Shown here: positions 1 to 64,000 of the stretch, piece after piece
How the letters are laid out: each line of letters begins with the position of its first letter
Numbering within the stretch: position 1 is the first letter of the stretch
From: a virus
Direction: 5' to 3' (one strand)
DNA: 64,000 nt
Virus record (IMG/VR): IMGVR_UViG_3300002835_000018
Program-made: the position numbers and the translations under genes
Notes under the pieces: model-generated
The model's database searches: none
Seen by the model: only the letters and a program-made list of their open reading frames with translations
Told to the model about the DNA's origin: nothing

Positions 1-827
1 CCATCAGTTGCAAAATTTTTATTTAGTTTAAAAGCATCTGGTGCTAAAACATCGATGTTAAATTTTCTTGCATCTTCAACAAGATCCATTATCTCAAGTT
101 GAGAATCGAGCTTATCCTTTGCGTAATATAACCAACTGCAATAAAACTGAACTGGAAAATGACTTTTTAAATAAGCAGTATCGTATCCAGTTAAACCATA
201 ACAACAACTATGACTTTTATTAAATGAGTACCTTTGACTTTGTTCAATCCAACTAAATATTTCTTCGGCCTGTTTTTCGCTTACAACCTCAACTTTTTTA
301 GCACCTTCAATAAATAATTTTTTACATTTTGCCATTTCACTAGCAAGCTTTTTACCCATAGCCTTTCTTAGCTTATCAGCTTCTTGCAAGGTAAAGCCAG
401 CTACAGACTTAGATAACTCCATAGCCTGTTCTTGAAACACCAATGATCCATATGTTGACTTCAAAATTTCATCAACAACAGGATGATATGACTCAACTGG
501 TTCTTCAAAGTTGGCTCTTTTGCAATAGTGGGCGGTCATACTAATGCCGTTTTCATCTAATGCACGAAGTGTTCCTGGCCTAATCAATGCACCAATGGCA
601 GATAAATGTTCTGCGTTCTTTGGCCTTAGTCGTTTACTCCATTGTTTACCAAGATCTGATTCAAGCTGGAATACGCCTTTTGTGTCACCTCTGGCAAATA
701 AATCCCAAGTTGACTGACAATATGGCAATTTTAATGGATCAACTTCCATTAAGGGTAAAGCACCTTCTATCTTAGATTCTTCAATTATTGGCCAAGAACA
801 ACCACATTCAAACTTATAATATTTCAT
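1..827 (-). CDS. dnaE: DNA polymerase III alpha subunit, C-terminal polypeptide (partial, runs off window)
   Basis: Not in the ORF track. Manual translation from ATG at 827: MKYYKFECGC...TKGVFQLES...LIRPG...YGSLVFQEQAM...ADKLRKAMGKK...YSFNKSH, all DnaE fingers motifs. Confidence 0.93.
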   Translation of the reverse strand, partial: MKYYKFECGCSWPIIEESKIEGALPLMEVDPLKLPYCQSTWDLFARGDTKGVFQLESDLGKQWSKRLRPKNAEHLSAIGALIRPGTLRALDENGISMTAHYCKRANFEEPVESYHPVVDEILKSTYGSLVFQEQAMELSKSVAGFTLQEADKLRKAMGKKLASEMAKCKKLFIEGAKKVEVVSEKQAEEIFSWIEQSQRYSFNKSHSCCYGLTGYDTAYLKSHFPVQFYCSWLYYAKDKLDSQLEIMDLVEDARKFNIDVLAPDAFKLNKNFATD

Positions 828-829
828 AA

Positions 830-1468
830 TTACTTTCTAAATGCATCTTTAAATTTAATCTTTGGAAAAATGCTTCTGTGCAACTTTAAAAAGTGCAAAA
901 TAATATCAGAAGTCTGCAAAACATCGGTTAAAGCATCATGAGCATTAGCCTTAGATAATCCAAAAAAGTCTCTAAGTGTATCCATCTTGTAATTTGGAAC
1001 TACTGTAGTGTTATCAAACCACAACATCATTATTTCATCAAGATCATACATGTTTCTTCTATTTAACAAATTTTGATTTCCGTTTTTATCTACATAACCA
1101 AGCTCTGAGCAAACCCTTTGAAAAATTGGCATGTCAAAATGTCTTATGTTTTTCCCTGCTGGAATTGGTGCAGAAATATTTCCTTTGCCGTTATTAAACA
1201 TAGAAATAAAATCTGAAAGCTTTTTCCAAACAGCATCAATGCTTGGTGCAAGCTTCAATTCTTCTCTTGTCTTTTTATTTATTGCAAGAGCTTCATCTTG
1301 AAGATTGTTAAAATCTCTTGGCTTTATCAATGTTTCAAAAATACCGTCTTTGATTGGTTCAAGAGTTTTTCTATTTATTGCCATAGCTGCAACTTGAATA
1401 ACTTCGCACTTGTTTATATCTAAAGATCCAGTTTCAAAATCAAAAACCATAATTGTATTACTATACAT
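830..1468 (-). CDS. DEDDh 3'-5' exonuclease (DnaQ/epsilon-like)
   Basis: ExoI FDFETG, ExoII NIRHFD, ExoIII AHDALTD; lies between the dnaE halves. Confidence 0.9.
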   Translation of the reverse strand: MYSNTIMVFDFETGSLDINKCEVIQVAAMAINRKTLEPIKDGIFETLIKPRDFNNLQDEALAINKKTREELKLAPSIDAVWKKLSDFISMFNNGKGNISAPIPAGKNIRHFDMPIFQRVCSELGYVDKNGNQNLLNRRNMYDLDEIMMLWFDNTTVVPNYKMDTLRDFFGLSKANAHDALTDVLQTSDIILHFLKLHRSIFPKIKFKDAFRK

Positions 1469-1738
1469 TTATTCCTCATTCTCTGTAAATTGTAAAATAA
1501 TGGATTCTTCTTCATCGGTTGTAATATCTAATTTAAAGTTATTGTCATCAGCAGAATCAAAAAATTCTTTTTCTATAACAAAATCACCGTTGTTTTTTAA
1601 CACAATGGCTTTAAGTATTTTTATAAATTGCAAAGAAAGTTGACTTTTTGAATTTTGACATTCTGATAGAGCTTGAACCAATCCCATTTGTTGAGATACT
1701 AGTTTTGCTATTAATTCAATTTCTTCTTTTTCACTCAT
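1469..1738 (-). CDS. hypothetical acidic protein
   Basis: 89 aa ORF tightly coupled between dnaE-N and the exonuclease. Confidence 0.7.
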   Translation of the reverse strand: MSEKEEIELIAKLVSQQMGLVQALSECQNSKSQLSLQFIKILKAIVLKNNGDFVIEKEFFDSADDNNFKLDITTDEEESIILQFTENEE

Positions 1739-3644
1739 TTTCTTTTCCTTTCAATAAATTTATGCACCCCATTATTTTATCTAAAACTGCAACCCCTAAA
1801 ATATCAAACTTAACTAAACCAATTGATTCAAGATCTGACATTTCAAGACCAGCAATCATTTGCTTATTCTTTTTATCGTAAATCATAGGACATATATCTT
1901 TTAAAGGAGTATGGCTTATGACAATTCCAGCAGCATGTTTTCCTTGGCTACGCTTGGTTCCTTCAAGCCTAATTGCTTGTGCAAACTCTTTTGACAATTT
2001 TCCTGTTATATTACCATGTTCGTCTATCTGACAATAATCTTTAAGCTTTGAAGGAATATTTTCTAGTGCCCAACCAATGATTGACGATTCTCCACCATCT
2101 TCCTTCATTTCTTGAAGCTGTTCAGATATTTCAGCTTCATCAGGTATGTTTTTTGTAATAGCATTACTTTCATCAAAGGAAAAACCGTGTGCCCTCAATA
2201 CATCTTTTAAAGCACCTCTGCCCTGCATCCTACTATATGTTATCATTTGCGAAACATTTTCTTCTTTGTACTTTGATTTAATATAATCAATAACCTTGTC
2301 TCTTTTGGTGATTGGAAAATCACAATCTATATCAGGAAGACTTACATGACCAGGAACATTTCTTCCAGCGTTATAAAAACGCTCAAAAACTAAATTGTGC
2401 TCAATTGGATCTACTTGAGTTATTCCAAGCAAATAAGAAACCATACAACCAGCACCTGATCCACGCCCTCTTCCTGTTAACCATCCTTGTTTTCTAGCCC
2501 AATTACAATAATCTTGAACAATTAAAAAGTAACCTTCAAGACCAGCATCACCTATAACAGAAAGCTCATTTTTAATTCTTCCAACATAATTTTCAAACTT
2601 TGATGAATCTTTTTCTAAATCTGAAAACTTTTCTTTCCAACCGTTTCTACAAAGCTCTCTTAAATAATCGTGTTCATTTTTGCTTTCTGGACATTCAAAA
2701 CTTGGAAGAACCGATTTTTTTGTTAAAGAATAATTCTCGCACATCTCTTCAATCAACAAACAGTTTTTTAATTCTTCTGGTTCATGAAGGGCTAAAATCT
2801 CTTCAGTAGATGGAATGTAATATCTATTTGATTTAAAGAAGCTAGATAATCCAAAATCTTCGTGTTTATCTAAAGATGACCTTACTTTAGAAAGAGTTGT
2901 TTCCATAGATGCACACAAGATTATTCTTTGATCAGAAGCATCCTCTTGTTTAGCGTAATGAGCATCAGGAGTAGCTATTGCCTTAATGCCTGTTTCTTTA
3001 GATAGTTTTCTAAGACATTCAGCAAGGACTACAGAACAATGTAGATTGTCTTTATCGAAAAGCTGTATTTCAATAAAAAAGTTTTCTTTGCCAAAAATGT
3101 CTTGATGCTTAGAACATAATTTTTTAGATTCTTCAAACCAATCGTCTTTAATTAAAGCTCTTGCTTCTTCTGGACTGGCACACTTGTATGCCTCATCTGG
3201 AAAAATGCATCTGGCCAATTGTGTTCCTGGGTGTCCAGAGAATGCTATTAAGTTTTTTGAATATGGTGCAAAATCTTCCAAGCTTAGTCTAGGCTTATAA
3301 TAAAAATAATCTTTATTGTTTGATAAAGATGATAGCTTTATAAGCTCAGACCAGCCAGAAATATTTTTAGCAAGAACACACAAGTGAGAATTTTTAGAAT
3401 TAGTTTTATCATGAATCAAAGCACTTTGACTACATATGTAAAACTCACAACCTAGTATTGGTTTTATTTCTTCTGCAACACATGCTTTATTAAAAGAAAT
3501 AGAGCCAGAAATAGTTCCATGATCAGTAAGAGCTATAGACTTGTGCCCAAGACTTTTAGCTCTTTTTGCCATAGATTCTGGCTTTGTTAAACCATCTAAA
3601 AGACTATAGTGAGAATGACAATGTAATGCTGTCCAATTATTCAT
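1731..3644 (-). CDS. dnaE: DNA polymerase III alpha subunit, N-terminal polypeptide (PHP + palm)
   Basis: HCHSHYSLLDG, TDHG, GRGSGAG, FERF, PDIDCDF, GKHAAG, KFDILG. Confidence 0.95.
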   Translation of the reverse strand: MNNWTALHCHSHYSLLDGLTKPESMAKRAKSLGHKSIALTDHGTISGSISFNKACVAEEIKPILGCEFYICSQSALIHDKTNSKNSHLCVLAKNISGWSELIKLSSLSNNKDYFYYKPRLSLEDFAPYSKNLIAFSGHPGTQLARCIFPDEAYKCASPEEARALIKDDWFEESKKLCSKHQDIFGKENFFIEIQLFDKDNLHCSVVLAECLRKLSKETGIKAIATPDAHYAKQEDASDQRIILCASMETTLSKVRSSLDKHEDFGLSSFFKSNRYYIPSTEEILALHEPEELKNCLLIEEMCENYSLTKKSVLPSFECPESKNEHDYLRELCRNGWKEKFSDLEKDSSKFENYVGRIKNELSVIGDAGLEGYFLIVQDYCNWARKQGWLTGRGRGSGAGCMVSYLLGITQVDPIEHNLVFERFYNAGRNVPGHVSLPDIDCDFPITKRDKVIDYIKSKYKEENVSQMITYSRMQGRGALKDVLRAHGFSFDESNAITKNIPDEAEISEQLQEMKEDGGESSIIGWALENIPSKLKDYCQIDEHGNITGKLSKEFAQAIRLEGTKRSQGKHAAGIVISHTPLKDICPMIYDKKNKQMIAGLEMSDLESIGLVKFDILGVAVLDKIMGCINLLKGKENE

Positions 3645-3661
3645 GTGCTGTTCCTAAAATT

Positions 3662-4360
3662 TTACTTTCTTAAATATTCTTTTACAATTAAACTAGACCA
3701 ATTTTCCCAGTTCTTTTCTTCAACTTTAATAATTTCTTTTTTAACAAAAGAACCTTCTGCCAATGCTTCTTCTTTAACTTTAAAAGTTGAATGATCTTGA
3801 AGATTGACACTATACACAACCCCAAAATGAACAGAGCTTACATCATTTGAGTCATCGTTTATTAATCCGATAAAGTGTGCATTTCTCAAATTGGAAAACT
3901 CAACTTCTTCTTCAATTTCTCTTTTACATGCATTAGTGATAGTTTCACCATTTAGTCCATCGCATGGATTAACATGTCCACCAACACCCAATGACCATAA
4001 ATCATGCAATCTATTTTCAGATCCTTTTTTAGATCTTTGATAACAAAATGTTGAATCTCCACGATTGATCAAACAATATGGTATAACTTGTTTATAAGAT
4101 TTGTCGTTTTCTGCAATATCACGATCAATATAAAACATATTGTCTGTCGAAAGAATTTTATCTCTCAAATTTTTCGCTTCAACTCCAGTAATGAATCCTT
4201 GAAACGAATCATTTTCCAATAATTCATTTTTAAAAACAAGAACCTTTTCACCATTGTATTTAGGTTCATATTTAACAATTTCTGGTGCAGGAGTTGGTGT
4301 TGTTCCAACTTCTTCTTTTTTGTTAGTAAAAACAATGTCTTCCCATCTCCAATCAGCCAT
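3662..4360 (-). CDS. NUDIX-family hydrolase
   Basis: KQVIPY, SLGVGGHVN, REIEEE Nudix box; start moved to ATG 4360 (GGAG upstream). Confidence 0.8.
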   Translation of the reverse strand: MADWRWEDIVFTNKKEEVGTTPTPAPEIVKYEPKYNGEKVLVFKNELLENDSFQGFITGVEAKNLRDKILSTDNMFYIDRDIAENDKSYKQVIPYCLINRGDSTFCYQRSKKGSENRLHDLWSLGVGGHVNPCDGLNGETITNACKREIEEEVEFSNLRNAHFIGLINDDSNDVSSVHFGVVYSVNLQDHSTFKVKEEALAEGSFVKKEIIKVEEKNWENWSSLIVKEYLRK

Positions 4361-5381
4361 TTTGATTCTCCCTATTAGATTGACCACCACCATCGCCATA
4401 AGATTTTACGGTATCTTTTTTGGCATGTTTAACATACGCATTATTAATACCAAGCTGTATTAACTCTTGATGCATATGATCACATATTGATTCATTTTCG
4501 GAATCTTTATGTTTTTCTTTATAGAAACTGCAAAGTCTAATGCATTTCCATTTGTCTTTTCCATAGTCTATTATTCTTGATGGCCTATTGCAATTCTTAA
4601 TTTTTTCAAACTCTTTTTTTATCATTTCTTCAGTTGTTTTTATATCATCTTTTTGAAAACACAAAGAAAATGGTCCACCAGCTTTAACAAAAAATATTGT
4701 CATAATTATCATGTTTTCATTTGGATACAATTCATTTAAGGCATAATGATACAATCTAAGCTGAAAATCATTGTACAAATCATCATAACCCTTCTCTTTT
4801 CCTGTTGACCAATTTTTTCTTTCTCCTGTTTTCCAATCAACATATTCTACTGTTTTTGAATCAACCCTTGTTATTAAGTCCATAGTTCCTTTTATTCGCA
4901 ACTTTCCAGAAATTATTTGCCCATCTGGAAGAAAATAATCATAATTTGCCCAAGGTTTATCAATTTCAATGTCAAAATACTGTTCTGGCATCACAATATT
5001 TCTAGTTAGTGGTGAAAACATGCCATTATTAAATAATAGAACATCCCACAACCACTTAGTGCATTCTTTAAAATCAAGATCTGTCCATTCATGTGTACTT
5101 TTGTTTTTATAATGATTGAAACCAGCCAATATTGCTGTTTCTGGTGACATTTCTGATGTTATAAACTCCATACCTAATTCAGAATCAGAGAACGAAATTG
5201 TTCCATTTTGTAGGCAAAGTTTTTTATTTGCCAACAATTCTAAACCTTTATGTACGACATTACCTTTTTCTGCCTTTTTATTGGAGTCATCTTTAAAGCC
5301 AAGATTATAGGTCAACCAATACTTGTGCTGACACCAAGAGTATGATGATACAGAACTAGACCTTAAGTAAGTTATAATCAC
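4353..5381 (-). CDS. PD-(D/E)XK exonuclease, Cas4/RecB-like
   Basis: N-terminal Cys, GNVVHKGLE, GTMDLI, VDWKTG, QLRLY, C-terminal Cys cluster. Confidence 0.85.
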   Translation of the reverse strand: MIITYLRSSSVSSYSWCQHKYWLTYNLGFKDDSNKKAEKGNVVHKGLELLANKKLCLQNGTISFSDSELGMEFITSEMSPETAILAGFNHYKNKSTHEWTDLDFKECTKWLWDVLLFNNGMFSPLTRNIVMPEQYFDIEIDKPWANYDYFLPDGQIISGKLRIKGTMDLITRVDSKTVEYVDWKTGERKNWSTGKEKGYDDLYNDFQLRLYHYALNELYPNENMIIMTIFFVKAGGPFSLCFQKDDIKTTEEMIKKEFEKIKNCNRPSRIIDYGKDKWKCIRLCSFYKEKHKDSENESICDHMHQELIQLGINNAYVKHAKKDTVKSYGDGGGQSNRENQNG

Positions 5382-6003
5382 TCTTTATCCAATCTAATTT
5401 CTTAAGAATTTTTAAAATTTCTGCTTTTTGTTCTTCTTTTGTCATTTTTTGATTGTCTAAAACAATATCAAATTTTTCACTGTTGTCCAATTCATTTTCG
5501 CTTATATGGTAATCATCTTCAGTGCTTTTTGTTAATCTTATAACAATTCCACCTTTTGCTTTAATGCTATCTATTTCATTTTCAAATCTTGCATCAGTAA
5601 TGAAATTTAATGGACAATGACCATTTCTTATTTCATTAAAACAAGCATTTATATGTATGTCTTTGCACATTCTTCTGGCTATACCAGTTCCAAATTCCTG
5701 CAAAAATTCTCTAGCTGTCATTTTACCTGTTGGGGCTACTTCTTTTCCAATTTTGATTTCTTCGTAGTGTGGAAGATCTTCCCATAAATAATTTGTCAAA
5801 GTTTTTTTATCTTCAAATGATCCAAAGACTTGTTTGTGTCTTAAGCCAAAAAAGTCAATGGCTATTTTTTTCATTGGTTGTGCAAAAGAATAAATGGCTG
5901 ATCTACAACCAAAAAGAGCCACAGAATTAAATGAAAGAAATCCAGCAATAGTATCTTTGCCAGAACCCTTTTTTCCAGAAAACCCAATTATTTTTTGTAT
6001 CAC
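5356..6003 (-). CDS. deoxynucleoside monophosphate kinase
   Basis: GKKGSGKDT P-loop, FAQPMK, REFLQEFGT, ITDARFENE, HISE. Confidence 0.9.
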   Translation of the reverse strand: MIQKIIGFSGKKGSGKDTIAGFLSFNSVALFGCRSAIYSFAQPMKKIAIDFFGLRHKQVFGSFEDKKTLTNYLWEDLPHYEEIKIGKEVAPTGKMTAREFLQEFGTGIARRMCKDIHINACFNEIRNGHCPLNFITDARFENEIDSIKAKGGIVIRLTKSTEDDYHISENELDNSEKFDIVLDNQKMTKEEQKAEILKILKKLDWIKSDYNLLKV

Positions 6004-7115
6004 AGCTTTTCCATAATGGGGAGTAAAAAACTTTTAACATCATCCACACTCATCTCACCAATATCTTTAAAACCATTCGGCAATTTTGGCTTAATTATTT
6101 TGAACATTCTACCAAGAGAAGATTCTATGCTATTTCCAGCTTTTAAACCAGCCTCATCTGAATCAAACAATAGGATTAAATACAAAGCTCCAGATGACTC
6201 TAGTAAAATCTGTTGTGCATCTGTTAAAGATGACCCAAATACAGCTAATGAATTTTTAATTCCAGATTCAGCAATTCTCCAAACATCTCCTGGTCCTTCC
6301 ACCAATATGGCAACGCCAGTTTTTTTAATAGCCTCAATTGCAAAATTATAATTGTATAAATAATCTTTTTTAGAAAAACCTTTATTGTGACACCACTTAG
6401 ACATATGAACATAACCATTGCAACTCGCTTCTTGTTCATGATAATGTTTACATGCTTCACACTTTTTATATTTTGTTCTTCCTGTGAAACCAACTATAAA
6501 TTTTCCATCGGCATCATATACTGGAACAACTACTCTGTCTTTAAATATGCCAACAGAAGAATTAGATTCCCCTATATCATAATTATTTAAACATTCTTCA
6601 GTATAACCCCTAGAAAGATAATATTTAGATGGTATTGATAAGCTTGATCTTACAGAAGTCTTACTCCACTTATCTTGTTTTTCTTTTGTGGTCTTTGTAA
6701 ATGCCGAAGACTCTAATATATTTTTAGTTTTATTTGTAGATAATTTATCATCAATTGAAAAATCGTACAAGCTTTTTATTAAGTACAATGTTTCTGCAAA
6801 TGATGCTATTTTATCTCCAGCTTTTGACCAGTTATATTTACTGTGACTTATTAAACCTCTAATAAAACCAATGCTGTTATTGATAAAGTTTTTTTCACAA
6901 TGGTGCGTGTAGCATATCCAGTTTCCTACATGTGTATTGCCAGATGTAAAAATATTGAATGCGGTTTTATTATCTCCACCATGTATTGGACATGGGCCAG
7001 AAAGATAAGCATCAGTGTAATTTAATTCAATATCGAAGTGGTTTAAAACAACATCTATATTTTTTGAAATTATTTTATTTGCTAATTTAAAATCAATTTG
7101 TTCCTGAGATTTCAT
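6000..7115 (-). CDS. dnaG: DNA primase (DnaG-like)
   Basis: CPIH...C..HC zinc finger, FTGR, TOPRIM VEGPGD and FDSDEAG. Confidence 0.9.
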   Translation of the reverse strand: MKSQEQIDFKLANKIISKNIDVVLNHFDIELNYTDAYLSGPCPIHGGDNKTAFNIFTSGNTHVGNWICYTHHCEKNFINNSIGFIRGLISHSKYNWSKAGDKIASFAETLYLIKSLYDFSIDDKLSTNKTKNILESSAFTKTTKEKQDKWSKTSVRSSLSIPSKYYLSRGYTEECLNNYDIGESNSSVGIFKDRVVVPVYDADGKFIVGFTGRTKYKKCEACKHYHEQEASCNGYVHMSKWCHNKGFSKKDYLYNYNFAIEAIKKTGVAILVEGPGDVWRIAESGIKNSLAVFGSSLTDAQQILLESSGALYLILLFDSDEAGLKAGNSIESSLGRMFKIIKPKLPNGFKDIGEMSVDDVKSFLLPIMEKL

Positions 7116-8556
7116 CTGGTAGTTCCTCTATTTGAAAACCATTATTAATTCTTGTTGATCTAAGTTTATAAAACTCATTTCTAGTTGGACCTTCTGTTAT
7201 TCTTCCATATTCATAATTTCCAGATATATTGATGTAATCACCAGCATCAATACCCTTGCCATGCCTTGCAACAACTGGTATGAGTTTTAAGTTGTATGAA
7301 ATATTATTGTCTGAAACGCTTTCATCTGCCATTTCCTCTTCTGTTTTACGCTTATAGATTGAAAAATTACTACACAACCACAAAATTCTATCAGAGCCTG
7401 ATGCAACATCTGTGTCTTCTCTTGTTATGCCATCTCTGTTTAATTGAGTAAAGGCCAAACAAGCAACCCCATATTGAACCATGAAATTGTGAAGACTCGT
7501 CATTAAAAAACCTAGTGCTTGATATTCAGCAATATTTTTTGATATTGTTCCATCATCCATCAATTTTATATAGTCAAGTATTATCAAACATGGTTTTGCT
7601 TTGCCAAAATCATCTAATCCAACATCTTTTATAACCCATCTTCTAGCAAGACTTAAAACTTCATCAAAGCTTTTTCCAGCAATAGACTTATATTTAAATG
7701 GCATATCTTTTAATGCATTTGAGGCATCGTAGACCCTTTTCTTTTTTGAGGAATCTTTTGAAAAAGATCCATTTTCAATATCTTCGATTTTAATGTTACC
7801 CATACAAGCCAATAGTCTATGCCAATGATCTTTCGCTGTCATTTCAGTATCAAACATTAAGACAGGTATACCTTGTTTAGCAACATTCATTGCAACATTA
7901 TCTGCAAAAAATGATTTGCCTGTTTTCATTCTTGCACCAATTAAATTAACTGTGCCTGGCCTAAGACCGCCTCCAATAGCCCTATCGTAAACTTTAAAAC
8001 CCGATGAAATACCAAGTTGAGATATTGGATTATCTTCTAAAAACTTTACATAATCATCTAAACCTTCAGATATTTCTTTTGGACTTGGGTCTTCTGCATT
8101 TGAAATTTTAAAAGTTTGATCTAATACAGTTGCTTCTGCAAGAGAAACTATTTGTGAAATAGGCTCATCACCTGTCATACCCAATAATTCAGTTGCACAA
8201 TTAGATAAGTTGTATGCTAAGGTCTTAGCAATTTGCATCTTTTTTAATTTTGCTGCTGCTTTTTTAGCATTAACTATTTCAACTGGCAACAATGTTAAAG
8301 ATCTAAGATACTTAGCCTGATCATCTTTTTGAAAAAACTGCTGTATTTTTAAAGAGTTTGCTACAGCTATAATTGATGGTATATCAGCTTTTGAATCTTT
8401 TTCATTTACTATTTTTACCAAACACTTATATATTGCGGATGTTTCATCAGAACTAAAACTGTTCTCATCAACAATATCGCAAATTTCAATATAGCAATCA
8501 TAACCCTTTTGAAAAAGAGCAGCCAATATAACTCTTTCAGATGCAACATCGTTCAT
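7093..8556 (-). CDS. dnaB: replicative DNA helicase
   Basis: GARMKTGKS Walker A, DTEM, ILDYIKL, QLNR. Confidence 0.93.
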   Translation of the reverse strand: MNDVASERVILAALFQKGYDCYIEICDIVDENSFSSDETSAIYKCLVKIVNEKDSKADIPSIIAVANSLKIQQFFQKDDQAKYLRSLTLLPVEIVNAKKAAAKLKKMQIAKTLAYNLSNCATELLGMTGDEPISQIVSLAEATVLDQTFKISNAEDPSPKEISEGLDDYVKFLEDNPISQLGISSGFKVYDRAIGGGLRPGTVNLIGARMKTGKSFFADNVAMNVAKQGIPVLMFDTEMTAKDHWHRLLACMGNIKIEDIENGSFSKDSSKKKRVYDASNALKDMPFKYKSIAGKSFDEVLSLARRWVIKDVGLDDFGKAKPCLIILDYIKLMDDGTISKNIAEYQALGFLMTSLHNFMVQYGVACLAFTQLNRDGITREDTDVASGSDRILWLCSNFSIYKRKTEEEMADESVSDNNISYNLKLIPVVARHGKGIDAGDYINISGNYEYGRITEGPTRNEFYKLRSTRINNGFQIEELPDEISGTN

Positions 8557-8984
8557 TATCTACTCGAATTTCTAATGCACTTAATGCATGTAAATGGTGC
8601 TGATTCAGAATCAATTGTTCTAAACTTATGTTCTTCTTTTGTTACCTTCATACCGCATCCACACCTAGAACATTTTACATCACAAAAATGATCGCCTTCT
8701 TTGAATGGTTGCCTATAGCTTTTGTTAGAGGTTTTTTGCTCCTTTTCTATGAAGCCCGATTCAAGTGTTAAATCATCAACAAACTTATTGACTGTTGGTG
8801 GAACTAAAGACTTACTGCTGACAGAAGCTTTGTTAGATGAAAAATTAACTTGTTTAGCTGGAGTAGATGGTTGATGCGTTAAAACAACAAATTCTTCATC
8901 ACCAGATAAAATATTTAATGCTTTTGACACTAATGCCCAATCTTTGTTTCCAACTGCTGTTTTCAACATATTAACGAGATTCAT
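8556..8984 (-). CDS. hypothetical protein with C-terminal Zn ribbon
   Basis: CSRC...CIKC; overlaps neighbouring genes. Confidence 0.7.
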   Translation of the reverse strand: MNLVNMLKTAVGNKDWALVSKALNILSGDEEFVVLTHQPSTPAKQVNFSSNKASVSSKSLVPPTVNKFVDDLTLESGFIEKEQKTSNKSYRQPFKEGDHFCDVKCSRCGCGMKVTKEEHKFRTIDSESAPFTCIKCIRNSSR

Positions 8985-9480
8985 TATTTCTCCTTTTTGA
9001 ATAAGCTAAATTTGACAAAGATTCAGCAACTTTTTCAAGTCTAATCGGTAAATATTCAATTCTATCTATTCTTGCTTGTATTAAAGTAGAAAGCTTTTTT
9101 ATTTTTTTTGCATAATCATTATCTTTTATACACAAAGCCATTCTTTCTTCTGCTGAAAAATATCTGTAGTCTGAAAGATTATTTGCTACAACACTTAAAA
9201 TCTTTTCATTGCACCATCTTAATTTTGTTTTTTCTTTGTTTATAACCCTGCTTATATGGAAAGAAAAACTATTAAGTAAAACGCATGACTCTGAACATTG
9301 TTCGCTGCTCATTTTTGATAAATCATCCTGCGATAAGTATAAATACTTTATGCATGTAAATTCTTTATCAGAAGGAATTGGTGTTAAGCCAATGGTCAAT
9401 TCATATTTTTCTAAAGCAATATCGATCTTTTGTTCTTCAGTCAAGTTCAATTCTTGATTGCCACTGCTCGGTTGATTCAT
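8971..9480 (-). CDS. hypothetical helical protein
   Basis: Coupled ORF in the recA-dnaB block. Confidence 0.65.
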   Translation of the reverse strand: MNQPSSGNQELNLTEEQKIDIALEKYELTIGLTPIPSDKEFTCIKYLYLSQDDLSKMSSEQCSESCVLLNSFSFHISRVINKEKTKLRWCNEKILSVVANNLSDYRYFSAEERMALCIKDNDYAKKIKKLSTLIQARIDRIEYLPIRLEKVAESLSNLAYSKRRNNESR

Positions 9481-9841
9481 TAAATGGTAACTCCACAAGA
9501 ACTATTCCGTTGATTAAACACCATTCTTTCTTCTTATTGTCATTCGCCTTTGATGCCAAAAAGTTTAGCTGTGTTCCATGAAAGAAAGGAACAAATTTGT
9601 AATGCTGTTCCCCATGAACTTCTATGATTTTATTCCTTAATGGCAACCAAAAATCTGCGTACAAATTTCCAGATCCAGGCAAATGAACTTCTTCAAGTAT
9701 TCTATCTACTGGATATAAAGATTTAAGCAACACCCTAGTTCTTATGTGTAACTCCGATCTTTTTCTTTCATCGCTTATGTCTGGCATTTGACCATAAAAT
9801 GACCAAGAGTGCATTCTTCCATCTAAACCTTTTATTTTCAT
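9437..9841 (-). CDS. PD-(D/E)XK endonuclease (DUF559/Vsr-like)
   Basis: ADFWLP...IIEVHGEQHY...DNKKKEWC. Confidence 0.75.
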   Translation of the reverse strand: MKIKGLDGRMHSWSFYGQMPDISDERKRSELHIRTRVLLKSLYPVDRILEEVHLPGSGNLYADFWLPLRNKIIEVHGEQHYKFVPFFHGTQLNFLASKANDNKKKEWCLINGIVLVELPFNESTEQWQSRIELD

Positions 9842-11829
9842 GATAAAAGACCTTTTATTTCTTGCTCAAGAACTTTTACCCATAAAGGATTTTCAAGCAG
9901 TAGCCTATAAAGCTTTTCTGCACCTTGGGTTTTAACTTTTCTTATTGTTGCATCATCCCATTCTTTTGAATCTAACAATTTTAAGTGCCTTTGCATAAAA
10001 TCAAGTGTCATCCAAGCACCAGCTTTAGCTATAAGACCAAGTTGACAACCAAGATTTATGGCTTCATATGTATTATCAATACCAATGCCGTAACGAATAT
10101 AGCTGTCAATTTCCATTCCTGGTGAACCTAAAGCACAAGATTCAATTAACCAATGAACCTGTTGTCCAATTTGTTTTTCTTTGCCTTCTATGCCAACATT
10201 CCAAGCTTTATCAAATTTAACTCTCATTTGAACATCTGCTTGATACTGCAATGTTCTAGAACCTTTTTCTGTATAACCACCATACATACCCTGAGATTGG
10301 GTTAAGTGCATAATCGCCCAAACAATACAGTTTTGTACTGGCACTATATTAGCTGCTTGTCTGCAAAAACCAGCAAAGAGCTTATTACCAGCCCCTCTAT
10401 TTTCATACCCAATACCCTCATCCATTTCTTTTTCATCACATAGGGCAGAAACACTATCTATGATGATCAAACTTCCTGGATGCGTATTGATGGCTTTAAA
10501 AGCCAAATTTAGGTAGTCCTTTGCAGAAAGAATCTTATCTTGAGTAGACCTATAGATTGTCATCTTGTCTAAATTTAAGCCAGCTATGCCCTTTAGATTC
10601 ATAGGCTTCAATCGACCTTCAATGTTCAGATAATACACATGTCTACCACCATTCTCAGGTTTTTGACATTGTGCAGCAAAAGAAAGTGAGGTTAATGTGT
10701 TATGTGTAACTATAAAGTTATTGGTTAAGTACAAACCATCTTTTGTGTTTATGGTAATACAAACACACTCTTCTTTTCTTACTTTTTTTACAGATATTAT
10801 TTTTCTTTCAAATTTATTTTTTCTTTTTTGTAAAATGTTAAGTTTTAATATACAGACATATCTTTTTGAGTCTTTGTTCTTATGAACAGAATAGTTGCCT
10901 ATTCCTCCCAAAGATTGCACCAATGTAACGATATCTTCTGCAAGCCTTTGACTTGATACTGTAATAGTTAAGCTTTTATCTTTAGTTAAATATCCAGCAA
11001 CTTTTAAAATACCAGTTATTAACCTTGTTCGATTGTAAACGCCATCAAACAAATATTTTGGGGGAATAAACTTTTGGTTATTTGCAATATTAAAAAGCCC
11101 AAGCTTTATAAAAGGATTGGAATTTTTAGCAGATATCTTTTTGGATTCATTGTCATAAACTATATATTTTTTATCGCTATCAGACATTTCATTCACAATA
11201 TCTAAATCTTTTTCAAGAGTTACATATGTTGAATTTTTTCCAAAAATTCCAGCACCAAGAAAAATGCCCATTATGTATGGGGAAATCTCTTTGGTTGTTT
11301 CATTAAACAATGCAGGAGTAGAAATTGGTATAGAATATTTTGCTACTTTTCCAGACTTGTAATAAATATCATTAATAAAATCTTTAAGTTGTCTAACAAC
11401 AAAATCCTTATGATCTTTTGTTTTAATTGACCAAAGATGATCTAATCCGCACTCTGCAAATGTTCCATCAGAAAAACTTATTCGATAAACATCTTTAATT
11501 CCTTGTGGATAGATAGCGAGAATTTCTGCTGAATTACCATCATGTGTACATACATGCTCGCCCAACATCAATTCACCAATTGGTTTAGGACCATTTGGAG
11601 TATAAACAAGAGCAGAAACAGGCTGTTCTTTTCCGCTTTTTGGATGACCAGAACATGTAACCCAAGAACCTTCTGGTATACCACCATGTAAACCAAGATT
11701 TAAAGCTGGAGAAAGCGGTATAACATGCTTTTCTTCATCTAGCAAATCGCTTGCGTTTATTGCAATACCATTACCATATTGCTTTGATACTTCTTTGATT
11801 ATTTTTTCTACTTCATCACTCATTTTCAA
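9838..11829 (-). CDS. recA: RecA/UvsX-family recombinase containing an intein
   Basis: LNLGLHGGIPEG, Walker A GHPKSGK|T split by the intein, IIDSVSAL Walker B, IRYGIGID. Confidence 0.9.
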   Translation of the reverse strand: MKMSDEVEKIIKEVSKQYGNGIAINASDLLDEEKHVIPLSPALNLGLHGGIPEGSWVTCSGHPKSGKEQPVSALVYTPNGPKPIGELMLGEHVCTHDGNSAEILAIYPQGIKDVYRISFSDGTFAECGLDHLWSIKTKDHKDFVVRQLKDFINDIYYKSGKVAKYSIPISTPALFNETTKEISPYIMGIFLGAGIFGKNSTYVTLEKDLDIVNEMSDSDKKYIVYDNESKKISAKNSNPFIKLGLFNIANNQKFIPPKYLFDGVYNRTRLITGILKVAGYLTKDKSLTITVSSQRLAEDIVTLVQSLGGIGNYSVHKNKDSKRYVCILKLNILQKRKNKFERKIISVKKVRKEECVCITINTKDGLYLTNNFIVTHNTLTSLSFAAQCQKPENGGRHVYYLNIEGRLKPMNLKGIAGLNLDKMTIYRSTQDKILSAKDYLNLAFKAINTHPGSLIIIDSVSALCDEKEMDEGIGYENRGAGNKLFAGFCRQAANIVPVQNCIVWAIMHLTQSQGMYGGYTEKGSRTLQYQADVQMRVKFDKAWNVGIEGKEKQIGQQVHWLIESCALGSPGMEIDSYIRYGIGIDNTYEAINLGCQLGLIAKAGAWMTLDFMQRHLKLLDSKEWDDATIRKVKTQGAEKLYRLLLENPLWVKVLEQEIKGLLS
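10699..11628 (-). mobile_element. class 3-type intein (310 aa) with degenerate LAGLIDADG domain
   Basis: EQPVSALVYTPNG start, block B DHLW, block F VCI, end VTHN|T; removal restores GKT. Confidence 0.9.
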
Positions 11830-12244
11830 TATCCTTTAATTTACTTAGTGTTGATTTCTTTGAAACAAAAGACTTTTTAATTGGCAAAGATTCTACTTTC
11901 TCAACCTTTTTCTCATCTGCTTCCTTAAATTTATATTCTTCATACTCTATGAGCTTTATCAACCAAGGAGCACCTAAAGAGAATATTTTTTTACCTTCTT
12001 GTGATCTTAAAGCCTTAGAAACTAGTGCTGGATCATATTTTTCTAAAAGCTTATTTGCTAAAGAAAGCTGTTTAAAAAACTCTTTTTTCCAAGGTTGTTT
12101 ATCCCAAAATTTTGGAGGTATATCTTGACGATTTTGTTTGGCAAAACGCTCACACATTAACTCAGCCAAAAATTGTGCTGGAGTTATCCAACCACCACCA
12201 TGCCTAGATTCATATCTACTATTTGAAGATCTTTCCTTTGCCAT
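11816..12244 (-). CDS. hypothetical protein
   Basis: 142 aa coupled ORF. Confidence 0.7.
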   Translation of the reverse strand: MAKERSSNSRYESRHGGGWITPAQFLAELMCERFAKQNRQDIPPKFWDKQPWKKEFFKQLSLANKLLEKYDPALVSKALRSQEGKKIFSLGAPWLIKLIEYEEYKFKEADEKKVEKVESLPIKKSFVSKKSTLSKLKDIENE

Positions 12245-12671
12245 AATTTTCTTTCGTATTTAAAATTACTTGTTGCTCAGTACAATCAGAAATGTTTCTT
12301 TCTTCTTCATCAAAAATTATTAGTTCTGGAACTTTTATCTTTTTTAAACTAACAACATCTTTCTTGATAGAACCCAATATATAAAAATTTATATTTTCAG
12401 TAGATGACATCATACCAATGATGCCCATAGAGAAAAAGTATCCTTCACAATAATCTTCTAAAGGATAAAAAATATTCGATCTAAATCTCACATACATTTT
12501 TTCTATTTTCAAATTGTTTTCGTGCAAATACTTTTTAAGTCTAATCCAAGCAGAAAACTCAACAGATTGATCAAAACCATCGTTTTGATAAACGGTTTCA
12601 CCATTGGACAATTCTACTGCCCAACAAGTCTTATCTTCAAAATATTCTTTGTCGTATGTTTTGCAAATCAT
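12219..12671 (-). CDS. hypothetical protein
   Basis: 150 aa coupled ORF. Confidence 0.7.
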   Translation of the reverse strand: MICKTYDKEYFEDKTCWAVELSNGETVYQNDGFDQSVEFSAWIRLKKYLHENNLKIEKMYVRFRSNIFYPLEDYCEGYFFSMGIIGMMSSTENINFYILGSIKKDVVSLKKIKVPELIIFDEEERNISDCTEQQVILNTKENYGKGKIFK

Positions 12672-12958
12672 ATTTTATGAATACTGTTTTTAAATTTTTT
12701 CATATAAGCAGCATTCTCACTTGATCTAACAATATCATCGCCTTTGCTAGATTGTGCTGCTGTCATAGCCACGCTTCCAAGCTTCGTTTGAAATGTTAAA
12801 GATTTTTTTGTTCTAGCCTTATCATAAACATCTTTAATAAATTCAACATCTCTACTAAGCTTTTCTGCAATATCGCCCAAGGACATAGACGAACAATTGC
12901 CCTCAATAAAATATATTTCAATTTCATTCAAAGGAGCATTTTTAGATTTTTTGGTCAT
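12668..12958 (-). CDS. hypothetical protein, possible HTH
   Basis: SLGDIAEKLSRD resembles a helix-turn-helix. Confidence 0.6.
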   Translation of the reverse strand: MTKKSKNAPLNEIEIYFIEGNCSSMSLGDIAEKLSRDVEFIKDVYDKARTKKSLTFQTKLGSVAMTAAQSSKGDDIVRSSENAAYMKKFKNSIHKI

Positions 12959-13275
12959 GATATATTCCTTTCAGCATTTTTTAAAAAAGAAGAGTTGTTG
13001 GTTGATAAATAAGAAATGTAAAAGTTAAAACATTCCCTATTTACACTTTTGTATGAGTATCTATGTTTATCTGTGTGGTTATCAAAACGCTTTAAGTCTT
13101 CTAGCAAGTTTGAAGATGGATCAAAAAGTTTTCCAGAATCTATTCCATTGGTGCAAACTTTAACCCAAAATTTTTCACTCTTCAACTCTGTATCAGTGCT
13201 TTTTTTAGCAAGAGACAGGAAGTTTTCATGATCGCATTCTTTACCATTTTTATCAAACCCAATTACAGAAAACAT
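12955..13275 (-). CDS. hypothetical protein
   Basis: ATGA-coupled ORF. Confidence 0.7.
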   Translation of the reverse strand: MFSVIGFDKNGKECDHENFLSLAKKSTDTELKSEKFWVKVCTNGIDSGKLFDPSSNLLEDLKRFDNHTDKHRYSYKSVNRECFNFYISYLSTNNSSFLKNAERNIS

Positions 13276-13589
13276 TATTTTTTTCCTTTCTGTGTTTTGA
13301 ATATGATTTTATTTTCTTCAGTAACAATATCTGTTAAAAGAGTGTCTTGTGTAAAAAAATCTGGATTTTCTCTATCTACAGTAACGCATCCACCTGGTCT
13401 AAAAATACCTTTAACATCTTTTACAAAGCTTTTATCGCCACAATAACAACATTCTGCAACGCATTTCCAATAAATGTCTGCATCTGTATTAGTTATAAAC
13501 AAATCAACAAGTGGCTTATTACAATTGCTGCAACTTATAATAAGATTTCCATGATCTTCAATTTTCATGATGACTGCCCTCTTTTCCAA
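13275..13589 (-). CDS. Zn-ribbon hypothetical protein
   Basis: CSNC...CCYC. Confidence 0.65.
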   Translation of the reverse strand: MEKRAVIMKIEDHGNLIISCSNCNKPLVDLFITNTDADIYWKCVAECCYCGDKSFVKDVKGIFRPGGCVTVDRENPDFFTQDTLLTDIVTEENKIIFKTQKGKK

Positions 13590-13813
13590 ATGTGTCCAAA
13601 ATTTTTGTCGCTAATAGAATTATTTAAAAAAGATTCAAGTTTAATTTTAGCTTCTTGAAAAGAAGTTCCATCTGCTCTCAACAATATCAAACCAATATCA
13701 ACTGGTTGATTTGATCCATATGAGCCATCAGAACTTATTGGAAGAACCTCCCAATGTATTCTAACTATAGCTGTATGAGGTGATTCTTCTCCAGCTTTAG
13801 GAATTAAAGCCAT
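13565..13813 (-). CDS. hypothetical protein
   Basis: 82 aa coupled ORF. Confidence 0.6.
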   Translation of the reverse strand: MALIPKAGEESPHTAIVRIHWEVLPISSDGSYGSNQPVDIGLILLRADGTSFQEAKIKLESFLNNSISDKNFGHIWKRGQSS

Positions 13814-14175
13814 TATTCTTCTCCTGTTTCTATGTAATTTTTAACATCTTTAATTTTAGATAGGTTTAAAGGTTTATCCTTTTTGCTTAACCCAGTAACC
13901 TTTCCTGATCTCCACCAAGGCAACTTTGAATCTTTCAATTCTTGTTTTTTAGCCATATGTTCTTTAATTTTTCCACCAGCTTTCTTATAATTAGCTTCAC
14001 CTACTTGACCTATTGTATCTCCACCTTTGATACAGACAATGGTGTTTCCATCATAAACCTGATTTACTTTTCCTTTTTTGCACTTTGGACAATCTTTGGG
14101 ATGACTTTCAGAAAAAGAAAGCTTAATCTCAAAACTGTATTCGCATGACCCACAAGAAAATTCATAGTATGGCAT
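13813..14175 (-). CDS. FmdB-family zinc ribbon protein
   Basis: MPYYEFSCGSC...CPKC. Confidence 0.85.
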   Translation of the reverse strand: MPYYEFSCGSCEYSFEIKLSFSESHPKDCPKCKKGKVNQVYDGNTIVCIKGGDTIGQVGEANYKKAGGKIKEHMAKKQELKDSKLPWWRSGKVTGLSKKDKPLNLSKIKDVKNYIETGEE

Positions 14176-14411
14176 TAAAATTCCTCATCATCTGTATAAT
14201 CCTCTTCGTTTATATCAACACAATATTTCATCTTCCATCTATTTTCTGTAAACTCTAATGATTCTGCTGGAAAACCATCTCGCATAACATTAGCATCCAA
14301 ATCAAAATAAACAACTAAAACTTCTTTTGTTTCTTCGCCAAAAGCTACAACTGTCATTGGCATTCCACCAGATTTTAAAGCAACTATATCACCAATATTA
14401 AATAGAGACAT
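14175..14411 (-). CDS. YodC/DUF2158-family protein
   Basis: FNIGDIVALKSGGMPMTV. Confidence 0.85.
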   Translation of the reverse strand: MSLFNIGDIVALKSGGMPMTVVAFGEETKEVLVVYFDLDANVMRDGFPAESLEFTENRWKMKYCVDINEEDYTDDEEF

Positions 14412-14412
14412 G

Positions 14413-15276
14413 TTAAACCTCCATAAGTTTTAAACATTGCTGATAAAGATAATCATCGCTCATTTCCATTGTGTGCAATTTTTCAAAATTGTTTTTTATA
14501 GCATCAAACTTAGTTTCATATAAGTCTTTACTAAGAACAATTTTATCAATGTCCTCTTCTGAATTTATAGATATTATTCCATTTGAATCAAAAAACAAGT
14601 CTATTTTAGGATTACCCAAATAAATTGGCACTGTTCCAAATGAAAAACAGTCTGTCAACATTTCAGCAAAAAAATATGGCTGATTATTATTCTGAATAAC
14701 AACAGTAAACATATAGTCTTTTAGTGCATTATCTTTTTTATAGAAACCATCATATTTTTCACCAGTGTAAGGAGAATTTAAAAAACCGCCAAACAAATCA
14801 AATTTTTCAACATTATTTTTTGCTATACTTTGCCTAATAGCATGAAAATTACAACTCAACTTATTTGAACATATCATTGAACACATTTTTGTTTTTTTAT
14901 AAATGTTCCAATTTTCTTTTTTTGACCAAGGAATATTGCTGCATGAATAACAAAACTTAAATCTTGAATCTAAAGAAAGCAAGTATTCGTCAGAAGTAAA
15001 TATGTAATCTATATCGTTAAATATTTTTTTGTAATCATATTTTATTTTATCATACAAGTTTTGAAATATTGTTATGGATTCACACAACCACCCAAATCTA
15101 GGAACATTTTTAACTTTTGGATATTTGTAACAATCAAGAATTGAATAATCCATGAAAACAGAAAAATCTGAATCTTCATTAGACCAATCAAAAAGTTTTG
15201 GACTGTTGTTTGAACAACTTGAAAAACTAAGATTAAAAGGGGAACCTATGCCTTTTACTTTTCCTTTTTTCGGCAT
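14413..15276 (-). CDS. GT10-like (fucosyltransferase-like) glycosyltransferase
   Basis: SMICSNK, YMFTVVIQN...FAEMLTDCF..GTVPIYLG (variant GT10 motif). Confidence 0.75.
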   Translation of the reverse strand: MPKKGKVKGIGSPFNLSFSSCSNNSPKLFDWSNEDSDFSVFMDYSILDCYKYPKVKNVPRFGWLCESITIFQNLYDKIKYDYKKIFNDIDYIFTSDEYLLSLDSRFKFCYSCSNIPWSKKENWNIYKKTKMCSMICSNKLSCNFHAIRQSIAKNNVEKFDLFGGFLNSPYTGEKYDGFYKKDNALKDYMFTVVIQNNNQPYFFAEMLTDCFSFGTVPIYLGNPKIDLFFDSNGIISINSEEDIDKIVLSKDLYETKFDAIKNNFEKLHTMEMSDDYLYQQCLKLMEV

Positions 15277-15333
15277 TTTTTTTCACCAATTTTGCTTTTT
15301 TAGTTTTTGAAATCTTTGCAATTCTTTTTGACA

Positions 15334-17625
15334 TTATATTAAACAAGCTCCACCAGCACAAGCAAGTTCTCCTTGAATATCTATTGTAGAATTAACTTCA
15401 ACAGCATTTAAATAATTAACATCAGAATAATTATTTATTAGCTTGTTCCATAAATCTAAATTATAAGCATCTTTAAGTGCATAAGTAGCGTACTTAACAT
15501 CAGAAGAAAAAAATTCATCTGCATATTTTTGCACCATAATTTTCCAAGTTTTTTGTTTTTCATCTTTTGGTTCAAAATAACCAAGAACACATGAACAAGC
15601 ATCCCACAAAGAATTAAAATTATATTCAGAAAATTTTGGGTAAGTTTCATATGCCTTAGATGTGGCTTCATAACCCCAATTAGCTATTTGTTCTTCAATT
15701 GAATAAACTGCTGTAAATGGAGCTTGATTATAGTCTTTATCTCCAGTTGAAGCTATGAGAGATATTCCAGCAAGCTCTGCACGATGATTGTAAATGTACT
15801 CTTTTACCTTATCCCACTCATCATCTTTTACATGTATTGTATTAGAAACATTGTGATTTAACTCTTTTCTAACGCAAAGATGTTCATTTTTTCCAGCAAC
15901 AACCCAATTTTTATAGGTTGATAAAACATCATCAAGCATAGATATAGCATCTATGTTTTCCTTAAGCACTGTTCCATCTTGGCTTTGTACACAAAACCTT
16001 ATGCAATCATCCGTTTTATTTGATGACCATACTGATTCTTCACATGCTTGAGGATTAATGCTTTTAAAGTGCTGGTAAGGAGATTCCATCTGATTAGCTT
16101 GAACAATTCTAAAATATCTTTTAGAATGATCTGGATGAATACCAGAAGCAGACCCTAATAAAGCAGCAGAATTACCCTCTGGCTTTACGCAAGTTGTTCT
16201 TGCAGCAGGACTTATGTTTAATATTTCTGCGTACTTTTTGTTTGTATCTTTAACTATTTTTGCTCCATTTTGTTGAATTGTTGGGTTTAATAGTATTTTA
16301 GGATGATGTTGCATACCATTAATTGAAACGCCCAATAATGCCTCTTTACGAGCAATAAGTTCTGTAACATGACCCAAGTATGGGAAATTGGTAAAAGATG
16401 CTTGTAATGTACCAATAAAGGCAGCAGCAGCACACCTTTGGTAGAAGTCTTCTTCTGAAGTTATTGTTTTTCCATTAATAGTTGATAAATTGCAGAATCC
16501 CCAACCAGAAAGACCGACCTCATCTTCTGGCATGTCATCTTTGCATGACTCTTTTGTTGTTATTGGTCCTTCATATAATGACAAAGCCTCAGCTAGTTCT
16601 GGACTGTTTTTCTTGAAGAAATGTTTAGTTATCCATGATATTTCACAACATGGATTACATAATGCATCATAAAAATCGGCAAAGAAAAATCCTGGTTCAC
16701 CAAATTCTTTTGTTGCTTTAAATAGATTTTCAAATACTTCTTTGGAAGTATATTTTCTATGAAGTAATGCAGAGATGTTTGCCCTAGCTCTTTGAGGGTT
16801 AGTGAAATACCAATCGCCAGTCTTTGCATTGATCATTAATTCATCATCGGCAGAGAATAAGGCTATAGTTGCAGATCTACGAACACCGCCAGAAATAACA
16901 GCATCAGCAGCAAACATAACTATATCGAATGCATCTATTGTTCTTAATTGTGTTTGCCCATTTGCAATACATCTATCGAGTAATTCCCTAGTCTTTTCTA
17001 AAGCTTTTTCTAGTGGTTGATAACCTGGGGCATTGCCTATGCCACAACTTAAAGGAGCACCCTTTTCTCTTATGTCTTGATAACTAAATCCAACCGCAAT
17101 ATCTTTGTATCTTTCAAATCCTTTTATTGGAGTTTCAAAATATGAAGAAAGAAGAACACCAAGAGCATCTGCCCAACCTTCGATTGAATCTTCAACCCTA
17201 TATATATGATGCTCATAACAACATGTTTCTGTGTTTAATCTAGTAGATGAGAACTTTGGCAACAATTCAACATGATGTTTTTGTACACTAAACCCAGTTC
17301 CAGACCCGCAAAGCAATAAATAAAAACATTCTTGGAAAAATCGTAATCTGTCGCAATAACTAGCAGAACAATTAAATATTCTTGCATTATGTTTAATAAT
17401 TGGCTTACCGCCAAACTGTAATGCTCTTTGTGAACCCAATATTTTTTGATCTCTGATCATTTCATAATGTTCTTCAATATCTTTACGCAAAGATGGATGA
17501 ACTTCTATCATCATATCTTTTATTCTTTGTACGCTTTCATCCCAAGTTTCCCTTCTTTTTTCAGATTCAATCCATCTAGCGTATTTGGAAACAGCCGTAT
17601 ATTTTTGTAATTCTTTAATAGACAT
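15334..17625 (-). CDS. nrdJ: class II (adenosylcobalamin) ribonucleotide reductase
   Basis: FNCS, GSGTGFS, GGVRRSA, NPCCEI, FCNL, TCVKPEG, C-terminal CAGGAC; no beta subunit nearby. Confidence 0.88.
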   Translation of the reverse strand: MSIKELQKYTAVSKYARWIESEKRRETWDESVQRIKDMMIEVHPSLRKDIEEHYEMIRDQKILGSQRALQFGGKPIIKHNARIFNCSASYCDRLRFFQECFYLLLCGSGTGFSVQKHHVELLPKFSSTRLNTETCCYEHHIYRVEDSIEGWADALGVLLSSYFETPIKGFERYKDIAVGFSYQDIREKGAPLSCGIGNAPGYQPLEKALEKTRELLDRCIANGQTQLRTIDAFDIVMFAADAVISGGVRRSATIALFSADDELMINAKTGDWYFTNPQRARANISALLHRKYTSKEVFENLFKATKEFGEPGFFFADFYDALCNPCCEISWITKHFFKKNSPELAEALSLYEGPITTKESCKDDMPEDEVGLSGWGFCNLSTINGKTITSEEDFYQRCAAAAFIGTLQASFTNFPYLGHVTELIARKEALLGVSINGMQHHPKILLNPTIQQNGAKIVKDTNKKYAEILNISPAARTTCVKPEGNSAALLGSASGIHPDHSKRYFRIVQANQMESPYQHFKSINPQACEESVWSSNKTDDCIRFCVQSQDGTVLKENIDAISMLDDVLSTYKNWVVAGKNEHLCVRKELNHNVSNTIHVKDDEWDKVKEYIYNHRAELAGISLIASTGDKDYNQAPFTAVYSIEEQIANWGYEATSKAYETYPKFSEYNFNSLWDACSCVLGYFEPKDEKQKTWKIMVQKYADEFFSSDVKYATYALKDAYNLDLWNKLINNYSDVNYLNAVEVNSTIDIQGELACAGGACLI

Positions 17626-17705
17626 GAAAAAAACTCCATCTGCCCTGCTATCGCAAGGATAAGCGGAACTCTAAAGGAATGTAATGCTGGCGATTACCAG
17701 CGGAA
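17626..17705 (-). promoter_or_regulatory. structured 5' leader of nrdJ
   Basis: Hairpins GCTGG/CCAGC and CCTTGC-GATA-GCAGGG; outer stem can sequester GGAG; U7 before the ATG. Confidence 0.45.
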
Positions 17706-17812
17706 ATAAATACACCCATGATTGTAGGTAAGACAGATCAAAATCTTACTTATTTTTTTTATTGTGGCAAGACTATTTTGTGACTTTTAATCAAATGTTT
17801 TTTGTAGAAAAA

Positions 17813-18703
17813 TTAAGAAAAAAGATAAGCATATTCTGAATAATCACCCCAATATTCATTTGATTCAGAAAAAACTTTTTGAAAAGTTTGAAAATGTGAT
17901 GTGAATGCATAACCGTGATTTATGTGAACTGATGGGTTTTTACAGAACCAATCTTTGTTTTTCCAGTTTAATGGTGTAAAAGCAGCTTCTTTTGAATACC
18001 AAGGCTCTAAACTTCCAGAGTTTTTCAATAACGCATTTGGAAATATGTTTTCAAAATGTTTAATGGCACTAGTAAACTTCATGGTCACTTGAGATGTTGC
18101 CCTTGCTGCACCATTTTTAGGTTGCCAACCAGAAGAACACAATCCTATATAATTAGTGTTTGATATAGAATCGCATTCAAAATCATCATATTCAAAATAT
18201 CCTTCTGGATAAAGGCAATCATGTTCTAAAAAACTAACATATTTGACATTTGTTGAATTTTTTCTTACAAAATAAAGCAAATGCAATATTTGTAAAACTT
18301 GATTTAAATGATTACTATTCTTGGTTTGAGAAATTATTTCGCAAAATGGATTTTCTGGTATTTTATTCCATACAGATGTAATTATTCTGGCTTTTTTTTC
18401 TGATGAAATAGCCAAACTTTTTAAACTGGCATATAAAGCTTTTTCTTTTCTTGTATCATTGTTGTTTGTATAAAAAATACCAATTCTTTCATCAAAAATT
18501 TTTGGATAAATTAAAAATTCATTTTCATTTGTTTCTAGTTTAGAGCCATCGTCAAATTCAACAATTAACTTTTTTAATACGCCATGATTTGTGTCGCCAA
18601 AAATGGCGTTGGAAACATAAATATTTAAACTATCGTCTTTGAAAACACTTGCGACATACTCCGTTACATCTTTTGGGCCATATGTAGCCTTAACTATTTT
18701 CAT
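17813..18703 (-). CDS. glycosyltransferase-like protein with N-terminal KATYG (lectin-like) domain
   Basis: IVKATYG...FGD...KKL N-terminus; FLEHDCLY GT-A-like motif. Confidence 0.55.
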   Translation of the reverse strand: MKIVKATYGPKDVTEYVASVFKDDSLNIYVSNAIFGDTNHGVLKKLIVEFDDGSKLETNENEFLIYPKIFDERIGIFYTNNNDTRKEKALYASLKSLAISSEKKARIITSVWNKIPENPFCEIISQTKNSNHLNQVLQILHLLYFVRKNSTNVKYVSFLEHDCLYPEGYFEYDDFECDSISNTNYIGLCSSGWQPKNGAARATSQVTMKFTSAIKHFENIFPNALLKNSGSLEPWYSKEAAFTPLNWKNKDWFCKNPSVHINHGYAFTSHFQTFQKVFSESNEYWGDYSEYAYLFS

Positions 18704-19052
18704 TGTAAACCATATCTAAAAGCGAAACTATTTCATCAACAGACAAAGATTGCATCAACTCGACTATTGTATCAGATATGATCTTAGCATGTTCTTCTGA
18801 AACATTTGCTTTTATTATTTTATTGTATAAATTTCTTCTTATAAACATTCTTACTAAAGGACCGCCATTTTTAATTATTAAAGCAACACCTTTTTTAGAA
18901 GTGCAAAACTTAAGTATGCTAATTCCATCAACAATAAATCCAACCAACATAATGATTGTTATGATTCCAATAGCATCGTAATTTTTTATTTTTTCTGATT
19001 TTTGTAAAATTGATTTTATTTTATCATGCGACCGCATTATTTTTTTCTCCAT
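18690..19052 (-). CDS. membrane protein
   Basis: Hydrophobic AIGIITIIMLVGFIV; alternative start at 19037. Confidence 0.65.
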   Translation of the reverse strand: MEKKIMRSHDKIKSILQKSEKIKNYDAIGIITIIMLVGFIVDGISILKFCTSKKGVALIIKNGGPLVRMFIRRNLYNKIIKANVSEEHAKIISDTIVELMQSLSVDEIVSLLDMVYNENS

Positions 19053-19195
19053 CAGGTTAAACAGTGTTGTTGTTTTACTGTTTTTTTAATTTCTTCTATT
19101 AGTTTAGAAAATGAAATTGGGTCTTTTTCTATTAATATAAATTGCTCTTTGCTTATAGTTTGATTAAACAATAAAAAAAGCACTGAGTTTAACAT
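19052..19195 (-). CDS. small hypothetical protein (47 aa)
   Basis: Manual translation MLNSVLFLLF...QHCLT*; fills the gap between coupled genes. Confidence 0.55.
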   Translation of the reverse strand: MLNSVLFLLFNQTISKEQFILIEKDPISFSKLIEEIKKTVKQQHCLT

Positions 19196-19198
19196 GAT

Positions 19199-19669
19199 TT
19201 ACTTTTTGTTTTTTATAATGGATTGACTTGTTCTCATTGCCCATTCAATACCAGATGTTCCACCCCAACCTAGCCATGCAACTACTGCTGGAATAGTCCA
19301 AGGCTTAGTTTTATATTCTGGTTTAGATTTTGCTTTTTTATAATTAGATCCGTGTCTATTAAATTGAGCCATTCTTTTTACTGTGTCAGCAGACAACATA
19401 GCATTTCCAGCTAAGTCTCTTGCCCTAGCCCAACCAACAGCGGTCATGCCTTTGCACTCTTTGCCGTATTTATCTTTCCACTCTAAAACTTTTCTTGCGT
19501 TATTTCTTGCTGATTGTGGGGCATCATAAGATTCTTTTCCTATAGAAAATTGTTTTAATTTTTGATTTTTATAAGCATTAGTGCTTAAGATTAAATCTTT
19601 AATTGAATTTAAAAATTCATTGTAATCTATTTGTTGTTTTAAATGTTCATCATCTTTTTTTTTAGACAT
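19199..19669 (-). CDS. phage hypothetical protein (domain often seen in head-associated proteins)
   Basis: TAVGWARARDLA...DTVKRM...VAWLGWGG. Confidence 0.6.
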   Translation of the reverse strand: MSKKKDDEHLKQQIDYNEFLNSIKDLILSTNAYKNQKLKQFSIGKESYDAPQSARNNARKVLEWKDKYGKECKGMTAVGWARARDLAGNAMLSADTVKRMAQFNRHGSNYKKAKSKPEYKTKPWTIPAVVAWLGWGGTSGIEWAMRTSQSIIKNKK

Positions 19670-19678
19670 TTTTAAATC

Positions 19679-21679
19679 CTATATAAGCATGAATAGTTTT
19701 TTGTCAATTAGCTGTTCTGGAAATCCATCAAAATTACTATATGCAAAAGTTTCGCCAGCCCTAATATGTTTTTCAGCATCTTTCTTCCTAACCCTGAGAA
19801 CACCTATAGGAAGATTATCGCCAGTATCAAAGTCTTTAAGGTGACCATGAGCATCGCCCCAACTATTAACAATAATTGCATATGGGTCTTTAGCCCTATC
19901 ATCAACGCCTATGAAGCACATTTGATGGCCCCAATTATCTGTCTGGCTATGAAACCCATCAGATTCTGGTTCCATTTCATATCCTACATCACTAGCAGTG
20001 GTGCAAGGATATCCATTAACAATAGCCTCAACCAATTGATCCCAACTTTTAATTTTCGCAGCAGACTTTACTGGGTGTTTAGTTCCTTCTTCAATAAACT
20101 TTTTATCTGGTCCTGGCGTATCACCCCATTTTTTAGCTACGCTTCCAGCATACTTAGGAACACCATCAAAACCACTACGCAAAACCCCATATTTAATAAC
20201 AGCATCTGCCATCCAACTCCCAAGAGAACCATCTTCACCATTCAATTGTCCACGACCAACAAGAACTCTTCCTGTTCCATAAAGATATGGAGGAAAGACA
20301 GGTTCAAATTTTTCGTGATCGCCTTTCATAAGTTTTTCAGTAGCCATTAAGTATTCAACAGCATTTTTAGCACCAAAACTTACACAGTTATGTTGAGCAA
20401 TACCATTAGCTATTAAAGTATGCTCTCCTTCAACAGTAATACAAAAAACTGGAAAGTCTGAAACTTGTTTTCTAGATATGTTAGTTATCTTTCTGGCAAA
20501 ACCAAATGGTGTTTTATGGATCTTTAATGCTTTGGGTTTGGTTACTTCATATGCACCTAAAGATAATGCATCAAAACCATATAGATCCATTTGACCAGCA
20601 GCAACAGTTTGATGAGAAGCTTTCTTTCTTTTTAATGTCATAGGGTTAAGATTACAAGACAAGCATAATCTAGATAAATCATTCAACAAAGAATCAGATG
20701 CTGTTACCCCAATAATTCTTGTTGCTCTTTTACTAAAATGACCATCTCCATCTATCCATCCTCTAATGCAAGATATCTTTACAGTTAATGGGCTATTAAA
20801 TATAAAAGATGGAACTGTTTTAGAGTAAGTATTATTGGGAATTAACTGCTTAATAAAAGTAGCTAATTTTGTGTTATGTATTTCTACTAACAAAACATTT
20901 TGTTTTTTCTTGTGGTAATATTTTTTAGCTTCTAATCCAAATACATTTTTAGTTATAGCTATAATTTCTTCCGCAAAAAGTTCTTCATTAATGTTAAAAT
21001 TAAATGTTATTTTATTGTATTTGCCATTAATAGCTGTTTTAGTCTTAGAACAACCACCTTCTGCTAAATATAAACCTATAAATCTTGCAAGATTTTCGTC
21101 TACCTTTATAGATTTTCCATTAAAACCTATGTGTTGATATTCAGAAGATTGAACACCAAAAGGCAAAAGAAGATAGTCACCTTTAGAATAGTCTTTAAAT
21201 TTCTTTTTTCCAAAACCATCAAATTTAAATCTATATCCATTATATGGCATAAATAAAGCATCATGCGTTTCTGTTGCGGTTATAGTGCGATTCCAACCCT
21301 TAACCTTTAAGGTAACTAGATCGCCAGTAAATCGTTTGCGAACTAGTCCTATAACTTTTCTAGGCTGGTTTATATGATTTAGTACATACTCGCCTTCAGA
21401 TATATCTTCTACGCTCTTCTCTGTACCATCAGCCATGCAAACTTTAGTACCAGCCACATAACAATCACCAATCTCTTGAGCGTAATTAGGCGTATCATTA
21501 CCAAGCACTTTACGAACAACATCGTACAACATCATCTTTTTGCCTTTAGTGTCTTGGCTTTTGCCATAAACATTAAAGTCTCTAAATGATCCATTATCTT
21601 TGATTAAATTAAATTCACTTTCAACAAGCGAAGGATTGTCTTTTCCTGCCCAACCATTAATCTTTGATAGTTCAAACAT
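19679..21679 (-). CDS. papain-like (C1) cysteine peptidase containing an intein
   Basis: Spliced Q-EIGD|CVSFG catalytic Cys motif, WGHQM His, VNSWG Asn. Confidence 0.88.
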   Translation of the reverse strand: MFELSKINGWAGKDNPSLVESEFNLIKDNGSFRDFNVYGKSQDTKGKKMMLYDVVRKVLGNDTPNYAQEIGDCYVAGTKVCMADGTEKSVEDISEGEYVLNHINQPRKVIGLVRKRFTGDLVTLKVKGWNRTITATETHDALFMPYNGYRFKFDGFGKKKFKDYSKGDYLLLPFGVQSSEYQHIGFNGKSIKVDENLARFIGLYLAEGGCSKTKTAINGKYNKITFNFNINEELFAEEIIAITKNVFGLEAKKYYHKKKQNVLLVEIHNTKLATFIKQLIPNNTYSKTVPSFIFNSPLTVKISCIRGWIDGDGHFSKRATRIIGVTASDSLLNDLSRLCLSCNLNPMTLKRKKASHQTVAAGQMDLYGFDALSLGAYEVTKPKALKIHKTPFGFARKITNISRKQVSDFPVFCITVEGEHTLIANGIAQHNCVSFGAKNAVEYLMATEKLMKGDHEKFEPVFPPYLYGTGRVLVGRGQLNGEDGSLGSWMADAVIKYGVLRSGFDGVPKYAGSVAKKWGDTPGPDKKFIEEGTKHPVKSAAKIKSWDQLVEAIVNGYPCTTASDVGYEMEPESDGFHSQTDNWGHQMCFIGVDDRAKDPYAIIVNSWGDAHGHLKDFDTGDNLPIGVLRVRKKDAEKHIRAGETFAYSNFDGFPEQLIDKKLFMLI
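20387..21463 (-). mobile_element. intein (359 aa) with LAGLIDADG homing endonuclease
   Basis: CYVAGTKV start, TETH block B, IGLYLAEG and IRGWIDGDG, end AQHN|C. Confidence 0.93.
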
Positions 21680-21686
21680 GTTTCAC

Positions 21687-22466
21687 CTATTTTATTGATT
21701 TAAGTCCAAATGATATTTCTCTCCACGCAATAGCAAAATCTTCTTTGGTTTGCATTTTACTAGTTTTATATAAATCAAAAAGCTTTTCTTGTATTTCTGT
21801 AAATAATGGTTCCCACTTTGTTCTATCTCCACCAGATTTTGTTAATGCTAATTTATTTGATTCTGCGGTTTTTTTCAGTATGTCTTCAAGTGTTGCAATT
21901 GTTCCAGCAGCAATAGCAGCAGCCATACTATCAAAAGATGTTGCAATAGCAGTAGATTGTTTTATCTTATCTGTTTTTGATAGCTTGATATTTTTAACAG
22001 AATCATAAACAAATTTAGAAAGTTGATATTTTGACTCTCCAAATTCTGGTTCAACTTCTGGCTCTGATGGAGTATCAGGTTCTGGTTCGCCAATAAAAAC
22101 ATCTGTTGAAATAAAATTGGTTCTAGTGGCTGCTTCTAAAAGTTTTTCATTATCTTTAACTACATATAAATGCGTTATTGAAACAATAACTTTAAGTCTT
22201 TTTGCTTGTATACCAGAACCAAAGAAAACGCCATTTTCATAGTTACGAATTCTTTTTTCTGTATAACCATCAAAAACTTTCCATGCGTATGTGGTTGAAA
22301 CTAAAAACTTTGGTGCGGATTGAATTGGGCTTATAGACAAATCTACAAGCTCACCTAATGGAATAGGAACTTCTGCCCCAATAATTTTTTGTTCTGGAAT
22401 TATAAAGTTTTCTGCAAAAGTAAAATTGCAAAACACCAACAAAAAAAACAGCGATTTCTTAAACAT
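21687..22466 (-). CDS. secreted protein with Pro/Glu linker
   Basis: Signal peptide MFKKSLFFLLVFCNFTFA; EPEPDTPSEPEVEPE linker. Confidence 0.75.
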   Translation of the reverse strand: MFKKSLFFLLVFCNFTFAENFIIPEQKIIGAEVPIPLGELVDLSISPIQSAPKFLVSTTYAWKVFDGYTEKRIRNYENGVFFGSGIQAKRLKVIVSITHLYVVKDNEKLLEAATRTNFISTDVFIGEPEPDTPSEPEVEPEFGESKYQLSKFVYDSVKNIKLSKTDKIKQSTAIATSFDSMAAAIAAGTIATLEDILKKTAESNKLALTKSGGDRTKWEPLFTEIQEKLFDLYKTSKMQTKEDFAIAWREISFGLKSIK

Positions 22467-22482
22467 GTTAATTTCCTATAAT

Positions 22483-22626
22483 TTACTTATTGGTTTTATC
22501 AATAAAACATTCTTTACTATGCTTATGTTTTTTTAAACTATCTGAAACATAAAACAATACAAATATTATTGCTAAAATAATAGCTATTACAACATTAGAA
22601 ACAAATTTAACTAGAAACTTAAACAC
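22483..22626 (-). CDS. small single-pass membrane protein (47 aa)
   Basis: Manual: GTG start overlapping the upstream TAG; VVIAIILAIIFVLFYV then basic tail. Confidence 0.55.
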   Translation of the reverse strand: MFKFLVKFVSNVVIAIILAIIFVLFYVSDSLKKHKHSKECFIDKTNK

Positions 22627-22886
22627 TAGTATTTGCCTTGAGCAGTCCTAGCAGCAAGGATAAAATCTTCTGCTTTAATTTGACTAAGGTCACCATCAAA
22701 TTTATTGATCAAAAAAGTTAAAGCAGTAACAAACCAAGGTTCTTCAGCAATTTTAACAATTTGAGCGACAACCTTATCATCTGATTCACCAGGAATGATT
22801 GTGGAAACCCACTTTAAAGTAGAAACAATAATAGCTACAGATTTTGCAACTTGATCAGGGCTAAAACTTTTTACAACATCAGACAT
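22626..22886 (-). CDS. small amphipathic protein
   Basis: 86 aa, AGGAG RBS. Confidence 0.7.
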   Translation of the reverse strand: MSDVVKSFSPDQVAKSVAIIVSTLKWVSTIIPGESDDKVVAQIVKIAEEPWFVTALTFLINKFDGDLSQIKAEDFILAARTAQGKY

Positions 22887-22925
22887 AATAAAATCTCCTT
22901 TTGAGTAATGGATAAATACAATATA

Positions 22926-23513
22926 TCAATCATTTTTCCAACTGCAAGCCAATATGTTTAAATTTTTATTCAATTCTGTTTCTTTTTTTACATCTTCAAT
23001 ATTTTCACTGCCAACAGTTTTTAATTCACCGTTCTTTTCTAAAAGAACTGCCCAAAATTTATATTTATTTTTTAAAACTTTTATCAATGCTTTAAGTGCA
23101 ATATTTTTATTCTTTGATTCTTTCTCTTCGGTTAAAAGCTTTTCTATATTAGTTTGAACATCTGAATCGTCAAAAAGATTTGCTACACCTAACCAAAATC
23201 TATATCTTGTCCATATTCGTAAAACTTCTACTCCAGCAACAGATTCTATTTTTTCTTTAACTGTATCGGTTATTTCAAAGTTACAATGTCCAACCCAAAG
23301 TTTATAAAGCTTTGCTGTAACAGCATTTTCATTTAATGGTAAAAGACCATAAGGACCGACAACTAATCTAACATGCCTTTCTTCAGAATCATCAAATTCT
23401 TTAAAGCTATCTTTATGAGATTTTGTTTCAAGATCAATGTCTTCTTTGTTTGGCGTAAGTGGATCTTCCCACTTTAACCACTGTATTTTTTTAATCATTC
23501 TTTCTGTCCGCAA
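22926..23513 (-). CDS. hypothetical protein
   Basis: 195 aa ORF. Confidence 0.7.
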   Translation of the reverse strand: MRTERMIKKIQWLKWEDPLTPNKEDIDLETKSHKDSFKEFDDSEERHVRLVVGPYGLLPLNENAVTAKLYKLWVGHCNFEITDTVKEKIESVAGVEVLRIWTRYRFWLGVANLFDDSDVQTNIEKLLTEEKESKNKNIALKALIKVLKNKYKFWAVLLEKNGELKTVGSENIEDVKKETELNKNLNILACSWKND

Positions 23514-24294
23514 ATTTTCTGTATTGTAGCCACCCTAAGAAATTACCGCTATAGGTATCAGACGATGTAGGAGTAGCACAATGCTCAAAAGGACTCCAAT
23601 GACCTTCATTCATTAATCTGTCATGAAGATCATAATCTTTTTCATTATCTATTTTGCCTTCAAAATTAAGATAGCTAACTCTAGCACAACGAGCCACACT
23701 TATTTTAAGCATTTTTTCTATTGGTATACCATCATCTACATAAGCATCGCCAAATGGAATGTGCCAATCGCCAAAATTTTTAATCTTGGGAGTTGATTCA
23801 TCTAATACGGTTTTCATTTTTGTTGCTAATTCACATATTTCTGGTTGTGCATCAGGACTTATTCTTAATTTAAAAAAATTATCCCATTCTGTAGAAGTAA
23901 CAATTGTTGTTATGTGCGAAAATGGCTCTAATATTCTATTGGCTATGCTTTTGTGAACACCAAGTTCTTTTAGTAATGCACATTTTTTAATAACAAACTC
24001 TGCTGCTTCTTCCCAAACATGATTACACATGACTTCTTTGTTATGATCTAATCTTTCGCCAGATGACATTCCCTTTTGGTTTTTTGCCCAAACACTTGGT
24101 TTTGCCATATCTTCTTTAATATCATCAATCATTTTATCAACTGGTATAGCTCGGCTACTACTGGCATTTCTAGAAAAGATTCTATGTGTCATAAACTCAG
24201 AATGTATAAATCTTGGATATTTAATAACCATAGTGGTTATTCTTCTATCGTGAATAGATATGGAATCTGAAATTATTTTTGCTTCTATCGTCAT
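23491..24294 (-). CDS. thyX: FAD-dependent thymidylate synthase
   Basis: SEFMTHRIFSRNASSSR, AQPEI, HWSPFEH. Confidence 0.92.
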   Translation of the reverse strand: MTIEAKIISDSISIHDRRITTMVIKYPRFIHSEFMTHRIFSRNASSSRAIPVDKMIDDIKEDMAKPSVWAKNQKGMSSGERLDHNKEVMCNHVWEEAAEFVIKKCALLKELGVHKSIANRILEPFSHITTIVTSTEWDNFFKLRISPDAQPEICELATKMKTVLDESTPKIKNFGDWHIPFGDAYVDDGIPIEKMLKISVARCARVSYLNFEGKIDNEKDYDLHDRLMNEGHWSPFEHCATPTSSDTYSGNFLGWLQYRKFADRKND

Positions 24295-24602
24295 TATTTT
24301 TCCTTAAAAACAAATGCCTCGCTTGGAAGAACCAATGGCTTTTCATCTGATGTAACTAAAAAATTAGAAAGCATTTTTTTAATTATTAAATCAGATAAGC
24401 CTTTATCGTCAGCAATAATTCCACCTTCAACAACACCATGTATTATTGATGTCATCATACTTCCAGTTTGTAAAGAAGAAAGAAAAGATGCTGTTTTTTC
24501 AGATAAAACAGACTTTTCTTCTTTGTCTATTGCTTCTGGAAATATAAAAGTTGTTATAATATCACTTGAATTTACATCAAAAATTATTTTTATATTTTTC
24601 AT
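24294..24602 (-). CDS. hypothetical protein
   Basis: Coupled ORF; probable start MKNIK. Confidence 0.6.
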   Translation of the reverse strand: MKNIKIIFDVNSSDIITTFIFPEAIDKEEKSVLSEKTASFLSSLQTGSMMTSIIHGVVEGGIIADDKGLSDLIIKKMLSNFLVTSDEKPLVLPSEAFVFKEK

Positions 24603-24603
24603 A

Positions 24604-25002
24604 TTATCTGTTGTATAGGTTGTTAAAACAGTGAATAACCTGAGATATATAGTCCTCTTCAAAATTTTCTGATTCAAGAATAGAACTCATTTTTACAGCT
24701 TCATAAGTTTTAACAACTATATTGTCTGGAAGCTTACACATATAAACAAAGCTGTATTTTTTATTTGATACTATGGTTCCAGATAAAAATAAATTGATCC
24801 AACCAAAACCTCTTTTGTCTATTGGTTGAACACCAGTAATTGATTTAAATGATGCATTAACAAATTTATCAACATCATAATCATCGTCTTTCATTTGAAA
24901 ACTTGGCAATTCATAATTTCCATTTTCGTTTTTTGAAAATAGAATTGATGGCTCTTTTTCGTCTTCTGTTTTGCACATTAAAAATGATATTGTTAAATTC
25001 AT
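24604..25002 (-). CDS. hypothetical protein
   Basis: 132 aa coupled ORF. Confidence 0.65.
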   Translation of the reverse strand: MNLTISFLMCKTEDEKEPSILFSKNENGNYELPSFQMKDDDYDVDKFVNASFKSITGVQPIDKRGFGWINLFLSGTIVSNKKYSFVYMCKLPDNIVVKTYEAVKMSSILESENFEEDYISQVIHCFNNLYNR

Positions 25003-26063
25003 AATTCACCAATTATTGTTTCACAAGATTTTTCCCAAGTGTTTTCGCTAAAGTAATTTATGCCTTTAGAGTTTATTTTTAAATCACCCTTTTGTTTTTT
25101 CTCATGGATGCTTCTTAGTGCAGAAGAAAATTCTTCTACATATTTTTTTCCAAGTTTAGCCCATTCTGCTGAACCATCAAACCATTTTCCATCGTAAGCA
25201 CTTTCCATACCTTCTGGATTAATTAAAATCGCACCAGCATCATTAGCAAATTCTGTTGGACCAGAATAATTTGTAGCAATACAATGTTTGCCCATTGACA
25301 ACATCTCAGAAAGTTCTAAGTTCCAAGCTTCTGCACGATATGGAAATATGCCAACATCAGAACCATGCATAAGCCTATTAACATCTGCTTGAGATTTTAA
25401 TCTTTCTTTTAAAACAATTATCTTATCAAAATATTTACTTTTTTCAAAAAATGAAATCCAGTGATTTTGTTCTTCTTGTGACAAAAATGGATTAGAGCAA
25501 CACATTATAAGTTTGAAATCATCATCTTTATCAAAAGTTTTTTCTATAATATCTATGATGAGATCATGGCCTTTCCTTATTTCCCACTTACCAACACAAA
25601 CTATTTTGGTTGTTTTTTTATCATCTATTTTAGATTCTGGAAAAACTACTTTATCTACACCAAGTTTTACAACTACTATTTTTGAACTTTCCAAACCAGA
25701 ATTTATAAGAACATCTTTTGCCCAAGAGGATGTAACAAAAACTTTTTCTAAAAATTTTAAGTGGTGAACTTCATTTTCTTTTATTTTATTAGTTTCAAAA
25801 AATGTTAAACCAAACTTTTTACCATTTCCAACATGGGATGCCATATCAAACTGATGCCATATTTTTAAACTTGGTGCTGTGTAGTTAAATGTTTTTGTTT
25901 TTTCAATAGAAGACCTTAAGATATCATGTTTTGATTCTTCGCAATCTACTGGCCCAATTGGCCATAGTGCTACATTATGATTTTTTTGTAAATTTAAAAA
26001 AACATTTAAACCAACGACACCATACCCAAGCTGATTTATTGGGCAACTGAGATTTATATCCAT
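24999..26063 (-). CDS. GT4 glycosyltransferase
   Basis: VGKWEIRKG, YRAEAWNLELSE, ATNYSG; AAGGAGG RBS before ATG 26063. Confidence 0.88.
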   Translation of the reverse strand: MDINLSCPINQLGYGVVGLNVFLNLQKNHNVALWPIGPVDCEESKHDILRSSIEKTKTFNYTAPSLKIWHQFDMASHVGNGKKFGLTFFETNKIKENEVHHLKFLEKVFVTSSWAKDVLINSGLESSKIVVVKLGVDKVVFPESKIDDKKTTKIVCVGKWEIRKGHDLIIDIIEKTFDKDDDFKLIMCCSNPFLSQEEQNHWISFFEKSKYFDKIIVLKERLKSQADVNRLMHGSDVGIFPYRAEAWNLELSEMLSMGKHCIATNYSGPTEFANDAGAILINPEGMESAYDGKWFDGSAEWAKLGKKYVEEFSSALRSIHEKKQKGDLKINSKGINYFSENTWEKSCETIIGEL

Positions 26064-26088
26064 AGTATCCTCCTTATGCAAATCAAAC

Positions 26089-26262
26089 TTATTTGTTTGT
26101 AGTCCTCATTTTTTCAAAAACAACTATCTTAGTATATCCTTGTAACTCTAATGATAAAGCTTTTTTTTCTGCTCTTTGCCAATAAATTTCTTCGTACTCT
26201 GCTATTTTTATTCTTGTTTTGCCATTAGGCTCTGTTGCCCAAACTTCAAAATAAGTTTGCAT
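26089..26262 (-). CDS. small hypothetical protein (57 aa)
   Basis: Manual: MQTYFEVWATEP...; AGGAGG RBS. Confidence 0.6.
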   Translation of the reverse strand: MQTYFEVWATEPNGKTRIKIAEYEEIYWQRAEKKALSLELQGYTKIVVFEKMRTTNK

Positions 26263-26313
26263 GGGATACCTCCTTTAAAAAGGATAAAGCCCATGTATAA
26301 ATACCCCTAACTA

Positions 26314-26580
26314 TTAGCTATATATAAACTTGGATAGCTTTAGACCAATCACTTCCTTGATAATTTTTCTAATTATTAGATTTTTTATAGTATCTTCTAT
26401 TTCTATACTTGAATAAATAAGGCTACCGTGTTCCTTTTTTACTTGAGAAACAACTAAGGAACGCAAATTTTCTTCAGATGTTAATTCATCTTCAACTAAA
26501 GAGTTATAAATAAAACTCTCAAGCTCATTGTATATTTTAAAATCTACAGCGTTTTTTACTTTTGTATAGTGATTTTTCAT
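26314..26580 (-). CDS. hypothetical protein
   Basis: 88 aa ORF. Confidence 0.6.
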   Translation of the reverse strand: MKNHYTKVKNAVDFKIYNELESFIYNSLVEDELTSEENLRSLVVSQVKKEHGSLIYSSIEIEDTIKNLIIRKIIKEVIGLKLSKFIYS

Positions 26581-26581
26581 T

Positions 26582-27067
26582 TTACCAATCGTTAGGTGTT
26601 ATTGAATTATTCCATTGAAAATCATGAAAAGTCAAACCGTTTAAGTGTGCTATTTCATGTTGAGCAACACAACTCTCTAAAAAATTATCATTGCTTTCTT
26701 CTGGTCTACTTCCAAAAAAAATTGATCCATCATGATTTAAACATGCAACTTCAATCCACATATGTCTATAAACATCAAGTTGCTCATCTGGAAAACTTAA
26801 ACAACCTTCTTTTTTACAAATCTTTACTTGAGAAAAATTTATTATTTTAGGATTTATTAAAATAAATGGCTTATTGTTTTTAAGAACTATGGCAACCGAA
26901 GCATCTATGCCAAATTGATTTGCTGCTAAACCAACAGCTTTTACTTCGTTTTTTTTATTGTAAAGGTTCAAAAATTGCCACATTCTTTTAGCAATAGTTT
27001 TTCCTTTTTTTAAATCTACTTCTTTGCATTTTGTTTTTAAAACAGGGTTATTTATTATTATTTTCAT
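26582..27067 (-). CDS. def: peptide deformylase
   Basis: GLAANQ, EGCLS, QHEIAHLNG. Confidence 0.95.
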   Translation of the reverse strand: MKIIINNPVLKTKCKEVDLKKGKTIAKRMWQFLNLYNKKNEVKAVGLAANQFGIDASVAIVLKNNKPFILINPKIINFSQVKICKKEGCLSFPDEQLDVYRHMWIEVACLNHDGSIFFGSRPEESNDNFLESCVAQHEIAHLNGLTFHDFQWNNSITPNDW

Positions 27068-27533
27068 TAAAGTATTCTTCTATGTCCTTTTCTACTTGAA
27101 TAGCATTAACATAACCGTCTGGTATTACCGCAAATCTGCAAACGCCATCCAGTTCTATTTGTTGATCAAGTATAATACATGCGTTTTCTGATTTATGTAA
27201 TGCACAATTTCCGCATTTAACACCAATATTTTTAGTTGGGTTATTCTCTGCGTTTTCATACCCAACCCAAATGCCATTAGATTTATCAAGTGGACCAACT
27301 TTTTGAGACAATGAAATAAGTGAATTAGCTAATTCTTTTTCGTCATTTGAAAGTTGTAAATAAAGATCTTCATACGATTGAGACTTCATTATTTTAGCAA
27401 ATTTTTCTGGACCCTCAATAGAAATACCTTGCCTAATAGCTTGTTTTTTAGCATCTTTTCCAAGATAACATTTACCTTGATCGCCCCATTTCCAACCATC
27501 TTTACCATTTTCAGAACAATTTTTTAAAGGCAT
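27048..27533 (-). CDS. hypothetical protein with Cys cluster
   Basis: KWGDQGKCY N-terminus; CGNC...C...C C-terminus. Confidence 0.65.
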   Translation of the reverse strand: MPLKNCSENGKDGWKWGDQGKCYLGKDAKKQAIRQGISIEGPEKFAKIMKSQSYEDLYLQLSNDEKELANSLISLSQKVGPLDKSNGIWVGYENAENNPTKNIGVKCGNCALHKSENACIILDQQIELDGVCRFAVIPDGYVNAIQVEKDIEEYFNENNNK

Positions 27534-27919
27534 TAGAATCTCCTAGCTATAAGCTTACAAAGTTTTATAAAATACTTTTCGCTCAAATTCATCTTCATGT
27601 AATTAACATCTTTATGAACCCATTGTATATTTTCTTTAGTGTACCCAAGGTCACTATTTTTTCTGTCTATTGAAGCAGTTCCTAAAGAATATATGTTTTT
27701 ATTACTAATTCTTTTTAAATATTTTGTATGCGTTATTTTTAATCCAGTATAGAAACATCTTTTATTTTGTTTTAAGAAAATTTCCCAAGCATCTTGCATT
27801 GTTGCTGTTATTTCTATATTTCTTTTTTTTGCATTCTTTATTAAAGAACACCAATATCTTCCAGATATTTTTCCAACTGTTCTATTATTGTGAGACTTTT
27901 TTTTCATGACTACCCCCAT
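27533..27919 (-). CDS. HNH/His-Me finger endonuclease-like protein
   Basis: CFYTG...SIDRKNSDLGYTKENIQWVHKDVNYMK. Confidence 0.75.
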   Translation of the reverse strand: MGVVMKKKSHNNRTVGKISGRYWCSLIKNAKKRNIEITATMQDAWEIFLKQNKRCFYTGLKITHTKYLKRISNKNIYSLGTASIDRKNSDLGYTKENIQWVHKDVNYMKMNLSEKYFIKLCKLIARRF

Positions 27920-27953
27920 ACTAATACACAGTATGAGGGTAAAACATTGAATA

Positions 27954-28670
27954 TTATTTCATGGAAACAGCTTGAGGATTTGAGTTTTTGAATGCCGTTG
28001 ATTCATTCTTCCACCCAAATTGTTCTAATGCAGTATGATATCCACTTGTCCATGAACCATCTGCGTAAAGCTTTGCACAAGCCTCCCAACCATCACGATA
28101 TGAACCAGATCCAGTTGGTGAACCAGCCCTTAAAATAGCATCTCTATAGCCATTTTCATAAGTTGGTTTGCCTCTTTCTGCATAAATTTCATCTTTCAAC
28201 AGCCTGTTTTCAGCAGCAAAAAGTTCTTTAACTGTTATATTTTTATTAGTTTCTACCACATACATATGGCTAACATAAATTGAATATCCTAAAAAAACTA
28301 ACGCAATAGAACCAAAAAACTTGCTCATAATAGTCCTCCATAAAGAAATAGGTCTTTGAAAAGTCTTAACTCTAAATTGTTTTACTCTTTTGTAATGCTC
28401 TTGGCAATCCCTAATTACTTCTGGATTGTAATTTTTATAGTTGTGCAAGTGCCCAAAAACAAAATGACAATGTTTGCAAAGAGTACATAAGTTGTTTCTA
28501 CATAACTCTTTAGATGAATCAACACTAACTGGTATTATATGATGAACTTGAACCTCTTTTTTTGTGCCACAACCTATACATGATGGATTATCTTCAATGT
28601 GTTGACAACGAAGAGTCCACCATTTACCAGAACGATCAGAACCAAAAAAACCAAAAAAATACTTAAACAT
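27954..28670 (-). CDS. HNH endonuclease fused in frame to a membrane-anchored protein
   Basis: CIGC..VHHIIP...NLCTLCKHCH, then internal GGAGG + ATG (28328) and a TM segment. Confidence 0.7.
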   Translation of the reverse strand: MFKYFFGFFGSDRSGKWWTLRCQHIEDNPSCIGCGTKKEVQVHHIIPVSVDSSKELCRNNLCTLCKHCHFVFGHLHNYKNYNPEVIRDCQEHYKRVKQFRVKTFQRPISLWRTIMSKFFGSIALVFLGYSIYVSHMYVVETNKNITVKELFAAENRLLKDEIYAERGKPTYENGYRDAILRAGSPTGSGSYRDGWEACAKLYADGSWTSGYHTALEQFGWKNESTAFKNSNPQAVSMK

Positions 28671-29274
28671 TAATGTCCTTGCTGTATTCAAAATTATAAA
28701 AATCTTTTTCTGCCCATTCAATTGTCATTTCAATTGTTTTTTTATTGTGCTCTTCTTTCCAATGTTTTGTCGATCCTAATTTCTCATTTATTATTGGAAC
28801 ATTAAAATCTATAGAGTGAATATTCAGCATTTTTAAATCACTTTGCAGGTTTTCCTGTTTTATAAATGAACGATACTTAGACACCCATTCTGTTATCGTA
28901 TAATGGAAAAAACCATCGTTAGAAAGTTTTTTATTTAAAACAAGACCTATAAATTCTTCAAGAGTTTTTTCTTTTAACAAAAATTCATTTTCGTAATTCT
29001 GTCCGTACTTCCAATGATTGTAAAGAGAAACTATTCTAGAAAAAGGATTTCTTACACTTATAAAAACATTATAGTCATCATATTCAGAACTTAATTTGTC
29101 AGGAGGCCAAGGGGTGTGTTGACCATTTATTTCTATGCCTTCAAAATTAACATTTAAATCTTGAATAAAAGCATTGTTGTTATACTTTCCATCCGTTAAA
29201 ACATATGATATGGCTGTACTACCAGTCTTTGGTGGTCCTATGTAAAGCCATTTCTTTTTTTTGTTAAGTATCAT
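28663..29274 (-). CDS. sulfotransferase-family protein
   Basis: PPKTGSTAI (5'-PSB) and RNPFSRIVSLY (3'-PB). Confidence 0.85.
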   Translation of the reverse strand: MILNKKKKWLYIGPPKTGSTAISYVLTDGKYNNNAFIQDLNVNFEGIEINGQHTPWPPDKLSSEYDDYNVFISVRNPFSRIVSLYNHWKYGQNYENEFLLKEKTLEEFIGLVLNKKLSNDGFFHYTITEWVSKYRSFIKQENLQSDLKMLNIHSIDFNVPIINEKLGSTKHWKEEHNKKTIEMTIEWAEKDFYNFEYSKDINV

Positions 29275-30304
29275 TACATTCTTTTATTTTTGAAAATATG
29301 TAATCTTCCCAATTTTTAATCATTGTTTTGTGTGTGTAATTACTTTCTACAATAGATTTAGCTAAAACGACCATTTCAGATTTTCTTCCTTGCTTGTAAG
29401 CTTCTTTTATTTTATTTGAAAATTCAACTGCTGTTGGTCTTACCTTGGTTGATAAACACAATTCACCATGTAAATTCATTAACTCTAAATAAGAGTTATA
29501 TTGAGTCGTTACAATTGGAACACCACAAAACCAAGACTCTAATAGTACTAACGGCATACCTTCTACATCTGAAGGAAGGACAATTACATCTGCACCAGCA
29601 TAGTAATCTCCAATGTTTTTTGTTTTTTTAATTAATTGAATATTTTGTTTTTTTATCAATTGAAAATCTTTTTTTAAAGAACCAGTATCAACAAATAAAA
29701 ATTTCCAACTTTCATCAAATAATTCTGAGCACTGAAGAAGAATTTTTGGATTTTTTTCTTCTGATAATCTACTTAAAAACAAAACAACTTTATTATCTTC
29801 ACAACCCCATTCTTTTCTTTGTTTCACTCTTCCTTTTAATTCTTCAAGTCTATTTATATCTATTCCATTGTATATTACAGTTGCATTATTTTCACTAAAT
29901 GCTGAAGCAGCAACTTTACTTACACCAACATGATATTTTGAATTTTTGCATGTTTGATTTATTAATAACTTATGATCTTTCCAAGATGGATCACTATGTG
30001 AAACATCTATGGTTGGACATTTTAAACTATTTTTTAAGTTTATATTTAAATTAAAACACCAAGATATAACTGCATCAGCATCACTCAAAAAATTTATAAT
30101 TTTTTCTGGATTTGAATAAAAGTTAGACAAAATTTTTGTTGTTTTTGGAACTTCTTCTAATAAAATTGAATCGCTTTGACCACTTAAATTTAAAATTAAA
30201 TAAGGGTCTAGTCTCTTGAAGAATTTTGCAAGAGTTACTATCCATCTTTCAGCACCACCCATGCCTAATGACGGTGTTATAAGTGCAACCTTTGGTTTAC
30301 TCAT
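29264..30304 (-). CDS. GT4 glycosyltransferase
   Basis: GGAERW, IYNGID, SRLSEEKN, SDVEGMPLVLLES. Confidence 0.9.
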   Translation of the reverse strand: MSKPKVALITPSLGMGGAERWIVTLAKFFKRLDPYLILNLSGQSDSILLEEVPKTTKILSNFYSNPEKIINFLSDADAVISWCFNLNINLKNSLKCPTIDVSHSDPSWKDHKLLINQTCKNSKYHVGVSKVAASAFSENNATVIYNGIDINRLEELKGRVKQRKEWGCEDNKVVLFLSRLSEEKNPKILLQCSELFDESWKFLFVDTGSLKKDFQLIKKQNIQLIKKTKNIGDYYAGADVIVLPSDVEGMPLVLLESWFCGVPIVTTQYNSYLELMNLHGELCLSTKVRPTAVEFSNKIKEAYKQGRKSEMVVLAKSIVESNYTHKTMIKNWEDYIFSKIKECNDT

Positions 30305-30476
30305 TTATCTCTATTTTTTTTTCGTAAAAGTAATTTTTACCCATTTCATTTTTTTTATTATCCATTTTTTCTTTGCACTTCTTACAGATTCTATTTGTTG
30401 CTGGATCACAACTTAGAAATTGTTTATTGCACCAACCTAAACAATTCACAAGTATTTTATTTTTTGTTTTCTTCAT
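30297..30476 (-). CDS. small Zn-finger protein
   Basis: CLGWC...CKKC; GGAGG RBS. Confidence 0.6.
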   Translation of the reverse strand: MKKTKNKILVNCLGWCNKQFLSCDPATNRICKKCKEKMDNKKNEMGKNYFYEKKIEINE

Positions 30477-30960
30477 AAAAAACCTCCTTCGTAAACTTAA
30501 TCGCATCATCATCTATTCCAAAGTAATTCTTTTCTAAATTGGCTATAAAGTCATTTTTTTTAAAAAATTTAATTGTATTAACATCATCTTCTTTACAATA
30601 AAAAACAATTTTATTTCTGTATTTTTTGTTGTATATAAAATCTAAAAAATCTTTACCAAAACCCGATCTTCTAAAATCTTTGTCTATACATATTCTTTCA
30701 ATTAGTAATTCGTTTTCTTTAACCTCAAAAAGTAAAAATCCAATAATTATTGAACCTTCACTTATTGTGTAAGTATATGTGTTCTTTTTTTTAACAAAAT
30801 CAACAAAATCAGATGAGTTCCAAGCTTTTTTTGAAACCATTTCTCCAAAATCTGGATCTTCTATAGTGCAATTTTTCTTTTCTATTTCTACTATAGATCT
30901 TAGGTTCTTTTTTAAAAGAAGTTTTATTTCACTTGAAATTTGTTTTTTCTTTTTAGCCAT
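30457..30960 (-). CDS. GNAT acetyltransferase (RimI-like)
   Basis: ICIDKDFRRSGFG motif A, FFKKNDF, NYF..DDA. Confidence 0.85.
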   Translation of the reverse strand: MAKKKKQISSEIKLLLKKNLRSIVEIEKKNCTIEDPDFGEMVSKKAWNSSDFVDFVKKKNTYTYTISEGSIIIGFLLFEVKENELLIERICIDKDFRRSGFGKDFLDFIYNKKYRNKIVFYCKEDDVNTIKFFKKNDFIANLEKNYFGIDDDAIKFTKEVFYEENKK

Positions 30961-30983
30961 TATAAACCTCAAGGAAAATAACT

Positions 30984-31268
30984 TTGAAAAATAGAATAGT
31001 CTATGCTTGTAAAAAGTTAACAAAAAAACTTTCAAATTCAACCACAATACTCAATTCTATCTCAAAAAATAATATTTATTCAAATGAAACTTTTGATTTA
31101 CTGTTAAAAATAATAAGAAAATGTTATTCAACTGGGATTATATCAGAATCAGAATTTATTTCATTGTTATCAATACTTGGTAAAAATGCAGATGATTTTA
31201 ATTCTAAAGGATTTATTGAAAAAAGTGTTGTTTGGTTTTTTGCTGATATAGCAGCAGACTTGTTATAG
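30984..31268 (+). CDS. hypothetical protein
   Basis: 94 aa ORF, TTG start. Confidence 0.5.
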   Translation: MKNRIVYACKKLTKKLSNSTTILNSISKNNIYSNETFDLLLKIIRKCYSTGIISESEFISLLSILGKNADDFNSKGFIEKSVVWFFADIAADLL

Positions 31269-31274
31269 TCAATA

Positions 31275-31566
31275 GGCCACTTCTTCTCCCTGATAGTACT
31301 ACTACCAGCAAGTTCCTAGAACAAGCAGTTTGTTATAAAATTTTGACCAAACAGGACATTAGAAAGAAGGTACTTGTAAAGTATCAGGTCTAGTATGAGA
31401 AGTGGTCACTCAAATTCTAGTATAATAATCTTTCTAAACTATTTCGTGCCACCCTGTTGAGAGTTTGGCTACTCTCTGGCAATCCTTGGGGTTATCCCCT
31501 GGTGATGTGATTCATTTCGGTATAAAAACTGCGGAAGAACCGTATGCTTGAATTGTTAACGCAGTT
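31275..31566. ncRNA. putative structured non-coding RNA
   Basis: ORF-free, GC-enriched, at least six complementary segment pairs including a possible pseudoknot. Confidence 0.45.
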
Positions 31567-31570
31567 GCTT

Positions 31571-31846
31571 TTAATCACATGCTCTTTTATAACTTTCAAC
31601 ATTTTCCTTACACAGAAGAAATATATACTTAGAGCAACCGTCTTTCAACCTAAAGTGTTTTATTTTCTTTTTATTTCCTATCGGTCTTTTATCACAACTT
31701 AAAAAAACCTCTTGCAAAATAATAAGTGCCTCTTTATTTGATGAAGCACATAGTGCAATACAACAACTTCCATTCTTATCTATAGAAGCTTTATTTTTTT
31801 TATTTTTTCCTTCTACTCTTATCCATATTTCATAAAGATATCTCAT
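31571..31846 (-). CDS. hypothetical protein
   Basis: 91 aa ORF. Confidence 0.5.
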   Translation of the reverse strand: MRYLYEIWIRVEGKNKKNKASIDKNGSCCIALCASSNKEALIILQEVFLSCDKRPIGNKKKIKHFRLKDGCSKYIFLLCKENVESYKRACD

Positions 31847-31927
31847 AAAACCCCAATAATTAAAGATTTTATTTTAAATAAGGTGTTTATTATAATAGCA
31901 AACTATATTTAAACAAGAAGTAAAACC

Positions 31928-32356
31928 ATGAAAATATATACTGGTGGAACTTTTGATTTATTCCATTCTGGTCATGCAAATTTTTTGAAAATATGCAAAG
32001 AGATATCTGGAAATAATGGCTTAGTTTTTGTTTCACTAAACACAGATTCATTTATAAAGTCATACAAAGGAATCAGTCCAACTTGCTCATATGAAGAAAG
32101 AAAAAGCGTCTTACTTTCTTGCAAATATGTTGATTTTGTAATACCAAATATTGGAAATGAAGATTCAAAAATTGCAATACTTCAAGTTAATCCAAACATC
32201 ATTATAGTTGGTTCTGATTGGGCAAAAAAAGACTATTATAAACAAATGGGTTTTACACAAGATTGGCTAGATTATAACAACATATATATGATGTATGTTC
32301 CATACACAAAAACAATATCAACAACTGAAATTAAAAAAAGGTTGATAAATGAATGA
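31928..32356 (+). CDS. cytidylyltransferase (TagD-like)
   Basis: GGTFDLFHSGH, VGSDW, ISTT. Confidence 0.92.
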   Translation: MKIYTGGTFDLFHSGHANFLKICKEISGNNGLVFVSLNTDSFIKSYKGISPTCSYEERKSVLLSCKYVDFVIPNIGNEDSKIAILQVNPNIIIVGSDWAKKDYYKQMGFTQDWLDYNNIYMMYVPYTKTISTTEIKKRLINE

Positions 32357-32984
32357 TATACTTTATGTAATACCATGCAAAATAATTACATTGAATCATT
32401 TAGATCATTTAAAAAAATGTGTAAAAAGCATATCTGACCTTATGGAGAATGATGACAAAATTTTAATTGTTGATTCTGATAGCAAAATAAAAAATCATTT
32501 TAATATTTCTTCTGAAAAAATAATTGTGGCAGATATTAAAAATAAAAATTATGAAGCTGGTGCATTGTTATATGCGTATAAAAATTTTGATTACAAAAGA
32601 TTTTTACTTATTCATGACTCTTGCGAATTAAAAGAAAGCATAAAAAAATTAGATGGCAATATATATGTTTATAATTATGTTTATGATTGGTTTGGATGCG
32701 AAGACATTCATGTTGAATCAACAATAAAATATTTAGATAAAACAAAATGGCTTAAAATACCAGAAGAATTTATAACAATTGTTGGATCTATATTTTTTGC
32801 AAAAAAAACAATTCTAGACATTATTTATAAAAACGGAATAGAAAATTTATTGCCACAAAACAAAATAGATTCTTGTGCTTTTGAAAGAATTTTTGGAATA
32901 ATCTTAACAAAAGAAGGTTATAAAGATGAAATTGTAAACAACAATAAACTTCCAATTTTTAAAAACTTTTTAGAGAGAACCTAA
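32349..32984 (+). CDS. glycosyltransferase-like protein
   Basis: IVDSDS, YEAGA, IHDS, FERIFG. Confidence 0.6.
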   Translation: MNDILYVIPCKIITLNHLDHLKKCVKSISDLMENDDKILIVDSDSKIKNHFNISSEKIIVADIKNKNYEAGALLYAYKNFDYKRFLLIHDSCELKESIKKLDGNIYVYNYVYDWFGCEDIHVESTIKYLDKTKWLKIPEEFITIVGSIFFAKKTILDIIYKNGIENLLPQNKIDSCAFERIFGIILTKEGYKDEIVNNNKLPIFKNFLERT

Positions 32985-32990
32985 TTAAAA

Positions 32991-33569
32991 ATGATAAAGT
33001 TTTCAATAATAATCCCAACATATAAAAGAACTCCCTTGCTTAATCGTGCAATGACCAGTGTTATAAATCAAGATTATGATAACTATGAAGTCCTTGTTTG
33101 TTCTGATGGCTATAGTCAGGATGATCAATGTTGTGTGTTAAATATGAACGATAGTCGTTTTACTTACAACTTTACAGAAAAACCAAAAGGTCAAAATTAT
33201 GGAAATGTTCAAAGAAATGCAATGATTTTAAAATGCACTGGAGATTACACAATATGGTTAGACGATGACAATGTTATTGAAGAAGACTATTTTTCATTTT
33301 CACATGATGAAATTTATAATAGAGACTACGGCATGTTAATATTTAAAATAGCTCACAATATTTTTAAAATTGTTCCTGAAAAAAATGAAATCAATATTGG
33401 AAATATAGATACATTAAATGCTATGGTTAAAACAGAAATAGCAAAAAAAATAAAATGGAGTTCATCATATATGTCAGATTCTTATTTTATAAAAGATGTA
33501 GAAAAATATTGTTTAAAAAATAATTTAAAAATTGGATTTTTTGATAAGATTATAGGTAGACACAATTAA
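32991..33569 (+). CDS. GT2 glycosyltransferase
   Basis: SIIIPTYKR, QDYDNYE, WLDDDN. Confidence 0.9.
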   Translation: MIKFSIIIPTYKRTPLLNRAMTSVINQDYDNYEVLVCSDGYSQDDQCCVLNMNDSRFTYNFTEKPKGQNYGNVQRNAMILKCTGDYTIWLDDDNVIEEDYFSFSHDEIYNRDYGMLIFKIAHNIFKIVPEKNEINIGNIDTLNAMVKTEIAKKIKWSSSYMSDSYFIKDVEKYCLKNNLKIGFFDKIIGRHN

Positions 33570-33659
33570 AATTACACTTGTTTTTTTGGTGTATATAAAT
33601 ATTAAGGAGATATTATATGAAAATTTCAAATTTTACAAACATGTTTACAATAAATTAAT

Positions 33660-34052
33660 ATGAGCATAATAGAAGACATACAACTGTACCTATCTAATGC
33701 AAATGTAGTAATTGTCGATATTGACAACACTATTTTGCGTAATGGTATATACCCAATTAAAAAGATGGTTGATTATGTTAATGAGTTATCAAAACAAAAT
33801 AAAATCTATATAATAACAGGCAGACCAGAAAAAGACAGGAAAGACACAATAGAAGCACTTAAAAAAGCTGGAGTTAAATACAATCGATTAATGATGAATA
33901 ACATTGGTAATAATCCAAAAGATCAAAATGAATCTAAGAAAAAACATGCTGAAAGCATTAAAGAAAAAGTTCTTTTCGCCATAGATGATAATCCAAAAAT
34001 GCGTAACGAATACAATAAGGTTGGAATTAAAACCAAGTCACCAAAAAGGTAG
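33660..34052 (+). CDS. HAD-family phosphatase (PNK 3'-phosphatase-like)
   Basis: DIDNT, ITGR, K, IDD. Confidence 0.85.
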   Translation: MSIIEDIQLYLSNANVVIVDIDNTILRNGIYPIKKMVDYVNELSKQNKIYIITGRPEKDRKDTIEALKKAGVKYNRLMMNNIGNNPKDQNESKKKHAESIKEKVLFAIDDNPKMRNEYNKVGIKTKSPKR

Positions 34053-34057
34053 CAACA

Positions 34058-34621
34058 ATGAAAACATTATCTGAAATTTATAGTTCAAAACATTTTTACA
34101 CCGATAAAAACACGGTTCATTCTTATATTGATCAAATTTACTCTGAATTATTTCATGAAATACAAGAGTCTGCTAAAAATATTTTAGAGATAGGTATTGA
34201 TCATGGTGGAAGTATATTATTGTGGAAAGATTATTTTTCGAATGCTACAATTTATGGAATAGATATAAATAATAAAAATGATATTTTTAAAGAAAAAGAA
34301 AGATTGAAAATATTGCATAGAGATGCTTATGATGAAAAATTTATAAGCTCTATTCCAGAAAATATTTTTGATTTAATTATTGATGATGGTCCTCATACCT
34401 TAAAAAGCATGACTTCATTTTTAGATGGTTATCAAAGTAAATTAAATGAAAATGGAATTATTATAATAGAAGATGTTCAAGAAATTTCTTGGATTGACAC
34501 ATTAATAGAACATGTTCATGAAGATTTAATTGATAACATTTATGTTCATGATCTTAGAGATATAAAAAATAGGGCTGATGATATATTATTTATTGTAGAC
34601 AAAAGAAAAAAAAACAATTAG
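34058..34621 (+). CDS. class I SAM-dependent methyltransferase
   Basis: ILEIGIDHGGS, GIDI, IIDDGPH, IIED. Confidence 0.88.
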   Translation: MKTLSEIYSSKHFYTDKNTVHSYIDQIYSELFHEIQESAKNILEIGIDHGGSILLWKDYFSNATIYGIDINNKNDIFKEKERLKILHRDAYDEKFISSIPENIFDLIIDDGPHTLKSMTSFLDGYQSKLNENGIIIIEDVQEISWIDTLIEHVHEDLIDNIYVHDLRDIKNRADDILFIVDKRKKNN

Positions 34622-34848
34622 GCAACAATGCTTGCTATATCAAATCGTTTGATTAAACTATCCACTCCAAACATATCCATATAAACATCTCTTATTTCTT
34701 CCATACAAACTCTATTGAACTTTACTCCAATGCTTTTTGACATTCTAATAGATGCCAATATCATTATTCGTCTGGCTTTTTTTTGCCTATTTTTTTTAAT
34801 TTTCATAATATCACATTGTACCAATTTGGAATCTCTCTTTTTTTCCAT
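34618..34848 (-). CDS. hypothetical protein
   Basis: 76 aa ORF, start uncertain. Confidence 0.45.
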   Translation of the reverse strand: MEKKRDSKLVQCDIMKIKKNRQKKARRIMILASIRMSKSIGVKFNRVCMEEIRDVYMDMFGVDSLIKRFDIASIVA

Positions 34849-35273
34849 TTTGCTATATGGGATTTAAATTTTATATAATACATTTTATATGACTCTATTG
34901 GATCTTTTGACTTTATTTCTTCTGGCATAGCTTGAACAAATTCTGTCATCTCAATATTTGGTATTTTACATGCGAATGTCAAACATTCTTCTATAATTCT
35001 TTTACACTTATGTTCTTTTTCATATCTGTAAGAATACTCATCACAAAGATGTATCCCTAGTTCGCACAACCAAATAAAATTTCCCATACTTTTCCCTGCC
35101 CAAAGTGTGCAAGGATGATTAACATGAGTTGATTTATAGGGTGTCATAATGCCATGACTATTAAGAATAGTGCATAAAATTTGTGCTGTTTCTAAAGGCA
35201 TTTTAACTATATGTTTGTCCATATGCCACTCAGCAGCTTGTTTTGGGTTTTTATCTAATACAAATATATTCAT
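34803..35273 (-). CDS. pyrimidine-dimer DNA glycosylase-like protein
   Basis: MNIFVLD...DKHIVKMPLETAQIL...HVNHPCTLW...QAMP. Confidence 0.85.
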   Translation of the reverse strand: MNIFVLDKNPKQAAEWHMDKHIVKMPLETAQILCTILNSHGIMTPYKSTHVNHPCTLWAGKSMGNFIWLCELGIHLCDEYSYRYEKEHKCKRIIEECLTFACKIPNIEMTEFVQAMPEEIKSKDPIESYKMYYIKFKSHIAKWKKREIPNWYNVIL

Positions 35274-35282
35274 TTTTTTCCT

Positions 35283-35492
35283 TTAAAAACTTAAATTTAT
35301 TTCTGTCATTTCAACAAACTCTAATGTTAAATCGTTATTGGATATAAACATTTTTGTTTTTTCTAATATTAATTTTGAATGTTCTTCGTTATAACAATCA
35401 AAAATATAAGCATTACTTTTTATTTTTGTTAATCCAACTTCTGGTTCTCTGCAAAAATAATTACCAACAAAATCTTTTATTATAGCTTTCAT
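35283..35492 (-). CDS. hypothetical protein
   Basis: AGGAG RBS, downstream of a promoter motif. Confidence 0.65.
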   Translation of the reverse strand: MKAIIKDFVGNYFCREPEVGLTKIKSNAYIFDCYNEEHSKLILEKTKMFISNNDLTLEFVEMTEINLSF

Positions 35493-35567
35493 CTTGATTA
35501 ACTCCTTTAAAATTGTAATATATTACTATTCGTACATCTGTCAAATTATTTAATTGATTGGAGCATT

Positions 35568-36245
35568 TTGATTAATTTAAATGATATAACAATTTGTGTA
35601 GTCGATTGCAAGAACTATAACAATGCTGCAAAATCAATAATTCATTGTTTTTCAGATTGTGGAATTTCTTTCAATAAAGCAATTTATTTTTCAGACATAA
35701 AACATTATAAGTTAAAAGAATATGGTATTGAATATGTAAACATAAATAAAATATCGTCTGCTAGAGAATACGATAATTTTATGATCAAAGAATTTCCAAA
35801 ATACATAGAAACAAAATTTGCATTAATTGTTCAACACGATGGTTTAATTTATAAACCAGAAAAATGGACAGATGATTTTTTAAAATATGATTACATTGGT
35901 GCTACTTGGCCTCATTCTCCAAATGGCATAAACCATGTTGGTAACGGTGGATTTTCTTTAAGATCAAAAGCGTTTATGGATCAAGCATCAAAAATTATTG
36001 GCGACCTATATTGTGATCATGCTGAAGATGTTTTCTTGTGCTGTACAATATATAAGAGAATGATAGATCTTGGTTTTAAATATGCAGACATTGATACTGC
36101 TTGTAAATTTTCAGTTGAACAACATTGGTCAAAAACAAACAATGATTCTTTTGGATTTCATTTGGCTGCATGTAATTCTATTCAAAAACATTTTGATTTT
36201 AGAGAAAAAATTTATAATAACCTTGAAGAAAACTGGAAAAATTAA
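35568..36245 (+). CDS. DUF5672-family protein
   Basis: IVQHDG, YDYIGATW, VGNGGFSLRS, AED, FSVE, FGFH. Confidence 0.85.
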   Translation: MINLNDITICVVDCKNYNNAAKSIIHCFSDCGISFNKAIYFSDIKHYKLKEYGIEYVNINKISSAREYDNFMIKEFPKYIETKFALIVQHDGLIYKPEKWTDDFLKYDYIGATWPHSPNGINHVGNGGFSLRSKAFMDQASKIIGDLYCDHAEDVFLCCTIYKRMIDLGFKYADIDTACKFSVEQHWSKTNNDSFGFHLAACNSIQKHFDFREKIYNNLEENWKN

Positions 36246-36613
36246 TTTGCTTCATGCATTTTTTCATCAAAGAAACCGCTTATAGTTTCTTCGTCTATTA
36301 ACTTTTTTAATTTGTTTCTTTTGTCGTTGTACTCAAATATAGATTTTGCAGCTTTTAAAATTTCTTCATCGTTAACTTTTGATCTTACTATATTTTCATA
36401 TTTCCATATTACTTTATTTATATAAAATAGTTCTTCTTCAAATTCAATAATCTTAATTCTTAAATCTTCTGGTATTTGATTATAAATAGTTAAAAGACTT
36501 TCTAATTGATTAATGTTATTTTCATTGTTTATTACTGAGCATTTTATTTTTAAAATTGTGATTTTGTCAATTAATTCACCAGTGCCAATAAAACTATTAT
36601 GTATCATATGCAT
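36242..36613 (-). CDS. DUF6165-like protein
   Basis: GELIDKITILKIK...INKVIWKYE...NDKRNKLK. Confidence 0.75.
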   Translation of the reverse strand: MHMIHNSFIGTGELIDKITILKIKCSVINNENNINQLESLLTIYNQIPEDLRIKIIEFEEELFYINKVIWKYENIVRSKVNDEEILKAAKSIFEYNDKRNKLKKLIDEETISGFFDEKMHEAN

Positions 36614-36622
36614 TCTCCATTT

Positions 36623-37186
36623 TTAAATTTTTTCGTAAATCCAACAATCTTTATCAATTAAAATTTTCTTGTCTAGAAAAAATTCATCAACCGCTTTTGT
36701 TACAGTTTTCCAAGAACCATAATCATGGCCAGATATAATGCCACCAATTTTAACTTTTGGTAACCATGCATTTATATCTGCTTTTACACTTTCATAATCG
36801 TGACTACCGTCTATAAATATAAAATCTATTGTTTTATCTTCATAATTTTTTGATGCAGAAATAGAATCCATTCTAACTGGATTAATGACAGAAGACAAAG
36901 AAGATGTGTTTTCAATAAACAATTCATATAAAGAATTGGATTTTACATATAAATCATTTATGTGTACATTTTCATTACTCCCCATCCATGTATCTATACA
37001 ATCTAATTTTATGTTTTTTTCAGAGTTTATAATCTCTACAGCAAGATAAGCTGAACTTTTTCCTTTCCATGATCCAACTTCAATAAATTTACTTCCAGAA
37101 GGAAACTTTTCAACCATTGACTTATAAAAGTCTTTATAATTAAACCAATCTTCGCCAAACTGTGGAAGTTGATATATGTGATTCAT
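36623..37186 (-). CDS. class I SAM methyltransferase (Methyltransf_24-like)
   Basis: EVGSWKGKS, FIDGSHDYESV, GGIISGHDY. Confidence 0.9.
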   Translation of the reverse strand: MNHIYQLPQFGEDWFNYKDFYKSMVEKFPSGSKFIEVGSWKGKSSAYLAVEIINSEKNIKLDCIDTWMGSNENVHINDLYVKSNSLYELFIENTSSLSSVINPVRMDSISASKNYEDKTIDFIFIDGSHDYESVKADINAWLPKVKIGGIISGHDYGSWKTVTKAVDEFFLDKKILIDKDCWIYEKI

Positions 37187-38433
37187 ATTGATACTTCACC
37201 AGGAACTCTCATTTTTAATGCTTCATCTGGAACTTTTAACAGATCGGCTTTTACATAAAGAATATCGTGTGTTTTATGCCATTCGCTTGGATAAAAGTTC
37301 TTAATTCTATTTGCTTGAAATCTTACTGGTGTTCCAATATATTTTGCCTGATCTCTTTTTGTGTAGTACCAGAAACTGTTACTGTTCCAAAATGATATGT
37401 GTGTTGGGTCTTGAAAAGCACCTCTTCCATCCGTTGATGGAGTTTGTGTCAAAAACCAACCCATTGGACATAGGCATCTGTATGCTTCTTTCATAACATG
37501 GATTGGGTCTTTTAAATGCTCAAGTGCATCATGTGCCCTTATCAATCCCACTTCGCCATCTTTAAAAGGCCAAGGATCGTTTAAATCATGTATAATTTCT
37601 GCGTTCTGCATGTCTACCGACTTGTACCCCTTTGGAGGATTAAAACCACCACAAAGGTCTATCTTAAGCAAACCATTAAGATCACACCATTTCTCAGCTA
37701 ATGAATAGATATACCTATCATGAATATTTAATGTTTCTTCTTGAATAAAAGCATTCTTTTCACCATAACAAGTATTGTTCTTATGCTTATAGTAAATGTA
37801 CAAGCATTTATCTATGTGTTTAACATTTCCTTGTATATATGTTTTGCAAAGAATATCATGGTCATCTAAAACTTCCATTGTTTCATTATGACCACCAATC
37901 TTTTCATAAAACGATTTTTTCCAAGCACGAACATGATTTGGGGCAAACCAAATTTTAGAAAATGATGCTGGAGTTGAATCAAAAGATATTAATTCTAAAA
38001 GATCTTTTCCATGATACTTAAAAGGTCTATTTCTCCAACCATAATAATCAGAATAAACAAATGGTTTCCCATCAGGGTCTATTTCTGCACAATTTGAATA
38101 GGCAAAATCAATTGTTTCATCTGAATTAAATGTGTTATACAATTCTTGCAAACAATCTTCTGTTAGCTCATCATCATGATCAACTTCAACTACTACAGTA
38201 CCGTTTGATCCCATAGACCCTTCTTTTTTGAAGAGTCCAATTAATTTTGAATTAGGGTTTTTTGATTCTAAAATTCTTGGTTTAAAAGCCAAAGATTCAA
38301 TATCAATATTGGCGTTTCCATTAGGAACAATCACCCATTCAAAATCTTTAAATGTTTGCCTTGCTATAGAACGAGAGAGTCTAGCAAGAAACTGTGTATT
38401 GTGTGTTGGTGTAACTATAGAAAAGTATGGCAT
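37183..38433 (-). CDS. GT2 glycosyltransferase fused to a methyltransferase-like domain
   Basis: SIVTPTHN, VDHDD; C-terminal DLCGG, HDALEH, AFQDPTH. Confidence 0.85.
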   Translation of the reverse strand: MPYFSIVTPTHNTQFLARLSRSIARQTFKDFEWVIVPNGNANIDIESLAFKPRILESKNPNSKLIGLFKKEGSMGSNGTVVVEVDHDDELTEDCLQELYNTFNSDETIDFAYSNCAEIDPDGKPFVYSDYYGWRNRPFKYHGKDLLELISFDSTPASFSKIWFAPNHVRAWKKSFYEKIGGHNETMEVLDDHDILCKTYIQGNVKHIDKCLYIYYKHKNNTCYGEKNAFIQEETLNIHDRYIYSLAEKWCDLNGLLKIDLCGGFNPPKGYKSVDMQNAEIIHDLNDPWPFKDGEVGLIRAHDALEHLKDPIHVMKEAYRCLCPMGWFLTQTPSTDGRGAFQDPTHISFWNSNSFWYYTKRDQAKYIGTPVRFQANRIKNFYPSEWHKTHDILYVKADLLKVPDEALKMRVPGEVSI

Positions 38434-39029
38434 TATTTTCTCACATTAAAAAAGAACAGTTGAACCAACCTAGAAAACTCACCGTACATTGTTGCTGAAT
38501 GAATCATTTTTCCATCCCAAAGAACCAGTCTATTGTATACAGATCCAACCCTGTCCACTAATTCCCAATTGTCTTCATTTAATAAGTTGTATTGTGTGTA
38601 TATGTCTGAATCATTTATTCCTTGTTTATTTTCTAAAGGATGACTTGGTGGTCTTCTACATCCATATTTTTTATCTTTCCAAAATGATGTGCCAGCATTT
38701 GTTGGACCATCTTTGGTTAAGTATACTGCTGCTGCATAATCTTGTGAATCACTATGCCATACCAATGGGTCATTTCCAGATGTTATTTGAAAAACACCAT
38801 TCATTGGTTGATTTAACCAATCTACTATTTGTACTTGCAATAACTTTTCAAATTCTTCTTTTACATAAGGAAACAAACAACCTGTTGTTCTTTTTCCTTT
38901 GTAGAATTTGTTTTCTTCTTTAAAATCAAAATCTTTTGTTTTTTCAACTATCCAATCTGGATCTTTATAAAAGTTGTCAACAACAAGCAAACTAGGTATT
39001 CTCTGATTAAACATAATTTCATCATCCAT
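38433..39029 (-). CDS. 2OG-Fe(II) oxygenase-like (DUF6445-like)
   Basis: VVDNFYKDP, WHSD, GTSF, YNRLVLW, IHS, RLVQLFFF. Confidence 0.75.
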   Translation of the reverse strand: MDDEIMFNQRIPSLLVVDNFYKDPDWIVEKTKDFDFKEENKFYKGKRTTGCLFPYVKEEFEKLLQVQIVDWLNQPMNGVFQITSGNDPLVWHSDSQDYAAAVYLTKDGPTNAGTSFWKDKKYGCRRPPSHPLENKQGINDSDIYTQYNLLNEDNWELVDRVGSVYNRLVLWDGKMIHSATMYGEFSRLVQLFFFNVRK

Positions 39030-39645
39030 TTTTCCAAGTCCTCTCATCTTCAATATTTTCATTATTTCTTAAATCAATCACTACAGATTCAAATATAGCA
39101 GAGTAGGGTATAAAAACAAGCAATTTACTATAATGCCTTGAGTCTATTCCTTCATCAATTTTAAACCACACTTCAATCCTAGATTTGTTTGAAGCCAATT
39201 TTTTTGTTTTGTTCCTAGTAAATGCACACTCTTGCTCATATTGTTTTACTTGATGTAATGTTATTTCTAATTTCTGTATTTCTTTTTGGACTATTTTTTT
39301 GATTGCTTCTGTTTCCGCAACTATTATTTGTCTCTTATCTGCTGAAAGACATATGTATAATGTTGCCTCAGTTCGAACATCTCTGCCGTTTGCTTCTTCG
39401 TATGATGAAGCATTGTTAGAATAAAATCTTTTTGCCTCATAAATAATATCAGATTTATTTTCACGACATTTCATTTGTGCAGTTTTATTGCTTTTTTTAC
39501 ACTTATAATCAATCATTAACTTTTTGTCTTCTTCAATAGAAGCCTTTTCAAATTCATACTTAAATCTAAAGTTTAAATATTTGGCAACTTTATCTGCTAA
39601 ACTATTACCGTTTTCAATTCTAGTTGTTATTTTATCAGTTTTCAC
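39022..39645 (-). CDS. hypothetical protein (possible PD-(D/E)XK fold)
   Basis: ED...IDY...AQMK. Confidence 0.55.
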   Translation of the reverse strand: MKTDKITTRIENGNSLADKVAKYLNFRFKYEFEKASIEEDKKLMIDYKCKKSNKTAQMKCRENKSDIIYEAKRFYSNNASSYEEANGRDVRTEATLYICLSADKRQIIVAETEAIKKIVQKEIQKLEITLHQVKQYEQECAFTRNKTKKLASNKSRIEVWFKIDEGIDSRHYSKLLVFIPYSAIFESVVIDLRNNENIEDERTWKNG

Positions 39646-39646
39646 T

Positions 39647-40048
39647 TTAAAGCATCTCCCTTTTATAATTCTCTAACTCTTTCATGAAAAAATCACCTAT
39701 TTCACTCATGTCTATATTTTCTTTATTTTTTTTATATATGCAATATTCTTGTGCTGTTTTTTCACCAGTGTTTAAAAGTCTTCTTGATTTGTTTATAACT
39801 GGACCAACTCTTAAAATTGTAGAATTTCCACCATCTTCATCAAGAGTATACATTTTTCCTATGGAAACATTTTCATATGGGTCCATACCAACCATTTCAC
39901 CACCATTTTCTACTACATCACATATTATTTCATATTCATCTATCTTCTTGTTAATTTTTTTATCTATCAACCTTTTCAAATCTTCAATTTGAATTAATAT
40001 TAATGTTCCAGATTTAAAACTCATTCTTGACAAAACATCAATCCTCAT
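39647..40048 (-). CDS. hypothetical protein
   Basis: 133 aa ORF. Confidence 0.6.
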   Translation of the reverse strand: MRIDVLSRMSFKSGTLILIQIEDLKRLIDKKINKKIDEYEIICDVVENGGEMVGMDPYENVSIGKMYTLDEDGGNSTILRVGPVINKSRRLLNTGEKTAQEYCIYKKNKENIDMSEIGDFFMKELENYKREML

Positions 40049-40625
40049 TTATTTCTCCTAGTTTGTTTTCATCTTGAGTTAATTCTTTTAAAGATTCTTC
40101 TGGTGTTTTTTTAGAAACATCAAAAATTGCTGCTTCTGTCAAACAACCATAAAAATCAATAGCTAAGAAACTTGGGTCAATCTTACAAAATGGTTTCATT
40201 GTTTGTCTTTTGTTAGTCATAACAATTACAAACTTTGTGTTTTCACTTATCGATTTTTTAAAATCATTTATATACTCTACTAAACCAATTGTTTTATCGT
40301 CAGAAATAAAAGAGTCAATGTCTTTAAAAACAACAATGTTATTATAAGCTACTTTTTTACTCATTTTTATTTCATAAAACATATTTAGGTAAAAATCACT
40401 CTCTTTATACAGATGACATGAATTAACAATATCACATTTGTATGGAGATACATCAAATGTTTCTAACTTGTTTTCATTACAAAAATGTAAAATTTGATTT
40501 GTTAAAAATCTTTTATACGCTTCATTTTTATAATAAATCAATAATATTTTTTCGTCTGTTTTTCTAAATGTTATGCTATTTTTTATTTTTTTGTTTAGTC
40601 TTTCTAACAAGGAATCAATGTTCAT
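40038..40625 (-). CDS. hypothetical protein
   Basis: 195 aa ORF. Confidence 0.65.
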   Translation of the reverse strand: MNIDSLLERLNKKIKNSITFRKTDEKILLIYYKNEAYKRFLTNQILHFCNENKLETFDVSPYKCDIVNSCHLYKESDFYLNMFYEIKMSKKVAYNNIVVFKDIDSFISDDKTIGLVEYINDFKKSISENTKFVIVMTNKRQTMKPFCKIDPSFLAIDFYGCLTEAAIFDVSKKTPEESLKELTQDENKLGEINED

Positions 40626-40627
40626 TT

Positions 40628-40897
40628 TTACCTCGAAACAAGAAAGAATTTTTCATTAATTTTTTCTATTGAATACTTTAATATTGTTTTTCCATCCTCT
40701 TCAACTATTAAAATTGCCATTGGCATATACATATACTCTAACATATATATGTCTTGAATAACTTTTGTAGCTATATCTTCAGAGTTTTCTATTTTTCCAA
40801 TAGGTTTTTTGCAAACTTCCATATTGTTGTTAACATATTGAATATATGCGTAATACATATTAGTACCAAGAATATAAGCAAAATCCATTATTGCCAT
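40628..40897 (-). CDS. hypothetical protein
   Basis: ORF; true start may be 40859. Confidence 0.5.
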   Translation of the reverse strand: MAIMDFAYILGTNMYYAYIQYVNNNMEVCKKPIGKIENSEDIATKVIQDIYMLEYMYMPMAILIVEEDGKTILKYSIEKINEKFFLVSR

Positions 40898-41198
40898 AAA
40901 TTTCTAACATTCTTTGAAAATTTTCAAGGTCACAAATTTCAAAATCTTTTAAACTTGAGTTATTTTCTTTAATTCTTTTAATGTGTGCTTTTAAAATCTC
41001 TGATGATTTTAACACTTCTTCATTTGTAAGTACATTATATAAAGAAAATCCTGTTAGTGGTTTAAAAACTTTTTCATATCGTTTGCCTAAAAAAGTTGCA
41101 TTGTTGTAGTCTATTTTATAACCATCAATATTTAATCTGCTTAAATCTATTTCTGTTTTATTGCCACCTTGCCAACTATTTGTTAATTCTTTGTTCAT
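40860..41198 (-). CDS. hypothetical protein
   Basis: 112 aa ORF. Confidence 0.6.
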   Translation of the reverse strand: MNKELTNSWQGGNKTEIDLSRLNIDGYKIDYNNATFLGKRYEKVFKPLTGFSLYNVLTNEEVLKSSEILKAHIKRIKENNSSLKDFEICDLENFQRMLEIYGNNGFCLYSWY

Positions 41199-41220
41199 TT
41201 TTTACTATCCATTTCAATAT

Positions 41221-41246
41221 AAAAAGGGGGCAAAAGCCCCCCTTTT
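41221..41246. terminator. intrinsic terminator
   Basis: AAAAAGGGGGC-AAAA-GCCCCCCTTTT hairpin with A/T tails on both sides. Confidence 0.8.
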
Positions 41247-41256
41247 ACATTTATTT

Positions 41257-41499
41257 TTAACGACACGCCTTTTTAAAAATCTTAAATTTTGATTTCTTGG
41301 CACAAGTTGTATTCTGATTGCAAGATTTAGTTGCAACTTCCTGTTTTTTAACAACTTCAACCTTAGAAGATTTAGTTGCTTCTGTAAAAACAGATCCAGA
41401 ACACGATCCATTTGAGCAAGAAGATCCACCACGAATCTTAATAATGTCAATGGACTCAACACTCGCAGCACAAGCGATACCCAAAACAAAACTAAACAT
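41257..41499 (-). CDS. small secreted Cys-rich peptide
   Basis: AGGAGG RBS, hydrophobic N-terminus, CSNGSC, basic tail. Confidence 0.7.
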   Translation of the reverse strand: MFSFVLGIACAASVESIDIIKIRGGSSCSNGSCSGSVFTEATKSSKVEVVKKQEVATKSCNQNTTCAKKSKFKIFKKACR

Positions 41500-41602
41500 A
41501 ACACACCTCCTATAGTTAGAACAGAAACCTCTGGCAACATGCCATTGGTATACTATTCGTTCTTCCTGTTAAAAATTTAGGTTATCAAAAAAAATTTTAT
41601 AA

Positions 41603-42538
41603 TCAAGATGTTTTGTTGTTGTTTGTTATTATATCTTGAAAAACTCTGTCTATTGTCAAAACAGCTTCTTCCATATCTGTCATCATAGATATATGGTTTT
41701 GAAGATTAGAATTATCTATCGGTTTTTTTATTAAATTTATCAATTGTTCTTTATTTTTAAATGTTCCTAATTCAAAGTCTTTAATTATTTCTATTGGAAC
41801 AAATCCTTCTGTCTTGTCATATCTCTTAAATATTCCTTGATCTATAGGAACTAATACCCTCGTTCCTCTTGCAACCATATCAATTACAGAGTTTTCGTAA
41901 CTTCCTGGGTGTGTCAGTATAAAAGATTCTATTCTAGATGTTTTTTCCATGTACTCTTTATAATTACATTTAAATATTGGTTCTATAATTTTTGAATGTG
42001 GCTTATCATTTTTTTTTGTAAGCTGATAAATCTTATATCCTTCACTCACAATTTCTTCTAACCAATCTGTTATTTCTACAGATATGTCTTTTCCAAAACC
42101 TATTTGTTGATTGTGATCGTCTAAAAGAATTGTTTTCGCTATTTTTTCTTCGTGTTTAAACAATCTTTTTGAGCATGGGTATGGAATATAACACTCTGGA
42201 GAACTTTCCCTTAAATTTGCAAATGAATAATCCCACGAACTTTTATTTTCTAAAAAGGTTGAAGTTTTATAATTAACTTTTTCTTTTGCTAAACAATTAT
42301 TGTTTACAACATTTAATGTGTATAAAGATGTTAATAAAAAATCGCTTTTTGGAATTTTATCAAATGTTTTTTCTGGATTAAGTTCTGTTCTCCAATCAAA
42401 TGGAACAGCTTTTAAATTTACATGATTTAATTTTGAAAAAAATTCAAGCAATCCTGTTGAGAACCTTTCCATACTGTTTAAAGATTCTTCAACAGAATTT
42501 ACAAATTTACCATATAAGCATAAAGAATAATTAATCAA
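41603..42538 (-). CDS. hypothetical protein (possible GT-B fold)
   Basis: 311 aa; THPGSYENSVIDMVARG resembles a GT-B donor motif. Confidence 0.55.
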   Translation of the reverse strand: MINYSLCLYGKFVNSVEESLNSMERFSTGLLEFFSKLNHVNLKAVPFDWRTELNPEKTFDKIPKSDFLLTSLYTLNVVNNNCLAKEKVNYKTSTFLENKSSWDYSFANLRESSPECYIPYPCSKRLFKHEEKIAKTILLDDHNQQIGFGKDISVEITDWLEEIVSEGYKIYQLTKKNDKPHSKIIEPIFKCNYKEYMEKTSRIESFILTHPGSYENSVIDMVARGTRVLVPIDQGIFKRYDKTEGFVPIEIIKDFELGTFKNKEQLINLIKKPIDNSNLQNHISMMTDMEEAVLTIDRVFQDIITNNNKTS

Positions 42539-43812
42539 AATATATCTAACGATTTTCCTTCTGATATAGGTATTGGTCGCCCTAAATTATCTCGAATTTG
42601 AAACATTGGGTCTAAACCCAAAGCTTTGTACACTGTAGCATAAATATCTGAAATGCTGCAAGGCTTGTCTTTAATGTCCATGCCATCAGAGGTTGTAGAT
42701 CCATAAACCTGTCCACCTTTGATAGTACCACCCCCAAGAACCACAGACCAACATCTGGCCCAATGATCACGACCAGCATTCTGATTGATCTTAGGTGTGC
42801 GACCAAACTCGCCCATCCACATAACTACAGTATCTTTCCACATACCCATATCTACCAAGTCCTTGACCAAATATCCCATGCCCATATCAAGACGATTCCC
42901 ATTCCCATTCCTAATAGTACTAAAGATATTGCTATGATTATCCCATCCACCCAGGTCGATTTGTACACAGCTAACTCCTTTAGAAATTAACTTTCTAGCA
43001 AGAAGACAACCCATTCCAAAGTTATTTCCTCTACCACCATAAGACTCAATCGTTTTAGGATTTTCGTCTTTTAGTTCAAAGATTGTTTTTAGCGGAGATA
43101 GTGTAAGATCAAAGGCTTTGCCATAGATATTAGAATGAGATTGAGCATGATTGCCCATAGCTTCTCTAGCCACACTATTTTTAATGTGAGGTGCAATTCT
43201 TTCCGAAAAATCGTCTTCCAATGTATAAAACAGTCTTTGTCTTCGTCTAAGTCTTTCTTCATCATCTATTTCCTTTGGTGCTTTAATGTTTTCTGGTGGA
43301 GTTCCAGCATTTTGAACCGTGAATGGTGCAAGATTTGTTCCTAAAAATCCTGGCCCAATTCTTTGTGCTGAATTTCCAATACCAATAAATCCTGGTAAGG
43401 GTAGTTCTTTTGATGTTAAAAGCGAAGATGTTACTGATCCAATGGATGGATACTGCACAACAACGCTTGGTTGATGCCCAGTATTCATTAAAACAGTTCC
43501 TCTCTCATGACTTCCTTCGTTAGTCACAAGAGATCGAACAGCAACTAAATTGTGAAACTGAGAAGCGATTGTTGGAAGAACTTCACTAATGCTAACCCCA
43601 TTTGCTGAAGTAAGTATTTGTTTAAATTCACCACCATTTGCTTGACCCTGCTTTAAATCCCAAAGATCCATATGGCTAGGACCACCGCCCATCCACAATA
43701 CAATAAGCTTTTTTCCAGACTTTTTAAGCGTTTCTTCTTGTGCCTTAACTTTGCTCACAAAAGAAAGTGCTGAAATTCCAGCCGTATGTTTTATAAAATG
43801 TCTTCTGTTCAT
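42535..43812 (-). CDS. DUF1501-family protein with Tat signal
   Basis: NRRHFIK, GGGPSHMDLWD, GWDNH, GEFGRTP, GRDHW. Confidence 0.93.
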   Translation of the reverse strand: MNRRHFIKHTAGISALSFVSKVKAQEETLKKSGKKLIVLWMGGGPSHMDLWDLKQGQANGGEFKQILTSANGVSISEVLPTIASQFHNLVAVRSLVTNEGSHERGTVLMNTGHQPSVVVQYPSIGSVTSSLLTSKELPLPGFIGIGNSAQRIGPGFLGTNLAPFTVQNAGTPPENIKAPKEIDDEERLRRRQRLFYTLEDDFSERIAPHIKNSVAREAMGNHAQSHSNIYGKAFDLTLSPLKTIFELKDENPKTIESYGGRGNNFGMGCLLARKLISKGVSCVQIDLGGWDNHSNIFSTIRNGNGNRLDMGMGYLVKDLVDMGMWKDTVVMWMGEFGRTPKINQNAGRDHWARCWSVVLGGGTIKGGQVYGSTTSDGMDIKDKPCSISDIYATVYKALGLDPMFQIRDNLGRPIPISEGKSLDIF

Positions 43813-44039
43813 CTTTTCTCCGATCTTGGAATTGTTGGTGTGAACAATATGTCTTTTGGTTTTAAATCAACTGCATTATCTCGCATGATTTTAATGTTTT
43901 TTGGTGCTCTAATACGCACTCTAACTTGATTTGAAGATACATTTATTTCTTTAATGGTAACCTCTATATCACCAGAATCTGTATAAATAGTAAAAGCTTC
44001 ATTCAACTTTCTAGCAAAAACTAAACTTCCAATTTCCAT
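43809..44039 (-). CDS. csrA: carbon storage regulator CsrA homologue
   Basis: LVFARKLNEAFTI...QVRVRIRAPKNIKIMRD; AGGAGG RBS. Confidence 0.85.
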   Translation of the reverse strand: MEIGSLVFARKLNEAFTIYTDSGDIEVTIKEINVSSNQVRVRIRAPKNIKIMRDNAVDLKPKDILFTPTIPRSEKR

Positions 44040-44062
44040 AATAATTCCTCCTAAAATTTATC

Positions 44063-44128
44063 ATAAGGTGTCTCTGGTCAACACAACCAGTAAGACTTTT
44101 CCCACCAACATAAGTCCAGACACCTTAT
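44063..44128 (-). promoter_or_regulatory. three-way-junction RNA upstream of csrA
   Basis: Perfect 11-bp outer stem enclosing two 5-bp hairpins. Confidence 0.55.
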
Positions 44129-44136
44129 AATTTCAG

Positions 44137-44424
44137 TTAATATCCCTTTTTATTACATTCAACACTAACTCTTGCTATATCAGATACTTTTAACAGTACA
44201 GATATTAGTTCGTTATTTTTAGTTTTTAGTTCCTCATTAGAAGAAATTAATGATGCATTAATATTTTCTAACTCAATATAATCTAACTCTAAGTCATTAA
44301 ATTTTGCTTTTAGCAAGTTAAGCTCAGAAACAAATTCTGCTATTGATTTATCTTGTTGCTTTAATTTGCAACCTCCACAATTCTTTTTCTTTTCCTTGCC
44401 AAAAAGCCAATCGTAAATCATCAT
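44137..44424 (-). CDS. coiled-coil hypothetical protein
   Basis: Heptad Leu pattern; AAGGAG RBS. Confidence 0.65.
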   Translation of the reverse strand: MMIYDWLFGKEKKKNCGGCKLKQQDKSIAEFVSELNLLKAKFNDLELDYIELENINASLISSNEELKTKNNELISVLLKVSDIARVSVECNKKGY

Positions 44425-44752
44425 ATCTTTTCTCCTTGGGTTATGTATTCCTTACACATACTGTTATTCGTTTAACACTCAAAAAAATTTATCGGAATCC
44501 TCATTTAATATATCTTTTATTAATTTCATTATAAGCAAATATACTATTGCGTAACATACATATTGAAAAAAAGCACAAATGTAGTTATCAAACAACATTT
44601 TCTTTTCTCAATACTTTAATAGTTCCGTTTTCAACCACTATCTTTACATCAATGTCATCTTGATTTGTGTCTATACCAATAGACTTTAGCATTTCGTTTG
44701 TAAATATGATTATATATGAATCATCTGTATCCATGTCTGTTTACCCATATGA

Positions 44753-44968
44753 TTACAAACAATCCCAAAGTTTTTTATTGGTATCCCAATCTGGAACTTG
44801 CCTTTTATCTATACCAGCATACAACCAATGGTTTTCCATTTCTTCTTGATGAGTTTTTATGGCTTCTTCAAGCTTTTTGATTCTTTCATATTGCAATGTA
44901 AAATGAAATTGCAATTCAAGATTGAAATCTTCCAAAGTTTTAATTTGTTTTTGCTCAATATTATTCAT
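44753..44968 (-). CDS. hypothetical protein
   Basis: ATGA-coupled ORF. Confidence 0.55.
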   Translation of the reverse strand: MNNIEQKQIKTLEDFNLELQFHFTLQYERIKKLEEAIKTHQEEMENHWLYAGIDKRQVPDWDTNKKLWDCL

Positions 44969-45921
44969 GTTGCTGGATCTGTTACGGTAAAATCGTTAAA
45001 TGTTTTAAAACTATATGTTATCGTTGCATTTCCACCATCTGTACCGCCACCCTGATAATTTGCAGATTGCAACTTATTCTTCTTTCCAAGGTCTATTATT
45101 GTTCCATTTAAGAAAACCAATTTTATTTCTTCATCTGTAAGATTATTGGCATCTTCAACAACGCCTATCTGATCACCCTTTTTTGCTATAATTTCAAATT
45201 CTGCTGTTACTTCTACTGGAAATTTTGCATATCTAAAATATGGAACTTTGCTTCCAAGCTCAAGTATTTTTTCTCTAGTTATATTTGCACTAACAGACAT
45301 TGATTGAAACGATGATATTGCTGGTATGCAATTTGGTATTTTTGAAGCACCAATGTTAACATGCTGTCTTCTTTGTACGGTTAAATCTGGTTCATCATCT
45401 GGAACATTTGTTGCCGGAAGATTATCTATGTACCATTCTCCATTTGATGGGCTTAAAGCATTTGTCCAAATCTTATGATTTCCAACAATGGTTATAGATT
45501 CTGTTGCATTTCCTTCAACTGCTATTTTATATGTTATTTGGCTTACAACACCACTTTTCATTACACAACCAGCTTTTGCTGTACCAGTTGCAGCTACAGA
45601 TGTGTCATCAAAAATAGCTAACGCTACAGAGCATTGTGCTACTGATTTTGCTGATAAGGTAGTTCCAGCAGCACTCGCTGTTGCTAAAGCGTAAAGAAGT
45701 GGCCTTCCGTCTAATACTTTTTCTAAAGTTACTTCAACATCAGGAACATTTTCAACATTTTCATAAATTGAAATCATACCAACTTCAAAAATTTGTTCTA
45801 AGTTAAACTGTGTGTTTATTCCAACGCTCTGAACACCATGAGCAACAGTAAAATTTGCACCGTCTTTGTCACCAATTCCAACTGCTTGGCAAGCATAAAA
45901 TATTCTTCTGTTGATTGTCAT
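44965..45921 (-). CDS. putative tail tube-like structural protein
   Basis: Beta-rich, Ala/Thr/Val-rich; HGVQSVGINTQFNLEQIFEVG, ELGSKVPYFRY. Confidence 0.55.
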   Translation of the reverse strand: MTINRRIFYACQAVGIGDKDGANFTVAHGVQSVGINTQFNLEQIFEVGMISIYENVENVPDVEVTLEKVLDGRPLLYALATASAAGTTLSAKSVAQCSVALAIFDDTSVAATGTAKAGCVMKSGVVSQITYKIAVEGNATESITIVGNHKIWTNALSPSNGEWYIDNLPATNVPDDEPDLTVQRRQHVNIGASKIPNCIPAISSFQSMSVSANITREKILELGSKVPYFRYAKFPVEVTAEFEIIAKKGDQIGVVEDANNLTDEEIKLVFLNGTIIDLGKKNKLQSANYQGGGTDGGNATITYSFKTFNDFTVTDPAT

Positions 45922-46113
45922 TTATGCTCCCTAAAGTTTTTATAAAATTTTATTTTTCTTTTATTAAAATAATTTTTTCACATCTACATTTTGGGCATTG
46001 TTCTGGATCTTCTAAACCTTCCCAGTAGAATTTAAATGCACAGTAAGAACAAGTATACCATTTTTTACAGTCTTCCATTATAAATACCCCATTGTTGACA
46101 CAATAAAACTTGG

Positions 46114-46359
46114 CTATTTTTCAATAAATGCTTTTGCACACTCTTCGCACATCTCTTCCCATCCTTCACCAAGTATTCTATTTGCACGATCTACATTCGT
46201 CATACCTATGTTTTTATCGCACACAGGACATAACATTAACGATGTTTTAATTGCACAATTTAAGCATGTGTCAATTGTAACACCATCAACATCTCTTAGC
46301 ATCCATTCCGAAATTTGAATACCGCATTCAGAACAATGATAATCTAATTCTTCATCCAT
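46114..46359 (-). CDS. Zn-finger protein
   Basis: Four CxxC pairs. Confidence 0.7.
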   Translation of the reverse strand: MDEELDYHCSECGIQISEWMLRDVDGVTIDTCLNCAIKTSLMLCPVCDKNIGMTNVDRANRILGEGWEEMCEECAKAFIEK

Positions 46360-46360
46360 T

Positions 46361-46993
46361 TTAAAATTCCTTTATCCAAATATAAGCACGAAAATCACCA
46401 TAAGCCCATATTAGCTCAAATCCTTCAAGTTCTTTTTCACTTAGCGGATATTGTACACCACTTAAAGAAAGCTCTTTGTTAATCACCATCTTTAAAGATT
46501 CACCATTTTCAATCTTATTACGCCATGTAACTCTATTTAAAGCTGTTCCTAAATATCCACCCTTAGATTTCATTTTCTCCAAAACTACAAAAGCACCGCC
46601 AATCATACAATTATTTTTTAAAGAATCAATAAATGTTTCTCTTTTTGATGGATGAATAAAGCATAGAGACAAAATGCATGTAGCAAATGAAAACTCTTCC
46701 ATATAAATATTAAGGAAGTCATCAACGACCACTTCGCTTTCGCCCTTATATCTTTCTGCCATTTCCTTGCATTTTTCCACAGGTATATAGTCTATGTTTC
46801 TCGACTTAATCATACTTGATAAAGCCAACTCTACATTACCTGTGCTTGCCCCAAAATCATAACAATTTGTTTCTTCTGCCATAAATACCGATGCAATTTC
46901 TGGCAAGAAATGATTAACAAAATTACTGTGCCAATATAGTTGTCCAGACAAGTGTTCGTCAAACTTTTCTGCTATTTTTGAGAACTCAAACAT
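46361..46993 (-). CDS. CmoA-like SAM-dependent enzyme
   Basis: FEF..IAEKFDEH, YDFGASTG, GGAFVVLEK, K..NG.S......K...L..V. Confidence 0.8.
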   Translation of the reverse strand: MFEFSKIAEKFDEHLSGQLYWHSNFVNHFLPEIASVFMAEETNCYDFGASTGNVELALSSMIKSRNIDYIPVEKCKEMAERYKGESEVVVDDFLNIYMEEFSFATCILSLCFIHPSKRETFIDSLKNNCMIGGAFVVLEKMKSKGGYLGTALNRVTWRNKIENGESLKMVINKELSLSGVQYPLSEKELEGFELIWAYGDFRAYIWIKEF

Positions 46994-47874
46994 TCATGAT
47001 ACTCCTTTAAACATTTAGCAATGTATCTAACTGAAGGTACATGCATACCATTATATTTATATTTATCTGTATTTGAAGCACTTTCAATGTGCCAATCGTC
47101 AGGAAAACCCATGAGGCGAAGCCTCTCTGTAGGCGTTACTCTGCGTATATTTCCATTAGAAACTACTAAATCTGTAAATGATTTATAATCTCTTTTTGTT
47201 AAGGTTGATGAGACTCCGCATTCATCAAATTGATCACTTCTTTGGCGAGTAAAGTAGGCAAAGGTTTCATTGAACCACATGCTCTTTTTAAAATTCCATT
47301 CAAAGCTCTTTTTGACAAGTTCCACGCTTTGTTGACAGGTTCTAGTACTACGAGGGCCAAACTGGAGTATATCGCTATTGGCGGGGATTCCATCACGCAC
47401 CCCCAAAATGTAAACCCTACGCCTTCGTTGGGCTGTTCCACAGTATTGGGCATCGAGCGTTGTATAAGTCGCATCGTACCCGATGCTGGCAAGGTCTTGT
47501 AATACCGTTTCAAGCCCTCTTCCAAGCAGCATAAAGACATTTTCAATGACACAGTATTTTGGTTGAACATCTCTAACTGCTCGGAAGAATTCTTTCCATA
47601 GGAACGATCTTTTTCCATATATACCCTCCTTTGATTGGCTTGCTATAGATATGTCTGTGCAGGGAAAACCCCCAACAATTAAATCAAACTGATCTTTTTC
47701 ATATTTTACTTTTGTTACATCTCCATAATTGGGGATATTTGGAAAATTCTTAGCTAAAACTTCAGAAGGATACTTATCTAACTCTGCAAAAGCAGATATT
47801 TTAAAGCCCTCTTTTTGAAATCCTAGAGCAAATCCACCTATCCCCGAAAACATATCATATACTTTTAACATCAA
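46972..47874 (-). CDS. C5-cytosine DNA methyltransferase-family protein
   Basis: FSGIGG, GGFPC, ENV, QRRRR, RRVTPTERLRLMGFPD; atypical motif X. Confidence 0.92.
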   Translation of the reverse strand: MMLKVYDMFSGIGGFALGFQKEGFKISAFAELDKYPSEVLAKNFPNIPNYGDVTKVKYEKDQFDLIVGGFPCTDISIASQSKEGIYGKRSFLWKEFFRAVRDVQPKYCVIENVFMLLGRGLETVLQDLASIGYDATYTTLDAQYCGTAQRRRRVYILGVRDGIPANSDILQFGPRSTRTCQQSVELVKKSFEWNFKKSMWFNETFAYFTRQRSDQFDECGVSSTLTKRDYKSFTDLVVSNGNIRRVTPTERLRLMGFPDDWHIESASNTDKYKYNGMHVPSVRYIAKCLKEYHECLSSQK

Positions 47875-47913
47875 ACCTCCTTGTAAGAAATATGTGTGTG
47901 TTTTTCTTACAAA

Positions 47914-48156
47914 CTAAAAAATATTAAATTCTTGTTTGATTATTTCTTTTATTTCTTTTATGCTTCTAATTTTAATATTATCAGCATCAGAATACATAGG
48001 TTCATTATCTTTAAACATCTCTGGATTAATACATAGTTCCATCTTTTCAAGTTTTGATATTACTCTTTTTCCAGAATTTTTTAAAGCTTGTGATTCCCTA
48101 TAAAAGAATCCAGCAATAAGAATAAAAACAATTGCAAAAACATTAATTGGTTTCAT
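47914..48156 (-). CDS. small membrane-anchored protein
   Basis: N-terminal TM segment. Confidence 0.6.
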   Translation of the reverse strand: MKPINVFAIVFILIAGFFYRESQALKNSGKRVISKLEKMELCINPEMFKDNEPMYSDADNIKIRSIKEIKEIIKQEFNIF

Positions 48157-48554
48157 TATTTTTTATCGCACTTAAAACATGTGACAACATGATCTTTACA
48201 GATATAATCAACTGTTTCGTCAAAGATTGCTTTATGTCCACATTCCAACATTACTGACCACTTATTTGGATATATTGGCAACATTTGTGTATAGTTACCA
48301 ATACAATGCAAGATAAAGCATTTGATTTCTTCTTGAGATTCAAACTCTGTTGCTTGAATGTTCAAGATGCTTAAGTTTGTTTCTGCAATCCTTTTAATGT
48401 TAGATGTTCCAAGCTTTGTGAATGGTTTGTTAATAAACTCTTCAAGAATGGTTACTGCTGCAACCTTATTCTTTCTTAAAAGCCTTTTAACATTTTCGCT
48501 TGCAAACAGCAGATATTTTTCCCCATTGATTTCGATTGGTGCTTTTGATTCCAT
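48156..48554 (-). CDS. hypothetical protein with C-terminal Zn ribbon
   Basis: LECGH...CFKC; GAGGA RBS. Confidence 0.65.
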   Translation of the reverse strand: MESKAPIEINGEKYLLFASENVKRLLRKNKVAAVTILEEFINKPFTKLGTSNIKRIAETNLSILNIQATEFESQEEIKCFILHCIGNYTQMLPIYPNKWSVMLECGHKAIFDETVDYICKDHVVTCFKCDKK

Positions 48555-48620
48555 TGTATCCTCCTATAAAAGTAAATGTTTTGTACATAAAGCTATTCGC
48601 TCAAGGCACATTAATATTTA

Positions 48621-49367
48621 CTATATTTTGTACTTTCCCAAAAGTCTTTGTTTTATAAGCTCTTCAACTAATTTGTCGCCCTTTTGATCTTCTGTTGGGG
48701 CAAACAAAGCTTTATTTCTATCTTCGCTTCCAATGTCTGGTTCACAAACATAGTATATTGCTATTGAATTTCTTGATTTGTCAATTGGACATGTGATTTG
48801 ATCTGATATTCCATGCCAAGAATTTTGAGTTGTATCAAACAATAATGCTCTATTAAAAGTGCAATCTATTTTAACTTCAATCTGTTTTGGTTTTTTATTT
48901 TCTTCATCGTGTGACCATAGCTCTATAGCTCCACCCCAAGAGGTATCCCAATCTTTTGTTAAATATATTATTAAATTTATCTTTCTTTGTAATCCAAGCT
49001 TTGGGTGTATGTTGTAGTCTAAATGAGGGTTTAATTTTCCAGAATTGCCCATAGCGTGTATACCACCGCCATTTAAGCCATAGTCTGCCCAAACTTTTTT
49101 GCCAACTAAGTTAGATAGAGAGTCTACAAATTCTTTGCTTGTTAATTCAAATATTGTTTTATATATTGATTTTGGAAACTTGCACCACATATCACAGGCT
49201 TTTTTAACTTCAATCGCATTATTGTAGTAAAACCAAAAGTCATCATTAATAGAAGGAAACTCATCAGCTATTTGCATAGCCAATGAGCTTTCTAAAAAAT
49301 TGTCTATTACTAAATGATTAAATGGTTTTGAACTTTTCCACTTATTTAAATCATCTTCGTTAAACAT
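48621..49367 (-). CDS. 2OG-Fe(II) oxygenase
   Basis: PFNHLVIDNFL, HLD, SWHG, RNSIAIYY. Confidence 0.9.
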   Translation of the reverse strand: MFNEDDLNKWKSSKPFNHLVIDNFLESSLAMQIADEFPSINDDFWFYYNNAIEVKKACDMWCKFPKSIYKTIFELTSKEFVDSLSNLVGKKVWADYGLNGGGIHAMGNSGKLNPHLDYNIHPKLGLQRKINLIIYLTKDWDTSWGGAIELWSHDEENKKPKQIEVKIDCTFNRALLFDTTQNSWHGISDQITCPIDKSRNSIAIYYVCEPDIGSEDRNKALFAPTEDQKGDKLVEELIKQRLLGKYKI

Positions 49368-49664
49368 TTATTTTAACCATAAACTAGGGCTATAGTAATA
49401 CATTCCAATATACGGCTGAGTATTTTGTAATGTGTATCCACTTGATTGTAATGGTGGCAAATTGGTTAATGGATAATATAAATATCCAGTTGGAGTTTTC
49501 TGAATAGGATTACTTGGATAATAGCTTTGGTTATTATTAGGGCGATTATAGTTGTTGTAGTTGTAACCATACGCCTGTTGTTGTAATGGTCTGTACATAA
49601 TTTGTTGAGCATTTAATGTACAAGCCAGTAAAATAAAACTAATTGCTGAAAAAAAACATTTCAT
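49368..49664 (-). CDS. secreted Tyr/Gln/Asn-rich protein
   Basis: Signal peptide; AGGAG RBS. Confidence 0.7.
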   Translation of the reverse strand: MKCFFSAISFILLACTLNAQQIMYRPLQQQAYGYNYNNYNRPNNNQSYYPSNPIQKTPTGYLYYPLTNLPPLQSSGYTLQNTQPYIGMYYYSPSLWLK

Positions 49665-49719
49665 ATTGATCTCCTTTTATATATATTATACTTTTAAACA
49701 AATTCAAACAAGGTTAATT

Positions 49720-50187
49720 ATGGAACTTAAACAAGTAGAAAAAACATGTGGCAATTGTGATGTATGTTGCAACATATTAGAGGTTAGAGAGCTTAACAAG
49801 CCAGCCTTTTGCAATTGCAAAGATAGGGCAGATCATGGCGGTTGTGGAGTTTATGATACTAGACCAAGCATTTGTAGAGATTGGTCATGTGCATATATCT
49901 TAAACTTGATTCCTGGTGGAGAAGAAATAAGGCCAAATAATCTTGGTCTTATGTTTTATCCTGTTACAGCCGAGAATAATGATCTTGGACTATCAATGTT
50001 AATGGGTCAAGAAGTTTGGCCAGATGCACTACTTAGTAGTGATGCACAAAAAGTTTTAAATCTTTTGTCAAAGCATGTTTTAACCCTCATAAGACATTAT
50101 AAAAAAGAAGAATTTACATATGTTGGACCACAAGAAAAAATATCTGAGTTTGAAAAAAAGCACAAAGAATATATGGCTAAACAATAA
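49720..50187 (+). CDS. YkgJ-family cysteine cluster protein
   Basis: CGNCDVCC...CGVYDTRPSICR. Confidence 0.85.
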   Translation: MELKQVEKTCGNCDVCCNILEVRELNKPAFCNCKDRADHGGCGVYDTRPSICRDWSCAYILNLIPGGEEIRPNNLGLMFYPVTAENNDLGLSMLMGQEVWPDALLSSDAQKVLNLLSKHVLTLIRHYKKEEFTYVGPQEKISEFEKKHKEYMAKQ

Positions 50188-50200
50188 TTAACTTGTAGCT

Positions 50201-50836
50201 TTAAGGCGTAGGCGTTGTTGGTTCTGGACTAGTTGTTGGTATCAATGTTGTACTAGTTGTAGTAGGAATTTGAGTGGTTGTACAATTTATATTTCCACTA
50301 TTGTAACTGTTTATTGAATTTAAACAATTTACATAATTATAATTTTCATATGGACTGCATACAAATTCATTTGTTGCTACACAAATTGCACAAATGTTTG
50401 TTGCGTTTATGTAGTACATTCTACTTGGTACGCCTGTTGGGCATGGTGTTGTTGTAACAGTTGTAGTTGTAACAGTAGTTGTTGTTGTACTTGTTGTTGT
50501 TGGCAACATAGAAAAAAATTCTTCTGTGAATACTTTATTTCTTAAGTATTGTTCAAGTTGACCTATTTTTCTACTTGAACATATTTCAACAATGTCTCTA
50601 CATTCATTTAAGTCTTCAACATTTACAACTGGTAAAGAAAGCACATATTGATCTATGTCAAAGTTTTGATCATCAGAATATAGTTGCCCTGCATAAAAAT
50701 ATTCTACTTTATCTTCATAGTTTGCCATCATTGGAATATCTTGATAGTTAGCAAAATATTTCAACTTTAATTGTGCAAGAGGCTCTATGTTTTCATAAAC
50801 CATAAAGCTAATAAAACTTTGATATCTAAAAGTCAT
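50201..50836 (-). CDS. Thr-rich low-complexity protein
   Basis: Two poly-Thr tracts flanking a Cys-rich segment. Confidence 0.7.
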   Translation of the reverse strand: MTFRYQSFISFMVYENIEPLAQLKLKYFANYQDIPMMANYEDKVEYFYAGQLYSDDQNFDIDQYVLSLPVVNVEDLNECRDIVEICSSRKIGQLEQYLRNKVFTEEFFSMLPTTTSTTTTTVTTTTVTTTPCPTGVPSRMYYINATNICAICVATNEFVCSPYENYNYVNCLNSINSYNSGNINCTTTQIPTTTSTTLIPTTSPEPTTPTP

Positions 50837-51093
50837 TTTTGAAACGCCTTTTCGAATTCTAGTTCTTCAATAAATTCAACTCTGTCATAAAATCTATTCA
50901 TATTAACCATAAAAGCGTTTAATGTTTCAACAGTAGACTGTACTTCCATGATATTAAAACATGTATCATTATTTTTTAAGGATGACTTTACACTTTTTAA
51001 GAGGTGCAATAAATTACCCGCATATGAATGAAATTGATCTACGGACTGAATAAACTCTTTAACATTCTTTTTTGCAATTTTTTTGAAGTCCAT
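50833..51093 (-). CDS. hypothetical protein
   Basis: AGGAGG RBS before MDFKK. Confidence 0.65.
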   Translation of the reverse strand: MDFKKIAKKNVKEFIQSVDQFHSYAGNLLHLLKSVKSSLKNNDTCFNIMEVQSTVETLNAFMVNMNRFYDRVEFIEELEFEKAFQK

Positions 51094-51147
51094 TTGTTCC
51101 TCCTTGGTATTTTTGGGGCTATTTCTAGCCCCATTCAATTGTTACAA

Positions 51148-51420
51148 TTACTTATTCGATTCATCGATCATTTTATTTAGCTCTAAAACATTTTTTTCAT
51201 CAAGTTTTTTTGAGCCAAAAAAAGAACCGCTGGCTTTCTTTTTGCTGGTATTTAAATTAACACCAGATCGCTTTAAGGCATAAGCCCTGTTCCTTACTGC
51301 TGATACGCTAATGTTTAGCTTTTTTGCAATTGCTTCATAGGTGTCATTTTCAGTAAAAGCTTTTACAAACTCTTCTGGTGTAATACTTCTGTTTTGTTTC
51401 CATCCGCTTAAATTGCTCAT
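51148..51420 (-). CDS. HTH DNA-binding protein
   Basis: TYEAIAKKLNISVSAVRNRA. Confidence 0.75.
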   Translation of the reverse strand: MSNLSGWKQNRSITPEEFVKAFTENDTYEAIAKKLNISVSAVRNRAYALKRSGVNLNTSKKKASGSFFGSKKLDEKNVLELNKMIDESNK

Positions 51421-51638
51421 TTTTTCTCCTTTGCTAATAACTCATCATCAACATCAAGAACTTTCATTACAGATAACTTATCACGGTGATATGTCCTAAA
51501 AACTGTTGAATGTTCCTTGTAGTGATCAAGTATTTTAAGTGTTACCAGTTTCTTTCCAGATTTACTAGTCCACTCTTTTTCTAAAAATCCTGCTCTGATA
51601 GTAGCATCTTTGTAACCATTAACTAAATACATTTTCAT
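51417..51638 (-). CDS. hypothetical protein
   Basis: ATGA-coupled ORF. Confidence 0.6.
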   Translation of the reverse strand: MKMYLVNGYKDATIRAGFLEKEWTSKSGKKLVTLKILDHYKEHSTVFRTYHRDKLSVMKVLDVDDELLAKEKK

Positions 51639-51639
51639 T

Positions 51640-51897
51640 TTATTTTCCTAGTTTAGAAAGTTCTGATTTCACAGTATCTATACAGTCATCCAGCATCAAT
51701 TTATCAATATCAAATACATTGTATGCAACTAATTTAATGTCCTCCTTTTTTATTTCTGGCCTTGGTAATTGTTTTTTCTTTAACAAAGACAATTTATGGG
51801 CGAGCATTAGTTTTAAATACTTTTTCCATTTAGGTTTAGATATTGAATATATTAATCCAGTATCGCTAGAGATAAACTTCTTTTTTTCTATGGTCAT
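51640..51897 (-). CDS. hypothetical protein
   Basis: 85 aa ORF. Confidence 0.6.
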   Translation of the reverse strand: MTIEKKKFISSDTGLIYSISKPKWKKYLKLMLAHKLSLLKKKQLPRPEIKKEDIKLVAYNVFDIDKLMLDDCIDTVKSELSKLGK

Positions 51898-52072
51898 AAA
51901 TCACCTTGGGAAAACATAACAATGTTTAAAACTAACATTAACCTTCTCTATTTCTCTACTATCATATGGACTAATGCTAGTAGAAACGCTCTGCTCTATC
52001 GTTCCGCATCCAAACGCACAGATAGCAGCAAAGCACATTAAAATCCTAATAGTCATCACAAACCCTCCTAGT

Positions 52073-52426
52073 TTAGACAAGACTCACATTATCATTCTTA
52101 CTCAAATCCACAGGAAGTATAGCTACTTCTCCATACTTTTCATTAACTTTGTCTATATACACAAACGCATCCAATACACTTTTATGATATACAAGACCAT
52201 TCTTTTCTTCTACATGACGATAGTAAAATGTCTTGAGAAGATTCAAATTGTGTAATAATCCTTTTGCAAAAAATAGGTCTGAGTATTTTTGCATTGGGAA
52301 TCTTTTAATGTTTTGAACCCACTCTAAAACAGGTTGAAAATTGTTTTGATCAATACTATCGCTTTCTAGCATTTGTTCAATGCCATTCACAATGCTTGAT
52401 GTGATACTGATCCTTCTATTTTTCAT
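52073..52426 (-). CDS. hypothetical protein
   Basis: GGAG RBS before MKNRR. Confidence 0.6.
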   Translation of the reverse strand: MKNRRISITSSIVNGIEQMLESDSIDQNNFQPVLEWVQNIKRFPMQKYSDLFFAKGLLHNLNLLKTFYYRHVEEKNGLVYHKSVLDAFVYIDKVNEKYGEVAILPVDLSKNDNVSLV

Positions 52427-52427
52427 G

Positions 52428-52673
52428 TTATGCTCCCTTAGAGTTAAGCTGTGCAATAATCTCTTTGTTCGTAAAGAACTGCCCCAAAAATTGATCATTG
52501 TTCCAGACTAAATAGTTTGCCTTGGTATTCAATGAAGACTTCATTTTTGCATCCATCTTAAGAACTAAGCCTAAAAGCCTAGAGTCTTTTGAGTAGTAGT
52601 GATAAATTTGTGTTTCCCTAATGTGTATTGGGAAATCATCTTCTTTAGTTAGCTGTTCAATTTGCTGGCTCAT
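52428..52673 (-). CDS. hypothetical protein
   Basis: AGGAG RBS. Confidence 0.6.
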   Translation of the reverse strand: MSQQIEQLTKEDDFPIHIRETQIYHYYSKDSRLLGLVLKMDAKMKSSLNTKANYLVWNNDQFLGQFFTNKEIIAQLNSKGA

Positions 52674-52675
52674 AT

Positions 52676-52897
52676 TTAATTACTCCTAGTAAGTTTTTTA
52701 GTTTTCTCAAAATTTTCCCACTCTTCTTGCCACTTCCAAGGCTTAGATAAAAAGTAAATCATTCGCTTTATAGGATCATCTTTATGTTCCTTAGTGCTAT
52801 AATCTCGCCATTCTCCATCATCTTTAAGATAATTGGCTAGAGCAACTAGATTTTCTCTGTCTTCGTACCACATAAGATCTCCTTTTTTGAAATACAT
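52676..52897 (-). CDS. hypothetical protein
   Basis: 73 aa ORF. Confidence 0.55.
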   Translation of the reverse strand: MYFKKGDLMWYEDRENLVALANYLKDDGEWRDYSTKEHKDDPIKRMIYFLSKPWKWQEEWENFEKTKKLTRSN

Positions 52898-53169
52898 TCT
52901 GAAAGTAACTTAAACCTTTTGTTCAATTCTTTGTGCGATATTGGAAAGAATATTATCTGAATGCTCCCATCAAGAACATCACCCTTAGCCATATAATCAA
53001 GGTCATTAATGTAAAGCATTGTGCAATTGGCAGATACTTTTTGCACGATAAGACCATCTTCAAACACATCAGTACGAATAACCAATTTCTTTTTGCTTGA
53101 ATGGATATGCTCTACCGCAAAGACATCTTCAAACAATTGTTTTTGACTTTCTAATTTTTTCATCGACAT
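52846..53169 (-). CDS. hypothetical protein
   Basis: AGGAG RBS. Confidence 0.6.
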   Translation of the reverse strand: MSMKKLESQKQLFEDVFAVEHIHSSKKKLVIRTDVFEDGLIVQKVSANCTMLYINDLDYMAKGDVLDGSIQIIFFPISHKELNKRFKLLSECISKKEILCGTKTEKI

Positions 53170-53332
53170 ACTCCTTTAAAATCCTATTAGCTATATTTAA
53201 TGCTGATTCGCCCATTGACCAACCTTGTATAAATATAAAACTTTTTGACATTACCATTGCATGGGCAACATCTCTAGTAGTTCCTGTTATGTAACATATA
53301 TGATCCACAATTTCTTCTTCCCAAAAAATCAT
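53129..53332 (-). CDS. hypothetical protein
   Basis: First gene after a promoter motif; AGGAG RBS. Confidence 0.6.
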   Translation of the reverse strand: MIFWEEEIVDHICYITGTTRDVAHAMVMSKSFIFIQGWSMGESALNIANRILKEYVDEKIRKSKTIV

Positions 53333-53377
53333 TTGATCTCCTTTCTATTTACTTATTCGCTTGTCAGATGAAATTAT

Positions 53378-53611
53378 TTACTCATTTTTAACTTTTATTT
53401 TATCTATCATTTTTTGTAGTTCATTATGTATGTATTTCCAATCCATGTTGTCGTGTATGTAATCAGCTATGTTTGACCAAACAATATTGTTGGTAAATGT
53501 TTTCTTTGCTTTCCTGCTAAATTCTTTTGCTTCCCAAAAAGCAAAGATAACATCTTTTGCTCCATCAATTTTTGCTTGATTAAGCATATCGATTGCCTTA
53601 TCTATTTTCAT
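53378..53611 (-). CDS. hypothetical protein
   Basis: 77 aa ORF. Confidence 0.6.
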   Translation of the reverse strand: MKIDKAIDMLNQAKIDGAKDVIFAFWEAKEFSRKAKKTFTNNIVWSNIADYIHDNMDWKYIHNELQKMIDKIKVKNE

Positions 53612-53622
53612 CTGATTCCTTC

Positions 53623-53883
53623 TTAGCTGTTGAAAATCTTTATTTTACCGCTTGAATCAACAGATATAAAGTAGCTTGCAGCTATAGTTCCAGCTTTTGG
53701 CAAGAATGGGTTGTTCGTTCCCTGCCAGATGTTTACACGATATCTATCTGCATAAACATTAATAACTGATTCCTTTATAGTATTTTCTACACGGTCTACA
53801 ATGCTGTATAGGTTGTAAAGTATTGTACTATCTGCAACTTTTGGTCTTCCAGCTTTAACAGGTTTATCTTCCATTGATGTCAT
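53623..53883 (-). CDS. hypothetical protein
   Basis: AGGAG RBS. Confidence 0.65.
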   Translation of the reverse strand: MTSMEDKPVKAGRPKVADSTILYNLYSIVDRVENTIKESVINVYADRYRVNIWQGTNNPFLPKAGTIAASYFISVDSSGKIKIFNS

Positions 53884-53918
53884 TTTATATCTCCTTTAAA
53901 AAGTTTCAATCCCTATTT

Positions 53919-54179
53919 TTATACACCCTCAACTATACTAATATCGGCCAGTACAAATCGCTCTCCCTCATCATCTGTGAGTATAGATACCCTGCGAGAT
54001 CCCTTGACTGAGCTTTCCCATAGCAGAATCGACTCAGCAGCAACCTTTGGTCTGTGGCTGAAATCGCCCACTTGGTAAGGTGTGCTTTCATCGTCTAGAA
54101 GGATTGGGGATTTTGCATCCTTAAAATCAGCTTGCATTGTCGCTACTAACTCTCCATTTGCTAAAATATTGTACTTCAT
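53919..54179 (-). CDS. hypothetical protein
   Basis: TAATG-coupled ORF. Confidence 0.6.
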   Translation of the reverse strand: MKYNILANGELVATMQADFKDAKSPILLDDESTPYQVGDFSHRPKVAAESILLWESSVKGSRRVSILTDDEGERFVLADISIVEGV

Positions 54180-54439
54180 TAGTTTCTGCTCCTTTCTCTT
54201 TCTTCTGCTGCAAACAATATATCTCGCACAGTATTGATTTCTTCTATAGACTTTCTGGTGTTCTCAAAGTCTTTAAAATGAAGACTATCATTGTGTTTTT
54301 GTCTAAGTAATGCTGTGGTAGACTCAATTAATATTTCAATCTGTTCAAGATGTAGATATATATTACTAATATTATTAAACTCCTTTACCACCCATGTTTT
54401 GGGATCATTTATAAGTTTGTCAAGATCTTCGTGGGTCAT
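54179..54439 (-). CDS. hypothetical protein
   Basis: ACAGGAG RBS before MTHED. Confidence 0.6.
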   Translation of the reverse strand: MTHEDLDKLINDPKTWVVKEFNNISNIYLHLEQIEILIESTTALLRQKHNDSLHFKDFENTRKSIEEINTVRDILFAAEERERSRN

Positions 54440-54732
54440 GCTTGTTCTCCTGTTGCTTTTTTTATGGCGTTTTGGCACATACCTACCGCAAACTCACGAA
54501 AATATTTATCATCTGGAAGTACTGAGGACATCCCGAATATAGTTTCGAGTGCATTGAGCATATTCGGTGCTGCTGCAATAAGTAAAGCATTTCCATTTGC
54601 CTCATCTTCTGGATCATCATGTGGCCCAAAAATGCTACAAATTGTTTTACCAGCAGGGCAAAAAACATAGTGTTTATCCGAAAATTCTGACTCATTTGGG
54701 TCAAATGACCACTCACCCTGTGTATATCTCAT
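54436..54732 (-). CDS. phage protein with NALLIAAAP motif
   Basis: YTQGEW...NALLIAAAPNMLNAL, a common small phage family. Confidence 0.75.
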   Translation of the reverse strand: MRYTQGEWSFDPNESEFSDKHYVFCPAGKTICSIFGPHDDPEDEANGNALLIAAAPNMLNALETIFGMSSVLPDDKYFREFAVGMCQNAIKKATGEQA

Positions 54733-54744
54733 GATTATTCTCCT

Positions 54745-54987
54745 TTAATAAACCTTACTTCTAAATAGATATTCAGATAAGGCTTTAATATAACTAGTTA
54801 GCTCTAGAACATTGTCTCGATCATCTTTATCTAAAATATCATCTTCATGTATCCGATAGAGGTTCTTATCTGCACCTGTCGCTAACCACTTCTTATAAAT
54901 CTTCACAGGTTTATACAAAGTGTAAATCGCAAAGTTATTTTCTGGCGTTCTGCAAACAACCACATCGTTCTCTTTATATTTTGTCAT
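54745..54987 (-). CDS. hypothetical protein
   Basis: GGAGG RBS. Confidence 0.6.
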   Translation of the reverse strand: MTKYKENDVVVCRTPENNFAIYTLYKPVKIYKKWLATGADKNLYRIHEDDILDKDDRDNVLELTSYIKALSEYLFRSKVY

Positions 54988-55480
54988 TAATCACCTCCAC
55001 TTGGAAATATACCTTTGATAAAACCAATTATACAAGCACATATCAGAATAAAAGTCATCGCATCTTTGTTCATTTGATCTCCTTGAGTAATTGTAATTGT
55101 TCACGCAAAGACTTTACTTCTTCACGCAGCTTACTTAGTTCTTCCTCGTTATGTTTAATGGCAAGATGAGCAAGATCCCACCTGTTTAACTTTACAAAAC
55201 CTTCAATGTCTTTTTCATTAATCATTTGTTCTCCTTTGCTCTAACATTATTTTTATTAAAATTTGGGTTCATTTGTAAGAAGACTTTCTTTGCTTCTCTA
55301 CAAGTTTTAGATTGAGAATGACAACATTGAAAAGCCCAAGAACCATCAGGTTTTTTTACAAAAATATCAATTATCATTTACTCTCCTTGTTATAGTTTGC
55401 CTTTAATATAAACCTAAAGCTTATCTATATCTCTGCCAGCCTTACATATACTTATTCGCATGACAGACCAATTTATTTAG

Positions 55481-55555
55481 TGGAATCGGCTGGATTTGAA
55501 CCAGCAACCGAATTTTTATGAGAAATTTGCTCTAACCAGATTGAGCTACGATTCC
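55481..55555 (-). tRNA. tRNA with CAT anticodon (Met or lysidine-Ile2)
   Basis: GGAATCG/CGATTCC acceptor, TAGCTCAATCTGGTTAGAGC D-arm, CTCATAA loop, GGTTCAAATCC T-arm; no encoded CCA. Confidence 0.92.
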
Positions 55556-55561
55556 ATATAA

Positions 55562-55783
55562 CTATGATCCATATACCTGTTTAACTGTGTAATTATTTCC
55601 TGTGTTATCAATTGCTTGATCTTGAATCATATCTATTAGTTTAACTGTAGAATCTATTGCTTCTCTTTCTTCTGTAGATAGATGTGACCCAAGGTCAATC
55701 CTAAGAGCAAGACTTAAAATCTTAGCTTTAATATCTTGCAGCTTGTTAAAGTCCAAGTCTAAAATCATTTTTACTTTTGACAT
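55562..55783 (-). CDS. hypothetical protein
   Basis: AGGAG RBS. Confidence 0.6.
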   Translation of the reverse strand: MSKVKMILDLDFNKLQDIKAKILSLALRIDLGSHLSTEEREAIDSTVKLIDMIQDQAIDNTGNNYTVKQVYGS

Positions 55784-56055
55784 TTAATACTCCTTACATC
55801 GTAAAGTTTTTCAATAGATTTTCTATGAAAGGGCAAAGCTACTGTTTCGCATAGAGCATATACCCAGTTTCTTTCCCATCGCTCTAAATGAATGTTTGAT
55901 ACGCTAATACATCTTAAAGTATTCTTGTCATTATCTACGATGATCTCTCCTTCATACGGATAGCCATCTCCAAGATTAGATATTTTATGTGTGTAATCCA
56001 TTTTATAATCCTTCCACACCACAAAAGTGCCACGACCAATCAAAACCTTTTTCAA
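55771..56055 (-). CDS. hypothetical protein
   Basis: ORF, start uncertain (possibly 56002). Confidence 0.5.
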   Translation of the reverse strand: MKKVLIGRGTFVVWKDYKMDYTHKISNLGDGYPYEGEIIVDNDKNTLRCISVSNIHLERWERNWVYALCETVALPFHRKSIEKLYDVRSIKCQK

Positions 56056-56284
56056 TGTAGCATTGGTGTTTCCTAGCTATCTTAATGATTGCATCTTTTT
56101 CTTTTCGCCCATGCTGACCATTTAGGGCGTAATAAAGCTCACCTTCTGCGACAAATACCACCTCACCGAAATGACATTGGCTTTCTTTCTTTTGCCATTC
56201 TTCTTGCGTATAGACAGCAGTATCACAATATTTAGATACAAACTTCTTTACATCTGCCAACAATTTATCTCTAGTTTTAATCAT
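56003..56284 (-). CDS. hypothetical protein
   Basis: AGGAG RBS before MIKTR. Confidence 0.6.
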   Translation of the reverse strand: MIKTRDKLLADVKKFVSKYCDTAVYTQEEWQKKESQCHFGEVVFVAEGELYYALNGQHGRKEKDAIIKIARKHQCYIEKGFDWSWHFCGVEGL

Positions 56285-56294
56285 GTTATTCTCC

Positions 56295-56573
56295 TTAAAT
56301 GTAGTGATCTTGTTCATGTGCATTCATTATTCTTGGTTCTCTCTCTTTGGTGTTTATACTGTGTATTTTCAGTACAGCTTCACCCTTTTTTCTTGGCAAA
56401 ACTTTAATGGTAAAGACTTCACCATTAGCATTGTGTAAATCTGCCATCTTGCGAGCCTTATCTATGCACTCATCAAGAGTGCCAGTCCATGACGGAGTTC
56501 GCAACCATTTGCCATCCATCCATCCATATTTACTAATCTTTGTAACCTTGTGAGTCCATTTTCTGCGATCCAT
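56295..56573 (-). CDS. hypothetical protein
   Basis: AGGAG RBS before MDRRK. Confidence 0.6.
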   Translation of the reverse strand: MDRRKWTHKVTKISKYGWMDGKWLRTPSWTGTLDECIDKARKMADLHNANGEVFTIKVLPRKKGEAVLKIHSINTKEREPRIMNAHEQDHYI

Positions 56574-56583
56574 GTTACTCTCC

Positions 56584-56946
56584 TTATAAAGTTGGGAAAT
56601 CAATCCCATTTTCCTCATCAGTCTGTCCATCTTCACCAATTTCATTTGCATACTTCCAGATTGAATCTGCTTGTTCTTCAATCTGATTTATCGCTTTTTG
56701 AATAGATTCTTCTGAGAAGTCTTCGTCATACTTAAGTTCAAATACATCAGTTCCTTCGTCTGAACCTTCTACGATAGAACCAAGTCTAATTCCCCAATCT
56801 TTAAATTCGATCCAAGCACCACAACTTGTGTACTTGTATAAGTTTCTTTCGCATTGCTTTTCATTTTCAGCAGAAAAGAACTTCAATACTGTTTTAAAAC
56901 CATCTTCATACTGTTCACTATATTCTTGTTCATGTTCTTCTATCAT
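56584..56946 (-). CDS. acidic hypothetical protein
   Basis: ACAAGGAG RBS; very Asp/Glu-rich. Confidence 0.7.
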   Translation of the reverse strand: MIEEHEQEYSEQYEDGFKTVLKFFSAENEKQCERNLYKYTSCGAWIEFKDWGIRLGSIVEGSDEGTDVFELKYDEDFSEESIQKAINQIEEQADSIWKYANEIGEDGQTDEENGIDFPTL

Positions 56947-57020
56947 TTCACTCTCCTTGTATATTTAATACTGTGTGTTAAATCCCCATACTTACTTATT
57001 CGTTTTACAATCGATTTTAT

Positions 57021-57281
57021 TTAGAAATATTGAGAAATAATATAAGAAACATGGCCTTCTATACTCTCAAAATTTCTCTTTAGGATATCTTTTGTCATAT
57101 CTGTACTGTATGCCCAAACATCTTCAGTCTCTTTTACTTCTTTAAGAAATAAAGCTGCATCATCCCCTTGTAGATATACATTTACTTCATTGTTAACTCT
57201 TCTTGATGCCTTAGAGTATAACCATAAGGACACACCGTCAGGACTAACGGTATAGATATAAGACTTTTGTTCTTTTTTCAT
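57021..57281 (-). CDS. hypothetical protein
   Basis: AGGAG RBS. Confidence 0.65.
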   Translation of the reverse strand: MKKEQKSYIYTVSPDGVSLWLYSKASRRVNNEVNVYLQGDDAALFLKEVKETEDVWAYSTDMTKDILKRNFESIEGHVSYIISQYF

Positions 57282-57454
57282 GCTATCTCCTTATGTTCAA
57301 TTAGATTTAATATCTGTTCAATCTCAGAGTATTGTATTTCAACCTCATTGTTATCTTCCTCTGGATATAAACATTCATTAAGCTCGTCATAGTTAGCCAA
57401 GCAATAACTGAGGGTGACCCTTATAATTTCACGCTGCCTATCGGTTAATTTCAT
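57278..57454 (-). CDS. hypothetical protein
   Basis: AGGAG RBS before MKLTD. Confidence 0.55.
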   Translation of the reverse strand: MKLTDRQREIIRVTLSYCLANYDELNECLYPEEDNNEVEIQYSEIEQILNLIEHKEIA

Positions 57455-57824
57455 CACAAACTCCTTTACTGCTGGTAAGACAAAACAGAGGTTCAAGTTT
57501 CTTAAGTTGTTCATTTAATACAATTTCCATACCAAGCTCTTTAGCCACACGAATACCAAAATCTAATATGCACCAACACCAACCAGCACTTCCCCCATTT
57601 CTTTCTGACTCTACCCTAAAGGCAACATAAAGCTTATCGCTGCTGATTTGAACGATTGCAGAGCCATTTCCTACCCAAAGAACACCATCATCTGTAAACT
57701 GAGGTCTTCTTCCAGACCGATCTTTGATTGCATACCTATTGGTAATTCTGTCAAGCCATAAGCTATGACCATTACCACCATCACTAAAGCAAAGCTTCCA
57801 GTCGTATTGTTTATTATCTGTCAT
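57438..57824 (-). CDS. hypothetical protein
   Basis: 128 aa ORF. Confidence 0.6.
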   Translation of the reverse strand: MTDNKQYDWKLCFSDGGNGHSLWLDRITNRYAIKDRSGRRPQFTDDGVLWVGNGSAIVQISSDKLYVAFRVESERNGGSAGWCWCILDFGIRVAKELGMEIVLNEQLKKLEPLFCLTSSKGVCDEINR

Positions 57825-58185
57825 TTTTTACCGCCATTTCTAAAATTTGATTTATTTTTGCAACAGCATACTTATCTGTTTGAAATTCTGTTTCTTCGTC
57901 ATCTTCAAGTGCATCCAAAAAGTAATTGGTTGCCTCAAGCAATGTTTTTAATTGCAATACTGATAATGATACTGTTTTATTTTCATTGTCGTGATAGGTA
58001 GAATGCCCACACACAAGACAAGTCATGAAGTTATCATCCATGATTGGGCTTTCATCATAATCACATGGTTCGCATCTGCCCCATGTCTTATGATCAATCT
58101 TAGTGCAATAAGCTATTACTGCATCTTGCCCATCTTGCTCATAAATCTTTACGCACTTCTCATACAACTTTTCATCATGTGCCAT
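57814..58185 (-). CDS. hypothetical protein with CxxC pairs
   Basis: ACAAGGAG RBS; CEPC...CLVC. Confidence 0.65.
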   Translation of the reverse strand: MAHDEKLYEKCVKIYEQDGQDAVIAYCTKIDHKTWGRCEPCDYDESPIMDDNFMTCLVCGHSTYHDNENKTVSLSVLQLKTLLEATNYFLDALEDDEETEFQTDKYAVAKINQILEMAVKNDR

Positions 58186-58247
58186 GTTACTCTCCTTGTT
58201 AAGTATTGTTATCCCTATTTACTTATTCGCCCAACACACATTTTTAT

Positions 58248-58418
58248 TTAGTCTTTCCACAATCTTAATTTTTCAAGACTTTTTTCTTCTGTACTAACGC
58301 CAATTGATCTAAGCAGATTCTTAAGTCTGCATATCTCTGTAGATATAACGCCAATGTCTAATACAGCAAGGAACTTATCTTTTTTTAACTTTTCTTCGTA
58401 CTTAAGCGATAATCTCAT
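58248..58418 (-). CDS. small hypothetical protein (56 aa)
   Basis: Manual: MRLSLKYEEK...; ACAAGGAG RBS. Confidence 0.6.
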   Translation of the reverse strand: MRLSLKYEEKLKKDKFLAVLDIGVISTEICRLKNLLRSIGVSTEEKSLEKLRLWKD

Positions 58419-58431
58419 ATTACTCTCCTTG

Positions 58432-58704
58432 TTAAACTTTTAGTAAATTAATTGGTTCACCATTCAACACATGGGCTAACTGAAGGATTTTTGTAGAATA
58501 TTTAATTTGTTCATCATATTTTTCATAAAACTCATTATCGAAATCTTCTTCGGTCATGTTGTCGTACTGTTGGTATCCCTCGCCTCTCAGGATGCCACAA
58601 ATCATTTGATAGTCATTCTTTTTTAAATCTTCACGCAAGGCAAAGATATCCCATGCCATTAACAAATTGGTTTTTTCATCTCTCGTAAACTTACTGTTGC
58701 TCAT
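58432..58704 (-). CDS. hypothetical protein
   Basis: ACAAGGAG RBS before MSNSK. Confidence 0.65.
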   Translation of the reverse strand: MSNSKFTRDEKTNLLMAWDIFALREDLKKNDYQMICGILRGEGYQQYDNMTEEDFDNEFYEKYDEQIKYSTKILQLAHVLNGEPINLLKV

Positions 58705-58805
58705 AGTAATCTCCTTGTTAGTCCAGCATCGTGAACTAAGGAACGCCCTTAGTTCACTCAAAGCCGTTTCCCTTAACTATCTATTCGCTTAACGCCCCAA
58801 AATAT

Positions 58806-59108
58806 TTAGTAATTATTTCCAAAAACTTGATCTTTAACTGTATACATACTGTAGTAAAGCTCATTGTTTGGTACAGCTAAATTTAGATAGGTAGCACCAG
58901 TCTTAAAACTCCGTATGTGCTTATCATCAACAGGGTTATGTCCATCCACATAGATATACAGATCAGCACAATTGATAACGCCATGCTCATTCATTCTGCC
59001 CCTAAGTATATGCAGATATACCTTATCTATATCCCTATAAGCATAACCTTTGCCTACTTCTTCCCTTCTGATTCTCCATTGGTTTCCTACCTGTTTGATT
59101 TCTACCAT
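58806..59108 (-). CDS. hypothetical protein
   Basis: 100 aa ORF. Confidence 0.6.
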   Translation of the reverse strand: MVEIKQVGNQWRIRREEVGKGYAYRDIDKVYLHILRGRMNEHGVINCADLYIYVDGHNPVDDKHIRSFKTGATYLNLAVPNNELYYSMYTVKDQVFGNNY

Positions 59109-59270
59109 TATATTTCATCCTCAAGAGTAGTTAATCTTTCATAAAGTTTTTTCAATTCTTTTTTGTACGAAGAATCTAAATCTTTGTTGGTAACCGCACT
59201 AAGTTCATAGCTTAAGCTATTAGCTATCATGGATATCTCATCTGGTGTTAGTTGTACATTTACAGTTAAA

Positions 59271-59474
59271 TCATTCATTTGTTTCTACTCCCTTATATGT
59301 TTCTTTAATCTTAAGATTTAATAGTGTGGCTATATCTTCGACATTCTCAGCCATAGAAGCAAAGCCTTCTTTAGACCCATCCCAAAATCCATACTCTCCT
59401 TCTCTGCATGAATCGTGCAAAGTTTGGAGCATACCTTTAAGTTTTTCTTTCTTTTCTCTAAATTGATCATTCAT
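59271..59474 (-). CDS. hypothetical protein (tandem paralog 2)
   Basis: MNDQFREKKEKLKGMLQTLHDSC. Confidence 0.7.
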   Translation of the reverse strand: MNDQFREKKEKLKGMLQTLHDSCREGEYGFWDGSKEGFASMAENVEDIATLLNLKIKETYKGVETNE

Positions 59475-59697
59475 TTGTTTCTACTTCTGTGTATGTTTTA
59501 AACTTAATGTTTAACATATACATATACATATATGTTTTTCCAAGTAATGTGACTATCTCTTGCACATTTTCAGCCATAGCAGAAAAGCCTTCTTTAGATG
59601 GTTCAAAATATTCATAATCGCCATTTGTACATGAATCATGCAAAGTCTGAAGCATACCTTTAAGCTTTTCTTTCTTTTCTTTAAATTGATCGTTCAT
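59467..59697 (-). CDS. hypothetical protein (tandem paralog 1)
   Basis: MNDQFKEKKEKLKGMLQTLHDSC. Confidence 0.7.
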   Translation of the reverse strand: MNDQFKEKKEKLKGMLQTLHDSCTNGDYEYFEPSKEGFSAMAENVQEIVTLLGKTYMYMYMLNIKFKTYTEVETNE

Positions 59698-59857
59698 TGT
59701 TATTCTCCTTGTTAAATTTTGCTCTTAGTTCACTCAATGTTAAGGTTAGTTCTCTATTTTCTTGCCGAAAGATAAAAACGCCCAGTCCTCTCGCATCTAG
59801 CCTATATCCAATAGATTCCATGTAGTGCAAGCACTCGTTAAGTGTTATTACTTTCAT
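59681..59857 (-). CDS. hypothetical protein
   Basis: AGGAG RBS before MKVIT. Confidence 0.55.
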   Translation of the reverse strand: MKVITLNECLHYMESIGYRLDARGLGVFIFRQENRELTLTLSELRAKFNKENNNERSI

Positions 59858-60173
59858 AACTATTCTCCTTTGGTTTTTTATAATCTTGAACTTTGTAGTA
59901 ATTATCATTTACATAAATAAGATCGGCATCTTCCTCGATAAGAGTCACATAACTTGAAATAGGATTGTATGCGTAATCACCAATCTTTATTTTTCCGTTA
60001 CTTATCTTAAAAATATTCTTTTCAAGAAAGATATTAACCACTCCTTCATGGCCACTAACAATCCATTGAAACCCACCACTCAAAGCTTTCATTTTTTCTT
60101 TAAGCACAGCAATCCCTGCTTTACCATTAGAAAACTCACAAACAACTTTACATCCACTTACAAATTTACTCAT
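59838..60173 (-). CDS. hypothetical protein
   Basis: ACAAGGAG RBS. Confidence 0.65.
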   Translation of the reverse strand: MSKFVSGCKVVCEFSNGKAGIAVLKEKMKALSGGFQWIVSGHEGVVNIFLEKNIFKISNGKIKIGDYAYNPISSYVTLIEEDADLIYVNDNYYKVQDYKKPKENSYESNNT

Positions 60174-60225
60174 TTTAATTCTCCTTGTTGGTATACATAC
60201 TTATTCGTTTGATCATCACTTTTAT

Positions 60226-60660
60226 TTAGGGAATATATTTTTGCATAATTGCATATTTATAATTATAGAATTTTCCATCGTGTATATAAATTCGATCACT
60301 ATAGTGCCAGTAACTTGCTTTCTTCATATCCTTTGGATCAACATCATTTAGAAAAGGAATATGTGGAAAGGATCTTTTCATGATCGCAATCTTATTGTCT
60401 TCCTTCTCATTTCTACCATGCACAAATACAAATATATGTCTGCAAGTAATTACATACTGGTATGGAGTGGTGAAGTTATATTCTGGTTTTCTTTTCTCAA
60501 GCCTTTTTTCTTCTTTGCATGATTCAATGCCTATAAGTTTGATGTAGACATCTTCCATGTCCATCCAATCGGTTCTTATGAGTCCATCCTTTTTCAAGGT
60601 TGTAATCTTATACCTATATGTATTAGTTATACCGCTATATTCTTTTGTGAATGTAATCAT
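60226..60660 (-). CDS. hypothetical protein
   Basis: AGGAG RBS. Confidence 0.65.
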   Translation of the reverse strand: MITFTKEYSGITNTYRYKITTLKKDGLIRTDWMDMEDVYIKLIGIESCKEEKRLEKRKPEYNFTTPYQYVITCRHIFVFVHGRNEKEDNKIAIMKRSFPHIPFLNDVDPKDMKKASYWHYSDRIYIHDGKFYNYKYAIMQKYIP

Positions 60661-60672
60661 GTTTAATTCTCC

Positions 60673-61146
60673 TTAAATACAACTTGGTTCAATTGAATTA
60701 GTACACTTAATAGAAGACGATGTGTAAAACAACTTTCTTCCAGATGTATATATATTTAGATTATCTTGCTTATCCATGTTTGTGCCATTATGCCCCACCC
60801 AGTTTGGTGCAATTCTTGGATTGTATGACAATTGCATATGAGTTTTAGGGAAAGTTTTATCTACATAGTCAATGTTCTTTTTCCCGCCAACAGTATCATC
60901 TCTGTAGATAACTAGGTTCTCACACTCTACCCATGCACAGACAGTCTTATTCGCCCCACATTTGATCTTTGTAGCTGTAGCCACATGATTGACCAACTTG
61001 GCATTAATCATCTGTATACACACAGTAGAGGGTTCGCAATAGAATGGCTTGCCACTTGGCTTATTGGGTGAAGCATCGCCAGTAATCTGCCACTTCATAT
61101 AGTTCTCGCCCTTTGCTAAATGAAATCTAACCTTATACATCTTCAT
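60673..61146 (-). CDS. hypothetical phage protein
   Basis: KVRFHLAKGENYMKWQ...NKTVCAWV...YNPRIAPNW. Confidence 0.7.
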   Translation of the reverse strand: MKMYKVRFHLAKGENYMKWQITGDASPNKPSGKPFYCEPSTVCIQMINAKLVNHVATATKIKCGANKTVCAWVECENLVIYRDDTVGGKKNIDYVDKTFPKTHMQLSYNPRIAPNWVGHNGTNMDKQDNLNIYTSGRKLFYTSSSIKCTNSIEPSCI

Positions 61147-61247
61147 CTCCCTATGTTAATGTTCTGTTGTCTATTTACTTATTCGTGCAAGTATAGAAAT
61201 TATTTAACTACTAATTTAAAATTTATTAGTAGTTGGATCGTAAACCC

Positions 61248-61568
61248 CTATTTAATAAGGCTTTGATCAACTAATGGATAACAGTATTCACCCAAATGAC
61301 CATCTAGAACATCAGTAAAACCACCATGTGTAACTCTATAAATATTCTCATAGCCAGCATAGCTAATGAAATTAACAGGTCTGTCTTTAAACGCCCTCTT
61401 TATTGCTGCTACTGTCTTGTTGTATGTCTTTGGCTTGCACTCATCGCCCTTAAGACTCCATGAAGGTTTCCACCAATACTCAATCTGGTAGACAAGTTCT
61501 TGCTTGCCCTCAATGTTCAACTCTAGGTAGTTTCTAATTCCACTAAGTTTGTATACATAAGCACCCAT
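61248..61568 (-). CDS. hypothetical protein
   Basis: ACAAGGAG RBS. Confidence 0.65.
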   Translation of the reverse strand: MGAYVYKLSGIRNYLELNIEGKQELVYQIEYWWKPSWSLKGDECKPKTYNKTVAAIKRAFKDRPVNFISYAGYENIYRVTHGGFTDVLDGHLGEYCYPLVDQSLIK

Positions 61569-61581
61569 ATTAATCTCCTTG

Positions 61582-61809
61582 TTAAATACTCTTGATTGTT
61601 AAATCTGCTTCCTTCATCGTGTAAAATTTATCTTTGGATAAATCAATATCTTCAAAACACACCTTAACTTCGTCTAAAGTATCTTCATTAGTGCAAAGAA
61701 AGTAATCGTTTTCTGTGGCATTAATTCTGTGGAAAGTGCCATATCTAGGTAGATAAAAGCAGCAGTTGCTTATAATTTTATTTAATCTTTTGTTGCTAAC
61801 CTTACGCAT
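61582..61809 (-). CDS. hypothetical protein
   Basis: ACAAGGAG RBS. Confidence 0.6.
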   Translation of the reverse strand: MRKVSNKRLNKIISNCCFYLPRYGTFHRINATENDYFLCTNEDTLDEVKVCFEDIDLSKDKFYTMKEADLTIKSI

Positions 61810-61811
61810 AT

Positions 61812-62009
61812 TTATTCTCCTTGTTGCTTATAGATTTCGTTTCTTCTTTTATCAGACTTGTTTGCAAACCTTCTTGCTCTATCGCAAAGTTTTTGCCCAT
61901 AGTCATTCTCATCAAAGTCAGGTTGAATGTAGACATCTTCTAAATGTCCAGCAAGCTCCTTAACCAAGTCGATCAACTTTTCCTCTGTCGTTTTCGCTTT
62001 TACATACAT
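61812..62009 (-). CDS. hypothetical protein
   Basis: AGGAG RBS. Confidence 0.6.
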   Translation of the reverse strand: MYVKAKTTEEKLIDLVKELAGHLEDVYIQPDFDENDYGQKLCDRARRFANKSDKRRNEIYKQQGE

Positions 62010-62150
62010 CTTTCATTCTCCTTTGTGTTAGTGTTATCTTCCCTTGCCATACTGTATTATTCGTTTGTCATGTCTGATTATTTAGTAAAATTTTAGAATT
62101 ATTTTCGCCCCTAAGAATATTTGTTACCACCCTTTTTGTAAATACTCGCC

Positions 62151-62357
62151 CTACTCTCTTTCAAAGCTTATTTTTAGGCCATTTAAAGACTGTAATAGAT
62201 CAATCTCACTATTCATACGCCACTTGAGAAAGGTCGTTAAATCATGCTCTGAGGTGATGAAATCATGCACCAGTATCTCAACAATGTTGGTTACTTTAAC
62301 TTTGTATATTCGGGCAGAAACTGGCTTTTTTCCCACACTTTTTGGCTTTTTTATCAT
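62151..62357 (-). CDS. hypothetical protein
   Basis: GGAG RBS. Confidence 0.55.
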   Translation of the reverse strand: MIKKPKSVGKKPVSARIYKVKVTNIVEILVHDFITSEHDLTTFLKWRMNSEIDLLQSLNGLKISFERE

Positions 62358-62564
62358 GTATGTACTCCAATATATTATCTATATTATCCTTATAGAGATA
62401 GAGAGGGCAGGGTAAGTGAATCATAGGGCAGCAGGGTGTCTTAAGGGTTAAATCTATAACTCCTTTGAAAACACCAAGTTATGTCGATTAAAACACGCCA
62501 AAAACGGTATAAATGTACATAAATAACACGAAAAAGTGGCATAAATGTACATTAATATACAGTA

Positions 62565-62909
62565 TTATTCGCCTACATAATCCATGTCTAGAAGCTTCAT
62601 GACTCCGTACACATAGGTATTAGGATCGCCATCTCCAACGAACTCTACTTGTACACGAATGTATATCCCCCCATTTTTGTGAATCAATTTACCTCCACTT
62701 ATGTAGATGTTGGTGGCAATTTCTCTTATGCCAAAGTTGTAACCTGTTGGTAGATAATAACTTGCGTCTTCCCAGTTTGAAGATCGAAGGCACTCCCCGA
62801 ACTTCCAACCGTCAGGATGCACATAGTATCCAACCTTCGCCTCCACTTTCCAACCGTTGATGATTTTGCTCTTGGGATAAGTCTTTTTGTTAGCAATCTT
62901 CATTGTCAT
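62565..62909 (-). CDS. hypothetical protein
   Basis: GGAG RBS, downstream of a promoter motif. Confidence 0.65.
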   Translation of the reverse strand: MTMKIANKKTYPKSKIINGWKVEAKVGYYVHPDGWKFGECLRSSNWEDASYYLPTGYNFGIREIATNIYISGGKLIHKNGGIYIRVQVEFVGDGDPNTYVYGVMKLLDMDYVGE

Positions 62910-63271
62910 ACTCCATAGGGTAAAACCTTAATAATCCTCGGGAAAAACTAACATTTGTTGTCCTGTGTAACTATTCGGGTATGTGCCATGATTATTTAGC
63001 CAAAAAAAGAAAATTCTTTCGCTAAATCTTTTGGGTGGTTGTGCGAATGATTAAGTAGAAGCGTGAGGGATACGCAGTAAACCCGATCTGATGCAAGGGC
63101 TGAAGGTGTTATGAGTGCGGTACGACTATTTAAAAAAAGTAGTGTGTAGCCAATACTCTGGCGAACCCGCTTGATGTTGGTAAGACAAGCAGGGAGATCA
63201 TTTCTCAAGTCGCATCGTATTTCTTATACTATCTTATTCGTTTGACTGGCCGAATTATTTAGGAAGAAAAT

Positions 63272-63313
63272 AAAAAAAACGCAGGATGCGGTGAAAGGGA
63301 TTCCGCACCCTGC
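63272..63313 (-). terminator. intrinsic terminator
   Basis: GCAGGGTGCGG...CCGCATCCTGC stem followed by GT8 on the minus strand. Confidence 0.75.
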
Positions 63314-63403
63314 TGATGCTACTGGATAAGAGGTCGAAACCCAGTAGCGTGATTTAGTAGAGGGGATAAGCTGCCCAGTTCCTACCCCCCCTTACAAACC
63401 ATC

Positions 63404-64000
63404 TTAGGCGAACATAAGTTCTTTACCTAAGATAGAGTGTACATCTTTGGTTGTCAAGGCGTTTGCCTTATTTCTCAACCCAATAAACTCATCTTCTGAG
63501 TAGCTTGCCAAAGCACCACCTACTTCGTTAAGCTTTTCCCAAGATGCTTCGCCCATGCGTTGACTTCCTCTTGTAAGGCTATTAACCATACCGAACAAAG
63601 TCTTGGCGTAGAATGGAGTCTCTTGGCGTTCAATATCCCAACCGCCTTGAACAGCATCAATCTCATTCTTGCTAAACTTATAGGTTTGAGCTACAGAGGC
63701 AAACAGAGGGGTCATACTTGCACCTTCTCCGAATACCATCTTCTTCGTACCTAATAGCTTATCAATCATCACAGGGATAGACTGAATGTGTTTGGCAATG
63801 CAAGACTGAATTTGATTAGCCAAGTGGCCAAGATCAACCTTGCCACGATGCACTACACTTACATCGTCATGCCTTACCCAACCAATCATGCCATTAGAAC
63901 AAATAGTCCTAAAGACTCCAGCAGAGATATCAAGCCTGTGAGTACCAATCTCAGAGTTCTTGATCTTGATTAGACCACCGTAGTCGCTATCATCGTCAGA
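63404..64000 (-). CDS. DUF932-like protein (partial, 5' end outside window)
   Basis: Frame open to the window edge: IKNSEIG...FRTICSNGMI...TLFGMVNSLT. Confidence 0.75.
   Translation of the reverse strand, partial: SDDDSDYGGLIKIKNSEIGTHRLDISAGVFRTICSNGMIGWVRHDDVSVVHRGKVDLGHLANQIQSCIAKHIQSIPVMIDKLLGTKKMVFGEGASMTPLFASVAQTYKFSKNEIDAVQGGWDIERQETPFYAKTLFGMVNSLTRGSQRMGEASWEKLNEVGGALASYSEDEFIGLRNKANALTTKDVHSILGKELMFA

Follow-up and report, generated by a model that had tools for sequence, protein, structure and literature searches.

The CmoA–CmoX(–CmoY) system of Synechococcus phage S-B43 is the closest described relative of the locus analyzed here (Yang et al., Nat Commun, December 2025; PMC12783734). 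The phage CmoA homolog of this system (SpCmoA) converts SAM and prephenate to carboxy-SAM (Cx-SAM), and its Cx-SAM synthesis is about ten times faster than that of E. coli CmoA (PMC12783734). SpCmoX, a homolog of C5-cytosine methyltransferases (C5-MTases) encoded next to SpCmoA, accepts Cx-SAM as its sole cofactor and writes 5-carboxymethylcytosine (5cxmC), which blocks HhaI; the CmoY ligase then adds glycine to the CmoX product (PMC12783734). In CmoX, Arg350 replaces Asn304 of HhaI and binds the carboxylate, and the SpCmoX R350N mutant is inactive with both cofactors (PMC12783734). Further CmoX candidates were found by Yang et al. with a filter combining the SPPC motif and this arginine (PMC12783734).

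C5-MTase scaffolds can also be made to transfer carboxymethyl from Cx-SAM, as in M.MpeI N374K and M.MedI N377K, in which the Asn position of motif X is involved. These enzymes gain the activity by substitution of Lys for Asn; wild-type M.MedI, which bears the Asn, has weak carboxymethyl transfer activity, with a kcat/KM about 360-fold below that of N377K.

The locus described here, from an uncultivated phage, resembles that of S-B43 in that a phage CmoA homolog and a C5-MTase-fold enzyme are encoded in one operon. The module most likely works like CmoA–CmoX, with a transferase whose lineage evolved separately and is without the published arginine. The likeness to S-B43 extends to the predicted product, 5cxmC, and to its predicted function as anti-restriction camouflage. 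An earlier note on this DNA had proposed that the pair makes a SAM derivative which is installed on cytosine; this idea is supported in outline by the S-B43 system, by which it is also no longer new.

Organization of the locus

The source record is 88,245 bp of virus DNA with about 31% GC, estimated by CheckV to be about 54% complete. The whole stretch that was analyzed, hereafter the window, is 64 kb of this record. Almost all genes are on the minus strand. The features of the locus are as follows.

46972..47874, minus strand: 300-aa C5-cytosine DNA transferase, 'NGM' lineage (open reading frame and PF00145)
46361..46993, minus strand: CmoA-like putative carboxy-SAM synthase, phage subtype B, 210 aa (open reading frame, TIGR00740, PHROG 4752 and CmoA structures in the PDB)
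46972..46993, minus strand: 22-nt overlap of the two genes (translation of the CmoA-like gene starts with an ATG at 46993, within the 3' end of the MTase gene, whose stop codon is at 46972-46974)

Both minus-strand open reading frames are thus present and overlap by 22 nt, consistent with the earlier description of a C5-MTase gene overlapping a CmoA-like gene. This overlap suggests translational coupling. The same overlapping order, MTase followed by CmoA, is seen in other loci (L042, L047, L048, L049, L050, L127, L130, L132 and L135), and the pair recurs in 19–20 closely related IMG/VR contigs as well as in much more distant phages, indicating that the arrangement is not due to chance. Comparison with 18–19 closely related metagenomic contigs gives dN/dS values of 0.03–0.07 for the CmoA-like gene and 0.11–0.16 for the MTase gene; both genes are under strong purifying selection. 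Across differing phage backgrounds, conservation is limited to the two-gene pair and does not include its neighbors.

A gene for a 2OG-Fe(II) oxygenase is located near the pair, at 48621-49367. A role for this enzyme as a follow-up modifier was considered and rejected, because its gene accompanies the pair only in the closest relatives. Unlike in S-B43, a counterpart of CmoY or an asparagine-synthase-like ligase was not found in the 88-kb, about 54% complete record, and searches of the same record for CmoB and ParB were likewise negative. As CmoB was not found there, a phage tRNA route for Cx-SAM is not evident. Fusion proteins of CmoA and MTase were also searched for and none was found, a result of little weight.

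The CmoA-like protein

The CmoA-like protein has no match in Pfam. Its match to TIGR00740 (1.6e-18, 67.3 bits) is below the cut-off of 193.3 bits, but the validated SpCmoA also fails this cut-off, with 115.6 bits, so that this threshold is evidently one fitted to CmoA of bacteria. The protein matches PHROG 4752 (4e-32) and the CmoA structures 4IWN and 4GEK in the PDB (1e-10). A structural model based on 28 relatives (pLDDT 89.3) superimposes on the CmoA/YecO structures 4IWN, 4GEK and 1IM8 with TM scores of 0.86–0.88, compared with 0.72–0.75 for the next best methyltransferases. As modeled, the fold is closer to CmoA than to those of other class I methyltransferases.

For residue comparison, the proteins of S-B43 (MN018232), E. 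coli (cmoA), the window and phage homologs were aligned. The window protein is about 25% identical to E. coli CmoA (4GEK, 4IWN). The two have a common fold (TM 0.86) and agree in their SAM-binding residues: D46, G48, S50, E72, D83 and F112 correspond to E. coli D62, G64, S66, D89, D117 and F137, with Glu for Asp at E72. K160 and K173, corresponding to E. coli K185 and K198, are likewise shared and are invariant among the phage homologs. Differences include the replacement of Arg199 by Glu, of Asn132 by Ile and of Tyr39 by His, and, compared with the E. coli enzyme, which serves the tRNA cmo5U modification, the window protein is shorter at the C terminus and no CmoB partner was found in the record. 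A reading of the protein as a conventional class I methyltransferase for a small molecule, RNA or protein, with the DNA MTase as a coincidental neighbor, draws on its failure to match Pfam and its sub-threshold TIGR00740 score. The clearly better fold match to CmoA than to other methyltransferases, the invariance of K160 and K173 and the conserved linkage to a C5-MTase make this reading very unlikely.

Arg199 of E. coli CmoA salt-bridges the carboxylate group of the cofactor (PMC3663124). In two independent alignments, Glu174 of the window protein occupies the Arg199 column, as had been claimed in the earlier note. The further claim made there, that this charge reversal points to a group which is neither methyl nor carboxymethyl, is not supported: the Cx-SAM-producing SpCmoA likewise has Glu at this position, and Glu, Asp or Gln is found there in 15 of the 15 phage CmoA-like proteins aligned. 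Phage CmoAs in general thus have another residue in place of Arg199, which is uninformative and does not speak against a carboxy product, and the Arg199 salt bridge is not a defining feature of these enzymes.

The phage CmoA-like proteins fall into two subtypes, an SpCmoA-like subtype, to which the S-B43 enzyme belongs, and a shorter type B, to which the window protein belongs. Type B proteins are about 210 aa long, contain KELSLSGVQ and lack a C-terminal alpha/beta insert. Type-B genes whose products are 34–56% identical to that of the window adjoin a gene for an MTase with SPPC and ER.GR.VPP in 40 of 52 IMG/VR loci. Moraxella phage Mcat8 similarly has ParB, an MTase with SPPC and the Arg, and a CmoA 33% identical to that of the window. 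Since partners of this CmoX-signature type, which are the usual ones, need Cx-SAM, it is very probable from these sequence associations that the type-B proteins synthesize it.

Several residues of the window clade might nevertheless be taken to indicate that the SAM derivative produced by the CmoA-like enzyme is not Cx-SAM and that the MTase installs neither methyl nor carboxymethyl, as had been suggested before. In addition to Glu174, which does occupy the Arg199 column, His22 is found in the Tyr39 column, the Arg of SpCmoA at +4 is absent from the window clade, and the residue at +3 in motif X of the MTase is clade-specific (His278 in the window; Asp or Asn in close relatives). This reading is highly improbable, given that the validated SpCmoA makes Cx-SAM with Glu in the same column, that all 15 phage homologs have Glu, Asp or Gln there, and that the usual partner MTases of this CmoA subfamily carry the carboxylate-binding Arg.

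The transferase and its cofactor pocket

The MTase belongs to the C5-cytosine DNA methyltransferase superfamily, as it matches PF00145 (6e-55, 187 bits; cut-off, 22) and TIGR00675 (169 bits; cut-off, 100.65). Motifs I (F9-G11-G13, FxGxG), IV (GFPC-T, residues 69-73, with the catalytic Cys72 followed by Thr73), VI (E111-N112-V113), VIII (Q149-RRRR, in which Q149-R151-R153 represents QxRxR) and IX (R244-RVTPTE, from R244 to E250) are all present, which bears out the earlier view that they are intact. The catalytic Cys, ENV and QxRxR machinery is common to the transferases of the window and S-B43. The MTase is one of a large family of phage proteins that share the consensus GFPC[Q/T/S]DIS ... NGM[S/T]VP.

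The nearest solved structures are those of M.HhaI and M.HaeIII (2e-22), the match to CmoX (8YF3) being merely 3.4e-8. The top Foldseek matches of the MTase model (pLDDT 76.7), in which the TRD (residues 189-234) is of low confidence, are M.HhaI chains (E 5e-19, TM 0.68). M.HhaI and M.HaeIII are thus the best matches in both sequence and fold and have all the catalytic motifs in common with the window MTase; unlike these enzymes, the window MTase has CmoA as the product of the gene coupled to its own, and no restriction endonuclease as a partner.

Like CmoX, the window MTase is associated in the genome with a phage CmoA. However, motif IV reads GFPC-T in the window MTase and SPPC-S in CmoX (SPPCSAFS in both SpCmoX and the Mcat8 enzyme), and the position of SpCmoX Arg350 and HhaI Asn304 is occupied by Asn275. 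Judged by its sequence, the window MTase is not a CmoX by the published definition, because both SPPC and the arginine are absent and M.HhaI is a nearer relative than CmoX. For the same reasons, namely GFPC-T, Asn275 and the 3.4e-8 match to 8YF3, the published filter of SPPC and Arg350 would miss it.

Motif X of the MTase, N275-G-M-H278-V-P, reads KYKYNGMHVPSVRYIA. These letters had been given correctly in the earlier note, in which the Asn was also taken to be altered; this part does not stand. In an alignment of the family profile to M.HhaI, N275 pairs with M.HhaI N304. Consistent with this, the near-identical motif X of a canonical phage MTase, GNAVAVPVVEWIG (L099), aligns without gaps with the family motif, CNGMSVPVVEYIG; the same alignment places N275 opposite R350 of SpCmoX. 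The pocket Asn is therefore retained as N275, and the proposed analogy with M.MpeI N374K is not supported: the engineered enzymes gain their activity by Asn-to-Lys substitution, whereas the window MTase keeps the equivalent Asn. Met277 had appeared to be the N304 equivalent by eye and in a MAFFT alignment with SpCmoX, but this assignment is overruled by the HhaI profile alignment and by GNAVAVPVVEWIG. When the full-length family was compared with canonical phage MTases using hhalign, the N-terminal half alone was aligned.

The changes in motif X are instead in the surroundings of the Asn: the preceding Gly, present in M.HhaI, is gone and [AS]-V is changed to G-M. His278, at +3 from N275, occupies the position of HhaI Val307, where Ser or Thr is found in the family. 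In relatives 66–83% identical to the MTase, the N275 position itself is Cys. As Asn, or Cys in these close relatives, stands where CmoX has Arg350, a carboxylate would have to be accommodated in a different manner.

In HhaI, the transferable group is lined by Gln82, Tyr254 and Asn304, and the Q82A mutation lowers methyl transfer about 16-fold and favors larger groups (PMC3526304). In the window MTase, Thr73 occupies the Gln82 position. On the basis of these alignments, Thr73 and His278 are candidate changes for accommodating the carboxylate. The replacement of Gln82 by Thr or Ser (PCT or PCS versus PCQ) was also considered as a marker of CmoA linkage and rejected, since family members with PCQ (P0047, P0096, P0086 and P0100) adjoin CmoA as well; the Thr73 change is thus not the determinant. 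Another candidate, R228 (+3 after 'TL' of the TRD) as a carboxylate-binding equivalent of HhaI Tyr254, was set aside because the TRD can be aligned only with a 2-residue indel and the model is of low confidence in this region. An Arg at that spot is also present in ordinary Dcm-type enzymes.

Linkage of the two genes in phages

Linkage was assessed in 14 non-redundant loci of the MTase family with flanking sequences, all from outside the clade of the window and with 49–75% MTase identity. A CmoA-like gene is adjacent to or, usually, overlaps the MTase gene in 11 of these loci (L042, L047, L048, L049/L130, L050, L127, L128, L131, L132, L135 and L136), compared with none of 76 other phage C5-MTases in the same scan (Fisher p = 9e-12). 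A lack of linkage between homologs in other genomes had been named earlier as grounds for abandoning the idea of a functional pair; the linkage found is strong.

The family members without a nearby CmoA are those of Vibrio phages S4-7 and 1.052.A and P0071. A 208-aa open reading frame upstream of the S4-7 MTase gene was inspected as a possible CmoA and is not CmoA-like. The hosts of the unlinked Vibrio phages make Cx-SAM themselves (CmoB of Vibrio vulnificus is cited by Yang et al.; PMC12783734), and hosts of unlinked family members may supply it.

Each of the two CmoA subtypes is found as a partner of the NGM lineage and also of Arg-type CmoX. This mixing and matching of the NGM and Arg-type transferases with both CmoA subtypes suggests that one cofactor is shared.

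The main alternative is that the MTase is an ordinary SAM-dependent writer of 5mC and that the CmoA-like enzyme has another purpose, which might be diversion of host SAM into Cx-SAM against SAM-dependent defenses or the feeding of host CmoB for tRNA cmo5U. In line with this, the canonical pocket Asn is kept (N275), the MTase is nearer to M.HhaI and M.HaeIII than to CmoX, some family members occur without CmoA, and Yang et al. themselves suggest that CmoA might, as a secondary function, deplete SAM (PMC12783734). However, an ordinary 5mC writer leaves unexplained why CmoA is coupled specifically to the NGM lineage (11/14 versus 0/76), and why the same CmoA subfamily pairs with the Cx-SAM-specific CmoX. 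Moreover, a drain on SAM would deprive a SAM-dependent enzyme from the same operon of its cofactor, and no CmoB was found in the record. This alternative is considered unlikely but not remote.

A predicted pathway to 5-carboxymethylcytosine

The preferred explanation is that the locus would constitute a two-gene DNA-modification module. The downstream CmoA-family enzyme would convert SAM to Cx-SAM with prephenate as the CO2 donor, and the upstream, translationally coupled C5-cytosine transferase would use the standard covalent mechanism with Cys72 to attach the carboxymethyl group of Cx-SAM at the C5 position of phage DNA cytosines. The resulting 5cxmC would protect the phage DNA against host nucleases. 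What the analysis shows is the structure of the genes, their family and fold, the purifying selection on them, their linkage in different phages and the identity of their residues; that Cx-SAM is made, that carboxymethyl is the group moved and that this serves anti-restriction are inferred.

The step of carboxymethyl transfer to cytosine by this MTase is moderately well favored. Use of Cx-SAM is supported by the partnership of the type-B CmoA subfamily with MTases bearing the published Cx-SAM signature in 40 of 52 loci. Transfer of carboxymethyl is made less certain by the basic residue that all tested Cx-SAM users have at the Asn position (R350 of SpCmoX, N374K of M.MpeI and N377K of M.MedI), by the loss of activity in SpCmoX R350N and the approximately 360-fold deficit of Asn-bearing M.MedI, by the three family members without a nearby CmoA, and by the occurrence of CmoA linkage in family members both with and without the change of Gln82 to Thr or Ser.

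Implications for phage DNA modification

A phage system of CmoA and a C5-MTase-fold writer of 5cxmC is already known; what is distinct here is a transferase lineage without the signature residues. DNA cytosine carboxymethyltransferases may have arisen from C5-methyltransferases at least three times, as Arg-type CmoX, as the NGM lineage and as a lineage with GFPC-K/L and ERCSGIP, which is about as likely as not. The last of these may be a third CmoA-linked lineage. In such a scheme, the NGM lineage would read the carboxylate by other means, for which Thr73, His278 and a residue of the TRD are candidates. In a rarer and stronger version, the window clade, whose CmoA has His22 and whose MTase has His, Asp or Asn at +3, may handle a different SAM derivative. 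If there were three origins, a considerable part of the natural 5cxmC writers would escape the SPPC and Arg signature.

Should the MTase turn out to write 5mC alone, its tight linkage to CmoA would indicate that phage CmoA has a role of its own, such as SAM diversion as a counter-defense. If the NGM lineage uses Cx-SAM, the single-arginine rule for natural DNA carboxymethyltransferases would be incomplete, and arginine-based surveys would undercount 5cxmC in phage DNA. The lineage would also provide a second, structurally different scaffold for carboxymethyl labeling of DNA, close to the well-studied M.HhaI; such labeling is useful for methylation sequencing chemistries, which now depend on engineered Asn-to-Lys mutants.

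Genomic Setting of the MTase–CmoA Pair

Several features of the window lie away from the overlapping genes for the C5-MTase and the CmoA-like protein, a putative carboxy-SAM synthase.

1731-3644, 7093-8556, 9838-11829, all minus: replication module
19679-21679, 15334-17625, both minus: intein-containing ORF and large ORF
24999-26081, 29264-30304, 37183-38433, all minus: glycosyltransferase genes (two GT1/GT4, one GT2)
55480-55555, minus: single tRNA-Met (CAT)

Among the replication genes are those for a DnaB-type helicase, a RecA-like protein and a DNA polymerase III alpha with PHP and NTPase domains. One ORF carries Hint/intein-splicing and LAGLIDADG domains and is therefore an intein-containing gene; the large ORF upstream of it has a weak ribonucleotide-reductase alpha match. 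The GT2 glycosyltransferase is fused to a methyltransferase domain, and no tie was seen between the window's glycosyltransferase genes and the MTase–CmoA pair.

Nearer to the pair are three further genes.

42535-43812, minus: DUF1501 protein (PF07394, 1.3e-91)
43809-44039, minus: CsrA homologue (PF02599, 5.6e-10), overlapping the DUF1501 gene
48621-49367, minus: 2OG-Fe(II) oxygenase (PF13640, 2.3e-16), three genes upstream of the MTase

The oxygenase is also found in the window's closest relatives but is absent beside the pair in L023, L042 (loci on other phage contigs) and more distant loci, so it probably has no part in the modification. DUF1501 proteins are uncommon phage cargo. The one in the window has a twin-arginine-like N-terminus and is kept at 72-99% near the pair in related phage contigs. 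On a 225-kb contig, a S-adenosylmethionine decarboxylase-like gene (PF02675; L135:4172-4537) lies just upstream of a pair with an NGM-type MTase, the lineage of the window's enzyme, and is a further SAM-metabolising enzyme in such a neighbourhood.

Repeated Pairs and a Third MTase Lineage

Two diverged MTase–CmoA pairs, spaced ~150 kb apart, occur on each of two long contigs, IMGVR_UViG_3300024358_000009 (206 kb; L044 and L047) and IMGVR_UViG_3300024509_000007 (221 kb; L161 and L158). The MTases of the two copies are 75% and 69% identical to that of the window. These double pairs reflect either true duplication in a large phage or an assembly joining two related genomes.

CmoA-like genes are also adjoined by a third C5-MTase lineage at three loci.

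L159:124-1164: third-lineage C5-MTase
L050:5504-6520: third-lineage C5-MTase
L128:4890-5936: third-lineage C5-MTase

The CmoA partner of the L159 enzyme shares 64% identity with the CmoA-like protein of the window; at L050 and L128, the third-lineage enzyme is a second MTase adjoining an NGM-type MTase. In this lineage, motif X reads YERCSGIP and so has Ser where the Asn would stand, and motif IV reads G[FV]PC[KL]P[FW]S, which places Lys or Leu at the position of M.HhaI Gln82. The Lys could be an alternative binder of the carboxylate of carboxy-SAM.
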